NCBI GenBank assembly: GCA_963806185.1
Contig: CAWDXE010000006.1
Span: 1-64,000, forward strand
Direction: 5' to 3'
Source of the DNA: an uncultured candidate division Zixibacteria bacterium
Lineage (GTDB): Bacteria > Zixibacteria > MSB-5A5 > GN15 > FEB-12
Length of the DNA stretch: 64,000 nucleotides
The notes beneath the pieces are model-generated. The model searched no databases. It had not been told where the DNA came from and was given only the letters and a program-made list of their open reading frames with translations. Shown here piece after piece: positions 1-64,000 of this stretch. Positions within the stretch are counted from its first letter, which is position 1; every line of letters begins with the position of its first letter. The translations under genes and the position numbers were made by a program.

Positions 1-1
1 C

Positions 2-1183
2 GACTGCGACGAGGACGACTGCGATAAGGACTTTCTGCGGACCGAGATCACCTTTGTCAATTTCGTCCGCGACCGAGCCTTGGCCGACATTCATGTACTG
101 GTGGCCAAGGAAGACAACGCCGCCGGCGGCGACAATTTCAAACTGGAATTCATCGGCAAGGCAATGTTCGACGGAATGCGCGACACGCTGCAGTTTTTCA
201 CCCAGCCCTCGGACACTGACGATAAGATTCGCACGCAACTCGCCGCTACTGTTCGGCTTGGACTGATGCGTTTTGTCGCCCGCACGCCGATCGCCCGGGA
301 CGTGGTAATTTCGTACGAGCGACCAGCCAAGCCCGCCGAGGTGAAAGACAAGTGGAACTACTGGGTGTTTGAAATCAGTATGAACGGTTGGTTCCAGGGA
401 CAGCAATCATTCAAAGAATGGCAGCTCTGGACCAACTGGCAGGCCCGGCGCGTGACCGAAAAAAACAAGCTGTACCTTTCCTTCTGGGCCGAACACAGTG
501 AGGAGGTCTACAAATATGAGGCGTGGGTGGTGGACCCGGACGATTCAATTCCGGTACTCCGTTCCTTCCGGTCAGTGAAGGCCCTGCAAAGCGAGGGGGG
601 CGAGATCGAACAATATTGGGGACTCGACGGGCACTGGTCGGTGGGCAGCGGTATCGGGTTTTCCACCTCGGAGTTCTCCAATCTCGATGGTCAGACTTAC
701 GTCTTCGGCGGACTCGAGTACAGCATCTTTCCCTACAAAGAATCGACCCGGCGTGAAATACAGCTGCGCACCACGCTGCTGGAGATCTATGCCGACTACA
801 TTGATGAGACCATTTTCAATAAGCGCAATCAATGGTTGACCAAGGGGAAGCTTTCGGCCAATATCAAATTCACACAGCCCTGGGGATCGACGGGGATATA
901 CCTGGAAGGCTCCGAGTATCTCCACGACTTTGATCGATACCGCCTCCAAATACAGGGGGATCTCTCCTTACGACTGTTCGCGGGCTTTGAGTTGGAACTC
1001 AACGGATGGGCGGCCAAGATACACGATCAGGTCTCGCTGGCCAAAGGTGACGCCACGGACGAGGACGTACTCCTGCAGCGGCGGCAGCTGGCCACCAGCT
1101 ATCAATACAATCTTTCAGTGGGGATCAGTTATACATTCGGATCGGTGTACACAAATATCGTGAATCCGCGCTTTGGCGGGTGA
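2..1183 (+). CDS. Putative outer-membrane beta-barrel protein, 5'-truncated by window edge
   Basis: Frame is open from position 2 (DCDEDDCDKDFLRTEITFVNFVRDRALADIHVL). Amphipathic beta-strands with aromatic residues; ends SVGISYTFGSVYTNIVNPRFGG. Confidence 0.65.
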   Translation, partial: DCDEDDCDKDFLRTEITFVNFVRDRALADIHVLVAKEDNAAGGDNFKLEFIGKAMFDGMRDTLQFFTQPSDTDDKIRTQLAATVRLGLMRFVARTPIARDVVISYERPAKPAEVKDKWNYWVFEISMNGWFQGQQSFKEWQLWTNWQARRVTEKNKLYLSFWAEHSEEVYKYEAWVVDPDDSIPVLRSFRSVKALQSEGGEIEQYWGLDGHWSVGSGIGFSTSEFSNLDGQTYVFGGLEYSIFPYKESTRREIQLRTTLLEIYADYIDETIFNKRNQWLTKGKLSANIKFTQPWGSTGIYLEGSEYLHDFDRYRLQIQGDLSLRLFAGFELELNGWAAKIHDQVSLAKGDATDEDVLLQRRQLATSYQYNLSVGISYTFGSVYTNIVNPRFGG

Positions 1184-1208
1184 GCGACCGTTAGCAAAGG
1201 TGCACTCC

Positions 1209-3251
1209 ATGCGGCGATCATATCAAATCTACGGCGTCGTATCAGTATTCGTCATTGCGGTGCTGATCTACTGGCGCACGGCGTATCCAGGCATCTCGTG
1301 GTGGGAAAACGGCGAATTGGCCGCAGCGGCCAGTGTGTTGGGAGTAGTGCACCCCCCGGGCTCGCTCATCCCGACAGTGGTCGGCTGGTTGTTTCTGAAA
1401 TTGCCACTGGGGTTCTCCCCCGCCTTCCAGTTGAACATTCTGGCCGGACTAGTGGCCGCCTGTGTTGCGGGGTTGACCCTGGTGATCGGTCTGCGGTTGA
1501 CGAACGGCTCTGTTCAAGGGACATCAGTCAATAAATGGATAACGACAATTGTGCTCATAGCGGCCGGTCTGGGATTCGCCTTCAGCCGTACCGTGTGGTA
1601 CAACGGGACGGTATACACACCGTACATCTTTACCGCGTTATTTACCGCAGCAATCGTATGGGCGCTCCTTCACTGGTGGGAAACAGCCGGCACGCCGGCT
1701 GATTTGCGATGGATGTTCATCATCTTCTTGTTGGTGGGACTCGACATTTCGGTGCATCGGACCAACGCCCTGCTGATTCCGGGCCTGGGGGCGGCTTTCT
1801 TGTTGTGCCACTGGAGAACGGTGCTGTCGTGGCGAGCCTGGCTGGCGGGTATCGTCGGGCTGGCGGTCGGCCTGAGTTTCTTCCTGATCACCATGCCTAT
1901 GGCAGCCGCACACCCGGCGTTGAATGCAAACGACCCGAGCACGTTTGGCCGGTTCTGGGATTACTTCACGGTCAAGCAGTACGGGGGCGGTTTTCTGGTT
2001 GACATCTATCCCCGCAAGGGAGCGTTCTGGTCCGATCAGGTGGCCGATTACCTGACCGGCTTCTTCGCCAATTTCGCCAACACCAGCGGGCCGCTGGGAC
2101 CGCTGGGCGGGCTTCCGTTCATCATGGGTATAGTCGGTATGGGGTCCCTATTCCAACGCGACAAGAAACTCGCGAGCGCGCTATTGATTCTGTTTCTCTG
2201 CACGAGCCTGGGCGCGATCATTTATTTCAACGTACCGGCAAACTACTTCCGGGCGATGGACCGGCATTACCTGCCGTCATTTGTCATCTTCGGACTATTG
2301 GCCATCGCGGGGGCCATGTCATTCATCCAATGGCTGCAGTCATTCGCTTTCGGCCGATGGGCACCGTTGATCGGCGCGGCCGTACTTCTCCTGATGCCGA
2401 TTGCGCAGGTAGCGGCCAACTTCAAGGTGCTGGATAATTCCGAAAACTATGCCGCCATTGATACGGGAAACAACATGCTGCAATCGGTGCCGGAGAACGG
2501 CATATTGATCGTGGCGGGCGATGCTGACACGTACGCTGTATGGTACCTCCAAATCGCCGAGCGGATGCGCCCGGATGTGACATCGCTGAATATCAGCCTG
2601 CTCAATACACAATGGTATGTTCGCCAGATGCTGAATGAGGACTCCAGCCTGGGTATCACGCTCACAGATTCCGAACTGGCCGGGTTGGGACTCACCCAGT
2701 GGCGCGACACGACGATCGCAATCCCGCTGGCACACTCATTCACCCGACCGGACAACACAACCATCGACACGGCGCACATGCGTTTTCCCCCAACCATGCA
2801 GGAACGGTATGTGTTAGGGCAGGATGTGATGATTCGTCGAATACTGTGCGGTAATGCCTGGCGACGGCCGGTGTACGCATCGTCGTTTGCCTTCGGCCAG
2901 CTCGGCTGGCTCGCACCGTACAGTCAATGCGAGGGGATAGTGAGGCAGATCATGCCTTATCAGGATCCTCGGCCGAATGTCGGATTGATTGAGCAACGGT
3001 TCCTGCATGACTACCGCCTGCGCGGCTTTTCGGATTCGACCAGAACGCTTGACTGGATGACACAGGGCATCGGCCGGGGGATGTGGGGTGAGTTCTTCTA
3101 TTTGTTGACCAGTACCGACGACCTCGCCCAGCGGCAGAAGTGGCGTGACGCGATGCAGGAGCGGCTACCCCTGGACCGGCTTGATCCGCCGTCTCAAATG
3201 ACCCAGGCTGTTGAATCGCTCTGCGGAGAGGTCAAGACACCTCAGAAGTGA
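1209..3251 (+). CDS. DUF2723 / TMEM260-like multi-pass membrane glycosyltransferase (GT-C-like)
   Basis: N-terminal WWENGE...GVVHPPG motif, ~11 hydrophobic segments, DRHYLPSF and GDADTY motifs. ATG at 1209 preferred as start. Confidence 0.8.
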   Translation: MRRSYQIYGVVSVFVIAVLIYWRTAYPGISWWENGELAAAASVLGVVHPPGSLIPTVVGWLFLKLPLGFSPAFQLNILAGLVAACVAGLTLVIGLRLTNGSVQGTSVNKWITTIVLIAAGLGFAFSRTVWYNGTVYTPYIFTALFTAAIVWALLHWWETAGTPADLRWMFIIFLLVGLDISVHRTNALLIPGLGAAFLLCHWRTVLSWRAWLAGIVGLAVGLSFFLITMPMAAAHPALNANDPSTFGRFWDYFTVKQYGGGFLVDIYPRKGAFWSDQVADYLTGFFANFANTSGPLGPLGGLPFIMGIVGMGSLFQRDKKLASALLILFLCTSLGAIIYFNVPANYFRAMDRHYLPSFVIFGLLAIAGAMSFIQWLQSFAFGRWAPLIGAAVLLLMPIAQVAANFKVLDNSENYAAIDTGNNMLQSVPENGILIVAGDADTYAVWYLQIAERMRPDVTSLNISLLNTQWYVRQMLNEDSSLGITLTDSELAGLGLTQWRDTTIAIPLAHSFTRPDNTTIDTAHMRFPPTMQERYVLGQDVMIRRILCGNAWRRPVYASSFAFGQLGWLAPYSQCEGIVRQIMPYQDPRPNVGLIEQRFLHDYRLRGFSDSTRTLDWMTQGIGRGMWGEFFYLLTSTDDLAQRQKWRDAMQERLPLDRLDPPSQMTQAVESLCGEVKTPQK

Positions 3252-3264
3252 CTCCGACACGACA

Positions 3265-3300
3265 AAGCCGGCAGGTAGGAGATTACCTGCCGGCTTGTTT
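3265..3300. terminator. Intrinsic terminator between convergent genes, probably bidirectional
   Basis: Perfect 13-bp stem AAGCCGGCAGGTA/TACCTGCCGGCTT with a 6-nt loop, short A/T-rich flanks. Confidence 0.8.
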
Positions 3301-3325
3301 GTGTGCAGTGTGATGCGAAAGGGGT

Positions 3326-5956
3326 TTACTTCTTCTTCGCCAGCTCTTCAACCATCTGCTTCAGCTCTTCCACCTGAGCTTTTAGGTCAGTGTTTTCTTT
3401 CTTAAGCTGTTTGATGGCCGCCAGCGCGATGCCTGACGGATCGATGGTCGAGATGGTTTTATCGCTGTTCCCCACGCCGAAAGCGGCTTTGAAATCCTGA
3501 GCGGTCGGTCCAATATGCTTGACCTCGTCCGATTCCGCTCGATAATTCCACTCCGAAATGGGAAGCTCTTCGATCTTGTTGAGAATCTCTTCGCCGTCAA
3601 CCGGCTGGAAGTTTTCCTTGAGATTCTTGTCCGAAGCGTTAACCCAGTCGCCGGCATTGGTCAATCGCGCACCGCTGGAGTGATGGATGGGGGCGTCCGG
3701 AAGCATTTCATTAATGCCGATTCTCCCCTGGCCGTCGATGACGATGGTCGGCGTTCCCGAACCGTTGCTCAGCGTGAGTGTCGCACTGGCATCACCGGCC
3801 GAGAGTGAGGCGCTTGATGAACTCAAGCCCGACGAGCGCGACAACTGTATCGTGGTGCCGTCGCCGGTCATGACATGAATCACGCCTGACACCCCACTTG
3901 ACGTGGAACTGCTCAACTGCATCTGCGCGGTCCCGGCCGTGTCACACGAGATGTCGGATTCGGCCGATGACGCTCCGTTAGTCGTCCGCAGATTGCTGGA
4001 ACACTTGGTGCGATTCGCTTTTTCTTTCGCCTTCATGAGCGCCGGCATGAGCATTCCCGGCGGCGTATACGTCACCGCTGTCTCATGCGACGCCGAATCG
4101 GCCTCACAACGCGTGGACGCCGTCGACCATTGCGAACCGTTGGTCACCTGCAACCCAACACGCGCGCTCTGTGGATCAACCGTGTCGGCAATGATGTTAT
4201 CCTGCGTGGGGATGTCGCCGTTCTGGAACTTCTGGTAGAGATAGCTTCTCGTTTCCTCGGAGGCCGACTTGCACGAGCCCTCAGGAACGTCGTCGTGATT
4301 CAGATCGACCGAGACAGTCGTCGACGCGCTCTTGGAATCGATGAGCGCCGAGAATTGACTCTGGGTCGGCTTGTCGCCGCGCTCGAAATAGCTCTTTAGA
4401 ATTGAGCGATCGACTGAGGTCTTCGAACTGGTGCCGACATCCGGCACGCCGTCATGATCGACATCAACGGAGGCCTCGACTGTGGCGTCGGAATTGTCGA
4501 CTTTCTGCCATACGGTGCGTTCGGCATGGCCGTCGCCGTCGTCATCCATGTCGCAACCAGTCACCGAACCGGAGCTATCGGACGTGCTTCCGAAACTTGA
4601 GCGTCTCCCGCTGAGCTCTACTTTGAAGCCGCGCACCTGGGCAAACTTGTCATCAGCTACAGCCGAGCATGAAACCTCGGGCACGCTGTCGCCATCGTCG
4701 TCGATTTCACATCGGTGAATTGCGCTCGCCGGTCCGGTGGAGCCCGACACCAGCACAAGTCTGGCATTGCTGGCGCCGGTACCTTTAGTCTTGATCGCCA
4801 TGGCGGAGCTCGTAGGTGTGAGCGATGAGGTGACGCTCGACGCCCCCAGCAAGCCCATGCTTTGCAATCTTGCTTCCAATTCGTTCAAGCGAACGCGCAC
4901 ATTGGAGGACGATGATGCGTCAGGGTTGCTCACTTCGGTGGAAACGGTCGCCGAGTCGGGCATCAGCTTCACACTGTGGCCCTCGAAATCGGTGCCGTTC
5001 CAGCGAATGGTGCCGGAGTACGCTCCGTCAGCGTCGACACTGTCGACAACCTGACTCTGAGTCGGTACGTCGCCGCTCTGAAAGTACGTCTTCAGTATTG
5101 ACCGGGACAATTTCGCAGACGACGATGAACCAACGTCGGGTGTGCCGTCGTCGTCGACGTCTACGCCAACCAGGCTCAGCGCTTCAGAATTATCCACTTT
5201 CTGCCAGGCGGTCCGATCGGCATGGCCGTCGCCGTCAAGATCAGCGACAACAACAACCGAGCCGCCCGCTCCACCGCCGCCGCCACCGCTGCCGGCTGTC
5301 GTCGTGACGCGGGAGTCGGAGAGGCCGTCGCCATCGTCATCACAGTCGAGATAATGCTGCAATTTGCCGGGCGTTGCTTCGGTCCTGGCATTCCCCCAAT
5401 GAGCCTGCCCCGGACTGTACAAGCGAAGCCCGAGCAGGGCGCGATCGTCCGCTAGATGAACGTAGCTATCGATGAGTCCGGAGAAACTCGATCGCGAGGC
5501 ATCTATTCTGGTCGTGTCGTTTCCTACGCCCATGTGCAAACTGCCGTGACCGGGGACATCGCTGCTCACCCCACCGGCCAGTGCAGCAGCCGGCACGGAA
5601 CCCAATCTAAGCCGAGGCAGGAGTGGTGTGCCGCTAATCGACTGTTGCAGGTAGAGATCATCACTCGAGTGGTCCGAGAAGAGGGTTCCGAAGCTGCTCG
5701 AACGCCCGAGCTCGCAGGAGAACAAACCATTCTTCACCTGGATGTCCTGGAGTTCACTCCAGACCATACTTCCGCCAACGGAATCGGTCCAGATACTGAA
5801 CGTGATGGCGTAGAAGCCGTCACTAACCGGCGTATCGTCTGAACCCAGCAGACGACCCTGGTGGCTGATGGTGTTGGACGCACCCGAGGCGGTAAGCGCC
5901 GACAGGCAGACCAGGAAAGTGGCGACGAGAATCGACAGACGTGGAAAGCGCATCAA
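3326..5956 (-). CDS. Secreted fibre-like protein with C-terminal peptidase S74 intramolecular chaperone and mosaic central region
   Basis: Signal peptide; N-domain TISHQGRLL...VKNGLFSCELG; multiple DxDxDG loops; S74 motif SDKNLKENF...WNY...HIGPTAQDF followed by a coiled coil. Confidence 0.85.
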   Translation of the reverse strand: MMRFPRLSILVATFLVCLSALTASGASNTISHQGRLLGSDDTPVSDGFYAITFSIWTDSVGGSMVWSELQDIQVKNGLFSCELGRSSSFGTLFSDHSSDDLYLQQSISGTPLLPRLRLGSVPAAALAGGVSSDVPGHGSLHMGVGNDTTRIDASRSSFSGLIDSYVHLADDRALLGLRLYSPGQAHWGNARTEATPGKLQHYLDCDDDGDGLSDSRVTTTAGSGGGGGGAGGSVVVVADLDGDGHADRTAWQKVDNSEALSLVGVDVDDDGTPDVGSSSSAKLSRSILKTYFQSGDVPTQSQVVDSVDADGAYSGTIRWNGTDFEGHSVKLMPDSATVSTEVSNPDASSSSNVRVRLNELEARLQSMGLLGASSVTSSLTPTSSAMAIKTKGTGASNARLVLVSGSTGPASAIHRCEIDDDGDSVPEVSCSAVADDKFAQVRGFKVELSGRRSSFGSTSDSSGSVTGCDMDDDGDGHAERTVWQKVDNSDATVEASVDVDHDGVPDVGTSSKTSVDRSILKSYFERGDKPTQSQFSALIDSKSASTTVSVDLNHDDVPEGSCKSASEETRSYLYQKFQNGDIPTQDNIIADTVDPQSARVGLQVTNGSQWSTASTRCEADSASHETAVTYTPPGMLMPALMKAKEKANRTKCSSNLRTTNGASSAESDISCDTAGTAQMQLSSSTSSGVSGVIHVMTGDGTTIQLSRSSGLSSSSASLSAGDASATLTLSNGSGTPTIVIDGQGRIGINEMLPDAPIHHSSGARLTNAGDWVNASDKNLKENFQPVDGEEILNKIEELPISEWNYRAESDEVKHIGPTAQDFKAAFGVGNSDKTISTIDPSGIALAAIKQLKKENTDLKAQVEELKQMVEELAKKK
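4355..5236 (-). repeat. Internal 62-aa duplication in the fibre protein (copies 5051-5236 and 4355-4540)
   Basis: DGDGHADRTAWQKVDNS...RSILKTYFQSGDVPTQSQ aligns without gaps to DGDGHAERTVWQKVDNS...RSILKSYFERGDKPTQSQ, offset 232 aa. Confidence 0.9.
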
Positions 5957-6259
5957 TGGCTCCTTGGAGAGTTGAGGTGCATTCGCGTTGTAAGTTCGCG
6001 GAGCTCAGGTAAGAACGGTTGCAGTATGAGCCCGGACTGCGAACAGTTTCGTCTCACAAATATACTGACCGTCTCGTACGATACAAGAGAAAATTGACCC
6101 ATCGCGTCCCTTTCGGGGATACAGTAGGCAGTGGTCGCTCACCATGAAAATAGAAGACTGGTTTTGTCCTCTCTTACTGCCTTGTCTTTTGGACCGATTT
6201 TTGTATACTGAACGATTGGAAGACAACACCCAGCCATTGGGTTTACAGCTAAGGCAGGT

Positions 6260-7321
6260 ATGAAAGGTAAACGAGTACTAGTCACCGGCGGCGCCGGCTT
6301 CCTCGGGTATCATCTGGCGCAGAATCTCCCCCGCTACGGAGTCGCCTTCATGGCGTTTAACGATATCGCGCCATTTTTCGAAAACGAGTACCCCAAGGGG
6401 AGTCTGCTGGTCAATGTCGATGTCCGCGATGCCGACGCCATGTACCGGCTCATCAAAGACAACAAGATTGAGATCATCGTTCACTGCGCCGCCGCTCTCC
6501 CGCTTTGGCCGCGCGAAGAGATCATGTCGACCAATATCGCCGGGGTCCGCAATACCCTGGAGCAGGCCCGTAAGGCGGGTGTGGAGCGGGTGATTTTCAT
6601 CAGTTCGACCGCCGTCTACGGAGTGCCGGAAAGGCACCCGCTGGTCGAAACCGACCCGGTTGAGGGTGTCGGGGCGTACGGCGAGTCGAAGATCGCCGGT
6701 GAGGCGGTCTGCGCTGAATTTCGCGATCAGGGGATGTGTGTACCGGTGATCCGCCCCAAGACGTTTATCGGAACTGCCCGGTTGGGCGTGTTTCAGATCC
6801 TGTACGATTGGGTCGATGCCGGCAAGCGGATCCCGATTATCGGCAAGGGCGAAAACCTGTACCAGTTGCTCGAGGTCACCGATCTGGTCGACGCGATCTA
6901 TCTGGCCGGGAGCGCGCCGCCTGATATCGCCAACGACATTTTCAATGTCGGCGCACAGCAGTTCAAGAAGGTGAAGCAGGATGTCGGCGCGCTGTGTGAT
7001 TTTGCCGGCAACGGCGCGCGCGTGATGCCGACTCCGGCGCCGCTCGTGAAGGGGGCGCTGGCGGTGTTTGAGTTCCTGAAGATTTCGCCGCTTTACAAGT
7101 GGATTTACGGAACGGCGGACAAGGACTCGTTTGTATCGACGGAGAAGATTCAGAAGAAACTGGGGTGGAATTCGAAGTATTCCAACGAGGACGCGTTGAT
7201 TACGTCGCACAAATGGTATCTGGAGCACAAGGAAGAATTGGCGCGCCAGCACAAGACGGGCGTGACGCACCGTGTAGGCTGGGATCAGGGGATACTGAAA
7301 GTGTTCAAGAGGTGGTTGTAG
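6260..7321 (+). CDS. NAD-dependent epimerase/dehydratase (extended SDR)
   Basis: TGGAGFLG Rossmann motif, SSTAVYG, YGESK catalytic YxxxK. Confidence 0.9.
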   Translation: MKGKRVLVTGGAGFLGYHLAQNLPRYGVAFMAFNDIAPFFENEYPKGSLLVNVDVRDADAMYRLIKDNKIEIIVHCAAALPLWPREEIMSTNIAGVRNTLEQARKAGVERVIFISSTAVYGVPERHPLVETDPVEGVGAYGESKIAGEAVCAEFRDQGMCVPVIRPKTFIGTARLGVFQILYDWVDAGKRIPIIGKGENLYQLLEVTDLVDAIYLAGSAPPDIANDIFNVGAQQFKKVKQDVGALCDFAGNGARVMPTPAPLVKGALAVFEFLKISPLYKWIYGTADKDSFVSTEKIQKKLGWNSKYSNEDALITSHKWYLEHKEELARQHKTGVTHRVGWDQGILKVFKRWL

Positions 7322-7338
7322 GGGGGCTCAAGTAAACC

Positions 7339-7378
7339 GTAGGGCAGCACCGATGCGATTCTTCGAGCGGGTGCTGCC
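7339..7378 (+). repeat. GTAG-family REP, type A
   Basis: GTAGGGCAGCACC-GATGCGATTCTTCGAGCG-GGTGCTGCC hairpin with GTAG foot. Confidence 0.9.
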
Positions 7379-7509
7379 AATCCTGCTGCTTTTCTATCAA
7401 AATGTGATACCCTTTCCTGCGTTTTTGCGTATTGGTCAGTTACACCATGCAGTCAGCTGCCATTCAGGCGCAATGCTGCAAATAACCAAAGCCGCCCAAG
7501 GGACAAGCT

Positions 7510-7923
7510 ATGGCAAATGTTACCCAGTCGGACATCGATCAGGTCATGGAGCACATCCACTCGATCTTTCGGGCATACATCAGTAAGGATCGAAAGACCA
7601 TTCGCGACCTGCACGCCCCGGATTGGATCGGTTTCCAGGGGCCGAGCCGGCAAATTGAGCGCGGCATCGACGCCTACATGCGCAACGCCGACAAATCGCT
7701 GGAGCATCTGACCGGTATCGGTTTTGCAATTCTCGACACTGAGATTCAGACCGCGGATAACCTGATTCTCGTGTATTATGTCGCCCGATATGATTACGCC
7801 GACGAGACTGGTGAGACGAAATCCCTGCCGCTCCGGTCCATTGACGTGTATAGGAAGATCGACGGCCAGTGGAACCAGATCGGTTCGCACATCGGGGTGA
7901 TCCCCGGAGGAGAGAATTGGTAA
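7510..7923 (+). CDS. NTF2-like / DUF4440 (SnoaL-like) protein
   Basis: 137 aa; LHAPDWIGF and RSIDVYRKIDGQWNQIGSH pattern typical of the NTF2-like fold. Confidence 0.75.
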   Translation: MANVTQSDIDQVMEHIHSIFRAYISKDRKTIRDLHAPDWIGFQGPSRQIERGIDAYMRNADKSLEHLTGIGFAILDTEIQTADNLILVYYVARYDYADETGETKSLPLRSIDVYRKIDGQWNQIGSHIGVIPGGENW

Positions 7924-7926
7924 ACC

Positions 7927-8034
7927 GTAGGGCAGCACTGATGCGAGTCTTCGAGCGGGTGCTGCTATCTCTTGGAATTCATGGACACTCCCGGCAGCAT
8001 CCGGCGCTCAGAAGCGCCATCGATGCTGCCCTAC
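7927..8034. repeat. Inverted REP pair (REPIN/BIME-like): type A (+) 7927-7966 and type B (-) 7993-8034
   Basis: Starts GTAGGGCAGCAC, ends GATGCTGCCCTAC; each unit is a hairpin. Confidence 0.9.
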
Positions 8035-8114
8035 AATGCAAGTCATGATTGCGCCAGCGCCGTCCGATCGATACCTTTAGTCAGCAACAAGGGTGCTCGA
8101 CGCCTGAGGAATTC

Positions 8115-8789
8115 ATGCGCATCTATCAAACCAGCCTCGCCAAGACCGTTGACTCCGTCAACGAAGCTTACTTTTTCAATCAGCCGGTTACTCGCACCGA
8201 ACGTGAAAAGGTTGCTGCCTTCATCGCCGGCCGGGAAAGCAAACCCGGCGCCTACGGCGGCATGTTCGCCCCTACCTCCGCAGATCAGAAAAACGGCATC
8301 CGGCTGTTCACCGGCGAAGAGGTTCCGCCATCCGCCGCCCTGCGCCACATCTCCGGCGAGGAGGCCTGCCGGGCTCTGATTCTCCTCGACAGTCGTGCAT
8401 CAGACGTGCAGGCGGCGCTGGCTCGCGCCACCACCGGCATGCTCGCCCAACTTGACCGATCCCGCAATGTCACCAAAGGATTCTTCTGCTGCGGCAAATG
8501 CGATCCTTCGCTCTGGCGTCACATCAGCGCCGGTGGCCTGCGCGGAGCCGAAATGTGGCTGGAGATCGGGTTGAAAACTCTCCGGGCGCATCGCATCGGT
8601 AATGGTCAGTGGCAGCGCTTCCCGTTTTGGTTCACGCTGCTGGCGCTGATTGATGTTGACCATGCTGCGGCAATCCAGGAGATGCGGTATGCTGCGTCGA
8701 GATGCGAGCGCAGTGTGCGCACGACTCCGACTACCGATTATGCTCGTCGTCGCCGGGCAGTGGCGGAGCGCATCCTGACGCGGTGCTGA
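8115..8789 (+). CDS. Hypothetical protein with CCGKC motif
   Basis: GAGGA RBS at 8106-8110 before ATG 8115; FFCCGKC and WQRFPFWFTLLAL segments. Confidence 0.6.
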   Translation: MRIYQTSLAKTVDSVNEAYFFNQPVTRTEREKVAAFIAGRESKPGAYGGMFAPTSADQKNGIRLFTGEEVPPSAALRHISGEEACRALILLDSRASDVQAALARATTGMLAQLDRSRNVTKGFFCCGKCDPSLWRHISAGGLRGAEMWLEIGLKTLRAHRIGNGQWQRFPFWFTLLALIDVDHAAAIQEMRYAASRCERSVRTTPTTDYARRRRAVAERILTRC

Positions 8790-8798
8790 CTGGCGACA

Positions 8799-9160
8799 CT
8801 ATTTTTTCGACCGCAACGAGCCTGCCGGGCGCTTCTTATTGTTATCTGCCGGCTCGAACCCAATCCGCCGGCGCTGTGGTTCATCCGGAGTCATCAACCG
8901 CCGAATTGCGTCGAATACAATGGTGAACTTTGCGTCATACTTCTTCTCCAATTCCTCCAGCTTGCGCGCCAAATCGGCATGCGTGGCCAATAACTGTCGA
9001 AGGCGAACAAACGCGCGGACGACGAATATGCTCATCTCGGCGGCGCGAGGCGAGTTGAGCACGCTGGCCAACATGAGGGCGCCATGTTCGGTGAAGGCGT
9101 AGGGGAGATGGCGCCTGCCTCCACGGCCGCTTGTTGAGGTCGCATTTTGCGACCTCAAAA
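8799..9160 (-). pseudogene. 5'-truncated ORF6N-domain DNA-binding protein
   Basis: LRSQNATS...GGRRHLPYAFTEHGALMLASVLNSPRA...RRIGF is the C-terminal half of this family. The N-terminal half is absent and REPs sit in its place from 9167. Confidence 0.8.
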
Positions 9161-9166
9161 AGGTCC

Positions 9167-9322
9167 GTAGGTCAGCACCGATGTGAGACTTCGAGCGGGT
9201 GCTGCCAATTACGTGGTTGTGTGGTCCGCTTCGGCAGCATCCGGCGCTAAGAAGCGCCATCGATGCTGCCCTACATTTCAGCCAAGCAGTAGGGCAGTAC
9301 CGAAGCGAGGGTTCTGCCCTAC
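9167..9322. repeat. REP cluster: type A (+) 9167-9206, type B (-) 9233-9274, short self-complementary GTAG...CTAC unit 9289-9322
   Basis: The first two units are near-identical to the 7927-8034 pair. Confidence 0.9.
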
Positions 9323-9515
9323 AATCTCCGATACTCCCCCCGTCGCGTTTACCGATGCGCCCCCGCTTTTCCTTGCCCCACAAGCACATAACTGCGCGCA
9401 CCACAGACACTGCACCTCCCCCAAGAATCCGCTTGTGAAATTCAGAACTTTCTGTATCATTTAGTCCACTGTATAGCTGACACTTTCCATCCGGGAGAAC
9501 GGGGCAAAACAGGGC

Positions 9516-10498
9516 ATGAAAAGTATTTTAGTCACCGGCGCTCTGGGGCAAATCGGTTCCGAGCTGGTTATCGAACTTCGCAAGCGGTACGGTCAGAAAT
9601 CCGTCATCGCCACCGACATCCGCATGCCGACCGACGTCACCCTGCGTGATTCGGGACCGTTTGAATTTCTCGATTGCACCGACCCCAATCACATCACCCG
9701 CGTGATGCAAATCTACAAAGTTGACACCATCTACCATCTCGCGGCGCTGCTTGTCGGCGGTGGCCGAATCCAAGCCGACCCTGGCCTGGGCGGTCAACGT
9801 CACCGGCATGTACAACATGCTCGAGGCGGCGCGACAGTATAAGTGCCAGTTGTTCGTCCCCAGCTCGATCGGCGCTTTCGGTTCGTCGACGCCCAAAGTC
9901 CGCACGCCGCAGGATACGATCCAGCGGCCGGACACGATGTACGGCGTCACGAAAGTCGCCGGCGAATTGATCTGCGACTACTATCACAAGCGGTTTGGTC
10001 TCGATACGCGCGGCGTTCGGTTCCCCGGCCTAATTTCCTACCAGACGGAGCCGGGCGGCGGGACGACCGATTACGCCGTCTCCATCTACTACGAAGCGAT
10101 CAAGCACAAGAAATTCACCTGCTATCTGCACGAGCAGACGCGCATGGACATGATGTACATGCCCGATGCGCTTGCACGCCATGATCAGCCTGATGGAGGC
10201 CGAAGCATCGCAGCTGATCCATCGCAATGCCTTCAATGTCACGGCGATGAACTTCACGCCGCGTGAAGTAGCCGCTGAGATTCGAAAGCATATTCCGGAT
10301 TTCACGATAGATTATCAGATCGATCCGGTCCGCCAGGGGATCGCTGATTCCTGGCCGGACAGTCTCGATGATTCCTGCGCTCGCGAGGAGTGGGGCTGGA
10401 AACCGGAGTATGATCTGTCGAAGATGACAGTCGACATGCTGACCAAACTCCGCGCCAAGCTAAATGCCGAGGGCGTCACGACAGGGGCGAAATTGTGA
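9516..10498 (+). CDS. tdh: SDR-type L-threonine 3-dehydrogenase (two apparent frameshifts, ~9750 and ~10175)
   Basis: [15 protein letters not shown] / [36 protein letters not shown] and RQGIADSWP lie in three consecutive frames. Confidence 0.8.
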
Positions 10499-10869
10499 TC
10501 GACGGCATTGGAGTCGATACGATCGAAACGGCCAGAGTGAAAAAGCAGCTGGCAGTCGATCACGGCTTCAAAGAGGCGATCTTCACCGCCGGCGAAATAG
10601 CCTATTGCGACAGCAAGCGCAACAGCGCCCCATATTACGCCGCCCGGTTCGCCGCCAAGGAAGCATTCTTGAAAGCGCTGGGCACCGGCCTTCGCGACGG
10701 CATTGCCTTCGCCGATATTGAAATTCTCCGCGACCCGCTTGGTCGCCCCTCCCTGAAATTGCATCGCCGCGCCGCCGAACAACTGCAGGCGGGCGGCCCC
10801 GCACATATACACCTATCATTGTCACACGTCGACGATGCGGCCACGGCCGTAGTCGTCATTGAGCGTTAG
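10495..10869 (+). CDS. acpS: Holo-ACP synthase (4'-phosphopantetheinyl transferase)
   Basis: GIGVD, ARFAAKEAFLKALGTG, GRP, LSLSH. Confidence 0.95.
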   Translation: MIDGIGVDTIETARVKKQLAVDHGFKEAIFTAGEIAYCDSKRNSAPYYAARFAAKEAFLKALGTGLRDGIAFADIEILRDPLGRPSLKLHRRAAEQLQAGGPAHIHLSLSHVDDAATAVVVIER

Positions 10870-10883
10870 AAGGAATATCGGGC

Positions 10884-12595
10884 ATGGCAAATTTCCAAGG
10901 GTACGAAAAACATACGAACGGGTTTCACCTGGTCAATCGCCGAAAAGGAACTGGGGTATACGCCCGGGGACGACATCAATATCGGCTGGTACTGCTCCGA
11001 CCGGATCTGTCAAATGGGCAAGGCCGACAAGCTCGGTCTGATCTGGCAGGGCATGACCGGCACGAAAAGAAATACACCTACAACGACATTCGTCTGGCCA
11101 GCAACACGATCGGCGCCTTTCTGCGCGGACTGGGGATCGATGCCGGGCGACCGGGTCTGCCTGTTCATGGACAAGATTCCTGAGTTGTACCTGGGCTTTG
11201 TCGGGGTGCTCAAAATCGGCGCCGTCGCGCAGCCGCTGTTTTCCGCCTTTGGCGAGGAATCACTGTTTGTCCGCCTGAGCAACGCCGAGACATGCGCCAT
11301 CATCACCCAGCGCAAGCATGTCGGCAAGGTTCGCAAGATCATTCACGAACTGCCGCACCTGAAACATATCATCGTCGTCGATTACGACGGCAAAAAGCCG
11401 CTGCAGGATCGGGAAGTCGCCTTCTCGCTGGAAGATGCGCCCAAAGTTGAGCATATCGACATTCATCCCACCAAGGCGGAGTCGCCGTCGGTCCTGCATT
11501 ACACTTCCGGCACGACCGGTCTTCCCAAAGGAGTGCAGCACGTTCATTACTCGCTGATGTCGCAGTACCTGACGACCAAGTGGGTGCTGGACATCAACGA
11601 CGACGACATCTACTGGTGCACGGCCGATCCGGGCTGGGTAACAGGTACTTCGTACGGCATCATCGGCGCCGTTTGCGACCGGCGTCACCCAGTGTGTGAC
11701 CGACATCGGTTTTTCGGCCGAAGCCTGGTACCGCTTTATCGAGAAATACAAGATTACCATCTGGTACTCCGCGCCGACCGCCATTCGCTCGCTGATGAAG
11801 GCGGGTGATGAGGTCGTCAAGAAGTTCGACCTCTCCTCTCTGCGCCATCTGGCCAGTGTGGGCGAGCCGCTCAATGCCGAAGCGGTCATCTGGTCACAGC
11901 GCGTGTTCGGTCTTCCGTTCCACGATACGTACTGGCAGACCGAGACTGGGTCGATCATGATCACGAATTTCCCCGGCATGAAGATCAAGCCGGGATCGAT
12001 GGGAAGAGCGTTTCCGGGCATTACGGCGACTGTGCTCGACGCCAAGACACTATGAACCAATTCAGGAACGGGGGCGTGTCGGCCTGATTGCGTTCAAGCC
12101 GGATTGGCCGTCCCGGATGCGCGGCTACTGGAACAACGAAGCGACGTTCCAGGGCAAGTTCAAGAACGGGTGGTATCTCTCCGGCGATCGCTCAAGCATC
12201 GACAACGAAGGGTACTTCTGGTTCACCGGGCGCGATGATGATATCATCAATACCGGCCGGCCATCTGGTCAGTCCGTTCGAAGTGGAGTCGGCGCTGCTC
12301 GAGCATCCGGCCGTGGCCGAATCGGCGGTTGTCGCCAAACCGGACGAGATCAACATGGAAGTCGTCAAGGCCTTCGTGCTTACTCAAACCGGGGAATACC
12401 GCCAGCGCCGAGCTCGAACTGGATATCATGAATTTCATCCGCAAGAGACTCTCTCCGCTGGCTATGCCGCAGGAGATCGAATATGTACCGTCTCTCCCCA
12501 AGACCCGCTCCGGCAAGATCATGCGACGACTGCTGCGGGCCAAGGAGTGGGGCGAGGAGATCGGCGATACCTCAACACTGGAAAACGACGATTAA
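10884..12595 (+). CDS. acsA: Acetate-CoA ligase-like adenylation enzyme (several apparent frameshifts)
   Basis: [57 protein letters not shown] and [11 protein letters not shown] are split across successive frames. Confidence 0.8.
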
Positions 12596-12617
12596 GCGAT
12601 AGCTCAGGAGGCATTGT

Positions 12618-12867
12618 GTGGAAAGTAATGTCAAAGACATCGTACTCACCTACGTCAAGAATGAATATCTCGAGGACGAGGATCAGGAACTCACCTACGA
12701 CACGCCGTTGATTTCGGGCGGGATTGTCGATTCGTTCTCGATGGTGTCGCTCAAGCGGTTTCTGGAGAACAAGTACAAGATTTCGATTCCGGATGACAAA
12801 GCGACGCCTGAAGCGTTCGATTCGGTGAACAAGATCGTCACACTTGTGCAAAGAGTTTGTGAAATAG
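12618..12867 (+). CDS. Stand-alone acyl carrier protein (one extra A near 12851 hides the TAG at 12865-12867)
   Basis: [20 protein letters not shown] phosphopantetheine-attachment motif; acidic, ~82 aa. Confidence 0.85.
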
Positions 12868-12942
12868 CTCCCGAGCACGGCCGCGTGCAGGAGCTTGTCG
12901 CTACTGCAGATGGCCGCAAGTCCGGGATTGAAGGGTACTCAT

Positions 12943-14190
12943 ATGGCATTTACAGACGCTGTCCGTCAAACATATCAGAAGCAGCTCAACGATATTCGTC
13001 AGGCGGGACTGTTCAAGCAGGAGCGCTTCATTCATTCGTCGCAGGCGGCCGATATCGAAGTCGAGTTTCCCAGCGGCGCCGCCTCCAAAAAAGTCATCAA
13101 CATGTGCGCCAACAATTATCTCGGGTTGTCCAGCCATCCGGATGTCATCAAAGCGGCACACGAAGGGCTCGATGTCCGCGGGTACGGCATGTCGTCGGTC
13201 CGCTTCATCTGCGGCACGCAGGACATTCACCGCGAACTTGAAGAAAAGATTACAAAGTTTCTCGGCACCGAAGCCACCATTCTGTTTCCGTCATGCATGG
13301 ACGCCAACGCCGGCGTCTTCGAAGCGGTGCTCACCAAGGACGACGTCATGATTGCCGACCGCCTCGTGCACGCCTCGCTTATCGACGGTATCCGCCTTTG
13401 CAGCGCGCAGCAGGACACCTACAAGCACGCCGATATGGAGCATCTCGAGCAGAAACTCGAGCTGCACCAGGACAAGCGGATGCGCATGGTCATCACGGAC
13501 GGCGTCTTCTCGATGGACGGCGACACGGCGCCGCTCGACCAGATGGTGGCACTGGGTGAAAAGTACAACGCGATGATTCTCGTCGACGATTCACACTCCA
13601 GCGGCTTCATCGGCAAGACCGGTCGCGGCACGCACGAGAAGTACGGCGTGGTGGGCAAGATCGACGTCATCACGACGACCTTTGGCAAGGCGCTCGGCGG
13701 AGCGTCGGGCGGCTGCGTGTCGGGCCGTCGCGAGCTGGTCGAGATGTGCCGTCAGCGGGCCAGACCGTATCTGTTCTCCAACACGATCGCGCCGGTGGTG
13801 GTGTCGGGTGTGCTCAAGGTGCTCGATCTGCTGTCGCAGAATACCGAACGTCGCGACAAACTCGAAGCCAACACCGCCTACTGGCGCAAGGGACTGGAGT
13901 CGGCCGGCTTCGTGCTCAAAGAAGGGGACACCCCGATCGTGCCGGTGATGTTGTTTAACGCCAAGCTGGCGCAGGATGTCTCCAAGGATCTGTACGACGA
14001 AGGCATTTACGCCGTCGGGTTCTTCTTCCCGGTCGTCCCGCAGGGACAGGCGCGCATTCGTACGCAGATTTCGGCCGGCCACGAGCGGCATCATCTGGAT
14101 AAGGCGCTGGACGCCTTCACCAAGGTGGGGAAGAAATACAATATCCTCGGCAAGACCAAACAGGAAATCATTCAGATGTACGGTCAGTAA
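12943..14190 (+). CDS. kbl: Glycine C-acetyltransferase (2-amino-3-ketobutyrate CoA ligase)
   Basis: CANNYLGLS, GMSSVRFICGTQ, TDGVFSMDG, DDSH, FGKALGGASGG, RPYLFSN, ARIRTQISA. Confidence 0.9.
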   Translation: MAFTDAVRQTYQKQLNDIRQAGLFKQERFIHSSQAADIEVEFPSGAASKKVINMCANNYLGLSSHPDVIKAAHEGLDVRGYGMSSVRFICGTQDIHRELEEKITKFLGTEATILFPSCMDANAGVFEAVLTKDDVMIADRLVHASLIDGIRLCSAQQDTYKHADMEHLEQKLELHQDKRMRMVITDGVFSMDGDTAPLDQMVALGEKYNAMILVDDSHSSGFIGKTGRGTHEKYGVVGKIDVITTTFGKALGGASGGCVSGRRELVEMCRQRARPYLFSNTIAPVVVSGVLKVLDLLSQNTERRDKLEANTAYWRKGLESAGFVLKEGDTPIVPVMLFNAKLAQDVSKDLYDEGIYAVGFFFPVVPQGQARIRTQISAGHERHHLDKALDAFTKVGKKYNILGKTKQEIIQMYGQ

Positions 14191-14215
14191 GACAGGGAGT
14201 GACCGAATCGCTGCA

Positions 14216-14243
14216 GGGCGCGCCACACGGCGCGCCCTTTTTT
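14216..14243 (+). terminator. Intrinsic terminator after kbl
   Basis: GGGCGCGCC-ACAC-GGCGCGCCC followed by T6. Confidence 0.85.
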
Positions 14244-14393
14244 GTGTCCGCCAGCCGGTCCAAAATTGCCTTGCCGGAGTGGGGCGGTCGCGTATATTAC
14301 ACCACCTTTGGCCGGGTCAATAGTGGACCTCAACTCTCCACTCCGCATCCCGGCCACGACAAGAGAACACTGGACAAGAGGTCGCGAGCCGTT

Positions 14394-15623
14394 ATGTCAC
14401 TGCACAAGTTCGTATCCCAGTTGAGAAATGAAATCGCCGATCTGGAAGAGGCCGGCAACAGCAAAGCGGCCGAAGTGGTGGTGCGCGCCATAGTCGCGCC
14501 CAAAGATGGCGCCGGGCCGCGCGTGTTGCTCGAGGGTCAGGGGGACCGTCAGTTTCTGCGCATGAATTCCAATTCCTACCTCGGCATGTCGGTTCGGCCG
14601 GAGGTTATTCATGCGGAGGAAGAAGCAGTGCGACGGTACGGAGTTGGACCGGGCGCTGTCCGGTTTATCAGCGGCACCTACGAGCCGCACGCCAGGCTGG
14701 AAAAACGACTGGCGGAGTTCCATGACCGCGAAGCCTGCATGATTACCTCGTCGGCCTACACGTCAGTGCTCGGTGTGTTCGTCACGCTCTCGACTCCCGA
14801 GACCATCATCATTTCCGATGAACTCAATCACAACTGCATCATCAACGCCATGAAACTGGCACGATCCAAGGATCGCAAAGTCTACAAGCACCTCGATATC
14901 GGCGATCTTGAGAAGAAGATTGTTGAATCAAAGGGGCAGTGTGACGGTATTCTCGTTGTCACCGACGGCGTCTTCAGCATGCGCGGCGCGTATGCACGGG
15001 TGGATCTCATCCGCAACATGATTGACAAGTATCAGGACGACTTCCCGCGCGGAATCGTGCTGATACTCGATGATAGCCACGGCGTCGGGGCACTGGGCAA
15101 AACCGGACGCGGTACCGAAGAGATGACCTGCTTCGGTTGCACCGATATCCTGATCAGCACGCTCGGCAAGGCGCTGGGGGTAAACGGCGGGTATATCGTG
15201 TCGAGCAAGCTGTTGATCCGGTATCTCCGCGAGAAGAATCCGCTCTACATCTATACTAATCCGATCACGCCGCCCGAGGCGGCAGCGGCGCTGGCGGCGC
15301 TGGAGATTCTTGACAGCCCCGAAGGTCTGCGCTTGATGGCTCATTTGCACGAGATGACGGAGAAGTTCGAAAAGGGACTGATTGCGCTGGGGTACGAGAC
15401 GATCGAGTCGATGCATCCGGTGGTGCCGCTGATGGTCCGCGACACAGCACGCACGACCGAGCTGGTGCAATTCCTGGCCGAGCACGACATTCTGGCGACG
15501 GGGTTGAATTTCCCGATTGTGCCGAAGGGGGATCAGTTGATTCGCTTCCAGGTGAACGCGAGCCACACGGCGGCGGATATTGAGTATGTGCTTGAGGTGT
15601 TGAAGAAGTTTAAGGCGCAGTAG
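14394..15623 (+). CDS. Second PLP-dependent alpha-oxoamine synthase (Kbl/BioF-like)
   Basis: NSNSYLG, GAVRFISGT, SDELNHNCII, TDGVFSMRG, DDSHGVG, STLGKALG. Confidence 0.85.
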   Translation: MSLHKFVSQLRNEIADLEEAGNSKAAEVVVRAIVAPKDGAGPRVLLEGQGDRQFLRMNSNSYLGMSVRPEVIHAEEEAVRRYGVGPGAVRFISGTYEPHARLEKRLAEFHDREACMITSSAYTSVLGVFVTLSTPETIIISDELNHNCIINAMKLARSKDRKVYKHLDIGDLEKKIVESKGQCDGILVVTDGVFSMRGAYARVDLIRNMIDKYQDDFPRGIVLILDDSHGVGALGKTGRGTEEMTCFGCTDILISTLGKALGVNGGYIVSSKLLIRYLREKNPLYIYTNPITPPEAAAALAALEILDSPEGLRLMAHLHEMTEKFEKGLIALGYETIESMHPVVPLMVRDTARTTELVQFLAEHDILATGLNFPIVPKGDQLIRFQVNASHTAADIEYVLEVLKKFKAQ

Positions 15624-15638
15624 AGCAGGTGCGGCAGG

Positions 15639-15737
15639 GTAGGGCAGGTCCGGACGCTTCTCAGCGTGGACCTGCCCTTTTTTCTGCTCTAGAAGCAGGC
15701 AGCACCCGCTCGAAGACTCGCTCCGGTGCTGCCCTAC
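15639..15737. repeat. Inverted REP pair: type C (+) 15639-15677 followed by a T-run, and type A (-) 15698-15737
   Basis: GTAGGGCAGGTCC...GGACCTGCCC and GGCAGCACCCGCTCGAAGACTCGCTCCGGTGCTGCCCTAC. Confidence 0.9.
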
Positions 15738-15740
15738 GCG

Positions 15741-16247
15741 TTACAGACGATAGACCATATAGCTGAAACTACCTATCGCAAATATTGTAATTCCCGCAAC
15801 TACCCCAAGACTCGTCCACATCCATCTCCGCCTCCGCGCGGGTTTCATTTCATCGAGTTCCTTGAAGTAATTCAGGTACTTGTCCTGTTTGAACAAAACA
15901 AGATGGTTCACTACCAACGGAATGAGGAATACGACTACGGCGGGAATTAGTCGGACTGTAAAGTCAATCTTGAATATTCCAATATAGAAAAAGATGATGC
16001 CGCTACATATCATTCCGATCAGCACATGCATTACTATACCAGCAAACATGTTGCTCAGACCAGCTTCCGGATTTTGCCAAGCTTTATCCACTTCACTCAA
16101 AACATCCACGCCTTTCCGGGCGTAAAATCTCTTTACCGAGGGCATTCGGAATATGAGTCTCAATGGATTGATCTTCTCAGTGACCACATGAAATCTGTAG
16201 AATCCCCGGTACACGAAGTAATGCACGATATTCCAAAGTCTTACCAT
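15741..16247 (-). CDS. AT-richer hypothetical membrane protein (about 3 TM segments)
   Basis: 168 aa from ATG 16247; aromatic/hydrophobic; visibly lower GC than the flanks. Confidence 0.7.
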   Translation of the reverse strand: MVRLWNIVHYFVYRGFYRFHVVTEKINPLRLIFRMPSVKRFYARKGVDVLSEVDKAWQNPEAGLSNMFAGIVMHVLIGMICSGIIFFYIGIFKIDFTVRLIPAVVVFLIPLVVNHLVLFKQDKYLNYFKELDEMKPARRRRWMWTSLGVVAGITIFAIGSFSYMVYRL

Positions 16248-16489
16248 GGGGTTACCTTTTCCGGCCGATCGTGGTGCAGATGAGTCCCGCATACCATTAT
16301 ACTGGCGAATAGACCCTTCTCTGTTTGTGGTTAGGGGGCGTTGAGCGACTGACTGCCATTCGCGCTTCGACCGTCTGCATAGACATAATATCTCCCAGTA
16401 TATCTATGAGGGCAAGGGCGAAAATTGGGGATTGCAGTGGCACTTCGCAATCAGAGGGAGAGGTGCGGCGATGCGGGAATTGAAATGAT

Positions 16490-16529
16490 GGCAGCGCCCG
16501 CTCGAAGACTCGCGTCGGCGCTGCCCTAC
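16490..16529 (-). repeat. REP type A downstream of RAYT
   Basis: GGCAGCGCCCGCTCGAAGACTCGCGTCGGCGCTGCCCTAC; both arms carry a compensatory change relative to other type A copies. Confidence 0.9.
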
Positions 16530-16542
16530 GACTTCTCTTAGA

Positions 16543-17046
16543 TCACTCTCCGTAATCATCGTCCGGTCCGAACTGGACGAAACTTCCCCAATCTGAAATG
16601 TATAAACCTTGCGAGACGTGGTGCCGAAACGACGACCATTCCCAATCGATTGCCTTGCTCGCGAACCCGTGTTTAACCGGATTGTAATGGATGTAATCGA
16701 GATGGTGATGAAGATCGTCATCATCGCGAATGATGTGATCCCAGAACCTCGGCTGCCAAAGGCGGTTTGTCTCCAGCCGCTCCGTCGCTGATTTTCTCCA
16801 TGTGTACGTCAATTTGAGCCGTCGAATTATCTCGGCGAGACTGGCGTGCTGCGGGTCGATAATCGCATGGAAGTGATTCGGCATAAGGACATACGCCTGC
16901 ATTCGAAATTCGATAACCGTTCGCATGTGTTTCCAAGCATCTAAGAAAGCCGAGGGATGGTCCAATAGAATCGGCCTTCGCCGGGCGGTAACGACAGAGA
17001 TGAAGTAGACTTGGCCGTCAGAGTAGTAACGTTTGAGCTTTGACAT
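16543..17046 (-). mobile_element. rayT: REP-associated tyrosine transposase (RAYT / TnpA-REP, HUH-Y1 family)
   Basis: MSKLKRYY...YFISVVT, PNHFHAII (HUH), LWQPRFWDHIIRD, YIHYNPVKHG (catalytic Tyr); flanked by REPs on both sides. Confidence 0.92.
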
Positions 17047-17054
17047 TCGAAGAT

Positions 17055-17284
17055 GGCAGCACCATTCGCTAAGAAGCGAATTCGGTGCTGCCCTACCTCC
17101 GAACGCAAAATCCGACATATGACTGACAGCGACGGTCAGTCAAAACGCAGACTTTCAAGATTCTTGATCATTGTGACGTAGGGCAGCACCGGAGCGAGTC
17201 TTCGAGCTGGTGCTGCCGATTCGACTTCTCGCTAACGGAGAAGGCAGGTCCCCGCGCAGAGAAGCGCGTCCGGACCCGCCCTAC
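17055..17284. repeat. REPs upstream of RAYT: B-like (-) 17055-17096, type A (+) 17178-17217, type C (-) 17243-17284
   Basis: All three carry a GTAG/CTAC foot and GGCAG arms. Confidence 0.9.
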
Positions 17285-17306
17285 AATTTGGATATCCTTC
17301 GATTTA

Positions 17307-17932
17307 CTAAATTTCCTCTGGTCGTAGCCCCATCCCCTTCAGCGCCTCGAGCAATTGCTGCTTGTTGGCCATGGAGATCTGGCGCCCCTGGAGCGGGAAA
17401 GCGGGAATGGTCCGGCAGTACTGCCGCAGCTTCACCACCGGCATCGCCTCAAGGTCGGCTGTCGAAAGTTGAGCAGGTGTCGGCTTCGGCGGAGTCGACT
17501 CAACGGTCGGCATCGGCTCTTTAACTACGGGTCTGGGTTTTGCCGCAGTGCGCCGAGGTGTAGCCGCACGGATCACCTCCGATCGCACGCTTACTTTCGG
17601 GAGCACTGGTGCGGGAGCATTCACGACGGCGGCGTGTCCACCCGGTCGACAGATCGCGTGTGGTGGCGAGGAGCGACGTCGAGCGCGTCGTGCGGTTTCG
17701 GGATCACGTGTGATGCCACCAGCAATCCCAGACGCTGGCACGCGCGTGCTCCGGCCTCGACCGCCGCTTGCACCGCCGCCAGTTCACCCTCGATCTTGAG
17801 TGTGACAGTGGGCGCATCTGACGGTCCGATCGCGGAGATGATAACATCGGCGGTTTTCGCCGCGACGTCAGTCGCCTCGATCGCGCCGATGAGGCCGCGC
17901 GTTTCTATCAAGCCCAGCGCTCGGTGCGACAT
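17307..17932 (-). CDS. BMC shell-domain protein with Pro-rich linker and C-terminal helical extension (frameshift ~17670)
   Basis: ALGLIETRGLIGAIEATDVAAKTADV...GELAAVQAAVEAG...HVIPKPH is the BMC domain; LEAMPVVKLRQYCR...ISMANKQQLL continues in the next frame. Confidence 0.8.
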
Positions 17933-18002
17933 ACGTCGTAAAGTATGCTAACTCACCCAAAGTACACGACTAAAAACTGCGGCGGGAAATGGCGATTGTC
18001 TG

Positions 18003-18041
18003 AAAAAATTATGCCGCCCGCCTCCCCTCGCGCGGACGGCA
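18003..18041 (-). terminator. Intrinsic terminator, minus strand
   Basis: TGCCGTCCGC/GCGGGCGGCA 10-bp stem; one pair is G:U on minus but a C-A mismatch on plus; followed by TAATTTTTT. Confidence 0.75.
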
Positions 18042-18130
18042 CTCTGCCAGAGAAGTACTGAGGAAACAAGAAAAGAGAAAAGGAGCTTGTCACTTCTGCG
18101 TGACTCTGCATCCTGGATAAGAATGACAGA
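18003..18130 (-). ncRNA. Candidate ~125-nt small RNA
   Basis: Sigma54-like motif upstream, hairpin GTCAC-GCAGAA-GTGAC, pyrimidine tract CTCCTTTTCTCTTTTCTTGTTTCCTC, terminator stem plus U-run. The 5' end is estimated. Confidence 0.5.
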
Positions 18131-18141
18131 CGACTCATATA

Positions 18142-18157
18142 ACAAGAATCCGTGCCA
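18142..18157 (-). promoter_or_regulatory. Sigma54 -24/-12-like promoter (imperfect)
   Basis: TGGCACG-GATTC-TTGT: perfect -24 element, but spacing is one nt longer than consensus and -12 reads GT instead of GC. Confidence 0.4.
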
Positions 18158-18327
18158 CCGCGCTCGGCGAACTCCAATCACACAGCAAGTAATTGTAATT
18201 AGCAAGTTATACTGTGCTCGTCAGTCGCTCGCGTCGAATCGCCGACACGAATTCGTACGATTTGTACGAGCCGCATCTCCCATGCGGAGATCAACGCGTT
18301 GTCTAGCAAACGATTAACAATTCAGAC

Positions 18328-18364
18328 AAAAAAGTAGCGGGGTCGTAACGCCATACGACCCCGC
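18328..18364 (-). terminator. Terminator of the TPR-sigma54 activator operon
   Basis: GCGGGGTCGTA/TACGACCCCGC 11-bp perfect stem followed by TACTTTTTT on minus. Confidence 0.85.
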
Positions 18365-18412
18365 CGGAATGAACCATGCGAATAGTTCAGGTCTTTGGAG
18401 CATAACTAGACC

Positions 18413-20668
18413 TCAGTTCGGAGCACCCACGGGTGCGGCAATGCCGTACCGTTTCAGTTTCATCCGCACTGTGGCCTCGTGAACGCCCAGCAGTCTCGCC
18501 GCTTCGCTCTTGTTGCCGTGCGCGGCCAAAGAGCGCTCGGTGATGAGCTGGCGTTCGAATTTCTCAACCCGATCGAAGAAATTCCCGTCGGCCGGCACCG
18601 TCGTCCCGGCAAAGATGGTGCGTGCCACCTCCTCCAGCTTGCCGTCGCTGACGAGTTGGGTCATGACTTCGAGCCGTTTGATCTTATTGGCCAGTTCGCG
18701 CACGTTGCCCGGCCAGTCGTAATCCATGAACTGGCGGACAAGCGCGCCGGCCGGCAATTCGCCTTCGGCCAGTAACCCGGCCTGTTGCAGGAAGTAGTTG
18801 ACGAGAAGCGGGATATCCTCCCGTCGCTCGCGGAGCGGCGGAATTGAAACGCAATGCCGCTCAGCCGGTAGTAAAGGTCGCGTCGGAACTTCGCCCTCCT
18901 CGACCATCTTCTCCAGGTCGCAGTTGGTGGCGGCGACCAGTTTGATGTCGAGGTCGATCTCGTTGGTGGCTCCGAGCGGGAGGACGCGACGGCGCTCCAG
19001 CACCGCGAGCAATTTCGCCTGCAGGGCGAGCGGCATGTCGCCGATTTCATCCAATAAAAGGACACCTCCGTTGGCCGCCACAAATAGCCCGATCTTTGCC
19101 GAATCGGCTCCGGTAAATGCCCCCTTGGCGAAGCCAAAGAGTTCGGACTCCAGTAGTGATTCGGGCACTGACGCACAATTGATGGCCACGTACGGTCCGT
19201 CGGGACGGACGACCGAATGGAAGTAGCGAGCCAGATGGTCCTTGCCGACGCCGGTCTCACCGGTGATCAGGATCGCCAGATCCGACTTGGCAAAGAGCGG
19301 AAGTTGCGCCTTGAAACGATTAATATCCGGGCACGACGTAATGTAGTCGCTCGTCTGCACACCAGCGGTCGCTCGCTTCGGATGGGTGTTGGCGATCAAC
19401 TCGATACCGGCAAGGGCGTCGATTTTCCGCGCGATCTTTTCCAAATAGGTCGGGAGCCCAAATCGCGCGTAGGCCTCCTCGGCCCGGAACAGGTAGTTCA
19501 CCCGTTGCCGAATACCAAACGACTCGCAATCGCCTGCTGCCGTCAGTGTCTGCGCGAATTCGTAGCGCGCCCCGCCATCCTCGAGTTGTTCCATCGCCTG
19601 GCTAAACAGCCTGCGAGCATCCTCGGCTTTGCCGGCAAGATGCGCGATCTGCGCCTTGAGCCTGAGCAATGAACCCAGCTCAACGCGATCATTGGCCTTC
19701 TCAAAAATGACCCAGCTGTGGGAGACGAATTTCTGCGCCATGCGCTCGTTGCGCACACGCAGGTAGACTTCGCCGAGATGACGCATGACGCGGGCGGCCA
19801 GCGTGGTTTCCGGACCGATTTTTTCGGCTTCAACCAGCGCTAGTTCCAGCATGCGCCGGGCCTCATCCAATTGACCCAGCTGGTAGTTCAATTCACCGAG
19901 GTACGACAGATAGATGACCTCATCGCGCTTGGACTGGCTGGCGATGATACCCGGGTAGGCCGTCTGCAGCGCCTTTTCCGCTTTGGCATAGTCGGCCATC
20001 TGCAGGTAGACATACGCGAGCGAAAGGTTGGCGCGCGACAAATCCAGTTCGTCGTGCAGCTCTGCCGACAAGTCGATGTTGATCAGGAGGTGTTTCTCCG
20101 CTTCGGCCAGTTCGCCGATAAACGTGTAGATACGGCCGATATTGCCCATCATGAAGGCTAGCTTCTTTTTGTCGTCGAGCCGGCGGGCGATTTCCACGGC
20201 ATCCATCAATACGTTCAGGGCATTACGATAGTCGGTACGGCGGAAGAGCATGCCGGCCAGACCGTTGAGAGCGCGGCTCTGACCCTCGAGATTGTCGTTG
20301 CGACGAAAGATCGATTCGGCGTCGCGGTACGACGTCTCCGCTTCTTTGAACTGGCCGAGGTCGCGCAGGATATTGCCGAGCGTGACGCATACATCGGCCA
20401 GGAGAATCGTGTCCCCATCCTTGGCAGCGGCGGCCTGCGCCAGTCGCCCAGTCTTGAGGGCGGTGGGCAGGTCATTCGACGCCAGATAGGCGCGCGCTGC
20501 CTGGAAGTATACGTTTCCGGCCGCAGCGGGACAGAGGTCGACCAGCAGGGGACGCTGGGCCTCATACTGCTTGATGGCCGCGGCATAGTCTCGTTTGCCT
20601 ACCAGCTCCGCAAGGGCGTTTGCCAGTGATTGGCCGAGTGCTATGTCGTAATTTTGGTGAGTACGCAT
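18413..20668 (-). CDS. Sigma54-dependent enhancer-binding protein with N-terminal TPR array and Fis-type HTH
   Basis: ~420 aa of TPR-like helices; GETGVGK Walker A, GAFTGA, LDEIG Walker B, WPGNVREL, GNKSEAARLLGV. Compensating frameshifts near 18850-18895 move FRRDLYYRL into another frame. Confidence 0.92.
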   Translation of the reverse strand: MRTHQNYDIALGQSLANALAELVGKRDYAAAIKQYEAQRPLLVDLCPAAAGNVYFQAARAYLASNDLPTALKTGRLAQAAAAKDGDTILLADVCVTLGNILRDLGQFKEAETSYRDAESIFRRNDNLEGQSRALNGLAGMLFRRTDYRNALNVLMDAVEIARRLDDKKKLAFMMGNIGRIYTFIGELAEAEKHLLINIDLSAELHDELDLSRANLSLAYVYLQMADYAKAEKALQTAYPGIIASQSKRDEVIYLSYLGELNYQLGQLDEARRMLELALVEAEKIGPETTLAARVMRHLGEVYLRVRNERMAQKFVSHSWVIFEKANDRVELGSLLRLKAQIAHLAGKAEDARRLFSQAMEQLEDGGARYEFAQTLTAAGDCESFGIRQRVNYLFRAEEAYARFGLPTYLEKIARKIDALAGIELIANTHPKRATAGVQTSDYITSCPDINRFKAQLPLFAKSDLAILITGETGVGKDHLARYFHSVVRPDGPYVAINCASVPESLLESELFGFAKGAFTGADSAKIGLFVAANGGVLLLDEIGDMPLALQAKLLAVLERRRVLPLGATNEIDLDIKLVAATNCDLEKMVEEGEVPTRPLLPAERHCVSIPPLRERREDIPLLVNYFLQQAGLLAEGELPAGALVRQFMDYDWPGNVRELANKIKRLEVMTQLVSDGKLEEVARTIFAGTTVPADGNFFDRVEKFERQLITERSLAAHGNKSEAARLLGVHEATVRMKLKRYGIAAPVGAPN

Positions 20669-20670
20669 AG

Positions 20671-21072
20671 TTATCGTGCTCCGTCACTGACGGTTGTGGA
20701 GTTGGTGGTGGTGGCTGTACCGGTGTCGGTGGAACCGGTCTTGAGGCGCAGCTTCTGTTCGCGCATTTCGGTCATGATCCAGCGCGAAACCATGTCGACG
20801 AAATAGAGGCGCACGCGAAGCACGAGCGTCTCAGCCTCGATAATAGCCGACGGCTTTTGCCGAATGGTCGGCCGAGTTCCGGGGTCAGTATTCGGATTGG
20901 CTATGGATTGATCTTCGCCCCACGGATGGTCATCAAGGGCGCCACCGCCGGGACCATTAGTCGAGACCGCTTCGTCATGAAGCACGTAAGGCCGGTTGTA
21001 CGACCAGCCATTGGCGCCGAGTGCCAATACGCACACCAGCACCATCAGCAAAATACACAGACCGTTTCGCAT
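20671..21072 (-). CDS. Small secreted protein / putative peptide precursor (133 aa, DDHPWG motif)
   Basis: AAGGAG RBS, signal peptide, low-complexity body; stop codon 2 nt before the activator ATG. Confidence 0.75.
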   Translation of the reverse strand: MRNGLCILLMVLVCVLALGANGWSYNRPYVLHDEAVSTNGPGGGALDDHPWGEDQSIANPNTDPGTRPTIRQKPSAIIEAETLVLRVRLYFVDMVSRWIMTEMREQKLRLKTGSTDTGTATTTNSTTVSDGAR

Positions 21073-21186
21073 GGTTACACTCCTTTTGGCGTAAAGTGTA
21101 TGTTTAAACAGTTCTCTTGCGTTTTCTGTATGGCGTGAAGTAAAAGTGAGGATATGAGGAACCGGGCATCCCTACCACTGACTAAA

Positions 21187-21215
21187 AGGATACCTCAATC
21201 ATCGACCTGTGTCAA
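21187..21215 (-). promoter_or_regulatory. Sigma70-type promoter for the secreted protein / activator operon
   Basis: TTGACA-N17-TATCCT on the minus strand. Confidence 0.7.
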
Positions 21216-21247
21216 GATATTTGTCTATTCCGGCCGAATTGCAGAGA

Positions 21248-21283
21248 CAATAAAGGCGCGTCCAACCCCTGTGGCACGCGCCT
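21248..21283 (-). terminator. Probable terminator after the 21814 gene
   Basis: AGGCGCGT...ACGCGCCT stem followed by TTATTG. Confidence 0.5.
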
Positions 21284-21309
21284 GACGCGATACTTCTCAA
21301 CATCAACTC

Positions 21310-21814
21310 CTACTCGGCAACTGTCGTCGCCCCCCGCCTCCACCGACAGGGTAATCTTTTCCGTCCCGGTCGCGGCCACTTCAATCGGCGCCTTGATACG
21401 GACATTGTCCATCTGGCAGAGTTTGGAGCCGTTCTCGCAAAAGAAGACCGCGGCATCTACGGTGAGCGAGGTCGTCCCTGCGTGTGACGTGACCGCCACC
21501 CTCAACGGGAACAGATTGGACCCCTTCTTTCCGTTAATGCCCTTGGGCAAACGGAGAATCTTCTCGTCGCCTGATTTCCACTTGAGCGTCGTCGGCGCCT
21601 CTGCCGCAAAATGATACCCGCGCGGCAATTCGACATCGAGCTGCACCGTTCCTGCGCCCGGCTTGAGTATCTGCTTGGGCAGGTCGATCACTCGACCGTG
21701 GAATTCGTCTTCTGGAGCAGGCGCGGGTTTGGTGGCGTCCTGGCCGGCCCTAAGCGCGCTGCTGAGCAACAGGGTGACCATACAAATGGCGGTCGATATT
21801 TGGCGAATGTGCAC
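21310..21814 (-). CDS. Exported Ig-like protein with a Cys pair (DsbD-N / NHL-thioredoxin C-terminal-like)
   Basis: Signal peptide, LPRGYHF, FFCENGSKLC. Removing one base from the C-run near 21330 gives a stop at 21310, just before the terminator. Confidence 0.55.
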
Positions 21815-22068
21815 GGGCAGCCCTTTCGTTAATTGAATATCCTCGCTTCGAGCGGACAGCAGCTTCACTATTCTGCTTACTCCTATCGACGGCAATAGTT
21901 GCACTGGCATGAAAACTACTCTCCCAACCTCGGGTCGTCAATCGGGAAGATGCACGTCGGCGACGGATAAGGGCTCCGCCGAATCGCTTCCGTCCTTGAC
22001 CCGGTCGGTTCGGCTGAATATCTTCTGCGGAATTGCACTTGGTCCCGCTACCTGCTTCCGGAGAATCC

Positions 22069-24570
22069 GTGCGTTTGCCTTTGCTTCTACTGCCGGCCGT
22101 CCTTCTTTTCGCAACCAGCCACGCCCAGAACGTCGGCGACAGCGGGCAATCCGCCCCGACCCGGCGAATAGCTTTTCTTCGCGGAGCGATCGCTCCGTCC
22201 GCCGCCTCGCCTGACGGCTTTGTCGTCTATCAAACCGCTCACAACCAAGGTAGAATTCAGCTAACCGTTTCCAACAGCGGACGCTTCGGCGTGCCCCGCG
22301 TCCCCGACTACCCGCACATCCCGGTTAAGGATCCTCTGACCAATGCCAACATTCAGCGCTGCACGTATCCCGCGGGTCAGGATCACGCCTTCATGCTCGA
22401 TTCCTACTTCTGGATCGGCGCGGCGCGTGATGGCGATACGGCCGTGGTGGATGAGGAATGGATGCCCGATGAGAGCGAATTCCGCCCGTTTGGCTACGAA
22501 AGCAATTCCCGCGCCTTGACCAATATCTACTCCCCCTCCGCCCGTTCGGAACTGGACATCCTCTGCGCCTACACCGATACCACCCGCGATCGAAACATGG
22601 TGCCGACCAACCACATACCGACGATGCTGAAGATCAAGCAGCGCTCCATGGCCTGGGGAGGCGCAGGAGCCGACGATTTCGTGCTGGTTGAGTGCGAGCT
22701 GCAGAACCTCGGTGCGGCCACCCTGCGCAAGATCTGGTTCGGCATCACGTTTAATAACGAAGTCCGCAATATCAGCGAGGTTGAGACCAGCGACAATTCG
22801 TACACCAGGTTTCTCACCGGCTTTCTCCCGTATGACGTGGTCCCGCGAAGTTGTCTCGACCCGGAACGACTCGACATGGCCTACGTCATGTCGGCCGACG
22901 CGCGGCCGTTCATCAAACAATGGACGAAATATTCCGCACTGGCGGCGGTCGGAGTCCGCATCATTGCCGCTCCTCTCGATTCCATTCGCCCCAATTACAA
23001 CTGGGAGACCTACACCGACAACGGCTGGTACAGCCCGCGTCTGCGAGGGACGGCGCAGGATCCATTCCGCACCTACGGGTACTGGGGTCCCTGGAATAAT
23101 CGGGGGCAATTGTATCACTTCCTCAGCCATAAGGAAATTGACTACGATCAGATGTTTGCGGCGGTCAATCATTACTGGGACGGCTGGTTTCTTCCTGCCG
23201 GAAACGCCGCCGATCTGGCGTCCGGCGACTACGCCTACGCCACGATCAGCGCCGGAGGATTCGATTTGGCGCCCGGTGCCAGTACCCGGTTGGTCTACGC
23301 GATTGTCGGCGGCGACAGTGTGCATGTCGAGCCGACATCATACGACCGGCTCTTTTCTCCTGGGTCGCCGAACTTCTTCTATCAATCACTCGACTTCTCT
23401 GCCCTGGCCTCGAACGCCCGCTGGGCGGGGCGGATTTATGACAACCCAGGCGTCGACACCGACGGCGACGGGTACGCCGGGGCCTATGAAGTTTGCGACG
23501 GCGATACCGCCTGGTATGTTGGTGACGGCGTTCCGGATTTTAAGGCTGACGCTCCACCTCCCGCTCCTGTCGTCAAGGTGATACCCGAGCAGGGACGACT
23601 GATCATTCGGTGGAACGGCTTCTTCAGCGAAACCACGGCCGATCCGTTCACCCGGGTGGTTGATTTCGAAGGGTACAACGCATATGTCGGGCTCGACTCC
23701 CGCCCTTCCAGCCTGACGCTCTACCGTTCGTATGACAAGCCTGATTATGTGCGCTATCGCCTGATCAAATATGCCGTTGGCAGCTACGAGTGGCGAGCTA
23801 CCGATCTTCCCTTCACGCTCGATTCGCTCCGATCACTTTACGGCGATTCATCCTTCGAACCCCTGGTCTACGACCGGCTGCACCCGCTCGAGATTGACAG
23901 CGTCTTCTATTACTTCGAGGCTCAGGGATTTAATGCCTCGACCATGTCACCGCAGGGCATGCACAAGGTGTATCCCGACGCCGTTCGCCCCGTCAACGAT
24001 TCCCTGCTGTGGACGGATGACGAGGTCACCACCGAGCACGGCCGGCGGCTGCCAAGGTACTACGAGTACGAATACATTGCGGAGGACCTGCTGCCGACCG
24101 TTGAATACTTCGTCAACGTCACTGCTTTCGATTTTGGTTACGCGATCAGCGGTCTGGCCGGGCAGGAGAGCAGCAAATCCGAAGGTATCATCAATGCCTG
24201 GGCCATGCCATCGTCAGTCATAGCACAGGAAGAAAAGCTGGCCGTGTATTGCTGGCCAAATCCATACCGCTTCGACGGCGACTATGAGGCCCAGGGGTAC
24301 GAAAATCGTAAGCAGGATCTCTGGTACGACCGGGCTCATCGCATCCATTTCGCCAATCTCCCCCCGGTATGCAAGATTCATATCTACTCGCTCGACGGTG
24401 ATCTTGTCCGGACGATCGATCACAACTTCGCGCCCGATGATCCGGAGGCTGCCCACGCCAGCTGGGACCTGGTGACGCGCAACATCCAGTTGGCCGTATC
24501 GGGAATCTATTACTGGGTGGTTGAATCGGCGACGGGAAACCAGATCGGCAAACTCGTCATTATCGAATGA
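22069..24570 (+). CDS. Large secreted protein with C-terminal PNPY/FlgD-like (T9SS-CTD-like) domain
   Basis: Signal peptide, DTDGDG loop, FN3-like segment, WPNPY...IHFANLPP...IYSLDGDLVRTI...WDL...SGIYYW...GKLVII. Confidence 0.75.
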   Translation: MRLPLLLLPAVLLFATSHAQNVGDSGQSAPTRRIAFLRGAIAPSAASPDGFVVYQTAHNQGRIQLTVSNSGRFGVPRVPDYPHIPVKDPLTNANIQRCTYPAGQDHAFMLDSYFWIGAARDGDTAVVDEEWMPDESEFRPFGYESNSRALTNIYSPSARSELDILCAYTDTTRDRNMVPTNHIPTMLKIKQRSMAWGGAGADDFVLVECELQNLGAATLRKIWFGITFNNEVRNISEVETSDNSYTRFLTGFLPYDVVPRSCLDPERLDMAYVMSADARPFIKQWTKYSALAAVGVRIIAAPLDSIRPNYNWETYTDNGWYSPRLRGTAQDPFRTYGYWGPWNNRGQLYHFLSHKEIDYDQMFAAVNHYWDGWFLPAGNAADLASGDYAYATISAGGFDLAPGASTRLVYAIVGGDSVHVEPTSYDRLFSPGSPNFFYQSLDFSALASNARWAGRIYDNPGVDTDGDGYAGAYEVCDGDTAWYVGDGVPDFKADAPPPAPVVKVIPEQGRLIIRWNGFFSETTADPFTRVVDFEGYNAYVGLDSRPSSLTLYRSYDKPDYVRYRLIKYAVGSYEWRATDLPFTLDSLRSLYGDSSFEPLVYDRLHPLEIDSVFYYFEAQGFNASTMSPQGMHKVYPDAVRPVNDSLLWTDDEVTTEHGRRLPRYYEYEYIAEDLLPTVEYFVNVTAFDFGYAISGLAGQESSKSEGIINAWAMPSSVIAQEEKLAVYCWPNPYRFDGDYEAQGYENRKQDLWYDRAHRIHFANLPPVCKIHIYSLDGDLVRTIDHNFAPDDPEAAHASWDLVTRNIQLAVSGIYYWVVESATGNQIGKLVIIE

Positions 24571-24670
24571 TCGCCGCTTCAAGGTCCCACTGAGATGTGC
24601 CGATACGAGAAGGGGAATCGCTACTCGTGGCAGCGCCCTTCAATCGACTGGAGTACCGAGGCATCCGAAT

Positions 24671-25129
24671 ATGGCGAAACGGTCCGACAAGGGATTCACC
24701 CTCATCGAAGTCATCATCGTCATCGTAACGATCGGCATTCTTGCGGCGGTCGCGGCCCCTGTTTATCAGGATATTGGCAGCCAGGCCCGGACCGCAGCCG
24801 GCAAGCAATCGCTGATGTCGATGCGGGAGGCGATCGATTCCTGGCGTCTGCGCCGCATCGTTACCATCGGCAATGCTTCCTGGCCGACGCGCGATACCTT
24901 GGCCACCGTCAACAGAGTGATGGCCTTCAAAATACCGCCCAATCCTTTTCAGGCGGAGACGAACGCGCCGGATTCGATAGTCACGGGTGTCACCAAGGGG
25001 GTCGTGGTAGGAACGCGCGGCGGCTGGGCATACAAAGCGTCAACCGGCGAAATCTGGCCGAATACCAGTTCCACTATCTCGGCATCGGGGTGTGGTGGAT
25101 CAACCGCGGTCGGCGAGAATAATTGGTAG
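24671..25129 (+). CDS. Type IV pilin / T2SS pseudopilin-like protein
   Basis: KG/FTLIEVIIVIVTIGILAAVAAP prepilin cleavage and methylation motif. Confidence 0.9.
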   Translation: MAKRSDKGFTLIEVIIVIVTIGILAAVAAPVYQDIGSQARTAAGKQSLMSMREAIDSWRLRRIVTIGNASWPTRDTLATVNRVMAFKIPPNPFQAETNAPDSIVTGVTKGVVVGTRGGWAYKASTGEIWPNTSSTISASGCGGSTAVGENNW

Positions 25130-25135
25130 CTGAAT

Positions 25136-25543
25136 TCATTCGCAGTAAATGCGAATGTGTCCCTTTTCATCATCAACTTCGATAGCGGCCTGAGCGAGTG
25201 ATTCGGCGAGTCGGTCAACCGTCTCGCCATCGAGCTGGTTCATATTGAAAGAAATGCCGCGGTCGCGAAAGGCCTGCTGCATCTGCTCCTGAGTCTTGCC
25301 GGGCATAAACGCGCCGAGCTTGATTCCGGTCTTGACGATCAGCAGTGGAATTTTCACATTCACAACTTTGCCGCTGTTGTCGCGCGGCGTGATAGTCACG
25401 CGAAGACTCTGGGCCGATTTCTTCCCGCTCGTTTCTTCGCGCGATACATCTGTCTTCAATGCATCGAGCAGTCGCTCGGCTTCCGTGACCGTCACCTTCC
25501 CTTCGGCGAGAAGAGTGAGTATGCGTCGCCTTTCACTTTCCAT
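25136..25543 (-). CDS. SHOCT-like / YvlB-type N-terminal domain protein
   Basis: ERRRILTLLAEGKVTVTEAERLLDAL and VNVKIPL; overlaps the DUF2089 gene. Confidence 0.75.
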   Translation of the reverse strand: MESERRRILTLLAEGKVTVTEAERLLDALKTDVSREETSGKKSAQSLRVTITPRDNSGKVVNVKIPLLIVKTGIKLGAFMPGKTQEQMQQAFRDRGISFNMNQLDGETVDRLAESLAQAAIEVDDEKGHIRIYCE

Positions 25544-25916
25544 CTCTGCCTTCACCTTTCTCGAGCAGATCGATCGCCTGCACGGGTGTGATTTCCCCGC
25601 GCTCCAGCCGGTCGATAACGACTTCCCGGTCCGACGGGGTACTGATCGCCACGACCTGTAATTGCTCACCAATGCGATTCAGCCGAGCCTTAATAGTGGG
25701 ATAGCTAACTCCGAAGTATTCTTCCATTTGTTTGATCGAGCCATGACAGCGGACAAAGGCGGCCACGAAAATCTGGTCGGCGGCGTCCAGCCGGGCCAGC
25801 AGCGGGAGCTCAAACTCGCCCTCAATCGCGATTTCTGCGTCTGCAAGTCGAACGCGCGCAATAAGAAAAGGACGTCCGCCGGTGATATCCGTGAGGGCTT
25901 GCCAAGTGTCTGCCAT
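25533..25916 (-). CDS. DUF2089 domain protein
   Basis: IEGEF...FVRCHGSIKQMEEYFGVSYPTIKARL...RLERGEIT. Confidence 0.85.
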   Translation of the reverse strand: MADTWQALTDITGGRPFLIARVRLADAEIAIEGEFELPLLARLDAADQIFVAAFVRCHGSIKQMEEYFGVSYPTIKARLNRIGEQLQVVAISTPSDREVVIDRLERGEITPVQAIDLLEKGEGRDGK

Positions 25917-26120
25917 GTTTTCTTCAATCACTCCCTTTCAGGGAATATACGAAATGAATCAATAAAGTTAATAGATATTTCTCAGAATATTGAAATTAGT
26001 TAATTAGTGATTGAGTTTGTCTCTTTAATCGAAAATCGATGACTGTGGGATAGCGCGTGTAGGTGGACCCGGAGGGGTGAGACAATCAACGGATGTTACC
26101 AAATAATTCGCATTTTCTTC

Positions 26121-26148
26121 TTGACAACTTTTCCAGTTTCATTAACTT
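26121..26148 (+). promoter_or_regulatory. Sigma70-like promoter with no downstream plus-strand ORF
   Basis: TTGACA-N16-TAACTT in an AT-rich intergenic region. Confidence 0.45.
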
Positions 26149-26154
26149 ATTTGT

Positions 26155-26237
26155 GCAATCGGAAAGTGTTACTCTTTCTGTGGATTACCTAATATCGTCC
26201 ACCCAGGTAGGATGACCACCTGCCTGGGTTATTTTTT
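26155..26237 (+). ncRNA. Candidate ~80-nt small RNA ending in an intrinsic terminator
   Basis: Possible hairpins GAAAG/CTTTC and GTGGA/TCCAC, then terminator ACCCAGGTAGG/CCTGCCTGGGT + TATTTTTT. Confidence 0.45.
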
Positions 26238-26282
26238 GTGTGAGATTGCGGGTGAATCCTGACTTACCGCCGACGACATCTC

Positions 26283-26945
26283 TCAGACTGATCGACGATC
26301 AGCATCAAACCAGAATAGAAGTGCGATCAGCAATATGATTGTGCCCAAGCCTTGTACGGCCACCATGGCCACACTGGGCGGCGTTGGTGCAATCGCCTGC
26401 CCGATGAGTGCCATCAGCCCGACGACGCCGGTGAGAATCACCGGCCCGTACTTCCCAAGCATAGTGATTCCCTCTGTAGCTCGGTAGTAGTACCAGAGCC
26501 CAGTAAGAAGAATTGCCGCCTCGACAACGAGGGCCACGACAAGGCGATTCCACAACCCCAAGCCAATGTGAAGCGATGACTCGCCGGCCAGAGGCATGTC
26601 CGGCGGATGGACGAGAAGGTCGAGAAGAAAATGCGAAGCGGTCGCCGTCGCAAGCACGAGCGCCACACGTTGCGCACCCACGCCTCGCCACACAAGGCGG
26701 CCGATAGCGTACGCAATCGCCGTCCACATGACCGCCGCGAAAATACTATGAGAATAGGGAAAGACAAACTGCAGATAGTGAAGCCTTGCATACTGTTCGG
26801 GGATGGCCACTTGTTCGATCCCGAGCAGAGCAAGTGTCCAGAGCAGCAGATCCGGCCAGAGAGAAGCGAAACATAGCCAGCCGACATTGAGTCGTGGCTC
26901 AGCTCTCTTGAGGGCAAGCGCGACGCCGAAGTGTCCGATCAACAT
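26283..26945 (-). CDS. Membrane-bound metal-dependent hydrolase-like protein
   Basis: MLIGH, PDLL, YSHS, SHFLLDLLVH, GLGLWN. Confidence 0.75.
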   Translation of the reverse strand: MLIGHFGVALALKRAEPRLNVGWLCFASLWPDLLLWTLALLGIEQVAIPEQYARLHYLQFVFPYSHSIFAAVMWTAIAYAIGRLVWRGVGAQRVALVLATATASHFLLDLLVHPPDMPLAGESSLHIGLGLWNRLVVALVVEAAILLTGLWYYYRATEGITMLGKYGPVILTGVVGLMALIGQAIAPTPPSVAMVAVQGLGTIILLIALLFWFDADRRSV

Positions 26946-26951
26946 AGTCGA

Positions 26952-27752
26952 TTAACTGGCAGACAACTCAGAGCTAACATTTCCAACCAGAATCAGTTTT
27001 GGCGAATCCACCGAAAACTCGCCGCCGCCGAAATTGCCGAACGCTGATATCGACTCAAATCCGGCTGCAGTCAGGAGTGAAATCAACTCAGAGCAAGTAT
27101 ACAGCCGTACTGAAAGTATATAGTCGCGGATATCCCCCGCTTCGACCAAGCTCCGATTGATGGTCATTCGGCCGGCGACGGGATCGAAATCATGTTTTTC
27201 AAGGACGATAACGCTCTCGTGTCGATGGAACTCCCTGACGCCGTGCTTGCGAATGTACTTGTCACGATTCCACAATTCCAGACATAGTTTGCCGCTCCTT
27301 GTGAGAGCCCGCCGCATTTGAATAAGGATCTGCAGCGAGTCGTCGTCAGTATCCGCGTATCCGAAACTCCCAAACAAGCAGAGGAGGATATCAAACTCGT
27401 TCACAAAGGGTATTGCCGCCATGTCACCGACTATCAAATCAGCTCCGAGTGATTGCTCATCAAGTAGTGCTCGGGCGCGCCCAATCATCGCTTCCGATTG
27501 ATCGATCCCTACCACCTCATAGCCTCTGGCGGCAAATTCGACGACATGCCGTCCCCAACCACATCCGACATCCAGCAAACGTTCTCTACCGGTCAGACCC
27601 AGCAGCGACACCAGTCCATCCACTTCATCCCGAGTCCGCTCCTTCGTCAGTACGGCGGCCTTCCCGGTTCGCATGTAATCAGCGCCGAAGTATCGCCAGT
27701 TATCTTCGGCATGACTGCCCGGTCGGGCAGCTGTGCTCGTATGTTTTGTCAT
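26952..27752 (-). CDS. Class I SAM-dependent methyltransferase
   Basis: LLDVGCGWGRH, GID, GDM, SFGY. Confidence 0.9.
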   Translation of the reverse strand: MTKHTSTAARPGSHAEDNWRYFGADYMRTGKAAVLTKERTRDEVDGLVSLLGLTGRERLLDVGCGWGRHVVEFAARGYEVVGIDQSEAMIGRARALLDEQSLGADLIVGDMAAIPFVNEFDILLCLFGSFGYADTDDDSLQILIQMRRALTRSGKLCLELWNRDKYIRKHGVREFHRHESVIVLEKHDFDPVAGRMTINRSLVEAGDIRDYILSVRLYTCSELISLLTAAGFESISAFGNFGGGEFSVDSPKLILVGNVSSELSAS

Positions 27753-27832
27753 GAGGGGTCAACTACTGTATTCGGCAAGGCGAACATGCGTCTTACGTGC
27801 CAAGACGGCTTGCCACGCCTGGCGGACTCGGC

Positions 27833-28336
27833 TCAAACCTCCGGCGGTTGCCCGCCGTAATTGGACCATTCCTCCATCGCCGGGCCGTACACACCCGGGA
27901 CTTTCAATCCGGCCTGACGCATCAGCACCGTCATCTGGCCCCGGTGATGTACCTCGTGAATGATGATCACGTTGAGTAGTTTGCCCAGCGTCCAGTTCTC
28001 ACCGTAAAAGTTCTTCTCCTCGAGCAGGGTTTTATCGGTCCAGTGCGACTTGACATAGCCGAGCAACTCATCCGATACCTTCGCGTATGAGCGCGCAATT
28101 TCACCTGCCGCTTTCGGCGTCGGGGCCTTGGGATCAACACCTGTGATGGTGATGCCGGTGCTCGCGGTGATCTCCGGATAGGTCGTCACAATATGCCAGG
28201 CCATCCGACCGATATCCCGATGCCCGTTTATCACGGCTTGGTGCAGTGACACATCAGTGAGGGCGTCGAAGACTTTTTGCGTGCTTTCCTTCTCATGGCC
28301 ATACGCTTTTACGAAATCATCAATACTGCGGAACAT
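27833..28336 (-). CDS. DinB family protein
   Basis: MAWHI and HEVHHRGQMTVLMRQAG...PGVYGP. Confidence 0.9.
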   Translation of the reverse strand: MFRSIDDFVKAYGHEKESTQKVFDALTDVSLHQAVINGHRDIGRMAWHIVTTYPEITASTGITITGVDPKAPTPKAAGEIARSYAKVSDELLGYVKSHWTDKTLLEEKNFYGENWTLGKLLNVIIIHEVHHRGQMTVLMRQAGLKVPGVYGPAMEEWSNYGGQPPEV

Positions 28337-28376
28337 CCAATACCTCCCAGGAATGGGTCAAATGTGTACGTCAATT

Positions 28377-29330
28377 TTACGCCGGCGCTTTCGGGTTATC
28401 GCTCAGTATTCGTTCAATCTGCTGGATCATGGCCGAGTCGAGCCGGACGGTTGACGCCTCGAGGTTTTCCTCGAGTTGGTCAAGCGATGTCGCACCCACC
28501 AGCGCACAGCTTATTTGCGGCAGGCGAAGTACCCAGGCCAGGGCGAGATGGCCGACCGGCACGCCGACTTCCTTGGCCAGTTTGGCCAACTGGCGGACTT
28601 TCTGAACGTTATGATCGGTCAGATCAGCTTGCAGCCAACGGGTGGTGGCGCCTCGGCTGCCCGCCGGCAGACCTTCATTATATTTACCGGTAAGAAGTCC
28701 CTGCGCGAGCGGCGACCAGACAGTCAAGCCGATACCGTAGCGCGTGCAGACCGACAGGATATCTTCTTCGATGTGCCGGTCGAGCATATTATAACGGGGT
28801 TGTTCGACAAGGGGACCATAACAGAGCCAGCGATACGCTTCCCCAACCGCCCGCTCGATTTGCGCCGCGGTCCAGACCGACGTTCCCCAATAAAGGACTT
28901 TCCCTTGATGCACCAGGTCGTCCATCGCCCGGACAACCTCCTCGACCTCCGTCTCCGGGTCAAACCGATGGCAGAAGTAGATATCAAGGTAATCGGTTCC
29001 GATACGCTTGAGGGACTTGTCAATCGACTCGAAGATGTGCTTCCGGCTCAGCCCTCGGTCGGTAATCGCATCTGACATCGGCCAGTACAACTTGCTGGAT
29101 AGTACGAGATCGGTCCGTTCAAACGACTTGATTGCCTGTCCGACTATCCGTTCAGCTTCGCCTCGCGCGTAAATGTCCGCGATATCGATATAATTGACCC
29201 CGCGCTCAATGGCGGTCTGGATGATCGACTGGGCTGTGTCGCCTTCAACCGATCCACCGTAGGTCAACCATGCGCCCAATGAAATTTCAGACACCTTGAG
29301 GCCGGTTTTGCCGATTCTGCGATAATTCAC
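28377..29330 (-). CDS. Aldo/keto reductase (Kv-beta-like)
   Basis: GLKVSEISLGAW, DIADIY, GLSRKHI, YFCHRFD, WSPLAQGLLTGKY. Confidence 0.92.
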   Translation of the reverse strand: MNYRRIGKTGLKVSEISLGAWLTYGGSVEGDTAQSIIQTAIERGVNYIDIADIYARGEAERIVGQAIKSFERTDLVLSSKLYWPMSDAITDRGLSRKHIFESIDKSLKRIGTDYLDIYFCHRFDPETEVEEVVRAMDDLVHQGKVLYWGTSVWTAAQIERAVGEAYRWLCYGPLVEQPRYNMLDRHIEEDILSVCTRYGIGLTVWSPLAQGLLTGKYNEGLPAGSRGATTRWLQADLTDHNVQKVRQLAKLAKEVGVPVGHLALAWVLRLPQISCALVGATSLDQLEENLEASTVRLDSAMIQQIERILSDNPKAPA

Positions 29331-29567
29331 GCTACCCCTCTTTCAATTTGGCTATGATACCCAAAGGTACATCACACGCAATCACTTGGCAACCCACCGA
29401 CGATAAAAGCGACATTTTGTGAATCCTGACCACCCTTAACCTGAAATCTCGGTCGAGCTGTGAACGGTTGGTTCGTTATATACCTGTGGACAGGGCTTCT
29501 CGGGGCGCGACGTTGACGCCGGCCTCGAGGCATACTAATTTGAGTTTTCATCCAACGGAGGTAACCG

Positions 29568-29906
29568 ATGGCGGAATTTATGCTGTTGATAGGCAACGGG
29601 AACTGGGACCAGTACTCGCCCGAAGAGGCCCAGCAGGCGGTCCAGAAATATATCGCCTGGGCCCGAAAACTTCGCGAGGAAGGTCGCCTGAAGGGGGGCG
29701 ACGAACTCCAGGCCAACGGCCGCATTCTCAAAAAGCAGGCCGGGCAGATTGTCGACGGCCCCTTTGCGGAGACCAAGGAATCGGTCGGGGGGTACTTTCT
29801 GATCGAAGCCGACAATTACGATCACGCGGTGGCCATCACCCGGGAATGCCCTACCTTCGATCACGGCGGTTGGGTCGAAATCCGGGCCATTTCCCTGTAC
29901 CAGTAG
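29568..29906 (+). CDS. YciI/DGPF family protein
   Basis: VDGPFAETKESVGGYFLI. Confidence 0.92.
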   Translation: MAEFMLLIGNGNWDQYSPEEAQQAVQKYIAWARKLREEGRLKGGDELQANGRILKKQAGQIVDGPFAETKESVGGYFLIEADNYDHAVAITRECPTFDHGGWVEIRAISLYQ

Positions 29907-29919
29907 CGATTTTGAACTG

Positions 29920-31203
29920 ATGACCGAGCATTTCCAACAGGCTATCGACGGATTGGTGGCCCACCTATTCCGCCATCAGGCTGGGCAAATAATGGCTGTT
30001 CTCACTCGCCGCCTCGGCGCCCACCGAATAGACCTGGCTGAGGACATTGTCCAGGAAACTCTCGTCCGCGCCCTCCGCCAATGGCCCCTCCGCGGCGTGC
30101 CTGAGAACCCATCCGGCTGGCTCATGCAGACAGCCAACAATCTGATGATCGATCTCATCAGAAGAGAGAAGTCTTTTGCCGCGAAGGAAGCGACGATTGC
30201 GAGTCATTGCGAGGCTCGGCCGAGTACTGATGAGACCGGCAGCGTGAGGTACGAGCAGGAGGTGAGTGACGACCAGCTCGCGATGATCTTCGCCGCCTGC
30301 CATCCCTCGCTGTCGAGCGGCGCCAGCGTCGCCTTCACACTGAAAATCCTCTGCGGTTTCAGCGTACCGGAGATCAGCCGTGCCTTTCTTCTGGAAGAGT
30401 CAACCATCGCACAGCGAATCGTCCGAGCCAAGCGACTCTTCCGGAGTGGCCGAGTGGCACTCGAAATTCCGCCAGCCGCGGCGTTGGTCGAGCGGCTCGG
30501 ACCGGTGATGCACGTATTGTATCTTCTGTTCAATGAGGGGTACAATTGCCATAGCGGAGAACAGCTGGTCAGAGAGGACCTGTGTGAGGAAGCAATCCGC
30601 CTCACGCGGCTGCTCGCCGCACACCCTCGTACCGATCAGCCGTCAGTTCATGCGCTGCTTGCGCTCATGCTGTTTCAGGCCTCCCGACTGCCGGCCCGTG
30701 CCGACGACGGCGGCAATCTGCTGCTTCTGAAGTATCAGGATCGCTGCCGCTGGGACTGCTCGCTCATCGGCGACGGATTTCGCGAGCTGGAACAGGCGGC
30801 ACACGGGACAGAGCTCACCCGCTACCATCTGGAGGCTGGTATCGCCTCGATTCATGCCTCAGCTGTCTCTTTTGAGTCAACGGACTGGAAGGCAATGAGG
30901 CAACTCTACGACGATCTTGCGGCGCTCGTCCCATCGCCAATCATCCTGCTCAACCGATCCGTGGTTACCGCCATGATCGACGGCCCGGGATGCGCCCTCG
31001 CCGAATTGGAGGGGCTGACCGACCATTCATCATTCCGCTCTTTTCATCTCTTCTTTTCCACCCGCGCCGAATTCAAGCGCCGACTCGGTGACTGGCCATC
31101 GGCCATTCAGGATTACGAACGGGCAATCGCGCTCGCGGGCAATGACGCGGAGCGGCGGTTCCTGTCGGAGCAGGCAACCAAGTGTCGCCATCAGGCGTCT
31201 TGA
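29920..31203 (+). CDS. ECF sigma factor with TPR-like C-terminal extension (ECF42-like)
   Basis: AEDIVQE, WP..GVPENP, IFAACHP, QRIVRAK, LYLLFNEGY; directly follows a DGPF gene. Confidence 0.88.
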   Translation: MTEHFQQAIDGLVAHLFRHQAGQIMAVLTRRLGAHRIDLAEDIVQETLVRALRQWPLRGVPENPSGWLMQTANNLMIDLIRREKSFAAKEATIASHCEARPSTDETGSVRYEQEVSDDQLAMIFAACHPSLSSGASVAFTLKILCGFSVPEISRAFLLEESTIAQRIVRAKRLFRSGRVALEIPPAAALVERLGPVMHVLYLLFNEGYNCHSGEQLVREDLCEEAIRLTRLLAAHPRTDQPSVHALLALMLFQASRLPARADDGGNLLLLKYQDRCRWDCSLIGDGFRELEQAAHGTELTRYHLEAGIASIHASAVSFESTDWKAMRQLYDDLAALVPSPIILLNRSVVTAMIDGPGCALAELEGLTDHSSFRSFHLFFSTRAEFKRRLGDWPSAIQDYERAIALAGNDAERRFLSEQATKCRHQAS

Positions 31204-31298
31204 ATTCCCCGTTCGCAATTGACCCGTGGCGTTGAACCACATATATTTCCGATGAGCGTTCAGTCACGCTAGAGCACACCGACGAAAGGGAAAATTTC

Positions 31299-32243
31299 AT
31301 GACTGTCGTCACGCGCCTATCGGGTTTTCTGTTTCTGCTTGTTGCCATTTGTGGCGTTTCTTCGTTTGCCGGTCCAAATCGCACTACGGAAACAAGTCAA
31401 ACAACATCCGCCGACGCACAATTCCTCCCGCTGCAGCGTCTCACCCCCGACGGGGCGGCCGCAACTTGTACTCCCAAGTGGCAGGGACCCAATGCCGGTT
31501 GGCTGAAATCCTGGCATGTCGGTAACGAATCATACGCGGCGTACCAGGACGCAAGTGAAGTCGGTTGCGCGTCGCCGTATCCGTTCAAAGTGCAAAACAT
31601 GTACTGGCGTCTGACCAATCAAACGTCGGCCAGTCTTGTGGTTAGGGTACAGCCGCGCATTCTCAGCGCCGGCGGCACCATATCCTGCCCCAAACCGCTC
31701 GATACGCTCTATCAGGGCCCAGTGTACGAAGTGACTCTTCCGGCGTATACGACCGGCGTCGCCCAGCTTCCCACGCCGGCCAGCCCCTGCCTGACCGGCC
31801 CGTATTTCATCGTGGCGTACTGCCTGGATTCACTCGGCTCGGGGAAACTCGGGATCAATCTGGATTCGGCGCAAGTGGTCCCACTGCGCACCTGTGCCGC
31901 CTACACGAATTATCGCGGCCCCTGGGAAGACGTCGTTTCGATCTTTCACTTCCCCGGCAATCTGACGCTCTGGACTGATGGCACAACCGCCGAGAGCAAC
32001 GGATGTACGGGTGGTGGCGCCTGTTGCGTCAACACGACGGGCAACGTCGATTGCGGTGCCGACGACAACGTCGATATCGGCGACCTGACGGTGCTGATTG
32101 ATCACATGTTCATATCGTTTACTCCGCTTTGCTGCATGGCGGAAGCCAATACTGACGACAATGCCGGGATCGATATCTCGGACCTGACCAGACTGATCGA
32201 TCATTTGTTCATTTCGTTTTCGCCGCTGGCGACCTGTCCCTGA
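31299..32243 (+). CDS. Secreted Cys-rich protein with C-terminal dockerin-like domain
   Basis: Signal peptide; CC...GNVDC...DIGDLTVLIDHMF...EANTD...DISDLTRLIDHLF duplicated Ca-loop/helix. Confidence 0.8.
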   Translation: MTVVTRLSGFLFLLVAICGVSSFAGPNRTTETSQTTSADAQFLPLQRLTPDGAAATCTPKWQGPNAGWLKSWHVGNESYAAYQDASEVGCASPYPFKVQNMYWRLTNQTSASLVVRVQPRILSAGGTISCPKPLDTLYQGPVYEVTLPAYTTGVAQLPTPASPCLTGPYFIVAYCLDSLGSGKLGINLDSAQVVPLRTCAAYTNYRGPWEDVVSIFHFPGNLTLWTDGTTAESNGCTGGGACCVNTTGNVDCGADDNVDIGDLTVLIDHMFISFTPLCCMAEANTDDNAGIDISDLTRLIDHLFISFSPLATCP

Positions 32244-32299
32244 ACCGGGTCAGCTTTTTCGATTACTCGTCTGAATCATTTGACCTATATTTCTATCCA

Positions 32300-32923
32300 A
32301 TGGATGAAAAACAGCTCATAGCGCGGGCCCAGTCCGGTGATTTTGCCGCATTCACCGAACTCATCAACACCCACAAGGGGCGGGTGTTTGGCCTGGTGCG
32401 TCGATTGATCGGCAACGAACAGGACGCCGAGGATCTGGTGCAGGAGACGTTCCTGAAAGCGATCGACAATATCGATCGGTTCCGGGGTGAGGCCGCCTTC
32501 GGCACCTGGCTGCACACGATCGCGCTCAATCAAGTGCGGGCTCATGCGGCGAAAGAGAAAGTGCGCGACCTTCGCCCGTTGGAAGATTATCTGCCAATCG
32601 CTGACGCCGACGACGGGCATCAGCACGCGGCCGCGCACCTGTCGACGTGGCGTGATCCGCATGCCGAGCTGGAGGCTGACGAACTGCGGCAACGGCTCAA
32701 TGCGGCTATCAATGAATTGCCGTACGCCTACCGCGAGGCTTTTGTACTCCGGTATTTCGACGAGTTGTCGGTGAAAGAGATCGCCGCGATTACGGACGAA
32801 TCGGAAGCGGCGACCAAGTCAAGAATTCTCCGCGCTCGACTGGCGTTGCGCGAGAAACTGGCCAGACTGTTTGAGGATGTCGATGGAAAAGCGTTGTCCG
32901 GATTACATTCAACAACTGAATGA
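32300..32923 (+). CDS. ECF RNA polymerase sigma factor
   Basis: DAEDLVQETF, FGTWLHTIA, LSVKEIA, KSRILRAR. Confidence 0.92.
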   Translation: MDEKQLIARAQSGDFAAFTELINTHKGRVFGLVRRLIGNEQDAEDLVQETFLKAIDNIDRFRGEAAFGTWLHTIALNQVRAHAAKEKVRDLRPLEDYLPIADADDGHQHAAAHLSTWRDPHAELEADELRQRLNAAINELPYAYREAFVLRYFDELSVKEIAAITDESEAATKSRILRARLALREKLARLFEDVDGKALSGLHSTTE

Positions 32924-33140
32924 TTATCTCGACGGTCAGGTGGACGCGTCGTTGTGCGCCGAGATTGAGCGGCATATCGGCGAGTGCGCCAACTGCAGGA
33001 TCATGGTCGATACGCTCAAGCAGACGGTGACGTTGTTTCGCGACGACAAGGCCGAAACGCTGCCTCCGGCGCTGGAGACCCGGTTGAATTCACTGCTCAA
33101 GGCGCGGTGGGAACAGAAATTCGGCAAGGCGGCGACATAG
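32883..33140 (+). CDS. Soluble zf-HC2 (ZAS) anti-sigma factor
   Basis: LNDYLDG...HIGECANC; no TM segment; overlaps the sigma gene. Confidence 0.88.
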   Translation: MEKRCPDYIQQLNDYLDGQVDASLCAEIERHIGECANCRIMVDTLKQTVTLFRDDKAETLPPALETRLNSLLKARWEQKFGKAAT

Positions 33141-33171
33141 CAATCCGGGCCGCCGCCTCACAATGGTTTTT

Positions 33172-35298
33172 TCAATGAACCCGTCTGACTTTCCCTACCT
33201 GCTCAAGAATGAACGCATATTCAAAGGCAATCTCCTCGAGTGCGGAATACCTGCCCGATGCCCCACCGTGACCGGCCCCCATGTTGGTCCGCAGGATGAG
33301 TACATTGGAGTCGGTCTTCATGGCGCGGAGCTTAGCCGTCCACTTGGTCCCCTCATAGTAACCGACGCGCGTGTCATTCAGCGACGGTTCAACCAGAAGC
33401 GCCGGGTACGTCTTCGCCGCGACGTTGTCATACGGTGAATACGAGAGCATGTATTCGAAGAAGTCCTTCTGGTTCGGATCCCCCCACTCTTCGTACTCAT
33501 TGGTCGTGAGCGGTATCGAGGCATCAAGCATCGTGTTTATCAGATCAACAAACGGTACCTGTGCCACGGCTGCCTTGAACAGGTCAGGACGCATGTTAAC
33601 GACGGTACCGATCAGCAAGCCGCCGGCCGATCCGCCGATGACCACAAGATGCTCTTTTGACGTGTACTTTTGCTTGATCAGGTACTCCGCCGTGGCAATG
33701 AAATCCGTGAAAGTGTTCTTCTTCTTGAACAGCTTGCCGTCGTCGTACCAGATTCGCCCCATCTCCCCGCCGCCGCGGATATGGGCAACGGCGAAGATAA
33801 CTCCGCGATTGAGCAGACTGAGTCGATTCGATGAAAAGTACGGATCAAGCGAGTAGCCATATGCACCGTAGCCGTCGAGCAGCAGCGGTGCACTCCCATC
33901 GAGACGTACTCCCTTCTTGTACACAAGGGAGATCGGCACTTTGGCGCCGTCGGACGCCGTGGCGAAGAGGCGCTTGCTCTGGTAATCATTCGGATTGTAC
34001 CCGCCGACCACCTCGCGCTGTTTTTTCAATTCCCGTTGCTTCGTCTTCATGTTGTAGTCGTAGACCGATGCAGGCGTCACAAATGAGGTGTAGTTGAAGC
34101 GCAGGACCGGCGAATTGAATTCGCGATTGTCCCCGCCGTCGACCGAGTACACCTGTTCGCGGAAGGTGATCGGCTCATACTTCTTCGCTGCAAAATCATA
34201 CACCCGCGCCGTCTGGTTACCCCTGGTGCGTTCCCACAGAACCATGTAATCGCGATACAGATCGACACCTTCCAGCATGACATCCTTGCGGTGCGGAACG
34301 ATCTCTTTCCAGTTGGCCCGTCCCGGACCGGCCACCGGCGCCTCCATCAGGCGGAAGTTGCGCGCGCTGTCGTTGGTGCGGATGTAGAATTTGTCCCCCC
34401 GGTGATTCACGTAGTACTCGACGTCCTTGCGGCGTGGCTCGATGACGGTAAACTTGCCCATCGGCGCATTGGCGTCGAGCACGTGCACCTCCGACGTAGT
34501 ACTGGTCGCGAGGGTGATGACCAAATAGGCGTTGCTGAGCGTTTTCCCCAGATCCAGCCAGAAGGTGCTGTCCGGTTCGTGGAAAACCTCAACGTCGGTC
34601 TTCGGGTCGGTGCCCAATTCGTGGCGGATAACTTTGTATGGACGCCAGGTCTGGTCGGCGATGACGTAGAAGACCGTCTTGTTGTCGTTGGCGAAGACCA
34701 GCGGGCCGGCGATGCTGTCGACTACTTCAGGGTACAGTTCACCGGTGGCGAGATTCTTGAAATGCAGGGAGTATCGTTCGTTCCCCTGATCATCGGTCGC
34801 ATACGCCAGCACCTGTTGATCGGGGCTCACTTCATTGGTGCCGATCGACATGAAATCCTTGCCTTCCGCCAGCTTGTTGACATCGAGGAGTACCTCCTCC
34901 GGAGCGTCAAGCGTCCCTTTCTTGCGGCAGTATACTTTGTATTGCTTCCCCGCCTCGTCGCGCGAGTAGTAGAAATAACCGCTGTCGCGAACCGGTACCG
35001 ACAGGTCGGTCTCCTTGATGCGCGCCACCATTTCCTTGTAGAGCGTATCGCGAAGATCCTTGGTCGACGCGGTCACGGAATCGGCGTAGGCGTTTTCCGC
35101 TTTGATGTACTCCAGCACGTCGGGATTCTCCCGGTTTCGAAACCAGGCGTAGTTGTCGACCATGACATGCCCGAATAGTGTGTCGATCTTCGGTTCGATT
35201 TTGGCCACCGGCGGCTTCGGAGCGGCGGAGACCGCCGCCATCGAGAATACCAGAACGCCCAGTGACAGCGCACCAGGCCATGAGAGTTTTCGCATCAT
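33172..35298 (-). CDS. ptrB: Oligopeptidase B (S9A) with signal peptide
   Basis: DNYAW, YGAYG, HIRGGGEMG, GGSAGG, DTRV, GAGH. Confidence 0.93.
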   Translation of the reverse strand: MMRKLSWPGALSLGVLVFSMAAVSAAPKPPVAKIEPKIDTLFGHVMVDNYAWFRNRENPDVLEYIKAENAYADSVTASTKDLRDTLYKEMVARIKETDLSVPVRDSGYFYYSRDEAGKQYKVYCRKKGTLDAPEEVLLDVNKLAEGKDFMSIGTNEVSPDQQVLAYATDDQGNERYSLHFKNLATGELYPEVVDSIAGPLVFANDNKTVFYVIADQTWRPYKVIRHELGTDPKTDVEVFHEPDSTFWLDLGKTLSNAYLVITLATSTTSEVHVLDANAPMGKFTVIEPRRKDVEYYVNHRGDKFYIRTNDSARNFRLMEAPVAGPGRANWKEIVPHRKDVMLEGVDLYRDYMVLWERTRGNQTARVYDFAAKKYEPITFREQVYSVDGGDNREFNSPVLRFNYTSFVTPASVYDYNMKTKQRELKKQREVVGGYNPNDYQSKRLFATASDGAKVPISLVYKKGVRLDGSAPLLLDGYGAYGYSLDPYFSSNRLSLLNRGVIFAVAHIRGGGEMGRIWYDDGKLFKKKNTFTDFIATAEYLIKQKYTSKEHLVVIGGSAGGLLIGTVVNMRPDLFKAAVAQVPFVDLINTMLDASIPLTTNEYEEWGDPNQKDFFEYMLSYSPYDNVAAKTYPALLVEPSLNDTRVGYYEGTKWTAKLRAMKTDSNVLILRTNMGAGHGGASGRYSALEEIAFEYAFILEQVGKVRRVH

Positions 35299-35335
35299 CT
35301 GATTCCTGCTTCCATCTTCCCGGCCTCGGGTCGGG

Positions 35336-35755
35336 CTATTCTCCAATGATTTTAATGAGTACTCGTTTGCGACGGCGGCCGTCGAATTCGCCGTAAAAGA
35401 TCTGCTCCCACGGACCGAAATCGAGCTTGCCGTTGGTGATGGCCACCAGCACTTCGCGCCCCATGAGCTGACGTTTCATATGCGCGTCGGCGTTGTCCTC
35501 GCCGGTGTCGTTGTGCCGGTATCCGGAGACCGGTTCGTGCGGCGCCAGTTTCTCAAGCCACATGTCGTAGTCCTGGTGCAGGCCGGATTCGTCGTCATTG
35601 ATGAAGACCGATGCCGTGATATGCATGGCGTTGACCAGCACCAGCCCCTCTTTGACGCCGCTCTCCCGAAGACATTGCTCAACCTCGGGGGTGATATTCA
35701 CGAAACCACGACGACTGGGGATATTGAACCAGAGTTCTTTGCGAAATGATTTCAT
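35336..35755 (-). CDS. yjbQ: YjbQ/UPF0047 family protein
   Basis: [31 protein letters not shown]. Confidence 0.9.
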
Positions 35756-36309
35756 TCTTCCGATTGACCTTCGACCGTGAGTGGATAGGATTCCTCGACC
35801 TGATATATCGCACCACTGCTTGACAGCATGCTCGAATATAGGCAAAACTCGTTCACCCGGAAAGGGAGCGATTCATACAGGTTGTACTCGATAATATACC
35901 GGGCGAGGCGCGGGACATTGACGTCGCGAAGTCGGGCGATCGCTACATGCGGGGCGAATTTGCGACGGTCGCGCTCGATGCCGATATGCGAGAGCGTGGA
36001 TTCGATTTTATTGCGCAGGGCAATCAGCGGCTCGGACTTTTGCACGCCCACCCAGATCACTTCCGGCCTACCTTTCGGCGGGAAATGACCGACCCCTTTG
36101 AGGGTTAATTCAAACGGCGCGCGGCGGATTTCACCGAGCGCGGCCATGATGTCCTCAAAAACGCCCCCGTCGACCTCGCCTATGAAGCGCAGGGTGAGAT
36201 GCATTTGCACGGGCGTGAGCCAGCGCGCGCCGGGCACGCCGCCGCTGAGACGGGTGAGTTGTTCCTTGATATGCGTAGGTAGATCTATGGCGACAAAGAG
36301 GCGGTACAT
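35752..36309 (-). CDS. thpR: RNA 2',3'-cyclic phosphodiesterase (2H family)
   Basis: [22 protein letters not shown]. Confidence 0.88.
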
Positions 36310-36441
36310 AGCGCAGTTTCTCCAGCCGACAAGATAGGACTTGTAGGCGCGGAGTCAAACATCGTTGATTACACGAAATGGCGGATTGGGCCGTCGATGG
36401 ATTAAGGGCGGTACCAAGTATAGTCGGGTGGTAGTCCGATC

Positions 36442-37086
36442 ATGAAACAGCGATTTCTTGTGTGCACAGTTGTTCTGCTAGCCTCAGGGGCTTGGCAATG
36501 CGCTCATTTGGGCCCGCTTCATCAATCGAACGTGAGGCAGCGGGTCGCCATCGGCGAAGGTAATGTGGTTGGGCACATATCAACTGGCTCACCGGAGATT
36601 CCAGTCGTTGGCGCTGTTGTCCAATTAACTGACGATTCTTCGCGTATTACAGCATCTGACCAGACAGGCGACTTCATCTTTACATCCATCCCCCCAGGAC
36701 GCTATTCGCTTTCGATCTCACACCCAGAATACCAGGAGCGATTTTTCGAAGATGTAATCGTCAAAGCATCTTTAACAACAGAGTTGCGGACGGTGCTTCA
36801 GTTGACAAATCCAGAGAATTTCGGCCAAATCTCGGGGAGTATTTTCGACTCTGTGGCTAACGAGACGATTGTCGGGGCTGTTGTCACCGTGGAGAACACC
36901 ATGCTCAGCACCCGCTCGGATCTCCGCGGCAAGTTTATGTTACAACAGGTTCCGGTCGGGATTCATTCGCTCACTGTAACTCATCCAGAATTCCTGACTC
37001 AGACGATTGATTCAGTCTTCGTGCGAAGTGAACAAACGACAAGGGTGGACTGCTACCCCCAACCTAAACCACGGAGACAGGATTAG
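36442..37086 (+). CDS. Exported protein with two carboxypeptidase-regulatory-like (Cna-B) domains
   Basis: Two copies of G.I...VGAVV....SD..G.F....P.G..SL...HPE. Confidence 0.75.
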   Translation: MKQRFLVCTVVLLASGAWQCAHLGPLHQSNVRQRVAIGEGNVVGHISTGSPEIPVVGAVVQLTDDSSRITASDQTGDFIFTSIPPGRYSLSISHPEYQERFFEDVIVKASLTTELRTVLQLTNPENFGQISGSIFDSVANETIVGAVVTVENTMLSTRSDLRGKFMLQQVPVGIHSLTVTHPEFLTQTIDSVFVRSEQTTRVDCYPQPKPRRQD

Positions 37087-37168
37087 AATTCGATTGTCGT
37101 ACACAACTGAAGTCCGCCGCCTCCACCGACCACCGCCCGTCAGTTCCTCAGATACGTCTGTCGAAAGC

Positions 37169-37799
37169 TTAACCCTTCAGGGCCGTCTCGATCGCTTTCA
37201 GCACCTCGTCTGATTCCGGCTGCGTCTTCGGCTCAAACCGCGCCACTACCTTCCCGTCGCGATCCAATAGGAACTTGCCGAAATTCCACTGAATCTCCCC
37301 CGGGAACGGTGATTTCTCGGTCAGATACTTGTACAGCGGGTGCTCGTCGTCCCCCTTCACCGAAATCTTGGCCATCATCGGAAAGGAGACATCGTACGTC
37401 GACGTACAAAACTTCAGAATCTCTTCATTGGTGCCCGGCTCCTGCCCGCCGAAATTGTTGGCCGGGAAACCGATGATCACCAGCCCCTTGTCTTTGTACT
37501 TCTGGTACAGCTCTTCCAGCCCGGCATACTGCGGGGTATTGCCGCACTTGCTGGCGACATTCAGGAGCAGGACGACTTTCCCTTTGAAGTCGGACAAGGT
37601 GGAGTCGTTGCCGTGGATGGTCTTGAACTTAATTGTCGCGGTAGTCATCAGCCGTCATCTTGCCCTCCTGTGTGGCCGGGGTCGTCGCATTTTTTGCGCC
37701 GTGTTTGGCATGATCTGCCGTCTGTTCATCCGTGCGCGCCATGGTGGTCGCCGATGCTATCACCAACAACGTCAAAATAATTTTTGCGCGATGCTTCAC
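37169..37799 (-). CDS. Cys-type glutathione peroxidase with signal peptide (frameshift ~37640)
   Basis: NVASKCG, GFPANNFGGQEPG, WNFGKFL; a signal-peptide ORF from GTG 37799 lies in the adjacent frame. Confidence 0.88.
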
Positions 37800-38051
37800 T
37801 TCAGTTTTTCCCTTTCGCCTTTTGCGCGGTGACTTCCCGGACTGTAAATGGTTAGTTACCAACGATAACAGTGGGAACCCCGGGATAAGTTCCTGCCACA
37901 GCGGGCATTTGTCGCCAATGTGGATACAAATTTCCGCGAAGATTCTTCTTGCATAGCGGCGGGGGCGTCTCTATTTTCCCTGCGAGCTAAAGGCTGCTAC
38001 TCGCACCTTACTTCTTTTTTTCTGCGTACTGGCTTACAGTTTGGGTTGGGA

Positions 38052-38648
38052 TTGAAAAACATAGCATTTGTTGTGCTGATGCTGTTGAGTCAGCCTGTCT
38101 GGGCGGCTATCTCGACGGTCACCTCGATTACAGTTCGTTGGACGGCGCCGGGCGACGATGGCAAGACGGGTCGCGCGACGACGTATGATTTGCGTTATTC
38201 GAAAACGCCTATCACCGACGCCAACTGGACCAGCGCCACTCAGGCCGTCAGCGAGCCGCGCCCGGCTACCGCGGGCACTGTCCAGTCGTGCACGATCTCA
38301 GGCTTGGTGCCTACCACTACCTATTATTTCCGTCTCAAAACAATCGATGACAGGGGGAATGCTTCGAACCTGTCCAACCAGGCCACTGCGGCCACCTGTG
38401 GCGGAAGCTGCACCGGTGTGGTCGGCAATTGCGATTGTAGTGCTGATGGGTCGGTCGATATCCTCGATCTGTCGGTGCTGACAGCGTATCTCTTTCAAAA
38501 CGTACAGCCCACTTGTTGGTGCATCTATGAAGCCAACATCGATAACTCCGCTCCGACCGCCTCGGGGCCGACCATCGACATCAACGATCTGACCATGTTT
38601 ATCGATTACCTCTTCGGTAGGTTCACACCGCTGCAGACTTGTAAGTAG
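38052..38648 (+). CDS. Secreted FN3 + dockerin-like protein
   Basis: WTAPGDDG...YDLRYS FN3 module; GNCDC...DILDL...EANID...DINDL. Confidence 0.8.
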   Translation: MKNIAFVVLMLLSQPVWAAISTVTSITVRWTAPGDDGKTGRATTYDLRYSKTPITDANWTSATQAVSEPRPATAGTVQSCTISGLVPTTTYYFRLKTIDDRGNASNLSNQATAATCGGSCTGVVGNCDCSADGSVDILDLSVLTAYLFQNVQPTCWCIYEANIDNSAPTASGPTIDINDLTMFIDYLFGRFTPLQTCK

Positions 38649-38774
38649 CTCCTCCTGATTTCTTTCTGCACAATCATCCTTTTTCCGCACAGATGAATCT
38701 CCTCTCGACGATGGTGCCTGACGATTCGGCCGCTTCCCGCCGTTGACGTTGGGGCACTTAGCAATTCCTCCCTG

Positions 38775-41153
38775 TTGGGCCCGGCATTTGTATTAATGCC
38801 ACCCGATTGTCTCGAAAAGGAGTGGCTTAAAAGGAGATTTCTCCATGGATTATCGCCGAATTTTCTCCAACATGGAAGCTTTCCCCCGATTCACGGTTTG
38901 TCCCGCATATTCACATTGTTAGTGCTTGGCGTCATCTGTGCCTCCACCGTGACGGCGGCGCCCAACTCGGTCGTCCTCACCTGGACGGCTCCGGGTGATG
39001 ACGGCAACACCGGCACGGCAACGACCTACGACATCCGGTATTCGACTGCGACGATCACCGCCGCCAACTGGGCCTCGGCGACGCAGGTCACCGGTGAAAC
39101 CGCGCCGAAGGTCGCGGGCAGTGCCGAGAGCTTTACCGTCAACAACCTCACCCCGAGCACGACATACTATTTCGCCATCAAGGCAGCCGATGAGGCCGGC
39201 AACTGGTCGACCCTCTCCAACATCATCACCAAGAGCACGACCGCCGAAACCACGCCGCCGTCGGCCGTCGCAAACCTGACCACCAACGCTTCTACCAACA
39301 GCTCCGTTTCCCTCACCTGGAGTTCACCGGGTGACGACGGCAGCTCCGGTACGGCGACTACCTACGACATCCGGTATTCGACTGCGACGATCACCGACGC
39401 CAACTGGGCGTCGGCGACTCAGGCAACCGGTGAGACGGCACCAAAGGTCAGCGGCAGCACGGAAACATTTGTAATCACCGGCCTGAACCCGAGTACCACC
39501 TATTATTTTGCTATCAAGACAGCTGACGAAGTGCCCAACTGGTCGGCTCTCTCCAACGTCACCAGCCGCGCTACTTCCGCCGAGTCCACAGCGCCGTCGG
39601 CCGTAGCCAATCTCGGCGCCGGCAGTGAAACGGTAAGTTCTGTTACGCTTACCTGGACCTCGCCTGGCGATGACGGCAACACCGGCACGGCGACCACGTA
39701 CGATGTCCGCTACTCGACAGCCTCGATCACTGCCGCCAACTTTGCCAGTGCCACCGCGGCGACTGGCGAACCGGCTCCTAAGGTGGCGGGCAGTGCCGAG
39801 ACATTTGTCGTCAGCGGCCTCAATTCGAATGCCCTGTACTACTTTGCCGTTAAGACGGCCGATGAAGTTCCGAACTGGTCCAGCATCTCCAACGTCGTCA
39901 CTCGCACGACGTTGACGGAAACGACTGCACCGTCGGCGGTGACCTCGCTGGCGACTGTCAGTGTGACGTCGAACGCCGTGACCCTTTCCTGGACAGCGCC
40001 GGGTGACGACGCCAGTACCGGTACGGCGACCACCTATGACCTTCGTTATTCTACGTCAAATATCACCGCCGGCAATTTTGCCAGTGCCACGCAGGTGACC
40101 GGCGAACCGGCGCCGAAGGCCGCCGGCGGTTCCGAGACCTTCACCGTCACCGGCCTTAGTATCAGTACGACGTATTACTTCGCGCTGAAGACGGCTGACG
40201 AGGTCCCCAACTGGTCGAGCATGTCCAATGTACCTTCAGCGACTACGCAGGGTGACGTCACTCCGCCGTCGCCGATTCTCGACCTTGGCGCGGTTGAGGG
40301 TACGGCCGCAGGTGAAGTGATCCTCGGTTGGACCGCTCCCGGCGATGACGGCAATACCGGCACGGCCCGTTTCTACCTGATAAAGTATGCCACCGACAGC
40401 ATCACGCCGGAGTCCTGGGTGACCGCGGACATTTTCAATGATCCGCCGTCCCCGGTACAGGCCGGCGAGCATCAGTCAGTCTCATTGTACGGTCTGGTGC
40501 CGGCGCAAAAGTATTATGTCGCGATGGAGGCGTATGACGAAAACGCCTATCCGTCAGGCATGTCAAACGTCGCGTCGGCCGTGGCCGGCGAGGGCATTGT
40601 AGCTAACTCTGACTCCGGCGAGATCAAGATGGTCTCGCCTGCGAATCAGGTGTTGCACAGTTCCCGCCCGATTCTGAAGATTGAGAATATCGACACGGCC
40701 AACACCAATGACTACACCTTTGCCGTGTCCGCCGATTCCACCTTTGAGTCGGTGGTGTCAATGGCCACTGTCGTCGAAGAACTCGGCAGCACAACGTGCT
40801 GGGAAGTGCCGGTTCGGTTGACTCCGAATCAGCTCTACTTCTGGCGGGTCGACGCCGAGCCGGGCGGCGCCAGTGCCATTGCCTCGTTCATGGTACAACC
40901 GACCACGCACGTTTACCCCAACCCCTACAAGGCGTCCACTGGGAGCTCGGCGACCTTCGCCGAGGTCCCCACTGGATCGCAGATAACGATCACCTCGGTC
41001 TCCGGCGAAACTGTACGGCAGTTCGCCAGCATCGAAAGCGATCAAGTGGCATGGGATGGATTAAACGACTCGGGCAGTCCGGTTGCGTCGGGTGTCTATC
41101 TCTGGTATCTCGATGGTGGCAGTGCCAAGGGGAAAATTGTCGTCACTCGCTGA
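38775..41153 (+). CDS. Secreted protein with five FN3 repeats and C-terminal PNPY/FlgD-like domain (start uncertain)
   Basis: W(T/S)(A/S)PGDD at 38982, 39318, 39654, 39990 and 40329 (~336-nt period); YPNPY...WDG...SGVY. Confidence 0.85.
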   Translation: MGPAFVLMPPDCLEKEWLKRRFLHGLSPNFLQHGSFPPIHGLSRIFTLLVLGVICASTVTAAPNSVVLTWTAPGDDGNTGTATTYDIRYSTATITAANWASATQVTGETAPKVAGSAESFTVNNLTPSTTYYFAIKAADEAGNWSTLSNIITKSTTAETTPPSAVANLTTNASTNSSVSLTWSSPGDDGSSGTATTYDIRYSTATITDANWASATQATGETAPKVSGSTETFVITGLNPSTTYYFAIKTADEVPNWSALSNVTSRATSAESTAPSAVANLGAGSETVSSVTLTWTSPGDDGNTGTATTYDVRYSTASITAANFASATAATGEPAPKVAGSAETFVVSGLNSNALYYFAVKTADEVPNWSSISNVVTRTTLTETTAPSAVTSLATVSVTSNAVTLSWTAPGDDASTGTATTYDLRYSTSNITAGNFASATQVTGEPAPKAAGGSETFTVTGLSISTTYYFALKTADEVPNWSSMSNVPSATTQGDVTPPSPILDLGAVEGTAAGEVILGWTAPGDDGNTGTARFYLIKYATDSITPESWVTADIFNDPPSPVQAGEHQSVSLYGLVPAQKYYVAMEAYDENAYPSGMSNVASAVAGEGIVANSDSGEIKMVSPANQVLHSSRPILKIENIDTANTNDYTFAVSADSTFESVVSMATVVEELGSTTCWEVPVRLTPNQLYFWRVDAEPGGASAIASFMVQPTTHVYPNPYKASTGSSATFAEVPTGSQITITSVSGETVRQFASIESDQVAWDGLNDSGSPVASGVYLWYLDGGSAKGKIVVTR

Positions 41154-41255
41154 TTCCAACATCTACGTAAGGCCAACGATTACTCGGTCGACCCTGTGGT
41201 CGCGTTTTTCTATTTGTGGGAAGGTCTGAATTCGGAACGGCAGACGCCATCCGCG

Positions 41256-42968
41256 CTATTTCCCCAATAACCGCTTCAACAACCCGAGCATCCTGGGTCC
41301 GGCTATAGTACGGATCGATTGACGTACCATTCCTTTGGCACGCAGCTTCCGCAAGCCGGGGGAGTCCTGAAGATCAATCTCTATGAGCTGGACGCCGCGC
41401 GCGGCGATAGCTTCCCGCAACATCGCCTTGAGACTACCCTCAGCCAGCCGATACCCTGCACCGACCGCTTCGCTGTGCAGTGAGAAATCAGGATTGGCCA
41501 GGGTCACGGCATGTTCCTGACCGAATTGGCCTACCTGTTGAAGTCGAATCAGCCCCAGATATCCATCGGTGAAAACGCAAACCAGCAGGGGAATCTGCTC
41601 GCGAACGGCCGTGACCAGCTCCATTGCCGACATCGCCATCCCGCCGTCGCCGATAATCACCACTACGGGACGGTCGGTTGCGGCTAGTTGTGCGCCGATT
41701 GCCGCCGGCAGAGCGAACCCCATCGACTGGAAATCGGTCGGGCAGATCATGCCGCGTGGCGACTTGACTGTGAAATGAGTGCGAGTCAATGCCTGATGAA
41801 AGCCGGAATCGGTAACAACGATCGCGTTATCCGGCAGCAATTCACGCAGGGTGGCAAAAAAGCCGGGCATATCGCCGGGGGTAGTCCCCCGAATCGACGG
41901 GGACGGGGCCAACAGAGCGAGTTGCTCTTCGTGCAGCCGCTGCTTGAATCTCGCAATTTCATCTGCTGTCCAACCCGTGGCGGCGCCAATCGCTTCAACC
42001 CGCGTCCCGATCGCCGCCAGCGTTTCGCCTGCATCCGCACATATCGTCATCGACGCCGTATAATTGGCGTTGAGGACGTCGCCGGCAGTGTCGACATGAA
42101 TCAACTTGTCCTGCGCGATGGAGAGCTCAAACCCGCCGGTACCGTTGTGAGTGAATTTACATCCCAGCACGACAATGAGGTCGGCTTCGGCCAGAATAGC
42201 GTTGATCGTCTTCCTTCCGCCCCAACTGAAATCATAATAGCAGCTCCGCGCGCCGTCTTCCGGAACTATCCCCCGCCCCGAACAGGTCGTCATCACGACG
42301 GCGTTTCGCTTGTCGGCGAGGGCGGCGACATGACTCGCGGCGTCGGCGGCGCCCTGCCCGCAGAAAAGCACCAGCTTCGTGGCACTGTTGATTCGTGTGA
42401 TTAGTGAATCGCACTCTGACGCCGACGGCTTCGGACGCACGTAGCCGGAGAGAGCCGTGATCTCCCTGCCCGAGCTCGCCGCAATAACCGAGCGCGATAT
42501 CTCCACGGTGACAGGGCCCGGTTCGCCGGAGAGGGCCTCCGTGTACCCGGAGACAATGGCGCCGACGAGATCGTCGACGCAGGTTACCTCGATGAATCGC
42601 TTAACGAGCGGCTGAAGCATCTCTCTCTGCTTGAGGGCCTGCAACTGAAATCTGCGGGTGGGATGTTCGTCCGCCTTGATCGTGATATGCAGTAAGGCCG
42701 CGGAATCGTGCCGCGCCTCGGCCAAAGCGGTGATCGCGTAGGTCAGACCGGGACCGGAGATGGTCATGAGCACGCCGACTTTGCCCGACGCACGATAGTA
42801 CCCGTTCGCCATGAAGCCGGCTGAAAGTTCATGCGTCGCGAGAACAAAGCGAAGTGAGGAGCGGCGCAATTCCTCGATCAACCCGACATTCTGCGTCCCG
42901 GGCAGACCGAACAGGGTCGTCACGCCCAGCTTTTCAAGCGTCCTGCAGACTATTGCCCCACCGGTCAT
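41256..42968 (-). CDS. Thiamine-diphosphate-dependent enzyme (acetolactate synthase-like)
   Basis: FGLPG, HELSAGFMA, SGPG, SMGFALPAAIG, GDGG. Confidence 0.88.
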   Translation of the reverse strand: MTGGAIVCRTLEKLGVTTLFGLPGTQNVGLIEELRRSSLRFVLATHELSAGFMANGYYRASGKVGVLMTISGPGLTYAITALAEARHDSAALLHITIKADEHPTRRFQLQALKQREMLQPLVKRFIEVTCVDDLVGAIVSGYTEALSGEPGPVTVEISRSVIAASSGREITALSGYVRPKPSASECDSLITRINSATKLVLFCGQGAADAASHVAALADKRNAVVMTTCSGRGIVPEDGARSCYYDFSWGGRKTINAILAEADLIVVLGCKFTHNGTGGFELSIAQDKLIHVDTAGDVLNANYTASMTICADAGETLAAIGTRVEAIGAATGWTADEIARFKQRLHEEQLALLAPSPSIRGTTPGDMPGFFATLRELLPDNAIVVTDSGFHQALTRTHFTVKSPRGMICPTDFQSMGFALPAAIGAQLAATDRPVVVIIGDGGMAMSAMELVTAVREQIPLLVCVFTDGYLGLIRLQQVGQFGQEHAVTLANPDFSLHSEAVGAGYRLAEGSLKAMLREAIAARGVQLIEIDLQDSPGLRKLRAKGMVRQSIRTIAGPRMLGLLKRLLGK

Positions 42969-42978
42969 GGTTGCACCT

Positions 42979-44025
42979 TCATCGTACTCGTTTCAGTAAT
43001 CGTCCCGCCAGAACCTTGCCTTTGTCGACGGCCATCTGTCCGCGATGCATCCAGCGGTAGGCAGCCGAATCGGGGCGGGAGAGCATTGAGTTCATCACCA
43101 GATCGCCGCCCAATTGCCCTTTGAACTTGCTGACCGGATTCGGAAAAGCATCGGTGAGGTCGTTTCCGGTGTGTCCGAGTTTTGCCAGCGCTTCGAACGA
43201 GCGCCACCGCAGGAACGGGTTCACGCCGATATTGAGAAACTCACCGTCGGCGGCGGCCGACACCGTGTGCGTGACCGGATGGCGGCCGGTCAACACCAAT
43301 TGCGACGCCACCGCGCGGCCATCGGGCATCCGCGCCTGAAACAGTTTGCAGGTTCCCTGCGCATAAAGCAGGCGGAAATACGATTCGTATTTTTCGCGAG
43401 GCAGATAAATATATGCCCCCTTGCGTTCGGCGGTGGAGGTGTGCATCGCGTAGTAACTGCCAAAGTCATCGTCATCGGTGAAAACGACACCCTTCTCGGT
43501 GGCCCGATTGATCAGTCGCCGGAGATTCTGCTCCACCCGTCCCCAGGCAACCTGCATGTCTGACAGGGACACGACGTAACTGTAGTCGGGGCTGATGCGC
43601 CAGTTGCGCAGGAAGAACGGTCGAAGATCGGTGACGGTGTGTCGATTGTGCAGCGACAGGCGGGCATATTTCTCACCGCTCAGTACCTCCTCAATCGCGG
43701 CCAACGCGGCAAACTGACGGTCGGTTCGTTCCGACGGATATTTTGTCGCATAGTCTTTGAGCACGAGGCCGTTATAATAAAGCAGCAAGCGATTGGCGAC
43801 AAACACTCCGGCAGGACTTGGCCGCTCGAACAGCGCCACGCCGCCTACCAGTTCGTCACCCTGAAAAGCACCCAGAAGCCGAAACGACCCGCCCGCCGTC
43901 CGACACAAAATGTCGAGATACTCCGGCGTGCTGTAGATACTCCCCGAAGGTGCCGCCGCCACCATGGTGTTCCAGTCGGCATATTCGGACTCGGTGAGGA
44001 AACGGGCGGTCGGCTTGGTGGCCAT
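42979..44025 (-). CDS. GNAT/FemAB-like acyltransferase
   Basis: SIYSTPEYL, NLRRLINRA, SKFKGQLGG. Confidence 0.75.
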   Translation of the reverse strand: MATKPTARFLTESEYADWNTMVAAAPSGSIYSTPEYLDILCRTAGGSFRLLGAFQGDELVGGVALFERPSPAGVFVANRLLLYYNGLVLKDYATKYPSERTDRQFAALAAIEEVLSGEKYARLSLHNRHTVTDLRPFFLRNWRISPDYSYVVSLSDMQVAWGRVEQNLRRLINRATEKGVVFTDDDDFGSYYAMHTSTAERKGAYIYLPREKYESYFRLLYAQGTCKLFQARMPDGRAVASQLVLTGRHPVTHTVSAAADGEFLNIGVNPFLRWRSFEALAKLGHTGNDLTDAFPNPVSKFKGQLGGDLVMNSMLSRPDSAAYRWMHRGQMAVDKGKVLAGRLLKRVR

Positions 44026-45222
44026 CTAAACGTTCTTCCCTACTATGGGCATTTGCGCCAGCTTATTGATCAGCACGGTGCCGATTTGGCAAAGCGACGG
44101 CAGTGGATCGTCGAGCCGAAACACGGCCGGCCGGGCCGACCACCACGACTTCGCCCAGGCGCCGGCCGACAACTGGTGTTCGCGATGCAGTTTGCGACAA
44201 GCCGGAAAATCATTCAGGAAGAAGGCCATACGGCGATCGACCACGTATTCGGTAATAGTTGAAATGTCCATCTCCAGTGCGTCGCGATAAGCCATTTGAG
44301 TCGTGTCTACACCGCACCAGGCCGCGAATTCGTTGTACCACCAAGGCCGAGTGTTCACTTCCAGAATCTTGTACAAATTGTCGCGTTCATCCCATTTGAA
44401 TTCCGCGGAAAACACACCCCGATACGGGACGGCGGCGAATATCTTGTCGAGCGAGTCTGACGCCTGTGCCAGTTTCTCAAGCGGAAGCGAAACCATGTAA
44501 GAACTGTCGCCAAAATCCGGCGGATATATACGCAATCGTCGACGGGCAAATTTCGCCCGGATATTGCCGCCGCGATCAATGAACCCGTCGATGAAATAGT
44601 GCCGGTCGGACGGACCGGGGATATACTTTTGCAGCACCACCGACAGCCCGGCGGCATCAATGTCACTCCATCGCGCCAGCGCATCCTCCCGGTTGTTCAC
44701 GCGAAACGCTTTCCGCTTGAAATGGCGGGCAAACGCCTGCGAATCGCGCGGCTTCAGAAATCCGTCCACGAATTGATCATCCGTCAGTTGTTTCAATGTC
44801 TCCGCCGAACTAATAATCACCGTGGTCGGATGAGGTACGTGCAACTTATCCAGAAGAATGGCAAAAGCACCCTTATCGTGGAATAACTCCACGGATGCAA
44901 GCGGCGGCAAACTGGTAGCAAAGCGTTCCTTAAACGAAACGTCGAGCTGCGCTACCGCACGAACGGCGTGATCAGAGCAGGGGATGAGCACCGCCCGCGC
45001 AATGGGCAATCCATCCAGAAACGAGGCCAGTTCCGACAAATCCTCGAGTTGGCCCAGGTGACGCGGCAGCGGCCGATAGTGGGTGGAGTGCGCTACAAAA
45101 TCGGTCGTGGGCAAAACACAGTGGGCCGTGATGCTCTGGCTGCTCAGACTGCGCAGTACGCCCAGGACGGTCATCCCCTGACCAATGACAAGAGCCGGTA
45201 TAGTATAATCGATTCGTTCCAT
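44026..45222 (-). CDS. ATP-grasp carboxylate-amine ligase (D-aspartate ligase-like)
   Basis: LIPCSD, DK, FLKP, QKYIPG, AEFKWDERD...LEVNTR. Confidence 0.8.
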   Translation of the reverse strand: MERIDYTIPALVIGQGMTVLGVLRSLSSQSITAHCVLPTTDFVAHSTHYRPLPRHLGQLEDLSELASFLDGLPIARAVLIPCSDHAVRAVAQLDVSFKERFATSLPPLASVELFHDKGAFAILLDKLHVPHPTTVIISSAETLKQLTDDQFVDGFLKPRDSQAFARHFKRKAFRVNNREDALARWSDIDAAGLSVVLQKYIPGPSDRHYFIDGFIDRGGNIRAKFARRRLRIYPPDFGDSSYMVSLPLEKLAQASDSLDKIFAAVPYRGVFSAEFKWDERDNLYKILEVNTRPWWYNEFAAWCGVDTTQMAYRDALEMDISTITEYVVDRRMAFFLNDFPACRKLHREHQLSAGAWAKSWWSARPAVFRLDDPLPSLCQIGTVLINKLAQMPIVGKNV

Positions 45223-45521
45223 CTCTTTTCGTCGGATGCCCGTTTCACGGTTTTGGCAAGCGGAAGCAATGCCGTCCAGACGCCTCTGTAGGCCGACGAT
45301 GCCTCCTTATATCACACATAGGCGACACCAAGGCAACGTTAATCTTGACGGAGATCAGCCGGCGGCTCTTCACCAAATTCGGCGATATAACTTTGCCGCT
45401 CACTGCAAATCCTGTTGCGATTTATACTATCGACCGATTTCTTGCGGCGGGTAACATCCGACACTGCCGATAACGGTGAAATGAGCGAAAAATGTATGCC
45501 GATTCTTGATTGCGAGCGTAA

Positions 45522-47021
45522 ATGAGCGACACCCAGGTCAGCGCCAAAGTGCTGTCTTCCGGTATTCGATGGAGCGGCCTCGGCACGATCAGTCGAGCGG
45601 CTGTCCGCACCGTCATCTCCATCATCATGGCTCGTCTGCTGGCGCCGGCGGATTTCGGCCTGTTCGCCATGGCCTCGGTGATCACCGGCTTTCTTTCTAT
45701 CTTTCAGTATTTGGGAACCAGCGGTGTCATCGTCCAAAAAAAGGATCTCTCCCCGCACATCATTCACAGTCTCTTCTTTCTGAACACCGTCTTCGGCTTC
45801 GTCTTGTCGGTCGGACTGGCGCTCAGCGGTCCGCTGATCGGAAGATTATACGGCAACCCGGATGTCGGCCCGATCATTCAGGTCATCTCCGTCACCATCT
45901 TTCTTGCCTCACTCGGCGCCATTCCATCGTCGCTGCTCAATCGCAACATGCGCTTCGACAAGATTGCGCGCGTCGGTGTCTACTCCTCGATCGTCCAGGG
46001 AGTCGTGGCCATTAGCATGGCCTACTCCGGATTTGGTGTCTGGTCGCTGGTGGTAGCGAACATGATTGCCACCGCTACCGACACGATCCAAACGTGGTAC
46101 TACTCCGGCTGGAAACCGCGTCTTCAGTTTGTCTGGAAAGAGGTCAAGCCGCTCATGGGCTTTTGCCTGAGTATGACGGGGACTAACGTCGTCACCTACT
46201 TCACGTCGGACACCGATAAGTTTATAGTGGGAAAGTGGTTAGGGGCGATCAATCTCGGCTTGTACACCATGGCCTACCGCCTCACCCTGCAGCCGCTCGA
46301 CTTCATATATCCGGTGCTCACCAAGGTGCTCTTCCCGGCTTACTCACGCATGCAGGATGATGAAACCCAGGTCCAACGCGTCTACCTTCGCGCCTGCGGT
46401 GGTATCGCCTTCATCACCTTTCCCCTGATGATGGGAGTGGCCATTCTCGCCAAGCCATTTGTTCTCGTGGTACTCGGGGCAAAATGGGAGGCCGCTATCC
46501 CGCTCATCATCTGGATGGCCCCGATCGGCATGATGCTGTCCACCGTTACCCCCACCAACGGCGTCTTTCTCTCGCACGGCCGCGCCGATTACCAGTTCTG
46601 GCTGTCGATTATTACTGGCGGCATCATGATCGGTTCGTTTATTGCGGCTACTCAATGGGGGCTCAAAGCCGTGGTTCTCACCTACGCCGCCATTGCCGTC
46701 CCCCTTGTCTGGGTAAAATTCTGGCTTGCCGCACGGCTCTTGCATTTCTCCCCCTTCAAGCTCATTCACACCCTGCGGCCATACTTCGTTTGTGGTGCGA
46801 CCATGGTCGCCGCTCTGATCGTGGCCAGGTACCTTTCGAAGCTCGTAGACCTACCGGGCTGGCTTGAGCTCGGCTTCATGATTCTGATCGGGGCGATTGT
46901 GTATATCGCCGCCGTGCTGGTCGTCCGTCCACCTGCCCTCAAAGATTTTGTACAAATTCTCCCTACAGGCGTGAGGCGCCTCCTGCCCAAAAAGGTGACT
47001 GAGGAAGAGGCCGACGAGTAA
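45522..47021 (+). CDS. wzx: Polysaccharide flippase (Wzx, PST family)
   Basis: ARLLAPADFG, GFGVWSLV, LGLYTMAY, VLFPAYSR; many TM segments. Confidence 0.9.
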   Translation: MSDTQVSAKVLSSGIRWSGLGTISRAAVRTVISIIMARLLAPADFGLFAMASVITGFLSIFQYLGTSGVIVQKKDLSPHIIHSLFFLNTVFGFVLSVGLALSGPLIGRLYGNPDVGPIIQVISVTIFLASLGAIPSSLLNRNMRFDKIARVGVYSSIVQGVVAISMAYSGFGVWSLVVANMIATATDTIQTWYYSGWKPRLQFVWKEVKPLMGFCLSMTGTNVVTYFTSDTDKFIVGKWLGAINLGLYTMAYRLTLQPLDFIYPVLTKVLFPAYSRMQDDETQVQRVYLRACGGIAFITFPLMMGVAILAKPFVLVVLGAKWEAAIPLIIWMAPIGMMLSTVTPTNGVFLSHGRADYQFWLSIITGGIMIGSFIAATQWGLKAVVLTYAAIAVPLVWVKFWLAARLLHFSPFKLIHTLRPYFVCGATMVAALIVARYLSKLVDLPGWLELGFMILIGAIVYIAAVLVVRPPALKDFVQILPTGVRRLLPKKVTEEEADE

Positions 47022-47161
47022 TCTATCGCACTCTCCGTGTGCGCCCCGATCAGTCAATTTCCTGCAAGCTGGTGCATCGACTAACTCAGACTCTGAGTGT
47101 GAGACCGATTAGTGTCGGTCTCGTAGCCGGTTAGCCAAGGTCAATTCGGGCGTGCGGTCGG

Positions 47162-47198
47162 TATACGATTTGCGTCGTTCCCCGCAATCGTATATAAT
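47162..47198 (+). promoter_or_regulatory. Sigma70 promoter overlapped by an inverted repeat
   Basis: TTGCGT-N17-TATAAT (47170-47198) within TATACGAT(T)TGCG...CGCAATCGTATA. Confidence 0.65.
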
Positions 47199-47454
47199 GC
47201 TTAGGCATACATTCCTTGAGGAGTGCGGCTGGACTTCCGGCTTGGATTTTGGAGCGGGAACCGGCCAGTCGTCAGCGAGCTCCGTCATTTGTTACGACCG
47301 ACGGCATACCTTCTCGGGATTTTCGGACGATTCTGCTTCTTGATCAACCATCAGGGAGCAATCGCCATCGGCTCTACGTTTCTAAGGTGGCGGGACATCT
47401 GGCCGATAATTGCCGTAAGTAGATGGCTTACCTAACGGAAGGACTTACCAACCT

Positions 47455-48519
47455 ATGAAGATTCTTGTCACGGGGCATCTCGGATATATTGGCGCGGCCA
47501 TGGTACCCATGCTCCAGGCAGCCGGCCACGAAGTTATCGGTTATGACGCCGACTACTACAACACCTCCACGTTTGGCCCGGAATTTCGACGTATCCCTTT
47601 TATTCACAAGGACATCCGCGACGCCCAGGTAAGTGATATGCACGGCATCGACGCCGTCATTCATCTGGCGGCCCTTTCCAACGACCCGCTGGGCGACCTG
47701 AATCGGTCGCTCACCTTTGATATCAACCATCTTGGCACCGTTCATCTGGCCGAGGTCGCCCGCGAGGCCGGCGTTACGCGGTTCCTCTTCTCCTCGTCCT
47801 GCTCAAACTACGGCGCTGCCGGTGATGAATTGTTGACCGAGGAGGCTGCTCTTAACCCGGTGACCGCTTACGGCGAGTCCAAGGTCCGAGCAGAGCAGGA
47901 TCTGGCTAAACTGGCCACGGACAAATTCGCCCCTGTGTTTATGCGCAGCGCCACCGCCTACGGTCTTTCGTCGCGACTCCGCTTCGACGTCGTACTGAAT
48001 AATCTCACCGCCTGGGCGGTAGCCTCCGGAAAAATCTACATAAAATCCGACGGCACCCCCTGGCGACCGATTGTCCATATCGAAGACATCACCCGCGCCT
48101 TCCTGGCGGCTCTCACCGCCCCCCGGGAATTGGTCGTCGGTCAGGCATTTAATGTCGGACGGACGCAGGAGAATTACCGGATACGCGATATCGCCGAAAT
48201 CGTCCGTCAGACCGTCCCGAGTACCGAAGTTGCGTATGCTCCCGATGGCGGTCCGGACAAACGATGCTACCGGGTTGACTGCTCCAGGATTGCGAAAGTC
48301 CTCCCTGCTTTCCAACCGCAATGGACCGCCCGCTCCGGCGCCGAACAGTTGTATAAAGCGTATGTCGCCAACGGACTGAAGCTCGAGGAATTCGAGGGGC
48401 CCCGCTACCGGCGTATCGATCAGATCAAGCAGATGCTGGCAAGCGGCCGGTTGGATCAATCGCTCCGCTGGACCTCCGGCTATGCCGAGTCCTCGACCCT
48501 CAACGTGAAGAACGGCTGA
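47455..48519 (+). CDS. NAD-dependent nucleotide-sugar epimerase/dehydratase
   Basis: TGHLGYIG, HLAALSNDP, SSCSNYG, YGESK. Confidence 0.9.
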   Translation: MKILVTGHLGYIGAAMVPMLQAAGHEVIGYDADYYNTSTFGPEFRRIPFIHKDIRDAQVSDMHGIDAVIHLAALSNDPLGDLNRSLTFDINHLGTVHLAEVAREAGVTRFLFSSSCSNYGAAGDELLTEEAALNPVTAYGESKVRAEQDLAKLATDKFAPVFMRSATAYGLSSRLRFDVVLNNLTAWAVASGKIYIKSDGTPWRPIVHIEDITRAFLAALTAPRELVVGQAFNVGRTQENYRIRDIAEIVRQTVPSTEVAYAPDGGPDKRCYRVDCSRIAKVLPAFQPQWTARSGAEQLYKAYVANGLKLEEFEGPRYRRIDQIKQMLASGRLDQSLRWTSGYAESSTLNVKNG

Positions 48520-48544
48520 CACCGAAACCGGCAAAGGAGACTGC

Positions 48545-49819
48545 GTGAACTCGAAGGCTGAAACGATACTCACCTCCACCACTGCAGCCACGATTATGGC
48601 CTGTCGCTTCTGCAAGCGACCGCTTCGGCAATCATTAGTCGATCTGGGGATGTCTCCCCTCTGCGAAAGCTACGTTCCGCCGGAACGAGCCAACCAGATG
48701 GAACCGTTTTATCCCCTCCACGCCTACGTCTGTGACAACTGTTTCCTGGTTCAGCTCGACGAATACGTTTCCGCTCACGACATCTTCACCGAGTATGCCT
48801 ACTTCTCATCTTTTGCCGATAGCTGGGTCGAGCACTCAAAAAAATACTGTGAAATGATCGCCCGCCGCTGCAATCTCGGACACAACAGTCTCGTCGTGGA
48901 ACTGGCCAGCAATGACGGTTATCTGCTGCAGCATTTCCTGCCGCTGAATATCCCGGTATTGGGAATCGAACCGGCGGCCAACGTCGCCAAGGCGGCGGTC
49001 GAAAAGGGAATTCCCACACTCGTCGAGTTTTTCGGCGAACGACTGGCCACCCGGCTGTCCGATGAAGGGAAATACGCCGACGTTCTGCTCGGCAACAATG
49101 TTCTCGCTCAGGTGCCGGACGTCAATGACTTCGTCAAGGGGATGAAGATCCTGCTGAAGCTGCAGGGCGTGATCACCATGGAATTCCCTCATCTGATGAA
49201 ATTGATAGAGGAAAACCAGTTCGATACGATCTACCACGAGCACTTTTCGTATTTCTCATTTGTCACGGCTGAAAAGATCTTTGCCGCTCATGGCCTGACC
49301 ATATTCGACGTGGAAGAACTTCCGACCCACGGCGGTTCACTGCGCATTTATGCCCGGCATACCGGAGACCAGTCCAAACCGGTCTCGGCGCGCGCGATCG
49401 AAATGCGCGGGCGGGAACTGGCCGCTGGGGTAACCTCGATGAAGTACTACGCCGACTTCACGGAAAAGGTCAAAGAGACCAAGCGAAAACTGTTGAGCTT
49501 CTTGATTGAAGCACGACGGGCAGGCAAGAAGGTGGTCGGCTACGGCGCGCCGGGCAAAGGGAACACGCTGCTCAACTACTGCGGCATCCGCACCGATTTC
49601 GTTGAGTTCACCGTCGATCGCAATCCATACAAGCAGGGGAAATTTCTTCCCGGCACGCGCATTCCGATCTTCGCGCCGGAGAAAATTGCCGAAGCACGAC
49701 CCGATTATGTGTTGATTCTGCCCTGGAATTTCAAGGATGAAATTATCAAGCAGAATGCCTACATTCGGGAATGGGGCGGACAATTCGTGGTGCCGATCCC
49801 TGAAGTCACTGTCCTATGA
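48545..49819 (+). CDS. NDP-sugar C-methyltransferase-type protein
   Basis: CRFC...CDNC zinc site, ELASNDGYLL, FDTIYHEH, THGGSLR, GYGAPGKG, ILPWN. Confidence 0.9.
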   Translation: MNSKAETILTSTTAATIMACRFCKRPLRQSLVDLGMSPLCESYVPPERANQMEPFYPLHAYVCDNCFLVQLDEYVSAHDIFTEYAYFSSFADSWVEHSKKYCEMIARRCNLGHNSLVVELASNDGYLLQHFLPLNIPVLGIEPAANVAKAAVEKGIPTLVEFFGERLATRLSDEGKYADVLLGNNVLAQVPDVNDFVKGMKILLKLQGVITMEFPHLMKLIEENQFDTIYHEHFSYFSFVTAEKIFAAHGLTIFDVEELPTHGGSLRIYARHTGDQSKPVSARAIEMRGRELAAGVTSMKYYADFTEKVKETKRKLLSFLIEARRAGKKVVGYGAPGKGNTLLNYCGIRTDFVEFTVDRNPYKQGKFLPGTRIPIFAPEKIAEARPDYVLILPWNFKDEIIKQNAYIREWGGQFVVPIPEVTVL

Positions 49820-50370
49820 AGTTTATCGAAACATCTATCCCGGGCGCCTTTGTCATTGATCCGGAGCGACTCGAAGACGAGCGCGGCTTTTTTGCCCGCT
49901 CCTGGTGCCGCGAAGAATTCGAAGCACACGGCTGCAATGCCGATCTGGCCCAGTGCAATATCTCGTTTAATCGCCGCAAGGGAACACTCCGGGGGATGCA
50001 TTACCAGGCTGCACCGCACGAGGAAGCCAAGCTGGTGCGCTGCACGCTGGGGGCAATTTACGACGTGGTGCTGGATCTTCGCCCCTCATCATCGGCATAC
50101 CTGAAACACTTCGGCGTGGTGCTTTCGGCCCAGAATCGCAGTATGCTGTACCTGCCCGAGGGAACCGCGCACGGTTTCCTGAGCCTCGAAGATAACACCG
50201 AGATCTTCTACCAGATGTCGTCCCTCTATGCACCCGGCGCGGCGCGCGGCTATCGGCACAATGACCCGGCCTTTGCCATAAAGTGGCCCGATGAGGTGGT
50301 CGTAATTTCCGAACGCGATCGCACCTATCCCGATTTCGCCGGCGTCCAATCGAAACGACAGACCATATGA
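49816..50370 (+). CDS. rfbC: NDP-4-keto-6-deoxyhexose 3,5-epimerase
   Basis: DERGFF, GTLRGMHYQ, KLVRC, DLR, AHGF. Confidence 0.9.
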   Translation: MKFIETSIPGAFVIDPERLEDERGFFARSWCREEFEAHGCNADLAQCNISFNRRKGTLRGMHYQAAPHEEAKLVRCTLGAIYDVVLDLRPSSSAYLKHFGVVLSAQNRSMLYLPEGTAHGFLSLEDNTEIFYQMSSLYAPGAARGYRHNDPAFAIKWPDEVVVISERDRTYPDFAGVQSKRQTI

Positions 50371-51692
50371 ACCCGCCACTGCCGTTCAACCGACTCATCG
50401 AGTCGCTCGACCTGACCTCGTCCGGTCAACGGATGTACCGTCGTATCGCCGATCTCTACCCCATCTGTCGCAGCATCACCGGGCAGGGGATTCGCGACAC
50501 GCTCGACTACATCAAGCGCGAAATCGCATTGACCATACATCAGGTTCCCACCGGCACGCCCGTGCTCGACTGGACTGTTCCTCGCGAGTGGAATATTCGC
50601 GACGCCTACGTGATGAACTCTCGCGGCGAGAAGATCATCGATTTCAAGAAACATTCGTTATACATTCTCAATTACAGCGTCCCCTTCCGTGGTACGCTAA
50701 CGCGAGCGGAACTCCTGCCGCATCTGCATTCATTGCCGGAACAGCCGAGTCTGATCCCCTACCGGACGTCGTACTACAAAGAAGCCTGGGGCTTCTGCCT
50801 GCCGCATCGGCTGAAAGATTCGCTGCCGGAAGATACGTACGAAGTCGTCGTGGATTCTTCACTCGCCGACGGCCACCTGACCTACGGCGAGCTGGTTTTG
50901 AGAGGAGAAACGACCGATGAGATCCTTTTCTCCTGCCATACTTGCCATCCGTCGCTGGCCAACGACAATCTCTCCGGCGTCGCACTCGTGACTGAATTGG
51001 CCACCATCCTGAGTACGGCCAAACGCCGACATACCTACCGGTTTCTTTTCATCCCCGGGACGATCGGCGCTATCACGTGGCTGGCACGCAATGAGGCGAG
51101 TGTATCCACGATCAAGCACGGTCTCGTGGTCGCCTGCGTCGGTGATTCCGGCCCGATGAATTACAAGCGAAGTCGTCAGGGGAAAGCCGACATTGACCGC
51201 GCAGTCGAGCATGTTCTCAAACATCGCGGTCAACCGTTTGCGATTCGCGACTTCTCGCCGTATGGGTATGATGAACGTCAGTACTGCTCCCCCGGCTTCA
51301 ATCTACCGGTGGGATCGCTGACCCGGACCCCTCATGGTCAGTTCCCCGAATACCATACGTCGGCCGACAATTTGGACTTCGTCCGTCCGGAGGCACTCGC
51401 TGATTCACTCGGCGCCTATCTGACGGTTCTTGAGACGCTCGACGGGGACGCTCGCTATCGCAACCTTAACCCTAAGGGAGAACCACAGTTAGGCAAGCGC
51501 GACCTCTACCGGGCGATGGGCGGCCTACCCGACGCCGGTCGGCAGGAACTGGCTATGTTGTGGGTTCTCAATTTGTCCGATACCTTCCATACGCTTCTGG
51601 ACATTGCCGAACAGGCAAATTTGCCGTTTCGGCTGATCCGGCAGGCCGCCAGTTTACTCGAGGAACACAAACTCCTCGAAGCGGTTACGTGA
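50367..51692 (+). CDS. DUF4910 domain protein (aminopeptidase-like fold + wHTH)
   Basis: PICRSITG, DWTVPREW, PYRTSYY, CHPSLANDNLSG, DERQYCSPG, YHTSAD. Confidence 0.88.
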   Translation: MNPPLPFNRLIESLDLTSSGQRMYRRIADLYPICRSITGQGIRDTLDYIKREIALTIHQVPTGTPVLDWTVPREWNIRDAYVMNSRGEKIIDFKKHSLYILNYSVPFRGTLTRAELLPHLHSLPEQPSLIPYRTSYYKEAWGFCLPHRLKDSLPEDTYEVVVDSSLADGHLTYGELVLRGETTDEILFSCHTCHPSLANDNLSGVALVTELATILSTAKRRHTYRFLFIPGTIGAITWLARNEASVSTIKHGLVVACVGDSGPMNYKRSRQGKADIDRAVEHVLKHRGQPFAIRDFSPYGYDERQYCSPGFNLPVGSLTRTPHGQFPEYHTSADNLDFVRPEALADSLGAYLTVLETLDGDARYRNLNPKGEPQLGKRDLYRAMGGLPDAGRQELAMLWVLNLSDTFHTLLDIAEQANLPFRLIRQAASLLEEHKLLEAVT

Positions 51693-51737
51693 ACAAACAA
51701 GCGCCGCACTAAGGTGGGCGCCAAATATAGGTCCGGC

Positions 51738-53115
51738 ATGGCAAGCAACAGTCGATCGAGCGCAGAACTCGGCAACCAGATCAATCCGGTCACCAACGAT
51801 CCGGAGTGGCTGAGGTTTGCCAAATCCCGATCATTGCAGGAGCGTTGTCATTGGGTCATTCCCGGCGGCGGACATACGTATGCCAAGGGTGACGATCAGT
51901 ACCCCGTCAATGCCCCCGCCTATCTGGTGCGCGGCGAAGGGTGCCGGGTCTGGGATGTCGACGGTAATGAGTTTATCGAATATGGCATGGGGCTCCGGAC
52001 GGTCACGATAGGCCACGCCTATCGACCGATAGTCGAGGCGGCTTATAAGCAAATGTTGCTCGGCATAAATTTCACCCGCCCCGGCACCATTGAACTTGAA
52101 GCGGCGGAGAAACTGCTCGAAATGGTCCCGGCCGATATGGTCAAATTCGCCAAAAACGGCTCCGACGTCACTACTGCTGCGGTCAAGCTGGCCCGCGCCT
52201 ATACCGGACGGGACATGGTAGCCATCTGCGCCGATCACCCCTTCTTTTCCATCGACGATTGGTTTATCGGCTCGACCAACATGAACGCCGGCATTCCCAA
52301 GGCCATTTCTGATCTGACCGTGCGGTTCCGCTTCAACGATACGGCGTCATTGAAGCGTCTCTTCGACGAGCACGCTGGAAAGATCGCTTGTGTCATGCTT
52401 GAGGCCGAAACAGCTATTGCTCCGGCTCCGGGTTTCCTGGAGATCGGTTCAGCAGCTTTGCCGGCAGAATGGCGCAGTTTTCATCCTCGACGAAATGATT
52501 ACCGGCTTCCGGTGGCATAACGGTGGAGCGCAGACCGTCTATAGGCTCACACCTGACCTCGCCACCTTCGGCAAAGCGACCGCCAACGGCTTTTCCGTCT
52601 CCGCTCTGGTGGGACGGCGCGACATCATGGAACTGGGCGGACTCACCACCGACAAGGAACGAGTCTTCCTGCTGTCTACCACGCATGGCGCCGAGCAACA
52701 TGCCCTGGCGGCCTGTATGGCAACGATAGAGCTATATGAGCGGGAAGACGTGGTCGGCTTCCTGCATCGTCAGGGAGACCGGCTCCGTGAGGGGATTACG
52801 CAAGTCGCCGGCGGACTTGGCATCGGCGACCATTTTCAGGTCCTGGGGAGGAGCTGTAATCTGGTATTCGCCACACGCGATGAGAAGAAGAACCCGTCGC
52901 AGCCGTTCCGGACGCTTTTCCTTCAGGAGATGATTCGCCGGGGATTCCTGACACCTTCGCTGGTGATCAGCTATTCTCATACGGACGACATAGTTGACAG
53001 GACGATTGCGGCGGTCGGCGAAGCGCTGGACATCTACAAACGGGCGCTGGACGAGGGGATAGACAAGTATCTGGTGGGGCGACCGGTCAAACCGGTATTC
53101 CGGAAGTACAATTGA
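51738..53115 (+). CDS. Class III aminotransferase, glutamate-1-semialdehyde aminomutase-like (frameshift ~52440)
   Basis: HTYAKGDDQ, DVDGNEFIEY, KNGSD, DEMITGFR, TFGKATANG. Confidence 0.85.
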
Positions 53116-53229
53116 CAGAACCACTTTTGGCCTATACACTTACCGTGTCGGCCAGTCTTTCTCCTCACAGCCGAACGAAATTGAGACCGGCCCGATAGCG
53201 GGCATTTAGGACAAACAAGGAACGAACGC

Positions 53230-54025
53230 ATGAAAGTAGTCCTCTTCTGCGGCGGCCTGGGAACGCGCCTCCGCGAATACTCCGACACGATTCCCAAACC
53301 GATGGTCAACATCGGCTACCGTCCCATTATCTGGCACGTTATGAAGTACTACGCCCACTACGGCCATAAGGACTTCATCCTCTGCCTCGGATACCGGGGG
53401 GACGTCATCAAGGACTACTTCCTGAAATACGACGAGTGCCTTTCCAACGACTTCATGCTCATTCGGGGTGGGCGCGAAGTGAAGCTGTACAACAGCGACA
53501 TCTCCGAATGGAATATCTCGTTTGTCGACACCGGCCTGCACAGCAACGTCGGTCAGCGCCTCAAAGCCATAGAACCGTACCTCGACGGCGAGGAGACTTT
53601 CTTCGCCAATTACAGCGACGGCGTCGCCGATTTCGATCTCAATGACGAGATTGCGTTTTTCAGGGATCAGAACAAGGTCGGTTGTTTCCTGGCCGTTCAG
53701 CCTCCGCAGACGTTTCACATTGTCGACGTGGCCGACGACCACCGGGTGAAAGAGCATCCAGCCGGTCGCCAAGACCAACATGTGGATCAACGGCGGTTTC
53801 TTCATCTTCAAGAAGTCGATTTTCGATCATATCAAGCCGGGAGAAGAGTTGGTCAACGAGCCGTTCCAGCGCCTGATCGCCGAGAATCAACTGGTGGCCT
53901 ATCGACACAAGGGATTCTGGGCCTGTATGGACACCTTCCGGGACAAGCAGATGTTTGACGAAATGAACGCCAAGGGGAACACGCCGTGGGAGATATGGAA
54001 AGCCGGTAACTCGACCCGCCGGTAA
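53230..54025 (+). CDS. rfbF: Glucose-1-phosphate cytidylyltransferase-like (frameshift ~53750)
   Basis: GGLGTRL...PKPMV, DTG, NYSDG, WINGGFF, GFWACMDTFRD. Confidence 0.85.
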
Positions 54026-54031
54026 AATATT

Positions 54032-54676
54032 ATGCATCGACTCGAGTTGACCGGAAAATCATCACTCCAATCTCTTTTGTGCCTTGGGGCGCACAGTGAC
54101 GATCTGGAAATCGGCTGCGGGGGTACGATACTCCGTCTCATTGACGAACACCCCGGCCTGCACGTCCACTGGGTCGTTTTCAGCGGTGATGACCGACGCC
54201 AACAGGAAGCACGCACCAGCGCCGGCCGATTTCTGCAGCAGGTGACGCAGACGGAAATTGAAATTCACCAATTCCGCGACGGCTTTCTCCCGTATGTCGG
54301 GGGCGAAGTCAAAGAGAAATTTGAATTGCTCAAGAAGAAGATTTCGCCCGACCTGATACTCACGCACTATCGCGAAGACCTTCACCAGGATCATCGCCTC
54401 GTCAACGAACTCACCTGGAATACCTTTCGCGACCACTTGATTTGGGAATACGAGGTGCCCAAGTACGACGGCGATCTGGGCCGCCCCAACCTGTTTGTGC
54501 CGCTGGACGACACTATGGTCAGCGCCAAGCTGCAGATACTCAACGACTGCTTTGGCAGCCAGCGCTCCAAACGCTGGTTCACCGACGAAACCTTCCTCGG
54601 CCTTCTGCGTTTGCGCGGTATCGAATGCGGCTCCCGCTACGCCGAGGCCTTTTACGGCCGCAAGATCACCATCTGA
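54032..54676 (+). CDS. PIG-L family deacetylase
   Basis: GAHSDDLEIGCGG, DLHQDH, YAEAF. Confidence 0.9.
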   Translation: MHRLELTGKSSLQSLLCLGAHSDDLEIGCGGTILRLIDEHPGLHVHWVVFSGDDRRQQEARTSAGRFLQQVTQTEIEIHQFRDGFLPYVGGEVKEKFELLKKKISPDLILTHYREDLHQDHRLVNELTWNTFRDHLIWEYEVPKYDGDLGRPNLFVPLDDTMVSAKLQILNDCFGSQRSKRWFTDETFLGLLRLRGIECGSRYAEAFYGRKITI

Positions 54677-54712
54677 TCCGGCTGGGGCGAGAAGGATGCG
54701 CCCAACTACCGT

Positions 54713-56149
54713 ATGAAAAAAGTGCTGATCATCGCTTATGATTTTCCCCCGACTCGCACCAGCGGCGTCTACCGCCCGCTCAAATTCGCGCGCTATCTGC
54801 CCGAATTCGGCTGGCAACCGGTCATCCTTACGGTCAGCAATTATCCTACGACTACGCTCGACGATTCACTCCTGGCGCAGCTCCCGGAAGGGACACCCAT
54901 CTATCGCGCCTACTCAATCGAACCCAAACGCTGGGAAAAAGCGATTTTCGCCAAACTATTCGGCAAAGCGATGCCAGTACCCGCTTCACCGGCTGGAGAG
55001 GCATTACCTTCCCCGCCGAGCAATCCGGAAAAGTCGAATACAGGAGGCTTTTCGCTCAAGACGTTGGTCAAGCGCGGCATCCTGTCGCCCATCAGCCGTT
55101 TCACCCATAGTTATCTGTACACCCCCGACGAAGTCGTCGGCTGGGTCCCTCTGGCGGTAAAACGCGGGCTGCAGGCGATTCGACACGAAGGCATCGACCT
55201 GATCATCTCGACGTCGCCGCCGGAAACCAATCATCTGGTAGGCCTCTGGCTTAAGCGATTCAGCGGCAAACCGTGGATTGCCGATTTCCGCGACCCGTGG
55301 ACAGACAATGTCATCAAGCAGGACAAGCCGCCCTTTCGACAGCGCCTTGAACGTCGGTGGGAGCAGAAAGTGCTCGAGCGATCGGACGCCGTCGTACATG
55401 TCGGCCACCGGTTTGCCGAGTTGTCGCGCCAGTCGTTTCCCTCGGTGGCTCCGGAAAAACACCGCGTGATCACTAACGGCTTTGACGAATCAGATTTCGC
55501 CGGGATGGACGGCGAGAAGATCTACGCCGCCAATCGAACCGCAGAACTCAATCTGCTCAATGTCGGAACCATTTACGGCGTCTCCGGCTTTCCTGCACTC
55601 CTGAAGGCGTTCGAGCAGGTGATCACGTCGCCCAACGTCAGCGGCAAAGTGCGGATCAATTTCATCGGCGAGCTGACCCCCGACCAGAAAGCCGCGCTGG
55701 GTCGCGAGCCGATCAAGAGCCACGTGACGTTGCACGGTTTCAAGAAACACCGGGAAGCGCTGACGGCGATGATGAGCGCCGATGTTTTATTGCTGATGCC
55801 GTCCGGAGCGGATCAACGCACCAACGATAAGATCGTCCCGGGGAAGTTGTACGAACTCATACGGATCGGGCGCCCGGTCCTGATGATCGGCTGGGAAGGG
55901 GAGTCGGCTGATATTGTCCGCCAGAGCGGCACGGGACGCTTTGTCTCGGCCGACCAGCCCGAACAAGTGGCGGCCGCTATCACGGACTTCGTTCGCCGTA
56001 AAGCCGACGGTGAACTGGCCGTAACGCCGCGACGGGATTTCGTTCGCCAATATGACCGTCGCCACCTCACCTCGAATCTGGCTGAGCTATTTGATTCCCT
56101 GAGCGGTATAACAACTTCCCGGCAGGATACGCCGGTGAAGGTTTCCTGA
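54713..56149 (+). CDS. GT4-like glycosyltransferase
   Basis: AYDFPP, STSPP, ADFRDPW, ITNGFD, PGKLYE. Confidence 0.85.
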   Translation: MKKVLIIAYDFPPTRTSGVYRPLKFARYLPEFGWQPVILTVSNYPTTTLDDSLLAQLPEGTPIYRAYSIEPKRWEKAIFAKLFGKAMPVPASPAGEALPSPPSNPEKSNTGGFSLKTLVKRGILSPISRFTHSYLYTPDEVVGWVPLAVKRGLQAIRHEGIDLIISTSPPETNHLVGLWLKRFSGKPWIADFRDPWTDNVIKQDKPPFRQRLERRWEQKVLERSDAVVHVGHRFAELSRQSFPSVAPEKHRVITNGFDESDFAGMDGEKIYAANRTAELNLLNVGTIYGVSGFPALLKAFEQVITSPNVSGKVRINFIGELTPDQKAALGREPIKSHVTLHGFKKHREALTAMMSADVLLLMPSGADQRTNDKIVPGKLYELIRIGRPVLMIGWEGESADIVRQSGTGRFVSADQPEQVAAAITDFVRRKADGELAVTPRRDFVRQYDRRHLTSNLAELFDSLSGITTSRQDTPVKVS

Positions 56150-56159
56150 GGATACACTC

Positions 56160-57662
56160 GTGCCCCAGTTGCAAGTCAAACAATTCGCCAGCGCCAGGAC
56201 ATTAGGCTACTTGCTCTTGTTTGGCGGCTCGATCTTGCTTGCCCTGGTCGGACTTTACACGGATTTTCTGATCCCGATCGGCCTGGTCATCGGCGTGCTC
56301 GCCCTGGTGCTGGTGATACGGAAGCCGTTTTGGGGCTTTATCATCTATCTCATCTTCTTTTTCCTGCGCCCGGCTGACCTGATCCCCGCGCTGGGTATCG
56401 TTCGCTTCCAGGCCCTGCTTCTGGCTCTGCTGGCGTCGTTGTGGGTCTATCGCGATTTCATTCGCGATCGCAAATCCTTCATCCTGCAGAAGATCGATTA
56501 CGCCATGCTCGCCTTCCTCGGCGCCATGTACATGTCGATGTTCACCACTATTTACGTCGCTGACTCACTTACCGTGCTCATCGATTTCACGCAGTTTGTC
56601 GCCTTCTACTTTCTGGCTGCATACATGCTGGATGATGAGCGCGATCTGAAGACCGTCATCGTTACCATCATCCTCTGCATGCTATTTGTCTGTCTCATCC
56701 AGATCTGGTCCTACTTCACGATCGGCCTCACGCCCACCACCGGTCTCGGCGGTTATGGCATTCACATCGGCCCGATCCACCTGTCCGCCGGACGCCCACT
56801 GGCCCCGCCCTCCGACAATGTCCAGGGGGTCGGCGGCTATTCGGCAGGATTCCTCGCCAACGCATCCGAATTGGGGCTGGGTATTCTCGTTACCTTTCCC
56901 TTCGTCTATTACCTCTTCAGTACGGCCGTCTCACGTGTATTCAAGTCTGTTCTTCTCGGAACGATGGGCGTCATGCTGGCCTCGCTCGTCTTCACCGGAT
57001 CGCGCGGCGCGGTCGTCGGCCTGGCGGCGGTGTTTCTCGTCATCTTCCTGAAGAGCCGGCAAAAATTGATACTGGCTCTCTCTGCCTGTGTCGTGCTGGC
57101 ATTGACAATTCCCCTGCTCCCCGATCGCTACATCAGCCGTGTCGAGAGTACCACCAGCGGTGAAGACGAATCCGCCAATATTCGTCTCACCTTGTGGACC
57201 GCCGGAGTGCATATGGTCATGGATCGTCCGCTGTTCGGCGTAGGCGTGAACAATTTCCCGAATGCGTACGGTGCCAAATATCGGCCGGCCGGCTCGCCCG
57301 CGTTGTATTGGGCACCGCATAACAATTTCGTTCAGGCGGCCACTGAAATGGGTCTGGTGGGTCTGACTGCATTTGTAATTATTTTTGTGGTGATCTATAA
57401 AGAAAACCGGCGCAATCGGCAGTTTTTGCGGCGTCTCCGCGGGAGAAACAAGTTCCTCGACGCCGTCACTCAGGCGATCGACGTCGCCGTCATCGGGTAT
57501 GCCGTCGCAGGCAGTTTCATCACCAGCACCTACTACCCGCATCTGTATCTGCTGGCCTTGATGGGACGTACGGTGTCCAAATCGATCGCCAACAGGTACT
57601 CGGAAGCCGATCTGGAACCAGAACCTCAGAGCAAACAGCTCCCCTCACCGGCTAATGCGTAA
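56160..57662 (+). CDS. O-antigen ligase / Wzy polymerase-like membrane protein
   Basis: TGSRGA, R...W, PLFGVG, HNNFVQ...EMGLVG; many TM segments. Confidence 0.85.
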   Translation: MPQLQVKQFASARTLGYLLLFGGSILLALVGLYTDFLIPIGLVIGVLALVLVIRKPFWGFIIYLIFFFLRPADLIPALGIVRFQALLLALLASLWVYRDFIRDRKSFILQKIDYAMLAFLGAMYMSMFTTIYVADSLTVLIDFTQFVAFYFLAAYMLDDERDLKTVIVTIILCMLFVCLIQIWSYFTIGLTPTTGLGGYGIHIGPIHLSAGRPLAPPSDNVQGVGGYSAGFLANASELGLGILVTFPFVYYLFSTAVSRVFKSVLLGTMGVMLASLVFTGSRGAVVGLAAVFLVIFLKSRQKLILALSACVVLALTIPLLPDRYISRVESTTSGEDESANIRLTLWTAGVHMVMDRPLFGVGVNNFPNAYGAKYRPAGSPALYWAPHNNFVQAATEMGLVGLTAFVIIFVVIYKENRRNRQFLRRLRGRNKFLDAVTQAIDVAVIGYAVAGSFITSTYYPHLYLLALMGRTVSKSIANRYSEADLEPEPQSKQLPSPANA

Positions 57663-57670
57663 GAAAGAAA

Positions 57671-58756
57671 GTGAATCTGATGGATACATCGCCCGCCGAC
57701 AATGACAACTCCCAGCTTCTCAGCCGCGTCGGTCATAATATTGAACCATGCACTGACCACGCGCAGTGGGACACCTTTGTCACCGGGAATCCCTCCGCGA
57801 CCCTTTACCACCTCTGGTGCTGGGGTGAGATCATTCAGGAAGCGCTCGGCCATCCTCCTACCCGGTTGATGGCAGGTGACGACGGCAATATTCGGGGTGT
57901 CCTTCCTCTTGTGCATATTCAGAGCAGGATATTCGGTTCTTCCCTCATCTCCATGCCCTTTCTCAATTACGGAGGAGTCGTGGCCGCCTCGCCGGACACT
58001 CGGGAAGCGCTGTACCGGCACGCCATCGACATGGCCAGGGAAAGAAACGTCTCGTTCCTCGAACTTCGCAACACCCAACCTGCCGAATCCACTCATCCGG
58101 TGAAGCTCGAGAAGGCCACCTTCATCATGCCGCTGACCGGCGACGAAGAATCGACATTGGCCACACTTCGCAAGGCCACCAGAAACCGGCTGCGGAAAAT
58201 GCTCGAGTACAATCTCGAAATCCGCCGGGGCGGCTTGGACATTCTCGACGATTTCTATCACGGCTTTTCCATCGCCATGAAAGAGCACGGAACGCCCGTA
58301 CTTCCCAAACAGTTTTTCCGAAGCGTGGTCAATCACTTCGGCGACCGGGCCGAGTTCTACGTTGCCTGCAAAGACGGCAAGATTGCCGGCGCAAAACTGA
58401 CCATCGTCTTCCGCGACACCCTTTACTCCATCTGGGGCGGCTACCCAAAAGAGTTCCGCAACACCCTGGCCAATTACCTTCTGTCATGGGAAGCGGTACG
58501 ACAGGCTATCAATAGGAAGATCAAATTCGTAGATTTTGGCAGATCAAATATCGAGTCCGGCCCGGCCGATTTCAAACGCCACTTCGGTTGCGAGCAGTTC
58601 CAGCTATACTGGGAGTATCCCTATCTTCCTTCCGGGAAACTGCCGGCGCTAAACCCGCAGAATGCGAAATACCAGACTGCCATCGCCATCTGGCGGAAGC
58701 TACCGTTGAGCGTGACCACCCTGGTCGGACCACACTTGTCCAGGAGACTGCCGTAA
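57671..58756 (+). CDS. FemAB-like GNAT protein of the type found in EPS/PEP-CTERM loci
   Basis: SMPFLNYGG, GTPV, DFGRS, FKRHFG, NPQNAKY..AIAIWRKLP. Confidence 0.85.
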   Translation: MNLMDTSPADNDNSQLLSRVGHNIEPCTDHAQWDTFVTGNPSATLYHLWCWGEIIQEALGHPPTRLMAGDDGNIRGVLPLVHIQSRIFGSSLISMPFLNYGGVVAASPDTREALYRHAIDMARERNVSFLELRNTQPAESTHPVKLEKATFIMPLTGDEESTLATLRKATRNRLRKMLEYNLEIRRGGLDILDDFYHGFSIAMKEHGTPVLPKQFFRSVVNHFGDRAEFYVACKDGKIAGAKLTIVFRDTLYSIWGGYPKEFRNTLANYLLSWEAVRQAINRKIKFVDFGRSNIESGPADFKRHFGCEQFQLYWEYPYLPSGKLPALNPQNAKYQTAIAIWRKLPLSVTTLVGPHLSRRLP

Positions 58757-58766
58757 CTGAGGCGCC

Positions 58767-59993
58767 ATGGCGGGATCATCCTTTCGAAAAATCTCTCCGG
58801 CCGGTACTCGACTCCGGGCCGGCGATATCCTCCACGCCGCCTCGCGCGTAGGCTATGACCCACGGGTTGATGAACGTGTCTGCCGCCTTCTCGCCGACCG
58901 CTTTGCCGTGCGTCATTCGTTGCTGACAAATTCCGGCCGCGCCGCGCTCACCGTCATTCTGCAAGCACTGGCTCAAGGCGACTCCCGCAACGAGGTTATT
59001 CTCCCCGGCTACACCTGCTTCACCGTCGCCGCGTCAGTCCGACGTGCCGGTCTCAAAGTACAACTGGTGGATCTGAAACCCGACTCTCTCGATTACGATC
59101 AGGCTGATCTCGAACGCAAAATCTCTCCCCGAACACTCGCCATTGTGGCGATCTACCCATTTAATCTGACTATCGATATTGAATCGTTACAGCAGGTCGC
59201 CCGGAGAAATGGCGTCTATCTCATCGAGGACGCCGCCCAGGCGATCGGCCTGACCGTCGGTGGCAAATCAGCCGGGACAATTGGCGACGTCGGTTTTTTC
59301 AGCCTGAGCAAGGGGAAGCCGATCACCACCATGTCCGGCGGAATCATTGTTACAAACCGTGACAATCTAGCCGTCCGGATGGCCGAAATTCTGGATGGAT
59401 TACCGCGGCCGGGAGCGGCGAAAAATCTGAAAGTTCTTGTTACTTCGCTGGCGATGAAGGCATTGATTAATCCTCGACTATATTGGCTGGTTGACCATAT
59501 CCCCGGCGTGACTTTGGGCGAAACGGTTTATCGCCCGTCCTTTGCGATGTCTCGGATGCCGACAGCGTCGGCACTGCTGCTCGAGCATCTGCTGCCGCGC
59601 GTGGCGCCGATCAATCAGGATCGAGCTTCGAACGCTGCACGCTGGATCGGGTTACTGGCCGGGCGGGGCGGAGTGTCCGTCGTCGCGGGCCACCACACCG
59701 ATGAGAGTCTCTATCTGCGGCTGCCGCTGTTGTGTCGATCCAAAGCGCACCGCGAAAGGTTGTTTGAGGTTTTGAAGTCCCTTGGCGCAAGTCGCATGTA
59801 TGGCGAACCGTTGGAAGTCATCGACGATGCCGACCTGTTTTCTCCGGACGTGCAGCCGTGCCCGCAGGCACGCAGTTTTGCCGATCGACTGCTCACGCTG
59901 CCAACCCATGAGTATGTTAACGACGACGATATGGCGACGACTATCCGTTTGCTCGATACCGTCGCGCCGCAGGTGACTGTCGATCATGAATAA
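58767..59993 (+). CDS. DegT/DnrJ/EryC1/StrS-family aminotransferase-like protein
   Basis: SGRAAL, PGYTC, IEDAAQ, FSLSKGK, LTLPTH. Confidence 0.85.
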   Translation: MAGSSFRKISPAGTRLRAGDILHAASRVGYDPRVDERVCRLLADRFAVRHSLLTNSGRAALTVILQALAQGDSRNEVILPGYTCFTVAASVRRAGLKVQLVDLKPDSLDYDQADLERKISPRTLAIVAIYPFNLTIDIESLQQVARRNGVYLIEDAAQAIGLTVGGKSAGTIGDVGFFSLSKGKPITTMSGGIIVTNRDNLAVRMAEILDGLPRPGAAKNLKVLVTSLAMKALINPRLYWLVDHIPGVTLGETVYRPSFAMSRMPTASALLLEHLLPRVAPINQDRASNAARWIGLLAGRGGVSVVAGHHTDESLYLRLPLLCRSKAHRERLFEVLKSLGASRMYGEPLEVIDDADLFSPDVQPCPQARSFADRLLTLPTHEYVNDDDMATTIRLLDTVAPQVTVDHE

Positions 59994-61110
59994 AGTCCGC
60001 ATCCTGCAATTGATTGAGGATACCGGCGCCGTCGGCGGCGCCGAGAAGCTGGTATGCGATCTGGCCCGTTTCCTGAGTCCCGAACGATTCACCAGCCTGA
60101 TTGCCATTGTCGGTCGCCCCGATGCCAATATGCCGTACGAGCAGACCGGCAGCGAAGTCGTCTATATTGAGCCGTCGCCCAATCTCAGCCCCAAGCTGAT
60201 CCGGCAGATTTGCCGAGTGGTCGGCACCAGGGATATCAGTCTCGTTCACTCTCATCTGATCCGGATGAATACGCACAATGCCCTCGCCTCGGTCTGGCAT
60301 CGTCGACCGACGGTTGGCTCGATTCACGGCATTCTGCCCTACGAGACCACCAGTTCCGCCCGTCTCTACACCAAGCTCGCCACCTGGCTCAATGACCGAA
60401 CCGTCGTGGTGTCCGAGCCGCTGCGCCGGGAATTCCTGCGCATCTACGGCGGCAATTCCAGAAAGATCGTGACCATTCACAACGGCTTCGATCACACGCG
60501 CTTCGAGACACCCATCTCACCCGAAAGCCAGGCCGAATTCCGCCGCCAGTTCCTGCCGGGTGATAATTCACCCGTGATCTGTGCCGTGGGCAATTTAAAG
60601 GAAGTCAAGGGGTACCGCTACCTTGTCGACGCGGTCGCGTTGCTGAAGGTGAAGTTTCCGCGCATTCATCTGCTGATCGCCGGCAACACCATGCGCCTGC
60701 GCGACCTGGGCTTGATCGATCAAGTAGCCACGCTCGGGCTCGAACCGCACGTGACCTTCCTCGGTGAATTCAACAACATCAGCCTGCTCTTCTCCGTCTC
60801 CGATCTCTACGTCTGTTCGTCTTTGCACGAGGGATTTTCGCTGACCACGGTCGAGGCGATGGCCGCGGGATTGCCCGTCGTCGTCACCGATAGCGGCGGT
60901 CCGGCGGACATTGTCGAACCCGGGAAGAGCGGCATACTGGTTCCGACGGCGAATGTCGGCGCCCTGGCCGACGCCGTCACGACGGTCGTGCAGGATAAAG
61001 ATCTCGCTCGAGCGATGGGCTGTTACGGCAAACGCGTGGCCTACGAACGCTTTTCCATGAACAGCTTTATCAGTCGGCACGAAACGCTTTATCAAGAGTT
61101 GGTCGGCTGA
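59986..61110 (+). CDS. GT4 glycosyltransferase
   Basis: GGAE, IHNG, KG, EGFSLTTVEAMAAG. Confidence 0.92.
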   Translation: MNKVRILQLIEDTGAVGGAEKLVCDLARFLSPERFTSLIAIVGRPDANMPYEQTGSEVVYIEPSPNLSPKLIRQICRVVGTRDISLVHSHLIRMNTHNALASVWHRRPTVGSIHGILPYETTSSARLYTKLATWLNDRTVVVSEPLRREFLRIYGGNSRKIVTIHNGFDHTRFETPISPESQAEFRRQFLPGDNSPVICAVGNLKEVKGYRYLVDAVALLKVKFPRIHLLIAGNTMRLRDLGLIDQVATLGLEPHVTFLGEFNNISLLFSVSDLYVCSSLHEGFSLTTVEAMAAGLPVVVTDSGGPADIVEPGKSGILVPTANVGALADAVTTVVQDKDLARAMGCYGKRVAYERFSMNSFISRHETLYQELVG

Positions 61111-61113
61111 GCG

Positions 61114-62238
61114 ATGAGCATCCCCATCGTGCATCTGCGCAGCACCTTCCAGGTCGGCGGTCCTGAAAAGTTGATCCTCTCCGGCATTCAGCATATGCAG
61201 GGAGACGATTTCACTTTTACCCTTTCGTCCTTCTCCCTGCCTGCCCGACCGAATCGGTTTGCCGAGTACGCCTCGTCCCTGGGCATCCCCGTGGTCCAGA
61301 TTGCGGTCAATGGCTCCTTCGACCGCCGCGCCTTGGACGGCGTGCGCCGGCTGGTCGAAAACACCGGCGCCAGACTGCTGGTCGTTCACGACTACCGCGC
61401 CGTCATCATCGCGCTCATGGCCGGCCTTCGCCTCAAGGTACCGATCATGGCCGTTGCTCACGGCTGGACCTCCCAGAGCCTCCGCGTACGGATGTACGAA
61501 TACATCGAGCGCTTCGCCCTTCGCCGCGTCGACGCCGTCGTGGCCGTGTCCAAACCCAAGTTTCAGGAGCTGCTCAAGATTGGTGTGGCCGAAAGCCGGC
61601 TCACCCTGATCGAAAACGGGGTCGAGATTCCTCCGCGTGAAAAGATGGCGCGCGATACCCGTCTCAAAGACGATTTGGGCCTCCCCCATGACACCCTGCT
61701 CATCGGGAGTGTGGGCCGCCTCAGCCCAGAGAAGGGGCACCGCTTTCTGGTCGATGCCGCCACGCGGCTCGCGCCGGCCAACCCCAACGCTCGGTTTGTT
61801 ATTTTCGGCGAGGGCCCGCTCCGCAGCTCCCTGCTCGCTCAGATTCGACGGGCCGGTCTCGACCATCTCTTCTTCCTTCCCGGCTGGCGTACCGATATGG
61901 AAAACGTCTATCGCGGCCTCGACCTCTTCGCCCTCCCGTCACTCACCGAAGGACTTCCGATGGCGTTGCTCGAAGCCATGTCCTTCGGCCTGCCTTCGGT
62001 GGCGACCACCGTCGGCGGCTGCCCCGATGTGATTGAAGATCATGTCTCGGGCTTTCTGGTGCCGCCCTCCAGTGTCTCAGCTCTGACCGACGCCCTGGGC
62101 CAGTTGCTCGTCGATGAACCGCTGCGCGATCGTATGACCGATTCGGCCTACGACCGCATCGCCGACCGGTACAGCATGACTCGGTATGCGTCGCAATTCG
62201 CCGCGTTATATCACCAATTGGCGGGAGGTGACCGGTGA
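61114..62238 (+). CDS. GT4 glycosyltransferase
   Basis: GRLSPEKG, EGLPMALLEAM. Confidence 0.92.
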   Translation: MSIPIVHLRSTFQVGGPEKLILSGIQHMQGDDFTFTLSSFSLPARPNRFAEYASSLGIPVVQIAVNGSFDRRALDGVRRLVENTGARLLVVHDYRAVIIALMAGLRLKVPIMAVAHGWTSQSLRVRMYEYIERFALRRVDAVVAVSKPKFQELLKIGVAESRLTLIENGVEIPPREKMARDTRLKDDLGLPHDTLLIGSVGRLSPEKGHRFLVDAATRLAPANPNARFVIFGEGPLRSSLLAQIRRAGLDHLFFLPGWRTDMENVYRGLDLFALPSLTEGLPMALLEAMSFGLPSVATTVGGCPDVIEDHVSGFLVPPSSVSALTDALGQLLVDEPLRDRMTDSAYDRIADRYSMTRYASQFAALYHQLAGGDR

Positions 62239-63446
62239 AACTCATCTTTCTCACCGGCGACATCCCCTGGCCGCCGTTCACCGGCGCCAAATTACGTACG
62301 TATAATCTGCTCAGGCACCTGAGCACCGAGCACGAGATTATCCTCATCACCATGCTGACCAGCCGCGACGATCAGCCGCGCGTCGACCATATGAAGAGTC
62401 TCGGCACCCGAGTGGAACACATCTGGAAACCGCCGCAGCCGGGCTGGTCGTTTGCGACGGGTATCGCCAAAAACCTGGCGTCACCCAATCCGTTCATTGT
62501 CGACAAGCACTACTGTCAACCATATGTTGATCTCGTACGATCGGTGGTCGCTCGCGAGAAGGTCGATCTCATTCATTGCGATTCCATTTCGCTCGCGCTG
62601 GGCATCTGGGATATTGAATCGGTTCCCACTCTTCTTACCGAGCACAACATGGAGGCCATCATCTGGCGGCGGTATTACGAGGAAGAACGTAATCCACTGA
62701 AACGCTGGTACATCAAAATGCAGGCGGAGCGGGTGCACTCGTTCGAACAACGCGCCTGCAAGCAGTTCGACCTCATCGTCGCTGTCTCCGATGACGACAA
62801 GCGGCGCCTCGAGACAGAGTACCAGGCCGACAATGTCGTGGTCGTCCCGAATGGCGTCGACACGGAATATTTCACTTCCGCCGCGATACCCGAGGAGCCC
62901 AATCGCCTGGTCTTCACCGGCTCCATGGACTGGCGCCCCAATCAGGATGCGCTTCTCTATTTCTATCGCGAAATTTGGCCGCTCATCGTCGCCGAAAAAC
63001 CGAATACGGAACTCTGGCTGGTCGGCCGCCGACCTCCGTCGTCTCTCACCGCGCTGGCCAGGGCCGATCGACGAATTCACGTCACCGGGCAGGTGGATGA
63101 TGTCCGCCCGTATATTGATGCTGCCCCTGTCTATATCGTGCCGCTTCGCATTGGCGGCGGCAGTCGCTTGAAGATTCTCGAGGCACTGTCCATGAAGAAA
63201 GCGATTGTCTCCACCTCGATCGGCGCCGAGGGTCTGCATGTTGAACACGACCGGCATCTGATTCTCGCCGACACGCCACAGGCCTTCGCCGCTCAGGCCC
63301 TGCGCCTGCTCGACGATCCGACGACACGACGCCGGCTGGGCGAGACCGGTCGCGCCATGGTCATCAAGGATTACGATTGGGAGCGCATCGCGCAAATTCA
63401 GGTCCAGGCATGGCAACAAGCCGTGCGCGCCGGGGGAAAGCGATGA
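62235..63446 (+). CDS. GT4 glycosyltransferase
   Basis: EHNME, PNGVD, FTGSMDWRPN, GGGSRLKILEA. Confidence 0.9.
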   Translation: MKLIFLTGDIPWPPFTGAKLRTYNLLRHLSTEHEIILITMLTSRDDQPRVDHMKSLGTRVEHIWKPPQPGWSFATGIAKNLASPNPFIVDKHYCQPYVDLVRSVVAREKVDLIHCDSISLALGIWDIESVPTLLTEHNMEAIIWRRYYEEERNPLKRWYIKMQAERVHSFEQRACKQFDLIVAVSDDDKRRLETEYQADNVVVVPNGVDTEYFTSAAIPEEPNRLVFTGSMDWRPNQDALLYFYREIWPLIVAEKPNTELWLVGRRPPSSLTALARADRRIHVTGQVDDVRPYIDAAPVYIVPLRIGGGSRLKILEALSMKKAIVSTSIGAEGLHVEHDRHLILADTPQAFAAQALRLLDDPTTRRRLGETGRAMVIKDYDWERIAQIQVQAWQQAVRAGGKR

Positions 63447-64000
63447 CCGAGAGCTTGTTTATCGTTTCCGTACTCCTGATTGTCTACACGTACGCGGGGT
63501 ATCCGATTTTTCTCAAACTTCTTCCCCGCCGCCCCTTCACACCGGGCGACCGCTTCACGCCGCCCGTGACCATCGTGTTGTCGGTTTTCCGAGGAGTCGA
63601 TGTTATCGAGAAGAAACTGCGCAACACCTTCGCCACCGACTACCCTCAGGACAGGCTGGAATTGATCGTCATCTGTGACGGCTCCGATGACGGCACCGAC
63701 AAGAAAGTGGCATCGTTCGGTGATCCGCGCGTCAAACTGATTCGTCAAAACCCGCGCCAGGGAAAAACCGCCGCGCAGAAGAAGGCGGTCGTATCGGCCT
63801 CGCACGACCTGCTCATCTTCACCGATTTGACCACCATGCTCGATCCCGATTCTATCCCGCACCTGGTTGCCCCGCTGGCCGACCCGGCTATCGGCCTGGT
63901 GTCGAGCGAAGACATTTGGGTCACGGCCGACGGCGCATCGTCACAGTCCGGGCAGGGGGCATATGTAAAATATGAAATGTGGCTGCGCGACCGCGAATCG
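63443..64000 (+). CDS. GT2 glycosyltransferase, 3'-truncated by window edge
   Basis: ATGA overlap with the previous stop; translates MTESLFIVSVLLIVYTYAGYP...DYP...DGSDDGT...GK. Not in the ORF track because it has no stop. Confidence 0.85.
   Translation, partial: MTESLFIVSVLLIVYTYAGYPIFLKLLPRRPFTPGDRFTPPVTIVLSVFRGVDVIEKKLRNTFATDYPQDRLELIVICDGSDDGTDKKVASFGDPRVKLIRQNPRQGKTAAQKKAVVSASHDLLIFTDLTTMLDPDSIPHLVAPLADPAIGLVSSEDIWVTADGASSQSGQGAYVKYEMWLRDRES

Follow-up and report, generated by a model that had tools for sequence, protein, structure and literature searches.

The gene at this locus raises the question of whether its fibre product was assembled from short pieces of foreign proteins, and if so what those pieces might do. 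In the window (the whole 64,000-nt stretch of DNA that was analysed), a single intact ORF at 3326–5953, on the minus strand like every feature described below, encodes an 875-residue protein, P0001, and contains every island that an initial annotation had proposed, each where it had been placed. Apparent frameshifts occur elsewhere in the assembly, outside this ORF. Judged by eye, residues 1–25 (5879–5953) form a predicted Sec-type signal peptide, with a basic start, a hydrophobic core and a small-residue cleavage site. A MAT-like N-terminal domain follows at about residues 26–135 (5549–5878); it matches NF053851 with an E-value of 5.8e-5 and 22.9 bits, below the cut-off of 60, and homologues reach up to 35.6 bits, all likewise below that cut-off. 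At the other end lie an S74 intramolecular chaperone/protease, matched by PF13884 over residues 774–825 (E 3.5e-13, 50.1 bits against a cut-off of 22) with an SDxxxK motif at residues 774–779, and a C-terminal coiled coil (together 3329–3634). Residues 662–773 (3635–3970) form a predicted trimeric neck and tip, with confident inter-chain contacts from residue 662 and none in residues 560–661 of the trimer model.

The trimer prediction for residues 662–875 scored 0.93 against 0.00 for the best control, with at least 75% of contacts agreeing between runs and a pLDDT of 70–73; of the benchmark cases, 21 of 30 true pairs attain the mark used and none of 23 single chains does. As S74 trimers have already been solved, this result may reflect likeness to known structures. 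The exported trimeric fibre that had been proposed thus agrees with the signal peptide, the S74 domain and the predicted C-terminal trimer. The single-sequence fold of the mature fibre (pLDDT 36) is uninformative for the beta-prism stalk expected of a MAT fibre and for island exposure. Searching the PDB with the whole protein returned just three matches, MyRF (E 0.06) being the best, two island stretches returned none, and the ESM Atlas gave no usable match. One neighbour of the fibre gene is TMEM260-like and the other is an ORF that we take to be epimerase-like; no neighbouring ORF was recognised as encoding a sheath or baseplate, and no adhesive tip domain was found in P0001. A phage or eCIS tail fibre was considered and rejected, given the signal peptide, the lack of tail-gene neighbours and the absence of a gp19 match in the 82%-complete host genome, a search whose positive control was also silent.

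Between the N-domain and S74, the core is rich in Ser, Thr and Asp and is interrupted by 11 islands, which make up 187 of the 500 residues at positions 157–656. The description of a patchwork of very different compositions was borne out: within this core, islands contain 22% Ser+Thr+Asp against 40% in the scaffold, 14% Lys+Arg against 5%, and 21% F/W/Y/L/M against 7%. Six of the 11 could be traced to donors, namely a DUF1559 prepilin, two gp19 tubes and a tail-protein head motif three times over, with 55–100% identity across 13–25 residues, and five had no firm non-fibre donor in the searches made. Searching the islands separately therefore yielded donors above shuffled controls, but the Pfam and PHROG scans of the 11 isolated islands gave no significant match (best E 0.16); as these leave isolated islands unscored, family HMMs miss them.

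The island at residues 633–656 (3986–4057) had been likened to the alpha1 helix of DUF1559 pilins, and the resemblance is close: it corresponds to the alpha1 segment of a Planctomycetota DUF1559 prepilin, with 21 of 24 residues identical in the best match and a shuffled maximum of 10. The matched proteins are true prepilins, all five scanned carrying both N_methyl and DUF1559. P0001 itself is not one, since neither the N-methylation motif nor DUF1559 matches it and the shared piece is 24 residues long. Of 30 loci that match the pilin island only, 20 encode non-pilin proteins (Verrucomicrobiota, Phycisphaerales, Kapaibacterium, Fimbriimonas), and a second piece of the same pilin is present in three fibres of the family. 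When 39 other copies of the island are compared with P0001, 5–12 of 11–18 degenerate codons for identical residues differ.

The two segments thought to resemble gp19 tubes proved equally recognisable. The first, at residues 431–449 (4607–4663), represents the N-loop and beta1 of a gp19 tube of a contractile injection system (CIS); its stretch 4607–4651 is the N-terminus of gp19 tube proteins in 12 of 15 metagenome matches, 14 of 15 residues being identical in the best, and PF06841 was found in six of six such tube proteins scanned. The second, at residues 177–189 (5387–5425), was not used as a search query and is identical at 13 of 13 residues to the neighbouring tube gene at locus L213, a confirmed gp19 (PF06841, E 3e-11), although 8 of 12 degenerate codons differ. 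The two islands trace to two adjacent gp19 genes of one CIS type. By fold comparison they map onto the N-loop and onto the end of loop beta2–beta3, which are ring-contact elements in tubes according to the portion of PMC8718954 available. Three sites of one tube protein are represented across the fibres of the family, and one loop occurs at the same position in P0001 and P0005 in the versions of different tube subfamilies. P0001 is itself no gp19 tube, as it lacks the PF06841 domain of about 135 residues and holds just pieces of 13 and 19. The exact pattern of residues 436–444 was absent from viral contigs, so the tube donor is not established as a phage. The sheath beside the donor tubes shares 111 of 129 residues (86%) with its counterpart in the Planctomycetota genome holding the matching pilin, which suggests one target lineage. 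Among relatives of the donor tube, 111 of 150 pass a crude signal test as exported whole tubes.

The remaining traced islands share a motif found at the head of tail proteins, where, in 124 of 127 viral loci, a Met precedes it by 9–14 residues; it also opens a Flavobacterium phage structural protein (E 1e-3) and, as a weak match (E 0.2), an eCIS gene. The most complete island, copy 2 at residues 516–540 (4334–4408), agrees with viral loci at 19 of 25 positions, copy 1 at residues 284–301 (5051–5104) at 12 of 18 (shuffled maximum 10), and copy 3 at residues 569–585 (4199–4249) at 11 of 17 (shuffled maximum 8). The annotated tail/CIS motif LKxYFxxGDxPTQ accordingly holds as a resemblance and for two copies, but the third is a variant. 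Residues 157–176 (5426–5485) continue the motif, with 8 of 14 identities to viral loci equalled in 1 of 100 shuffles; they are also present in Bacteroidota-type fibres, and no exact donor for residues 155–181 appeared in 351 genomes or in plasmids.

Three further islands had been read as phage structural or fibre motifs, and for none of them was a phage origin supported. Residues 314–325 (4979–5014) and the coiled-coil-like residues 354–369 (4847–4894) instead match Bacteroidota-type fibres P0078 and P0083, the latter island being the C-terminus of P0083; phages yielded no match for 4847–4894 and a single one of E 5 for the other, and the exact pattern of residues 314–325 occurs in two giant-virus contigs. 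Residues 386–394 (4772–4798; AIKTKGTGA) are among the commonest words of the family and found no donor: their exact pattern is absent from the viral contigs searched, plasmids gave no match, and 301 genomes each of the phyla of G151 and G152 gave one weak match and none, respectively. A fibre-type motif at residues 250–256 (5186–5206) recurs at residues 483–489 (4487–4507) as part of an internal duplication, a 56-nt repeat of 86% identity shared with 4485–4540. Islands native to ordinary Bacteroidota-type fibres may simply be structural there.

Could the resemblances have arisen by convergence, from ancient shared peptides or as an assembly artefact? The silence of family HMMs on isolated islands and the frameshifts elsewhere in the assembly would fit such an origin. 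Against it, the 13/13 and 21/24 identities are specific to particular subfamilies rather than to gp19 tubes generally, a Pfam-selected general gp19 set being negative. P0001 has 85 independent homologues, and two other studies yielded short contigs that are almost identical over 4684–4834, 4900–5050 and 5240–5510, spanning island–scaffold junctions. One of seven donor proteins is matched by 37 of the 86 fibres in the family, compared with 0 of 86 reversed sequences. Donor identities, shuffled controls, independent contigs and these family-wide matches largely refute an origin without borrowing, which we regard as very improbable. No island matched elsewhere in the host's own genome, and a search of 459 candidates for shorter homologues of residues 280–455 turned up one fragment of a fibre. 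Gene context and the integrity of the donors, rather than a rooted tree, suggest that transfer ran from donors to fibres.

Aligning homologues, a check that had been suggested, gave collinear N- and C-terminal ends with variable islands between them, the island sets differing in all 86 members. In an analysis of de novo word clusters, 74 of 158 motif pairs were seen in both orders (control 0/688), and shuffling between paralogues was seen. Identical residues number 615 of 1047 in islands against 1021 of 2465 (41%) in the scaffold, while synonymous divergence is equal (58% against 60%) and GC3 is 0.69 in both; as loci and homologues were retrieved by island words, island conservation is inflated. 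Because synonymous sites have diverged, the peptides are old, and the diverged codons rule out recent DNA capture in the three islands open to codon comparison, both tube islands and the pilin one. It is likely, on these sequence comparisons, that selection holds the island peptides. A capture mechanism had been thought to be implied; ORF lists examined by eye showed neither dedicated machinery, such as that of DGR, Cas1/RT or integron systems, nor a common neighbour at 15 loci, and the observations related to capture are the paralogue shuffling and the exported whole-donor intermediates.

These patterns bear on whether the islands are chance foreign fragments kept merely for trimer packing, with no partner outside. 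Several islands are indeed native to ordinary fibres, the scaffold modules are conserved too, and no partner genes were seen beside the 15 loci. Yet peptides that are almost identical have been retained by several phyla and in scaffolds without kinship, their synonymous sites having diverged, and islands stand in any order, whereas packing constraints would differ by context; we consider this filler role quite improbable.

Exported proteins unrelated to these fibres, of RHS and dockerin type, carry the same islands too, including at RHS C-termini and linkers. Their companions there are snippets of HU (E 1e-9), EF-Tu (E 4e-10 and 2e-13), cold-shock protein (E 1e-5), VgrG (0.002), Hcp (2e-4), DUF4157 (2e-4) and the tyrosine-kinase catalytic loop (0.001), and sister fibres of P0001 share the vocabulary, along with HU, cold-shock, EF-Tu and kinase snippets. 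A single donor for the whole vocabulary was rejected, since HU and cold-shock islands best fit Bacteroidota copies among five genomes whereas pilin and tube islands fit Planctomycetota.

The initial annotation had inferred a library of assembly-interface mimics, for example decoys or inhibitors of phage tails, CIS or predator pili; such mimics would act by replacing a subunit. A library of borrowed peptides varying among homologues is supported; its use as assembly inhibitors is not. All donors traced for P0001 are appendage or injection-machine proteins, the tube islands fall on ring contacts, and the shared sheath type would fit a common target. However, HU, cold-shock, EF-Tu and kinase snippets, none of them an attack-machine interface, occupy the same scaffolds, which makes 'assembly-interface mimic' too narrow a term, and the pieces of 13–24 residues lack the remainder of the fold. 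Assembly of tubes and pili, moreover, takes place inside the donor or starts from its inner membrane, so that a surface fibre cannot reach it, and finished particles bury the matching segments. Such mimicry is rather unlikely. Alternatively, an island might pair with the identical stretch of a partly unfolded donor, fishing debris or gripping prey appendages. Such pairing would serve feeding or adhesion. Near-exact identity to abundant proteins, which this mechanism would require, is observed, and MAT fibres are prey adhesins in the part of PMC10769870 consulted; but RHS C-termini and linkers carry the same words, and the pilin island is helical in the single-sequence model (pLDDT 36) and copies a rare pilin variant. 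We deem this improbable.

The reading we favour, at about even chances and from sequence comparisons, is that the stalk peptides are presented extracellularly and act as bait or misleading signals for putative linear-peptide receptors. The stalk would be an array of 7–25-residue peptides matching pilin, injection-tube and tail proteins of other microbes, which agree with foreign donors in frame, far beyond chance, and not with the host's own genes. Capture may have been rare and old, through illegitimate recombination with foreign DNA of the SPDIR kind; alternatively, donor genes may have been fused whole to export signals and later trimmed, exported whole tubes being abundant. Sequence comparison shows that island-plus-scaffold modules have been shuffled, duplicated and swapped among paralogues, with Asp-rich repeats as likely crossover sites. 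Residues are kept, subject to ascertainment bias, while synonymous sites diverge, in unrelated scaffolds and several phyla; because the same peptides are kept across unrelated scaffolds, an outside binding partner rather than scaffold packing would account for them. From the MAT/S74 literature, we would expect the protein to be exported by Sec, anchored through its N-domain and folded as a trimer, and to cleave itself at Ser774. The putative reader would be a protein that recognises peptides and belongs to a predator, a competitor, a phage or an injection system; fibre display would saturate or trigger it.

Somewhat short of even is the broader possibility that uncultured bacteria share a horizontally exchanged vocabulary of foreign peptides, displayed to fool or trigger the peptide-reading receptors of others. 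Fibres, RHS proteins and small exported proteins are the proposed carriers, and injection tubes, pilins, tail heads, HU, cold-shock protein, EF-Tu and the kinase loop are the sources named. If true, this would constitute a linear-epitope recognition layer in microbial conflict, perhaps directed here against a single lineage of large-genome Planctomycetota whose pili and CIS match. That a 24-residue pilin piece and tube pieces of 13–19 residues are nearly letter-identical in unrelated exported proteins of several phyla would imply binders of short linear peptides, for which the vocabulary is a ready ligand list. The patchwork also shows proteins assembled out of foreign sub-domain fragments, and it cautions that annotation by motif or HMM may go astray on genes of this kind, as with HU, EF-Tu, gp19 and kinase matches.

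The fibre frame is known, and its peptide cargo appears new as far as literature searches reach; no description of such patchworks was found in a search that covered subscription journals thinly. With the Bdellovibrio MAT S74 fibres (PMC10769870, as far as its available part goes; NF053851; PF13884), P0001 has in common a signal peptide, a seemingly related N-domain, S74 with SDxxxK, a predicted trimer and a chromosomal, non-phage context. It differs in its sub-threshold N-domain score, the lack of an adhesive tip domain and a host, Zixibacteria-like by the names of its homologues, that is not a known predator. MAT mosaicism, in the same part of that source, exchanges whole tip domains, with short foreign peptides undescribed. 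MAT-like proteins of other bacteria (PMC10769870, supplementary tables 3–4) may include such fibres. DUF1559 prepilins (PF07596 and PF07963), gp19/Afp1/Pvc1-type CIS tubes (PF06841) and the phage and eCIS tail proteins with the head motif are island donors, of which the fibre has fragments only. SPDIR, in the accessible text of bioRxiv 10.1101/2023.11.22.568220, adds stretches of intra- or extragenomic DNA between 3 and about 100 bp long, a range that fits the islands, but is a rare, undirected mutation that leaves the in-frame, conserved-site bias and the retention of islands unexplained. A check for SPDIR microhomology at island junctions met diverged synonymous sites and found no flanking donor. 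To our knowledge, bacterial surface fibres that carry foreign peptides by the dozen as a shuffled library are without precedent. Linear epitopes are established for EF-Tu and cold-shock protein, and bait or decoy regions are familiar from the alpha-2-macroglobulin bait region, the integrated decoys of plant NLRs and the MAMP peptides elf18 and csp22; like the islands of P0001 in the bait reading, these are short or partial copies of a target shown to a reader protein.

The patchwork fibre gene (3326–5953, minus strand) is a single intact frame of 875 aa, encoding a signal peptide, a MAT-like N-domain, a low-complexity core and an S74 chaperone in that order. The chaperone was identified with PF13884 (E 3.5e-13), and the N-domain weakly resembles Bdellovibrio MAT fibres (NF053851, E 5.8e-5, under the cut-off). 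In GC content, gene and window agree. Homologues of the core number 85; almost all of them have S74, and those with names come mostly from Zixibacteria. The host's other proteins bearing the N-domain are either plain fibres or without S74, and a motif scan of the host genome turned up no multi-island protein besides this one, P0001. Modelled in three copies, aa 560–875 scored 0.93, against 0.00 for the best control, passing a mark that 21 of 30 true pairs attained but none of 23 single chains did; contacts agreed at least 75% between runs and were confident from residue 662 onward, with pLDDT 70–73, a pass that may be driven by solved S74 trimers. For the island-rich part, structure prediction yielded no usable model.

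Elsewhere in the assembly, EF-Tu is split across frames (G000:C4:326728-328082), as its second copy apparently is too; two genes of the window (9516–12711) likewise look frame-split. Long-read indel errors are the probable cause; the fibre ORF is intact. Convergent with it is a gene for a TMEM260-like protein O-mannosyltransferase (1173–3251), for which the Ser/Thr-rich fibre could be a substrate. This neighbour was not seen beside homologue loci whose ORF neighbourhoods were read.

Within aa 157–656, 11 islands totalling 187 residues have a composition unlike that of the scaffold. Family HMMs miss the isolated islands; direct searches detect them. The resemblance of aa 633–656 to the pilin alpha1 helix, proposed in the initial annotation, was borne out, the best match being identical at 21/24 residues where shuffled sequences reached at most 10. 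Among 53 loci from GTDB genomes, 30 match aa 633–656 alone; these divide into 10 pilin-type genes (9 titled Planctomycetota) and 20 unrelated scaffolds, and all five scanned pilins with the match carry N_methyl and DUF1559. Of 251 genomes of the host phylum, 9 contain the island, every time in an open frame of 501–892 aa. Proteins with the MAT-like N-domain are encoded, too, in Planctomycetota genomes that carry the donor pilin (L281–L283).

Both gp19 tube resemblances also held. The exact pattern of aa 436–444 was found at 15 metagenomic loci, 12 being the N-termini of tube-sized ORFs and the others an exported tube fusion, a patchwork fibre and a chance match; PF06841 was present in 6/6 scanned matching loci. 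The second island, aa 177–189, is identical at 13/13 positions to the upstream gene of locus L213, also PF06841, and had no role in the search that retrieved L213. At another locus, L216, a tube gene pair is preceded by a sheath gene 86% identical to that of G151, a Planctomycetota genome that also holds the matching pilin, and four other fibres carry the same tube loop in the version supplied by G151's own tube. The donor tube has a predicted CIS tube fold in which aa 177–189 covers the end of loop β2–β3; PMC8718954 gives this loop and the N-loop as the main ring contacts. Pfam-selected tubes matched neither island, so the donors form one subfamily.

The repeated motif attributed to tail- and CIS-associated proteins proved to lie 9–14 residues downstream of Met in 124 of 127 viral loci. 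Both a Flavobacterium phage pippi8-1 structural protein and a gene within an Aureibacter eCIS locus open with it, and 3 of 10 scanned ORFs that contain it matched tail fibre or spike PHROGs. The window copies (aa 284–301, 516–540 and 569–585) match viral loci at 12/18, 19/25 and 11/17 residues, each beating all 100 shuffles, an identity partly built in because the viral loci were selected with the motif. None of the Pfam and PHROG models scanned fits this ~25-aa segment (L054–L180), possibly a docking peptide not described before. Several other islands match Bacteroidota-type fibres; searches of viral contigs, plasmids and genomes found no donors for the rest, and for none of the 11 islands did the host's own ORFs give a match above chance. 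The pattern of aa 314–325 is exact in two giant-virus contigs (L181, L182), in L181 within a long fibre-like ORF.

The same island words are shared by sister fibres, by RHS and GC-dockerin proteins and by small exported proteins, accompanied by snippets of HU, cold-shock, EF-Tu, VgrG, Hcp, DUF4157 and tyrosine-kinase proteins. Among five genomes compared, Bacteroidota copies fit the HU and cold-shock pieces better than host or Planctomycetota copies. In Verrucomicrobiota RHS proteins (L020, L025, L027, L029, L041, L045, L050, L051), patchworks that draw on HU, cold-shock, EF-Tu, VgrG, tube and kinase sequences precede the shell and also occupy the C-terminus, the usual toxin position. Small or multi-domain exported proteins (L042, L044, L052, L207) are built on Hcp-like or gp19-like frames, the first three with an inserted pilin island. 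A 745-aa exported dockerin-like host protein (L244, G000:C1:432970-435204) has a repeated domain, one segment of which is found again as an island in several fibres, P0077 among them; its family is a possible non-appendage donor.

At the sequence level, the islands are foreign in origin, old, conserved and shuffled. In the 13/13 tube match 8 of 12 degenerate codons differ, and between the pilin island and 39 other copies 5–12 of 11–18; GC3 is equal in islands and scaffold. In comparison with 12 homologous genes, identity is 59% in islands and 41% in scaffold at equal synonymous divergence, a contrast inflated by retrieval with island words; unsearched islands and residues beyond the search words are also conserved. 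A further piece of the donor pilin is present in three fibres, and donor matches occur in 37/86 fibres and 0/86 reversed sequences. De novo word clusters gave 86 distinct architectures for 86 proteins (median overlap 0.2), and 74 of 158 single-copy motif pairs were seen in either order, compared with 0 of 688 for terminal domains. The window gene contains an internal duplication, and a paralogue at L024 resembles the second gene of L023 in its 5′ half (1371 nt, 73%) and the third in its 3′ half (990 nt, 83%). Some patchwork genes are solitary and others tandem; their loci are unrelated, and the neighbourhoods read showed no gene in common. Near-identical island–scaffold junctions in short contigs of two other studies argue against an assembly artefact.

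The initial annotation implied a mechanism for capturing peptides. Of 150 donor-tube relatives, 111 pass a crude export-signal test; they grade from exported tubes that are whole, by way of fusions and half-tubes, into 13–20-aa islands, which suggests one possible route that would need no special capture enzyme. SPDIR, as outlined in bioRxiv 10.1101/2023.11.22.568220, is a possible second route. Many single, double and triple gp19 tube genes with Sec/Tat signals lie outside CIS loci (L218, L220, L223, L224, P0088–P0237), and one RHS protein (P0096) ends in a 110-aa tube piece of 73% identity.

Because identical peptides persist in scaffolds unable to impose the same packing, we infer that an outside partner reads the peptides that the fibre would display; that they are structural filler is unlikely. 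We give an even chance to display as bait or false signals. The earlier proposal, that islands jam the assembly of tubes, pili and tails, is improbable: the vocabulary takes in cytoplasmic and catalytic segments, and a surface fibre cannot reach assembly interfaces. Bait display is favoured over jamming on both grounds. Homotypic capture, likewise unlikely, ranks between jamming and filler.

Our literature search turned up no description of peptide patchworks of this kind. The frame resembles an already known kind, the S74 MAT fibres of PMC10769870, although the fibre's N-domain falls short of the family cut-off. PMC8213781 additionally reports S74 genes within eCIS operons, whereas this fibre gene lies outside any eCIS operon.

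Follow-up and report, generated by a model that had tools for sequence, protein, structure and literature searches.

This locus raises the question of whether a RAYT transposase, surrounded by REP hairpins, has gathered the small genes that lie between them. The DNA analysed, referred to here as the window, is a 64-kb stretch of a Zixibacteria genome, for which a sequence-only reading had proposed RAYT-mediated gene capture or shuffling with an integron-like layout. We conclude that a REPtron probably jumped into the junction between a BMC-domain gene and tdh and seeded REPs nearby, clipping its neighbours rather than carrying cassettes. The locus belongs to a known kind of system, in a mobile form, and gene capture by it is unproven.

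Table. Features of the REP zone and its anchors, in positions of the window.
Feature	Positions	Strand	GTAG feet	Basis
NAD-dependent epimerase/SDR gene, left anchor	6260..7321	+		PF01370
7-nt flank and type-A REP, first direct copy	7332..7378	+	7339+	repeat comparison, folding
NTF2/SnoaL-like gene, clipped C-terminus, stop from repeat's flank	7510..7923	+		PF14534
Second direct copy (flank and REP A), linker, REP B; REPIN/BIME doublet	7920..8034		7927+, 8034-	
Hypothetical gene, 224 aa, GC 0.62	8115..8789	+		no Pfam
ORF6N gene, 3' half	8799..9166	-		PF10543 positions 54-86 only
Doublet REP A, REP B	9167..9274		9167+, 9274-	
Double-footed REP	9289..9322		9289+, 9322-	
tdh-acpS-acyl-CoA synthetase-ACP-kbl-kbl operon, REP-free	9415..15623	+		
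Doublet REP C, REP A	15639..15737		15639+, 15737-	
AT-rich predicted membrane-protein gene	15741..16247	-		homologue comparison, GC
REP A, 3' of RAYT	16490..16529	-	16529-	
RAYT / TnpA-REP, intact HUH and catalytic Tyr	16543..17046	-		NF047646 129 bits; 4ER8 alignment
REP immediately 5' of RAYT, left end of REPtron	17055..17096	-	17096-	
Doublet REP A, REP C	17178..17284		17178+, 17284-	
BMC-domain gene, right anchor	17307..17932	-		PF00936

Thirteen GTAG feet with hairpins were located (Table), 10 of which were folded. Because feet 9289 and 9322 belong to a single double-footed element, the 13 feet make 12 elements, in agreement with the 12 REPs described earlier as confined to about 10 kb around the RAYT; no GTAG hairpin was found in the window outside 7339-17284. 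A 14-mer search of the 64 kb returned 13 matches, 12 in the zone and one intragenic at 1258, against 0.40 expected, a count reached in 0 of 100 shuffles. An initial guess at the REP motif had been dropped, its matches being at chance level. Rfam gave no match at 7000-18500, and the type-A pattern matched no stretch in metagenome contigs. The linker of the doublet at 7920..8034 is most like that of a doublet elsewhere (G000:C6:122836). The zone is the second-densest 10 kb of the genome for GTAG REPs, and 6.3 kb of it is a housekeeping operon without REPs. The REP-free remainder of the window is a local feature only; about 190 intergenic GTAG REPs are found across the genome.

The RAYT itself passes the NCBIfam cut-off of 80 bits, with 129 bits, and scores 19 bits with the IS200-type profile NF033573 (cut-off 55). 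Its true start is the ATG at 17046, giving 167 aa, and it aligns with E. coli YafM over 157 residues (E=9e-25), with HFH, WQ..R and DY matched. It resembles E. coli TnpA-REP, and its cognate REPs are long and bulged; group 2, subclass 2.2, is a candidate assignment. Cognate GTAG-footed hairpins flank the gene (feet 17096, 17178, 17284 and 16529) and REPs are enriched near RAYTs; the earlier reading was right to assign these REPs to it. The genome contains seven RAYT matches, six of them over cut-off and intact, and relatives have up to 10 matches. We infer the arrival of the RAYT at this site rather than see it, because no close homologue was found: the best match, at 50%, is its own sister at C5, and a scan of genome contigs returned distant RAYTs only (<=49%).

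In Zixibacteria a GTAG-RAYT-CTAC unit of about 600 bp occurs at different loci, with 90-92% identity both inside a single genome and from one genus to another. Between G041 and G113/G112 the unit is 92% identical over 593 bp and homology ends at GTAG and CTAC; the flanking genes, at 68-77%, are located elsewhere. G112 has two copies (90% over 611 bp), and the G066 copy (84%) occupies a site that is empty in the congeners G009 and G068. No target duplication was seen at the compared unit ends. Near RAYTs there are also partial copies of the left end, with 6, 8, 126 and about 190 nt, and at 28 of 52 family loci a single REP, in inverted copies, forms both REPtron ends. A single non-jumping gene at a conserved locus, as in domesticated groups 2 and 3, is not what we found: this genome has six intact RAYTs, and in G041/G113, G112 and G066 the units occupy different loci. 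As judged from three sequence comparisons among draft MAGs, the RAYT of the relatives likely jumps as a unit of about 600 bases with precise ends; the window's own RAYT is without a close copy. Such movement runs counter to the literature: the available text of four reports describes REPtrons as not transposing as a unit, or finds no evidence of RAYT mobility (PMC3333891, PMC6006769, PMC8266576, bioRxiv 2021.07.10.451892).

The genes next to the REPs are altered at their junctions. As described earlier, the NTF2-like gene lies between direct repeats with the common flank GTAAACC, and this 7-nt 5' flank of 7339 and 7927 is the only one longer than 3 nt among the 136 pairs of the 17 type-A copies. 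The duplicated flank of the second repeat supplies the stop codon, and the C-terminal Trp is a position at which 0 of 100 scorable homologues end, all 100 extending beyond. Insertion with target duplication fits the 47-bp direct repeat around this gene equally well. Two small genes do stop 3 nt before a type-A REP (TAA-ACC-GTAG at 7921-7930; TAA-CGC-GTAG at 15743-15734, minus strand). The second is the gene singled out as visibly AT-richer, and its GC of 0.434 indeed falls at the 0.4th percentile of the genome; it is one codon shorter than four of five homologues and has two paralogues in the genome. The ORF6N gene, likewise, is cut at a REP: its N-terminal half is missing, it begins at foot 9167, and the foot cuts it 8 nt before its own internal hairpin (9134-9158). 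In G107 a REP foot at the REPtron end cuts ORF6N at almost the same place, so that two independent cuts adjoin a foot 6-8 nt from the same hairpin. Strong homologues of the NTF2-like gene, and homologues of the 224-aa gene, occur in 2 of 60 relatives each. The 224-aa protein gives weak ESM Atlas leads (<0.9) to squalene-cyclase-like barrels; neither it nor the AT-rich protein matches Pfam, and in the Atlas both fall in unnamed clusters. No gene of the window has a DNA-level twin within the genome, where duplicated REP-bounded genes were sought.

Of the two anchors, the epimerase/SDR gene is conserved, with matches at E<=1e-60 in 30 of 60 relatives, and the BMC gene runs co-oriented straight into tdh, with no RAYT between, at 7 of 29 tdh loci and also in G013. 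In the window the tdh-kbl block lies inverted relative to the BMC gene, between REP clusters, and likely was turned by recombination between inverted REPs, via the RAYT or the host. Single-base frameshifts in the operon are probably assembly errors.

We hypothesize the following sequence of events. A REPtron would have landed at the BMC-tdh junction. The RAYT may bind single-stranded REP hairpins, cut a few bases from the foot and rejoin the strand; cleavage of REPs 5' or 3', with strand transfer, is described in the accessible part of PMC3333891. Hops would be cis-biased and often one-ended, taking along some flank, 6-7 nt on the 5' side or 6-190 nt on the 3' side, so that REP copies are seeded near the RAYT; clustering of REPs near a recently arrived tnpA appears in the portion of PMC8266576 seen. 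Each join would erase a little adjacent DNA, which would leave the repeats up against accessory genes in a plastic region, not carrying those genes as cassettes. Insertions may survive only where a stop is immediate, whether it is the foot's TAG or a TAA/TAG brought in with the flank, and the stop-plus-3-nt spacing would follow from this; REPs providing stop codons are reported in the part of PMC3733652 consulted.

The genome-wide distribution bears on this scenario and on its rivals. Strict hairpins number 138, against 3, 3 and 3 in three shuffles. Mapping gave a divided answer: 61 of the 190 REPs are no more than 10 kb from a RAYT, in 3.8% of the genome, an 8-fold enrichment, while the remainder are spread genome-wide; type A has 7 of 17 copies in the zone and 10 outside, and types A and B together have 30 copies, 9 in the zone. 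The outcome named in advance as fatal to capture, REPs after stops all over the genome with stable gene content, is largely what we observed, since 121 of the 190 follow gene ends and the close relative L377 (88% DNA identity) keeps REP and NTF2 in place, its first REP having a degenerate foot and a similar flank. Exact stop-plus-3-nt spacing was rejected as a rule (3/190 REPs); the most frequent stop arrangement uses the foot's own TAG (9/190). Targeting beside hairpins was also rejected, with 32/190 feet (17%), a share equal to the 17% obtained for random positions drawn from the gaps concerned.

One alternative is that the RAYT inserts single-stranded foreign DNA into a REP, which is thereby duplicated together with 6-7 nt of flank, the source of the stop; genes would then lie between direct REPs, re-excisable in an integron-like way but integrase-free. 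We consider this unlikely. It would account for the single layout of the NTF2-like and AT-rich genes (REP A, gene, stop plus 3 nt, REP A of a doublet), both clipped and rare in relatives, and for the lineage-specific genes that direct cognate REPs enclose next to RAYTs in G112 (UDG, DUF3592-like) and G066 (GNAT); a further cognate REP lies within 1.5 kb in 12 of 81 RAYT flanks, and 8 of 11 enclosed ORFs have no match in G000 or the searched part of G014, an uncontrolled count in which one is a separate inverted-repeat element. TAA/TAG stands at -6 from the foot in 22/402 REPs against a mean of 10 at other offsets, a post hoc observation, but offset -7 has 17/402, so the peak at -6 is not sharp. 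Yet REP-bracketed homologue loci number 0 of 2 for NTF2, 0 of 2 for the 224-aa gene and 0 of 5 for the AT-rich gene, and where L377 differs, by an 876-aa gene, there is no REP. Across these nine homologue loci no cassette recurred with the same ends, in a comparison comprising one close relative and no same-species strain, and no empty site was obtained for the NTF2 or AT-rich gene. AT-rich cargo was rejected genome-wide, bracketed genes being not significantly AT-richer than standalone controls (p=0.13), and so was rare cargo, although the count leans towards capture (1/15 bracketed genes, RAYTs excluded, present in G014 against 103/339 controls, p=0.077). Orientations are mixed, moreover, and a 6.3-kb housekeeping operon sits in the middle. 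Of the proposal of capture or shuffling, what stands is the alteration of neighbours at REP junctions (NTF2 and ORF6N clipped, tdh-kbl inverted); an integron-like cassette system is not supported. The broader idea, in which the RAYTs of Zixibacteria remain autonomous transposons and capture genes as well, building cassette fields without an integrase (NTF2 and the AT-rich gene in the window; GNAT, UDG, TIR and DUF genes next to RAYTs in relatives), is likewise improbable.

Another possibility, which we regard as quite improbable, is passive accumulation: in a weakly constrained region with ordinary recombination any repeat persists, and the RAYT is an old resident without a special part in clipping or inversion. 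Gene order, assessed against one relative (G014, 2.0 of 3.0 Mb), is conserved at 7 of 38 REP gaps against 15.7 expected (permutation p=0.013), and at 5/24 REP gaps against 22/47 terminator gaps (p=0.04). The loss is equal at non-GTAG repeat gaps (3/25 conserved, p=0.73 against the 7/38), and REP gaps were therefore rejected as RAYT-specific breakpoints; other repeats also occur in 70 of 97 GTAG gaps. ORF6N is cut near the same hairpin without a GTAG REP in G117 and G001. RAYTs directly follow kbl in G013, G090 and G091 too, and the window's RAYT may therefore be old at the operon; the phylogenetic tree is compatible with an early as well as a late arrival. Against accumulation alone, the homology of mobile copies stops at GTAG feet, the cognate REP type is concentrated around its own RAYT, and both independent ORF6N cuts abut a foot.

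The integron-like layout is not supported: in nine homologue loci no cargo gene is REP-bracketed, controls removed the GC and gene-order signals, mixed orientations, doublets and the REP-free operon stand in place of co-oriented tandem gene-plus-site units, and the genome (82% complete) gave four partial integron-integrase matches, none over the TIGR02249 cut-off and none in the window.

Taken together, a REPtron that probably jumps and clips its neighbours touches two open questions, the spread of REPs and the possible mobility of RAYTs themselves. Zixibacteria provide 600-bp units with ends at two GTAG feet at different loci, one-ended partial copies, and clipped neighbours, the last of which point to cut sites; their RAYT units may represent a living stage between IS200 elements and RAYTs that have been domesticated. 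As an example the locus itself is modest, and it does not amount to a new cassette system; gene capture, if true, would give "domesticated" RAYTs their missing host benefit. Our literature search, which covered subscription journals thinly and main texts rather than supplements, returned no paper that deals with cargo capture by RAYTs, with REPtrons mobile as a unit or with REPs of Zixibacteria.

In integrons, the integrase IntI acts on attC cassettes, small accessory genes ending beside hairpins with folded single-stranded sites. The likeness is superficial, as here no integrase exceeds the cut-off in the genome, orientation is not uniform and no cassette was seen at two places. Features in common with IS200/IS605 elements are a transposase between terminal hairpins, no target duplication seen at the compared ends and adjacent-deletion-like scars; here, in contrast, inverted GTAG REPs form the ends, the protein's score is that of a RAYT and not of IS200, and copies are diverged, not identical. 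With the E. coli REPtron, as far as it is described in the text available of PMC3333891 and PMC8266576, the locus shares the HUH-Y1 enzyme, long bulged hairpins preceded by a GTAG foot, inverted doublets about 100-110 bp in length and intergenic REPs mostly after gene ends. It differs in its number of RAYTs and lack of a fixed locus, and in that the REP-RAYT-REP unit seems to be mobile in its entirety, contrary to those texts. Several classes of REP with a separate RAYT for each, and doublets as likely mobile units, are shared with Pseudomonas and Stenotrophomonas REPIN/RAYT systems, in the sections consulted of PMC3116915, PMC3686654 and bioRxiv 2021.07.10.451892. RAYTs are described there as non-jumping and vertically inherited, whereas Zixibacteria units with ends at the feet are 90-92% identical between loci and between genera. 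That RAYTs occasionally turn up at novel sites and undergo horizontal transfer was already proposed in PMC3686654, in the portion seen. Finally, REPs of the Marinomonas MWYL1 REPtrons Ma and Mb cluster near tnpA, which the section of PMC8266576 consulted reads as recent arrival and local multiplication; here, by contrast, the same REP types also occur genome-wide, as with the type-A copies outside the zone.

Within the window, GTAG-footed hairpins (REPs) are confined, as the sequence-only reading had claimed, to one zone around the RAYT (13 feet in 12 elements), with none in the rest of the stretch. They are arranged as four inverted doublets, each about 100-110 bp long, plus three REPs standing singly and one with two feet. 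The RAYT itself is intact and can be aligned to TnpA-REP of E. coli. Both junctions at which a stop codon is followed by 3 nt and a REP foot were found as described, as were the ORF6N gene cut at a REP and the one visibly AT-richer gene, whose GC lies at the 0.4th percentile of the genome. The direct repeats around the NTF2-like gene do have a common 7-nt flank, which is unique among 136 type-A pairs.

The genome (3.65 Mb, 8 contigs, 82% complete) is the sole one of its genus. In one source a protein encoded by another genome of the family is labelled candidate division Zixibacteria, and the family is accordingly taken as Zixibacteria. Frameshifts of one base are scattered over three genes of the window (tdh, acyl-CoA synthetase (ACS) and BMC) and are probably assembly errors. 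A strict hairpin rule yielded 138 REPs, compared with 3 in each of three shuffles; adding 70 degenerate copies and removing 5 doubtful ones and 13 within called genes gave 190, placed relative to genes called by our own simple script. The genome carries six intact RAYTs and one fragment, and 88 of 108 family genomes have a RAYT above cut-off. Within 10 kb of a RAYT, a space of 3.8% of the genome, lie 61 of the 190 REPs, and the two densest 10-kb stretches surround the window RAYT and, on contig C5, a sister RAYT with 50% identity to it. Mapped genome-wide, placement beside gene ends holds, the nearest foot-side gene terminating toward the REP in 121/190, but the exact 3-nt spacing occurs in just three, two of them in the window. 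For nine REPs the stop codon is the TAG of the foot; such overlap, and clustering near recently arrived tnpA, are described in parts of PMC3733652 and PMC8266576. Many non-GTAG palindromic repeat families also occupy intergenic DNA (140 gaps), and 70 of 97 GTAG gaps contain them as well. Candidate mobilisers are six GIY-YIG matches, all short, together with three longer RAYTs that lack closely flanking GTAG REPs.

The NTF2-like gene terminates at a Trp beyond which all 100 scorable homologues (of 119) continue. Its stop belongs to a flank that duplicates the one at the first repeat; the second repeat was thus attached to the gene's last codon. Compared with four of five homologues, the AT-rich gene is short by one codon. 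The ORF6N cut adjoins a REP foot, 8 nt from the hairpin in the window and 6 nt in a relative (G107), and is a deletion scar rather than a cassette; truncation directly 5′ of the internal hairpin is found in 4 of 19 family copies. TAA or TAG stands 6 bases before the foot in 22/402 REPs (mean 10, next offset 17), a mild, post hoc enrichment among non-independent copies. A second stop-bearing 7-nt flank is common to different loci of two relatives, G112 and G117. We favour, with reasonable though not high confidence, a reading in which a mobile REPtron landed in the window, after which REPs would have hopped in cis-biased, often one-ended fashion, with joins that remove neighbouring bases; surviving REPs would lie at gene ends because only such insertions leave a gene intact.

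Coordinates of the features discussed (window positions unless a contig or locus is given)
Feature	Location	Strand	Remark
GTAG REP zone	7339-17284		
RAYT	16543-17046	-	
NTF2-like gene	7510-7923	+	
224-aa gene	8115-8789	+	
ORF6N 3′ half	8799-9166	-	
ORF6N DNA palindrome	9134-9158		in most family copies (L335-L352)
tdh-ACS-ACP-kbl-kbl operon	9415-15623	+	
AT-rich gene	15741-16247	-	
BMC gene	17307-17932	-	
876-aa secreted repeat protein	3326-5956	-	C-terminal Peptidase_S74 chaperone domain; no flanking REPs
Large gene with protein repeats	38139-40366		336-nt spacing, 4-6 copies
Ends of the G014 post-kbl gene block	G000:C5:284917; C1:502373		adjoin RAYT or RAYT fragment elsewhere in the window's genome (G000)
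Five tandem paralogous secreted proteins (~214 aa)	L015:589-5044 (G029)		upstream of tdh
0.8-kb element	L068:645-1440 (G041)		inside REPtron; 19-bp terminal inverted repeats, short target duplication
AAA_15 ATPase	L357:663-2480 (G117)		defence-like
TIR domain	L054:2147-3145 (G046)		defence-like
DUF5677	L322:1059-1910 (G157)		defence-like

RAYT-mediated gene capture, the original proposal, appears unlikely in the form that duplicates the REP. It matches the geometry around the NTF2-like and AT-rich genes, and in an uncontrolled count lineage-specific genes adjoin RAYTs in relatives; however, no gene-plus-REP unit was found at two places. Together with the absence of REP bracketing at all nine homologue loci of the NTF2-like, 224-aa and AT-rich genes, and of an integron integrase above cut-off in the 82% complete genome, this speaks against integron-like cassettes. 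A REP lies 107 nt downstream of one paralogue of the AT-rich gene. Comparison with relatives showed that the three intact candidate cargo genes are rare (strong NTF2 matches in 2/60, the 224-aa gene in 2/60, the AT-rich gene in 2/159). A metagenome contig 88% identical to the genome (L377) keeps the order SDR, REP, NTF2 with a related flank, as far as its end within NTF2, before the position of the second repeat. The 876-aa gene upstream of SDR is absent at the corresponding site of this contig. The 18 REP-bracketed genes of the genome have a median GC of 0.55, against 0.566 in the 339 standalone controls (p = 0.13); matches in a relative, G014 (67% searched), numbered 4/18 and 103/339 (p = 0.60), or 1/15 bracketed genes with three RAYTs excluded (p = 0.077). 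Gene order is kept across 7 of 38 REP gaps, compared with 15.7 expected from matched gaps (p = 0.013), and gaps with unrelated repeats are equally poor (3/25, p = 0.73 vs REP gaps). Passive accumulation of REPs accounts for these gene-order statistics but leaves the precise ends unexplained, and we judge it marginally less probable still than capture.

The operon between the REP clusters shows about 80% DNA identity to two relatives, G081 (L297) and G082 (L294), rising to 92-93% in the TDH segment (70-81% to others), and its context there differs from the window's and is unlike that of their congeners; from these sequence comparisons, horizontal transfer is probable. At 7 of the 29 tdh loci, and also in G013, the BMC gene has the same orientation as tdh and leads into it; in the window the operon runs in the opposite direction, both its ends lying within REP clusters. 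The distribution of the acpS-ACS-ACP-kbl insert, which separates tdh from kbl, is patchy within the family. RAYTs directly follow kbl in G013, G090 and G091 (L013, L295, L296), differing in RAYT and REP type, and the 3′ side of kbl is possibly a recurrent RAYT landing site; the RAYT tree is compatible with these RAYTs being either related or unrelated.

Mobility of REPtrons in relatives rests on three comparisons, all of draft genomes. First, copies in G041 and in G113/G112, of different genera, are 92% identical over 593 bp, the homology ending at CTAC on one side and GTAG on the other, if the 0.8-kb inverted-repeat element, a distinct insertion in G041, is left out of account. Identity of the genes beside these copies is 68-77% between genera, and these genes are found on other contigs; the flank in G041 matches its own congener best (81%). 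This speaks against misbinning. Second, G112 holds two copies at different loci, 90% identical over 611 bp, with GTAG as the upstream end. Third, an 84% copy occurs in G066 together with a GNAT gene flanked by direct REPs; the corresponding site in two congeners, themselves just 75% identical to G066, is empty and has no REPs. Of 52 loci from the family and order, 28 have the RAYT flanked by two inward-facing REPs. Incomplete copies of the left end, with 6, 8, 126 and ~190 nt, are placed one gene from RAYTs or by themselves. For the RAYT of the window, no close copy was found. The 0.8-kb G041 element has one gene of no known kind and no transposase. In three relatives, defence-like genes are enclosed by or abut cognate REPs next to RAYT ends.

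Horizontal transfer and novel sites of RAYTs have already been proposed, in parts of PMC3686654, PMC5581495 and PMC6006769. REPtrons are said not to transpose as a unit in passages of PMC3333891 and PMC6006769, and tnpA-REP mobility to lack evidence in passages of PMC8266576 and bioRxiv 2021.07.10.451892. Against these passages stand the units of about 600 bp at different loci in the Zixibacteria relatives.

Follow-up and report, generated by a model that had tools for sequence, protein, structure and literature searches.

The locus described here probably encodes a peptide-signalling circuit of a kind not described before, which would turn on an ECF sigma factor. This is indicated by a cassette of a small signal-peptide protein, a TPR-sigma54 activator and an RNA behind a sigma54-type promoter that recurs in the majority of the genomes of an order of bacteria, and by co-variation between the RNA and the ribosome-binding site of an anti-sigma gene at another place in the genome. 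This reading comes from sequence comparison. The full chain, in which an exported HPWG peptide would act on the activator, the activator on the RNA, and the RNA on the anti-sigma gene, blocking it and freeing the ECF sigma factor, is rated slightly better than an even chance.

The window is a stretch of 64,000 nucleotides from an uncultured candidate division Zixibacteria bacterium (GTDB lineage Bacteria; Zixibacteria; MSB-5A5; GN15; FEB-12), namely positions 1-64,000 of the forward strand of contig CAWDXE010000006.1 in assembly GCA_963806185.1; the source genome is 82% complete. Zixibacteria are diderm.

Organization and conservation of the cassette

All parts that a sequence-only reading of this DNA had named (promoter, small ORF, 2-nt gap, activator, hairpin, palindrome, -24 element and non-coding unit) were located at their places in 18003..21215, all on the minus strand (Table 1). 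Judging by its conservation in relatives, the cassette is more than a chance arrangement, and within an order of uncultured Zixibacteria the majority of genomes carry it. The linkage of small protein, activator and sigma54-RNA unit that the same reading had expected across homologues was borne out; for the protein pair, the HxW protein precedes the activator in 29/29 orthologous loci with upstream DNA, and the linkage was also found in seven loci fetched from distant families. The HxW protein scores in 180 of the 285 genomes of the phylum. The two genes, 2 nt apart here, are tightly coupled in homologous loci, either by a gap of a few nucleotides or by an overlap, and in most homologues a TTGAC-N16-18-TA box lies 80-200 nt before the start codon.

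Paralogous TPR activators have a secreted upstream partner of their own, with a different acidic Trp/Leu motif, in 20 of 22 cases (a count that includes two accepted under a relaxed filter), and such a partner was found at 0/18 other sigma54 activators of this genome. One genome has three pairs with different motifs; downstream of one of these pairs lies a CxxxCxxC radical-SAM-type gene. These paralogous pairs with differing motifs strengthen the idea of a putative propeptide and its receptor.

It should be noted that the copy in the window has apparent single-base indels in the activator gene, in the proximal palindrome and in the -24/-12 spacing. They are likely assembly errors, because other genes of the window are broken as well. 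The RDLYYRL stretch of the AAA+ core lies in another frame in this assembly and is intact in most relatives; for this copy, the apparent frameshift pair in such a conserved stretch counts against the full chain.

Table 1. Features of the cassette, with positions in the window
Feature	Position	Strand	Basis or remark
Sigma70-type promoter of the propeptide-activator operon, TTGACA-N17-TATCCT	21187..21215	-	sequence match
RBS and translation start of the small protein, complementary to the 3'-UTR anti-RBS element	21070..21090	-	complementarity
133-aa signal-peptide protein, putative propeptide	20671..21072	-	linkage, hydropathy, charge
Acidic DDHPWGED motif, residues 47-54, predicted ligand core	20911..20934	-	conservation
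751-aa TPR-AAA+-HTH sigma54 enhancer-binding protein	18413..20668	-	Pfam TPR, Sigma54_activat, HTH_8
Apparent compensating frameshift pair	18837..18901 (near 18893/18845)	-	RDLYYRL stretch swapped for ~16 other residues
3'-UTR element complementary to the RBS and start region of the propeptide gene (helix of 11 bp and a further 6 bp)	18366..18382	-	p=0.010 here
Operon terminator hairpin and U tract, contains the distal palindrome	18336..18365	-	sequence
Distal palindrome TCGTA-N6-TACGA, about -201	18343..18358	-	conserved
Proximal palindrome at about -112, where the activator is predicted to bind	18253..18269	-	conservation
Sigma54 -24/-12 promoter; TGGCACG at 18157-18151	18142..18157	-	family consensus GGCAC-N5-TTGC
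Non-coding RNA, about 128 nt	18002..18130	-	own promoter, terminator, conservation
Seed 1, 14-bp complement to the anti-sigma SD and AUG	18115..18128	-	target G000:C7:844887 (-)
Pyrimidine-rich seed 2 region	18045..18082	-	pairs codons 2-6 of 57-aa gene, G000:C7:564426 (+)
RNA terminator hairpin, conserved GAGGGG loop, U tract	18001..18041	-	covariation

The small protein and its motif

The 133-aa protein matched no family in Pfam or NCBIfam. Precursors of homologues are 110-136 aa long, and a Sec-type signal (positive N-terminus, hydrophobic core and candidate signal-peptidase site) was called in 29/29 sequences by a heuristic of charge, hydropathy and small residues at -1/-3. Residues H49, W51 and G52 are invariant among the 29 sequences, the remaining protein being only about 20% identical, and the net charge of the motif window is -1 to -5. 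The HPW motif, for which the sequence-only reading had anticipated conservation, is thus retained as an invariant H-x-W-G. The motif is nearly identical throughout the order, which leaves little species specificity and counts against the full chain. An orphan ORF of 74 aa (L070) bears it twice.

The earlier description of a low-complexity body outside DDHPWG has to be amended for the region after the motif, which in most homologues contains a moderately hydrophobic segment. A hydrophobic segment (mean 1.17) was found 16-42 residues past the motif in 29/29 sequences, mostly at about 20-30, and 2/29 of these segments reach transmembrane-level hydropathy. A second conserved hydrophobic stretch would be superfluous for a simple propeptide and counts against the full chain.

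The activator

The AAA+ domain with GAFTGA, which is intact at 19123-19106, and the C-terminal Fis-type HTH place the 751-aa protein among the sigma54 enhancer-binding proteins; rpoN is present in the genome. A single best orthologue (E<=1e-136) was found in 38 of 41 genomes. The TPR region matches Pfam TPR_12 with E 2e-27, and the claim that it is the sole sensor region agrees with the absence of receiver, GAF and PAS domains among the 25 best Pfam matches. A LuxO model gave 148.9 bits against a cut-off of 800. In the TPR part, R122, R123, N176, R179 and R296 are invariant (n=34 sequences), and N135 and R248 are kept in at least 90% of the 34.

In the structural model, a helical TPR solenoid is predicted to span about residues 1-425. 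The alignment of this model with peptide-binding solenoids (VIA-align) gave Z values of 31.2 for Pins, 29.9 for LGN, 28.2 for RapI (rmsd 4.8, 349 aligned) and 24.9 for NprR-NprX, a match that is generic, as the eukaryotic LGN and Pins outrank Rap. With Foldseek, no RRNPP entry was among the matches listed for the TPR model, and the full-length model returned AAA+ matches only.

Operon end, palindromes and sigma54 promoter

In relatives, two palindromes precede the RNA at fixed distances of about -115 and -205. The proximal palindrome was found at -100 to -130 in 39/40 RNA loci and both palindromes in 35/40; in chance loci, palindromes at those positions numbered 0/8. The first terminator likely doubles as an activator site, because it contains one of the two conserved palindromes. 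In the present copy, the proximal palindrome has seven spacer bases instead of six, and the -24 and -12 elements lie one base further apart than those of relatives. The conservation of a downstream -24/-12 element with a terminator unit, a further expectation of the sequence-only reading, was confirmed, and three unlinked RNA copies retain promoter and palindrome. In a search for a wider regulon in this genome, both palindromes were found before a -24 box at this locus only.

Upstream of these elements, the complementarity between the 3' UTR of the operon and the propeptide RBS co-varies in 15 of 27 loci (cognate 24.3 vs 19.9).

The non-coding RNA

The RNA is about 105 nt long in relatives and was found in 111 of the 151 genomes of the order, nearly always once; no Rfam family matched it. 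Two-sided compensatory changes occur in 10 of the 12 pairs of its terminator. As is expected of a base-pairing sRNA, it has its own promoter and an intrinsic terminator showing covariation, lacks a conserved ORF, and has conserved co-varying complementarity at the translation start of a target. A coding ORF from a conserved ATGAC (antisense) was rejected, as its length varies from 2 to 64 aa. Several copies per genome in the manner of Qrr were not found; there is one strong copy each. Hfq was found in 0/5 genomes searched.

In one genome with an RNA seemingly unlinked from the cassette, there are assembly gaps at both places. Family f4, a distant family that was not used to derive the RNA model, was dropped as an RNA-less negative control, as a copy that is diverged and not linked to the cassette is present in three f4 genomes; because of these copies, the model probably misses others. 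In RNA run X1, the sole run and one of low share (0.05), a single 526-nt contig, which has 18 differences, reaches across the junction of propeptide and activator, and no contig lies over the non-coding RNA. The contig was not used as evidence, because DNA carry-over is possible.

Predicted targets of the RNA

Comparative analysis predicts two co-varying targets of the sRNA, an anti-sigma gene and a gene for a 57-aa protein. The 5' seed pairs over 14-18 nt with the SD motif and AUG of a gene for a zf-HC2 anti-sigma factor, which follows an ECF sigma gene. This pairing was significant (p<0.05) in 22/30 genomes, with compensatory changes, and failed in the other 8/30 rows; the cognate score was 27.9 vs 22.1 and was reached in 0/10,000 permutations, a significance that is overstated because the genomes are kin. 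At position -2, the 18 ungapped rows have A-U 11 times, G-C six times and G-U once. A search with the seed complement returned 19 non-RNA loci, 18 of which lie at the beginning of one and the same anti-sigma gene; with the seed pattern reversed, three matches in 108 genomes were obtained. In this genome, 14,070 candidate starts were ranked, and that of the anti-sigma gene came 2nd.

Seed 2 is paired with the conserved 57-aa gene, for which nothing was found in Pfam, NCBIfam or Atlas, in 19/29 genomes. The pairing failed in 10/29, one of the ten having been cut at the wrong place; this genome is also among the ten, its seed 2 being weak (10 bp, p=0.07). In the out-of-sample family f4, helices of 16 bp and 14 bp with both target genes were found in 3/3 genomes, through different sequences; seed 1 failed there in the same register (p 0.13-0.39), and the seed-2 segment pairs with the anti-sigma start instead.

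Three further pairings were considered. A second helix, of the first stem of the RNA with the end of the sigma gene, was weak (9/30). Pairing of the RNA with the propeptide RBS was rejected (1/22 at p<0.05; cognate -19.0 vs non-cognate -19.4 kcal/mol), and so was a kissing interaction of the GAGGGG loop with the 5' UTR of the operon (1/21).

Proposed circuit and alternative explanations

In the proposed circuit, the acidic H-P-W-G motif is probably the ligand of the TPR solenoid of the activator. The peptide would leave by Sec, be cut and return via a non-Opp importer, with the OPT family as a candidate, and thus serve as a cell-to-cell signal, a step that we favour by a small degree. That peptide binding would activate rather than repress the activator is a guess by analogy with the usual mode of action of N-terminal domains in enhancer-binding proteins. 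The activator would then, very probably, bind both palindromes (near -205 and -115) and open the sigma54 promoter. We are also rather confident that the RNA would pair, independently of Hfq, with the SD/AUG of the zf-HC2 anti-sigma mRNA and with the 57-aa gene at codons 2-6, repressing both; the block of anti-sigma translation would free the ECF sigma factor. On balance, a stretch of the operon 3' UTR may fold back on the propeptide RBS, or be released to cover it, and damp peptide synthesis.

An Opp/Dpp binding protein was not found in this genome (82% complete), and SBP_bac_5, the Opp binding protein, occurs in only 2/60 family genomes; with this protein absent from 58/60 family genomes and from this genome, the import route of RRNPP systems is missing. 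The search for oligo_HPY gave 0/1 genome, and an OPT transporter was found in 5/5 genomes and PTR2 in 1/5. The absence of Opp would also fit an export monitor, in which stalled, unexported precursor binds the co-translated activator inside one cell and the RNA frees an ECF envelope-stress sigma factor, all without re-import. The tight coupling of the two genes, a motif that hardly varies over the order and an output consisting of an ECF sigma factor with a membrane-type zf-HC2 anti-sigma point in the same direction. However, one genome has three pairs with different motifs, and multiple monitors would be redundant, whereas multiple signals are normal for peptide sensing; together with the orphan two-motif peptide, this makes export monitoring unlikely.

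The lack of Opp is equally consistent with a cleaved protein that is held in the periplasm or membrane by its second hydrophobic segment, present in moderate form in 29/29 homologues; upon damage or by a protease, a fragment would be released and return (autocrine), or a membrane protein would relay the signal. Tethering appears improbable, given that just 2/29 segments have transmembrane hydropathy and that no transducer gene was seen inside the cassette. Since TPR solenoids bind many partners and the ligand role of the small protein is a prediction, the latter might also be a co-expressed secreted product, with the TPR part sensing another protein; the half of the circuit comprising activator, RNA and anti-sigma would hold nevertheless. 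This is very improbable, because 20/22 TPR activators but 0/18 others are accompanied by a partner of this kind, in which one acidic Trp motif is conserved, and because the acidic motif is matched by conserved Arg and Asn residues in the TPR part.

The exported-peptide circuit, if true, would extend peptide communication to an uncultured phylum of sediment and subsurface, for which none is described in the literature searched, and would add a new class of input domain to the enhancer-binding proteins. The comparative data name the ligand motif, operator, promoter, RNA and two targets at base-pair resolution; therefore, the whole chain could be rebuilt in E. coli although the organism is uncultured. 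The paralogous pairs with different motifs would also lend themselves directly to use as sigma54 switches that are inducible by peptides and orthogonal to one another. The chances are about even for a wider view: a family of cytoplasmic peptide receptors that extends over the whole of a diderm phylum and is composed of TPR-sigma54 activators with their own acidic-Trp propeptides (several dialects per genome) and Opp-free import, of which the core member would be a quorum cascade leading from peptide via sigma54, an Hfq-free sRNA and anti-sigma silencing to an ECF sigma factor, with RNA feedback on peptide translation.

Comparison with known systems

RRNPP receptors bind re-imported peptides through TPRs, and their genes adjoin those of the propeptides; the peptides are re-imported by an Opp-type ABC permease. 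Vibrio LuxO is a phosphorelay receiver protein that responds to small-molecule autoinducers, and Qrr1-5 are multicopy and Hfq-dependent. The proposal of the sequence-only reading that the cassette is a hybrid of these two logics is partly supported, namely for gene adjacency, TPR, a Sec-type signal and a predicted sigma54 sRNA, but not for sizes, Opp, receiver, Hfq and copy number. With LuxO/Qrr it would share an enhancer-binding protein driving a sigma54 sRNA that pairs at ribosome-binding regions of regulators; it differs by its TPR input, the missing receiver, the single copy, the lack of Hfq in the five genomes and the lack of an Rfam match, and the likeness of the RNA to Qrr is loose.

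The RRNPP(A) systems (Rap-Phr, NprR-NprX, PlcR-PapR, AimR-AimP) resemble the present one in having a Sec-type small protein adjacent to a cytoplasmic TPR regulator, paralogous pairs with different motifs and, according to the model, a TPR fold similar to RapI, NprR and AimR. In those receptors, an Asn contacts the peptide backbone in the TPR groove; N176 (invariant) and N135 (at least 90%) are candidate counterparts here. In contrast to them, the regulator is an AAA+ sigma54 activator instead of a simple HTH or phosphatase module, the motif is internal, Opp is missing and the host belongs to Zixibacteria. The published criteria are propeptides of 10-100 aa (validated 21-50 aa) and receptors of 250-500 aa (PMC10075063), ranges exceeded here by the 133-aa precursor and the 751-aa receptor. 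The size limits of RRNPP_detector would exclude this pair. Intracellular peptide sensing by TPR receptors has been reported from Bacillota and from phages of these bacteria (PMC10075063, PMC9765709).

Arbitrium (AimP-AimR-AimX) also combines a peptide, a TPR regulator and a small non-coding RNA output in one cassette; unlike the system here, it is phage-borne, with AimR a peptide-inhibited HTH factor (PMC6458997), and is not known to involve sigma54, an enhancer pair or an anti-sigma target. The closing step has a parallel in Campylobacter jejuni, where the RpoN-dependent sRNA CJnc230/FlmE blocks the RBS of the flgM anti-sigma mRNA and frees the sigma factor, as predicted here; FlmE is processed from the flgE mRNA and acts via FlgM/sigma28 in flagellar assembly (PMC11187230), whereas the present RNA is preceded by a promoter and enhancers of its own, is predicted to target the zf-HC2 anti-sigma that belongs to an ECF sigma factor, and has a peptide-paired TPR activator as input. 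A literature search, mostly at the level of abstracts and without supplements, returned no paper on this system, its input module or the combination. The downstream steps each have a precedent (Qrr, FlmE and AimX); for the input module and the combination, none turned up in that search.

Conservation of the gene pair

Sequence comparison indicates that the cassette is real and conserved. All the parts named by the sequence-only reading were found on the minus strand, at the coordinates stated there. The large ORF matches TPR, Sigma54_activat, AAA lid and HTH_8 (Pfam), and, as had been claimed, no receiver, GAF or PAS domain occurs among the best 25 Pfam matches listed; the small ORF has no family match in Pfam or NCBIfam, and an Rfam search of the whole window gave no match. 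Database relatives of both proteins bear names mostly from Zixibacteria, a diderm phylum.

A single best activator orthologue (E<=1e-136) is present in 38 of 41 genomes. Thirty ortholog loci were retrieved, 29 with upstream DNA, and the proposed linkage of propeptide and activator holds throughout: all 29 have an upstream ORF whose product, 110-136 aa long, begins like a signal peptide and contains H-x-W-G. Conservation of an HPW-type motif was likewise borne out, H49, W51 and G52 being invariant against a mean column identity of 20%. A small-protein profile scores in 180 of 285 phylum genomes (same order in 148 of 159), and at seven loci retrieved from distant families the small protein again lies directly 5' of a TPR-sigma54 activator. 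At distant-family loci L061, L062, L063, L065 and L066, the pair is followed by a box resembling -24/-12 and by a short hairpin RNA of another kind.

This assembly seems to contain single-base errors. A frameshift pair puts the conserved RDLYYRL stretch out of frame, which, if real, would leave the activator copy here damaged; relatives' activators are intact. In this copy one extra base is found in the proximal palindrome and another between the -24 and -12 elements, and a broken acyl-CoA synthetase-like gene is among the signs of indel errors. The BMC-domain gene (Table) is also next after the RNA in many loci of family set f1.

Table. Locations of individual features in the window and in genomes (G000, source genome; C, contig; L, retrieved locus)
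Feature	Location	Strand	Remark
Acyl-CoA synthetase-like gene	window 11014-12711	+	split over several frames
Y1_Tnp transposase gene	window 16543-17118	-	IS200-like/REP-associated; inverted-repeat-like flanks
Lone BMC-domain gene	window 17307-17932	-	Pfam BMC; directly 3' of RNA; apparently separated here from own C-terminal extension
RNA terminator loop GAGGGG	window 18024-18029	-	nearly invariant in 68 aligned copies
RNA stretch unique to source genome	window 18060-18074	-	15-nt complement of ftsZ-like SD region
Frameshift pair in activator	window, near 18893/18845
SD region of ftsZ-like gene	G000:C3:294356	-	gene identified by eye
Anti-sigma start (target 1)	G000:C7:844887
Target 2 (57-aa gene) locus, L161	G000:C7:563878-564596	+	106-aa sigma-region-4-like gene precedes target 2
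57-aa protein paralogue, L162	G000:C1:140261-140407	-	precedes M23-like gene (by eye) and another ECF sigma
Secreted ORF and 981-aa TPR activator, L164	G000:C3:230941-234402	-	GEHPWD motif; no -24/-12 box in 900 nt downstream
Paralogous cassette, L165	G000:C1:318863-321264	-	TDDDPLD motif; then gene with CxxxCxxC radical-SAM-type motif
Orphan 74-aa secreted ORF, L070	G138:C182, ~606-830	-	DDHPWGGD and DDHSWGGD; no activator beside it

The RNA and its promoter

The expected downstream -24/-12 unit co-occurs with the pair: GGCAC-N5-TTGC and then a conserved RNA are found in 23 of 30 loci, the other seven comprising one RNA with a degenerate promoter, two contig ends and four loci without RNA there, which belong to the distant family f4. 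With a covariance model the RNA was detected in 111 of 151 genomes of the order, nearly always as a single copy, and in an alignment fitted to the model 10 of the 12 terminator pairs show compensatory changes on both sides. Covariation gives the RNA half of the circuit good support. Pairing of the terminator loop with the operon leader received no support when tested, and the one available RNA run showed no transcript of the RNA.

When all GTDB species genomes were scanned for the promoter and seed pattern, 48 loci came up, of which 40, partly the same as the loci retrieved earlier, fit the RNA model (by record title Zixibacteria 23, 'bacterium' 8, Ignavibacteriales 7, Calditrichaeota 1 and FCB group 1). 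Relative to the -24 box, the palindrome TCGTA-N6-TACGA has its two sites near -115 and -205; 39 of the 40 have the proximal copy and 35 have both, and none of eight chance loci has palindromes at the proximal and distal positions. In three f4 genomes the RNA lies away from the activator, yet promoter and palindrome are kept. Because of their position and linkage, we infer that the activator binds the palindromes. The source genome has rpoN.

Predicted targets of the RNA

The RNA 5' end (seed 1) is the complement of an SD-spacer-AUG and its antisense frame is not conserved, and targets of the 14-mer were therefore searched for. Its complement occurs in 49 of 108 family genomes (reversed pattern, three matches). 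Among 30 loci listed, 11 are copies of the RNA; of the remaining 19, 18 are the start of one gene, a zf-HC2 anti-sigma gene immediately 3' of an ECF sigma factor. In the source genome RNA and anti-sigma start have moved off consensus jointly, and 14 bp still cover SD and AUG. This start ranks second of 14,070 candidates, of which 1,513 were left after a 6-mer prefilter; the one ranked above it is a doubtful 61-aa ORF. The anti-sigma start scores 31 versus 18 and 12 for two other zf-HC2-like genes. The pairing passes against shuffles (p<0.05, values inflated by kinship of the genomes) in 22 of 30 genomes having both parts, the failures being three of four f3 genomes and five f1 genomes. Cognate pairs score 27.9 versus 22.1 for non-cognate pairs, a value reached by none of 10,000 permutations. 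Position -2 in the 18 ungapped rows (12 dropped) is A-U in 11, G-C in six and G-U in one; such two-sided changes across different genera are what pairing would predict.

The complement of a pyrimidine-rich segment further 3' (seed 2) occurs in 61 of 108 genomes, and eight of 22 second sites inspected fall on codons 2-6 of the gene for a conserved 57-aa product. All 34 genomes searched have this gene, and no known family was found for the product. Of 29 genomes, 19 pass for this pairing (one of the misses comes from a wrongly cut sequence); in the source genome it is weak (p=0.07). Cognate pairs score 26.0 versus 24.0 (p=0.003), and in 23 of 29 the actual codons pair better than synonymous recodings do on average. 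In many genomes the leader of the 57-aa gene contains conserved GTGTATGTCAAA, GGAGGTGA and anti-SD-like ATCCCTATT; the motif GTGTATGTCAA is found at about seven sites in the source genome, sometimes as a 21-bp-spaced repeat. The leader of the paralogue L162 includes TTTTCTTTGGTG, the exact sequence of seed 2 in several RNA homologues.

The f4 RNAs had been left out of all model building. The predicted pairing of seed 1 with the f4 anti-sigma start failed (p 0.13-0.39). In all three genomes, which span two genera, the seed-2 segment instead makes a 16-bp helix covering SD and AUG of this anti-sigma gene and a 14-bp helix on the 57-aa gene (p=0.003 each); codon 3 of the latter encodes Val in place of Lys, and the RNA carries the matching change. 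Different RNA sequences thus appear to contact the same two mRNAs. Target 2 is also paired in one f2 genome (p=0.013). A search of five genomes for Hfq gave no hit, consistent with the long RNA-target helices.

A further complement, of 9-15 bp to the propeptide's own RBS, was found within 260 nt past the activator stop in 15 of 27 loci (p<0.05) and was absent from 12; cognate pairs score 24.3 versus 19.9, and variants match the RBS in several genera, the source genome included. The element could act by long-range fold-back onto the RBS or as a released 3'-UTR RNA.

The small protein as a putative ligand

Evidence that the small protein is a ligand is indirect. In each of the 29 sequences the N-terminus is positively charged, and there is a hydrophobic core as well as a putative cleavage site. 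The window around the motif is acidic, and a second hydrophobic stretch reaches transmembrane values in two of the 29. The TPR part of the activator has invariant Arg and Asn residues, and its model matches Pins (Z 31.2), LGN (29.9) and RapI (28.2) and, lower, Rap of phi105 with peptide (25.2), NprR-NprX (24.9) and MalT domain III (24.8), a likeness that is suggestive, though of a generic kind. The strongest point for a ligand would be the paralogous pairs. The source genome encodes two further TPR activators, each preceded by a secreted ORF of its own whose motif differs, and 20 of 22 paralogues have a secreted partner (17 by a strict filter, one by separate inspection, two by a relaxed filter) versus none of 18 other sigma54 activators of the source genome. 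A -24/-12 box lies downstream in 11 of 21 paralogues. The paralogous cassette L165 is reminiscent of the peptide-controlled RiPP loci of streptococci, and at L213 a gene resembling its radical-SAM-type gene lies 3' of a sigma54 box.

In the signalling reading, the exported peptide would be re-imported. An Opp binding protein is present in two of 60 family genomes and was not found in the source genome; an OPT-family transporter, present in five of five genomes, is only a candidate importer. The main rival is that the pair monitors export, the unexported precursor acting inside the cell, which would account for the missing importer. Signalling by the secreted peptide would be the likely reading of this half of the circuit.

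Comparison with known systems

No paper on the cassette was found in literature searches, and it is apparently undescribed, as the sequence-only reading had supposed. That reading saw in it a hybrid of RRNPP and LuxO/Qrr logics, which stands as a likeness and not as membership, feature tests placing it in neither group. We infer that the input works like an RRNPP pair; precursor and receptor both exceed the RRNPP size criteria (PMC10075063). The middle resembles LuxO/Qrr. The output resembles Campylobacter jejuni FlmE, described as an RpoN-dependent sRNA repressing the anti-sigma factor FlgM (PMC11187230). The closest three-part precedent is AimP-AimR-AimX (PMC6458997).
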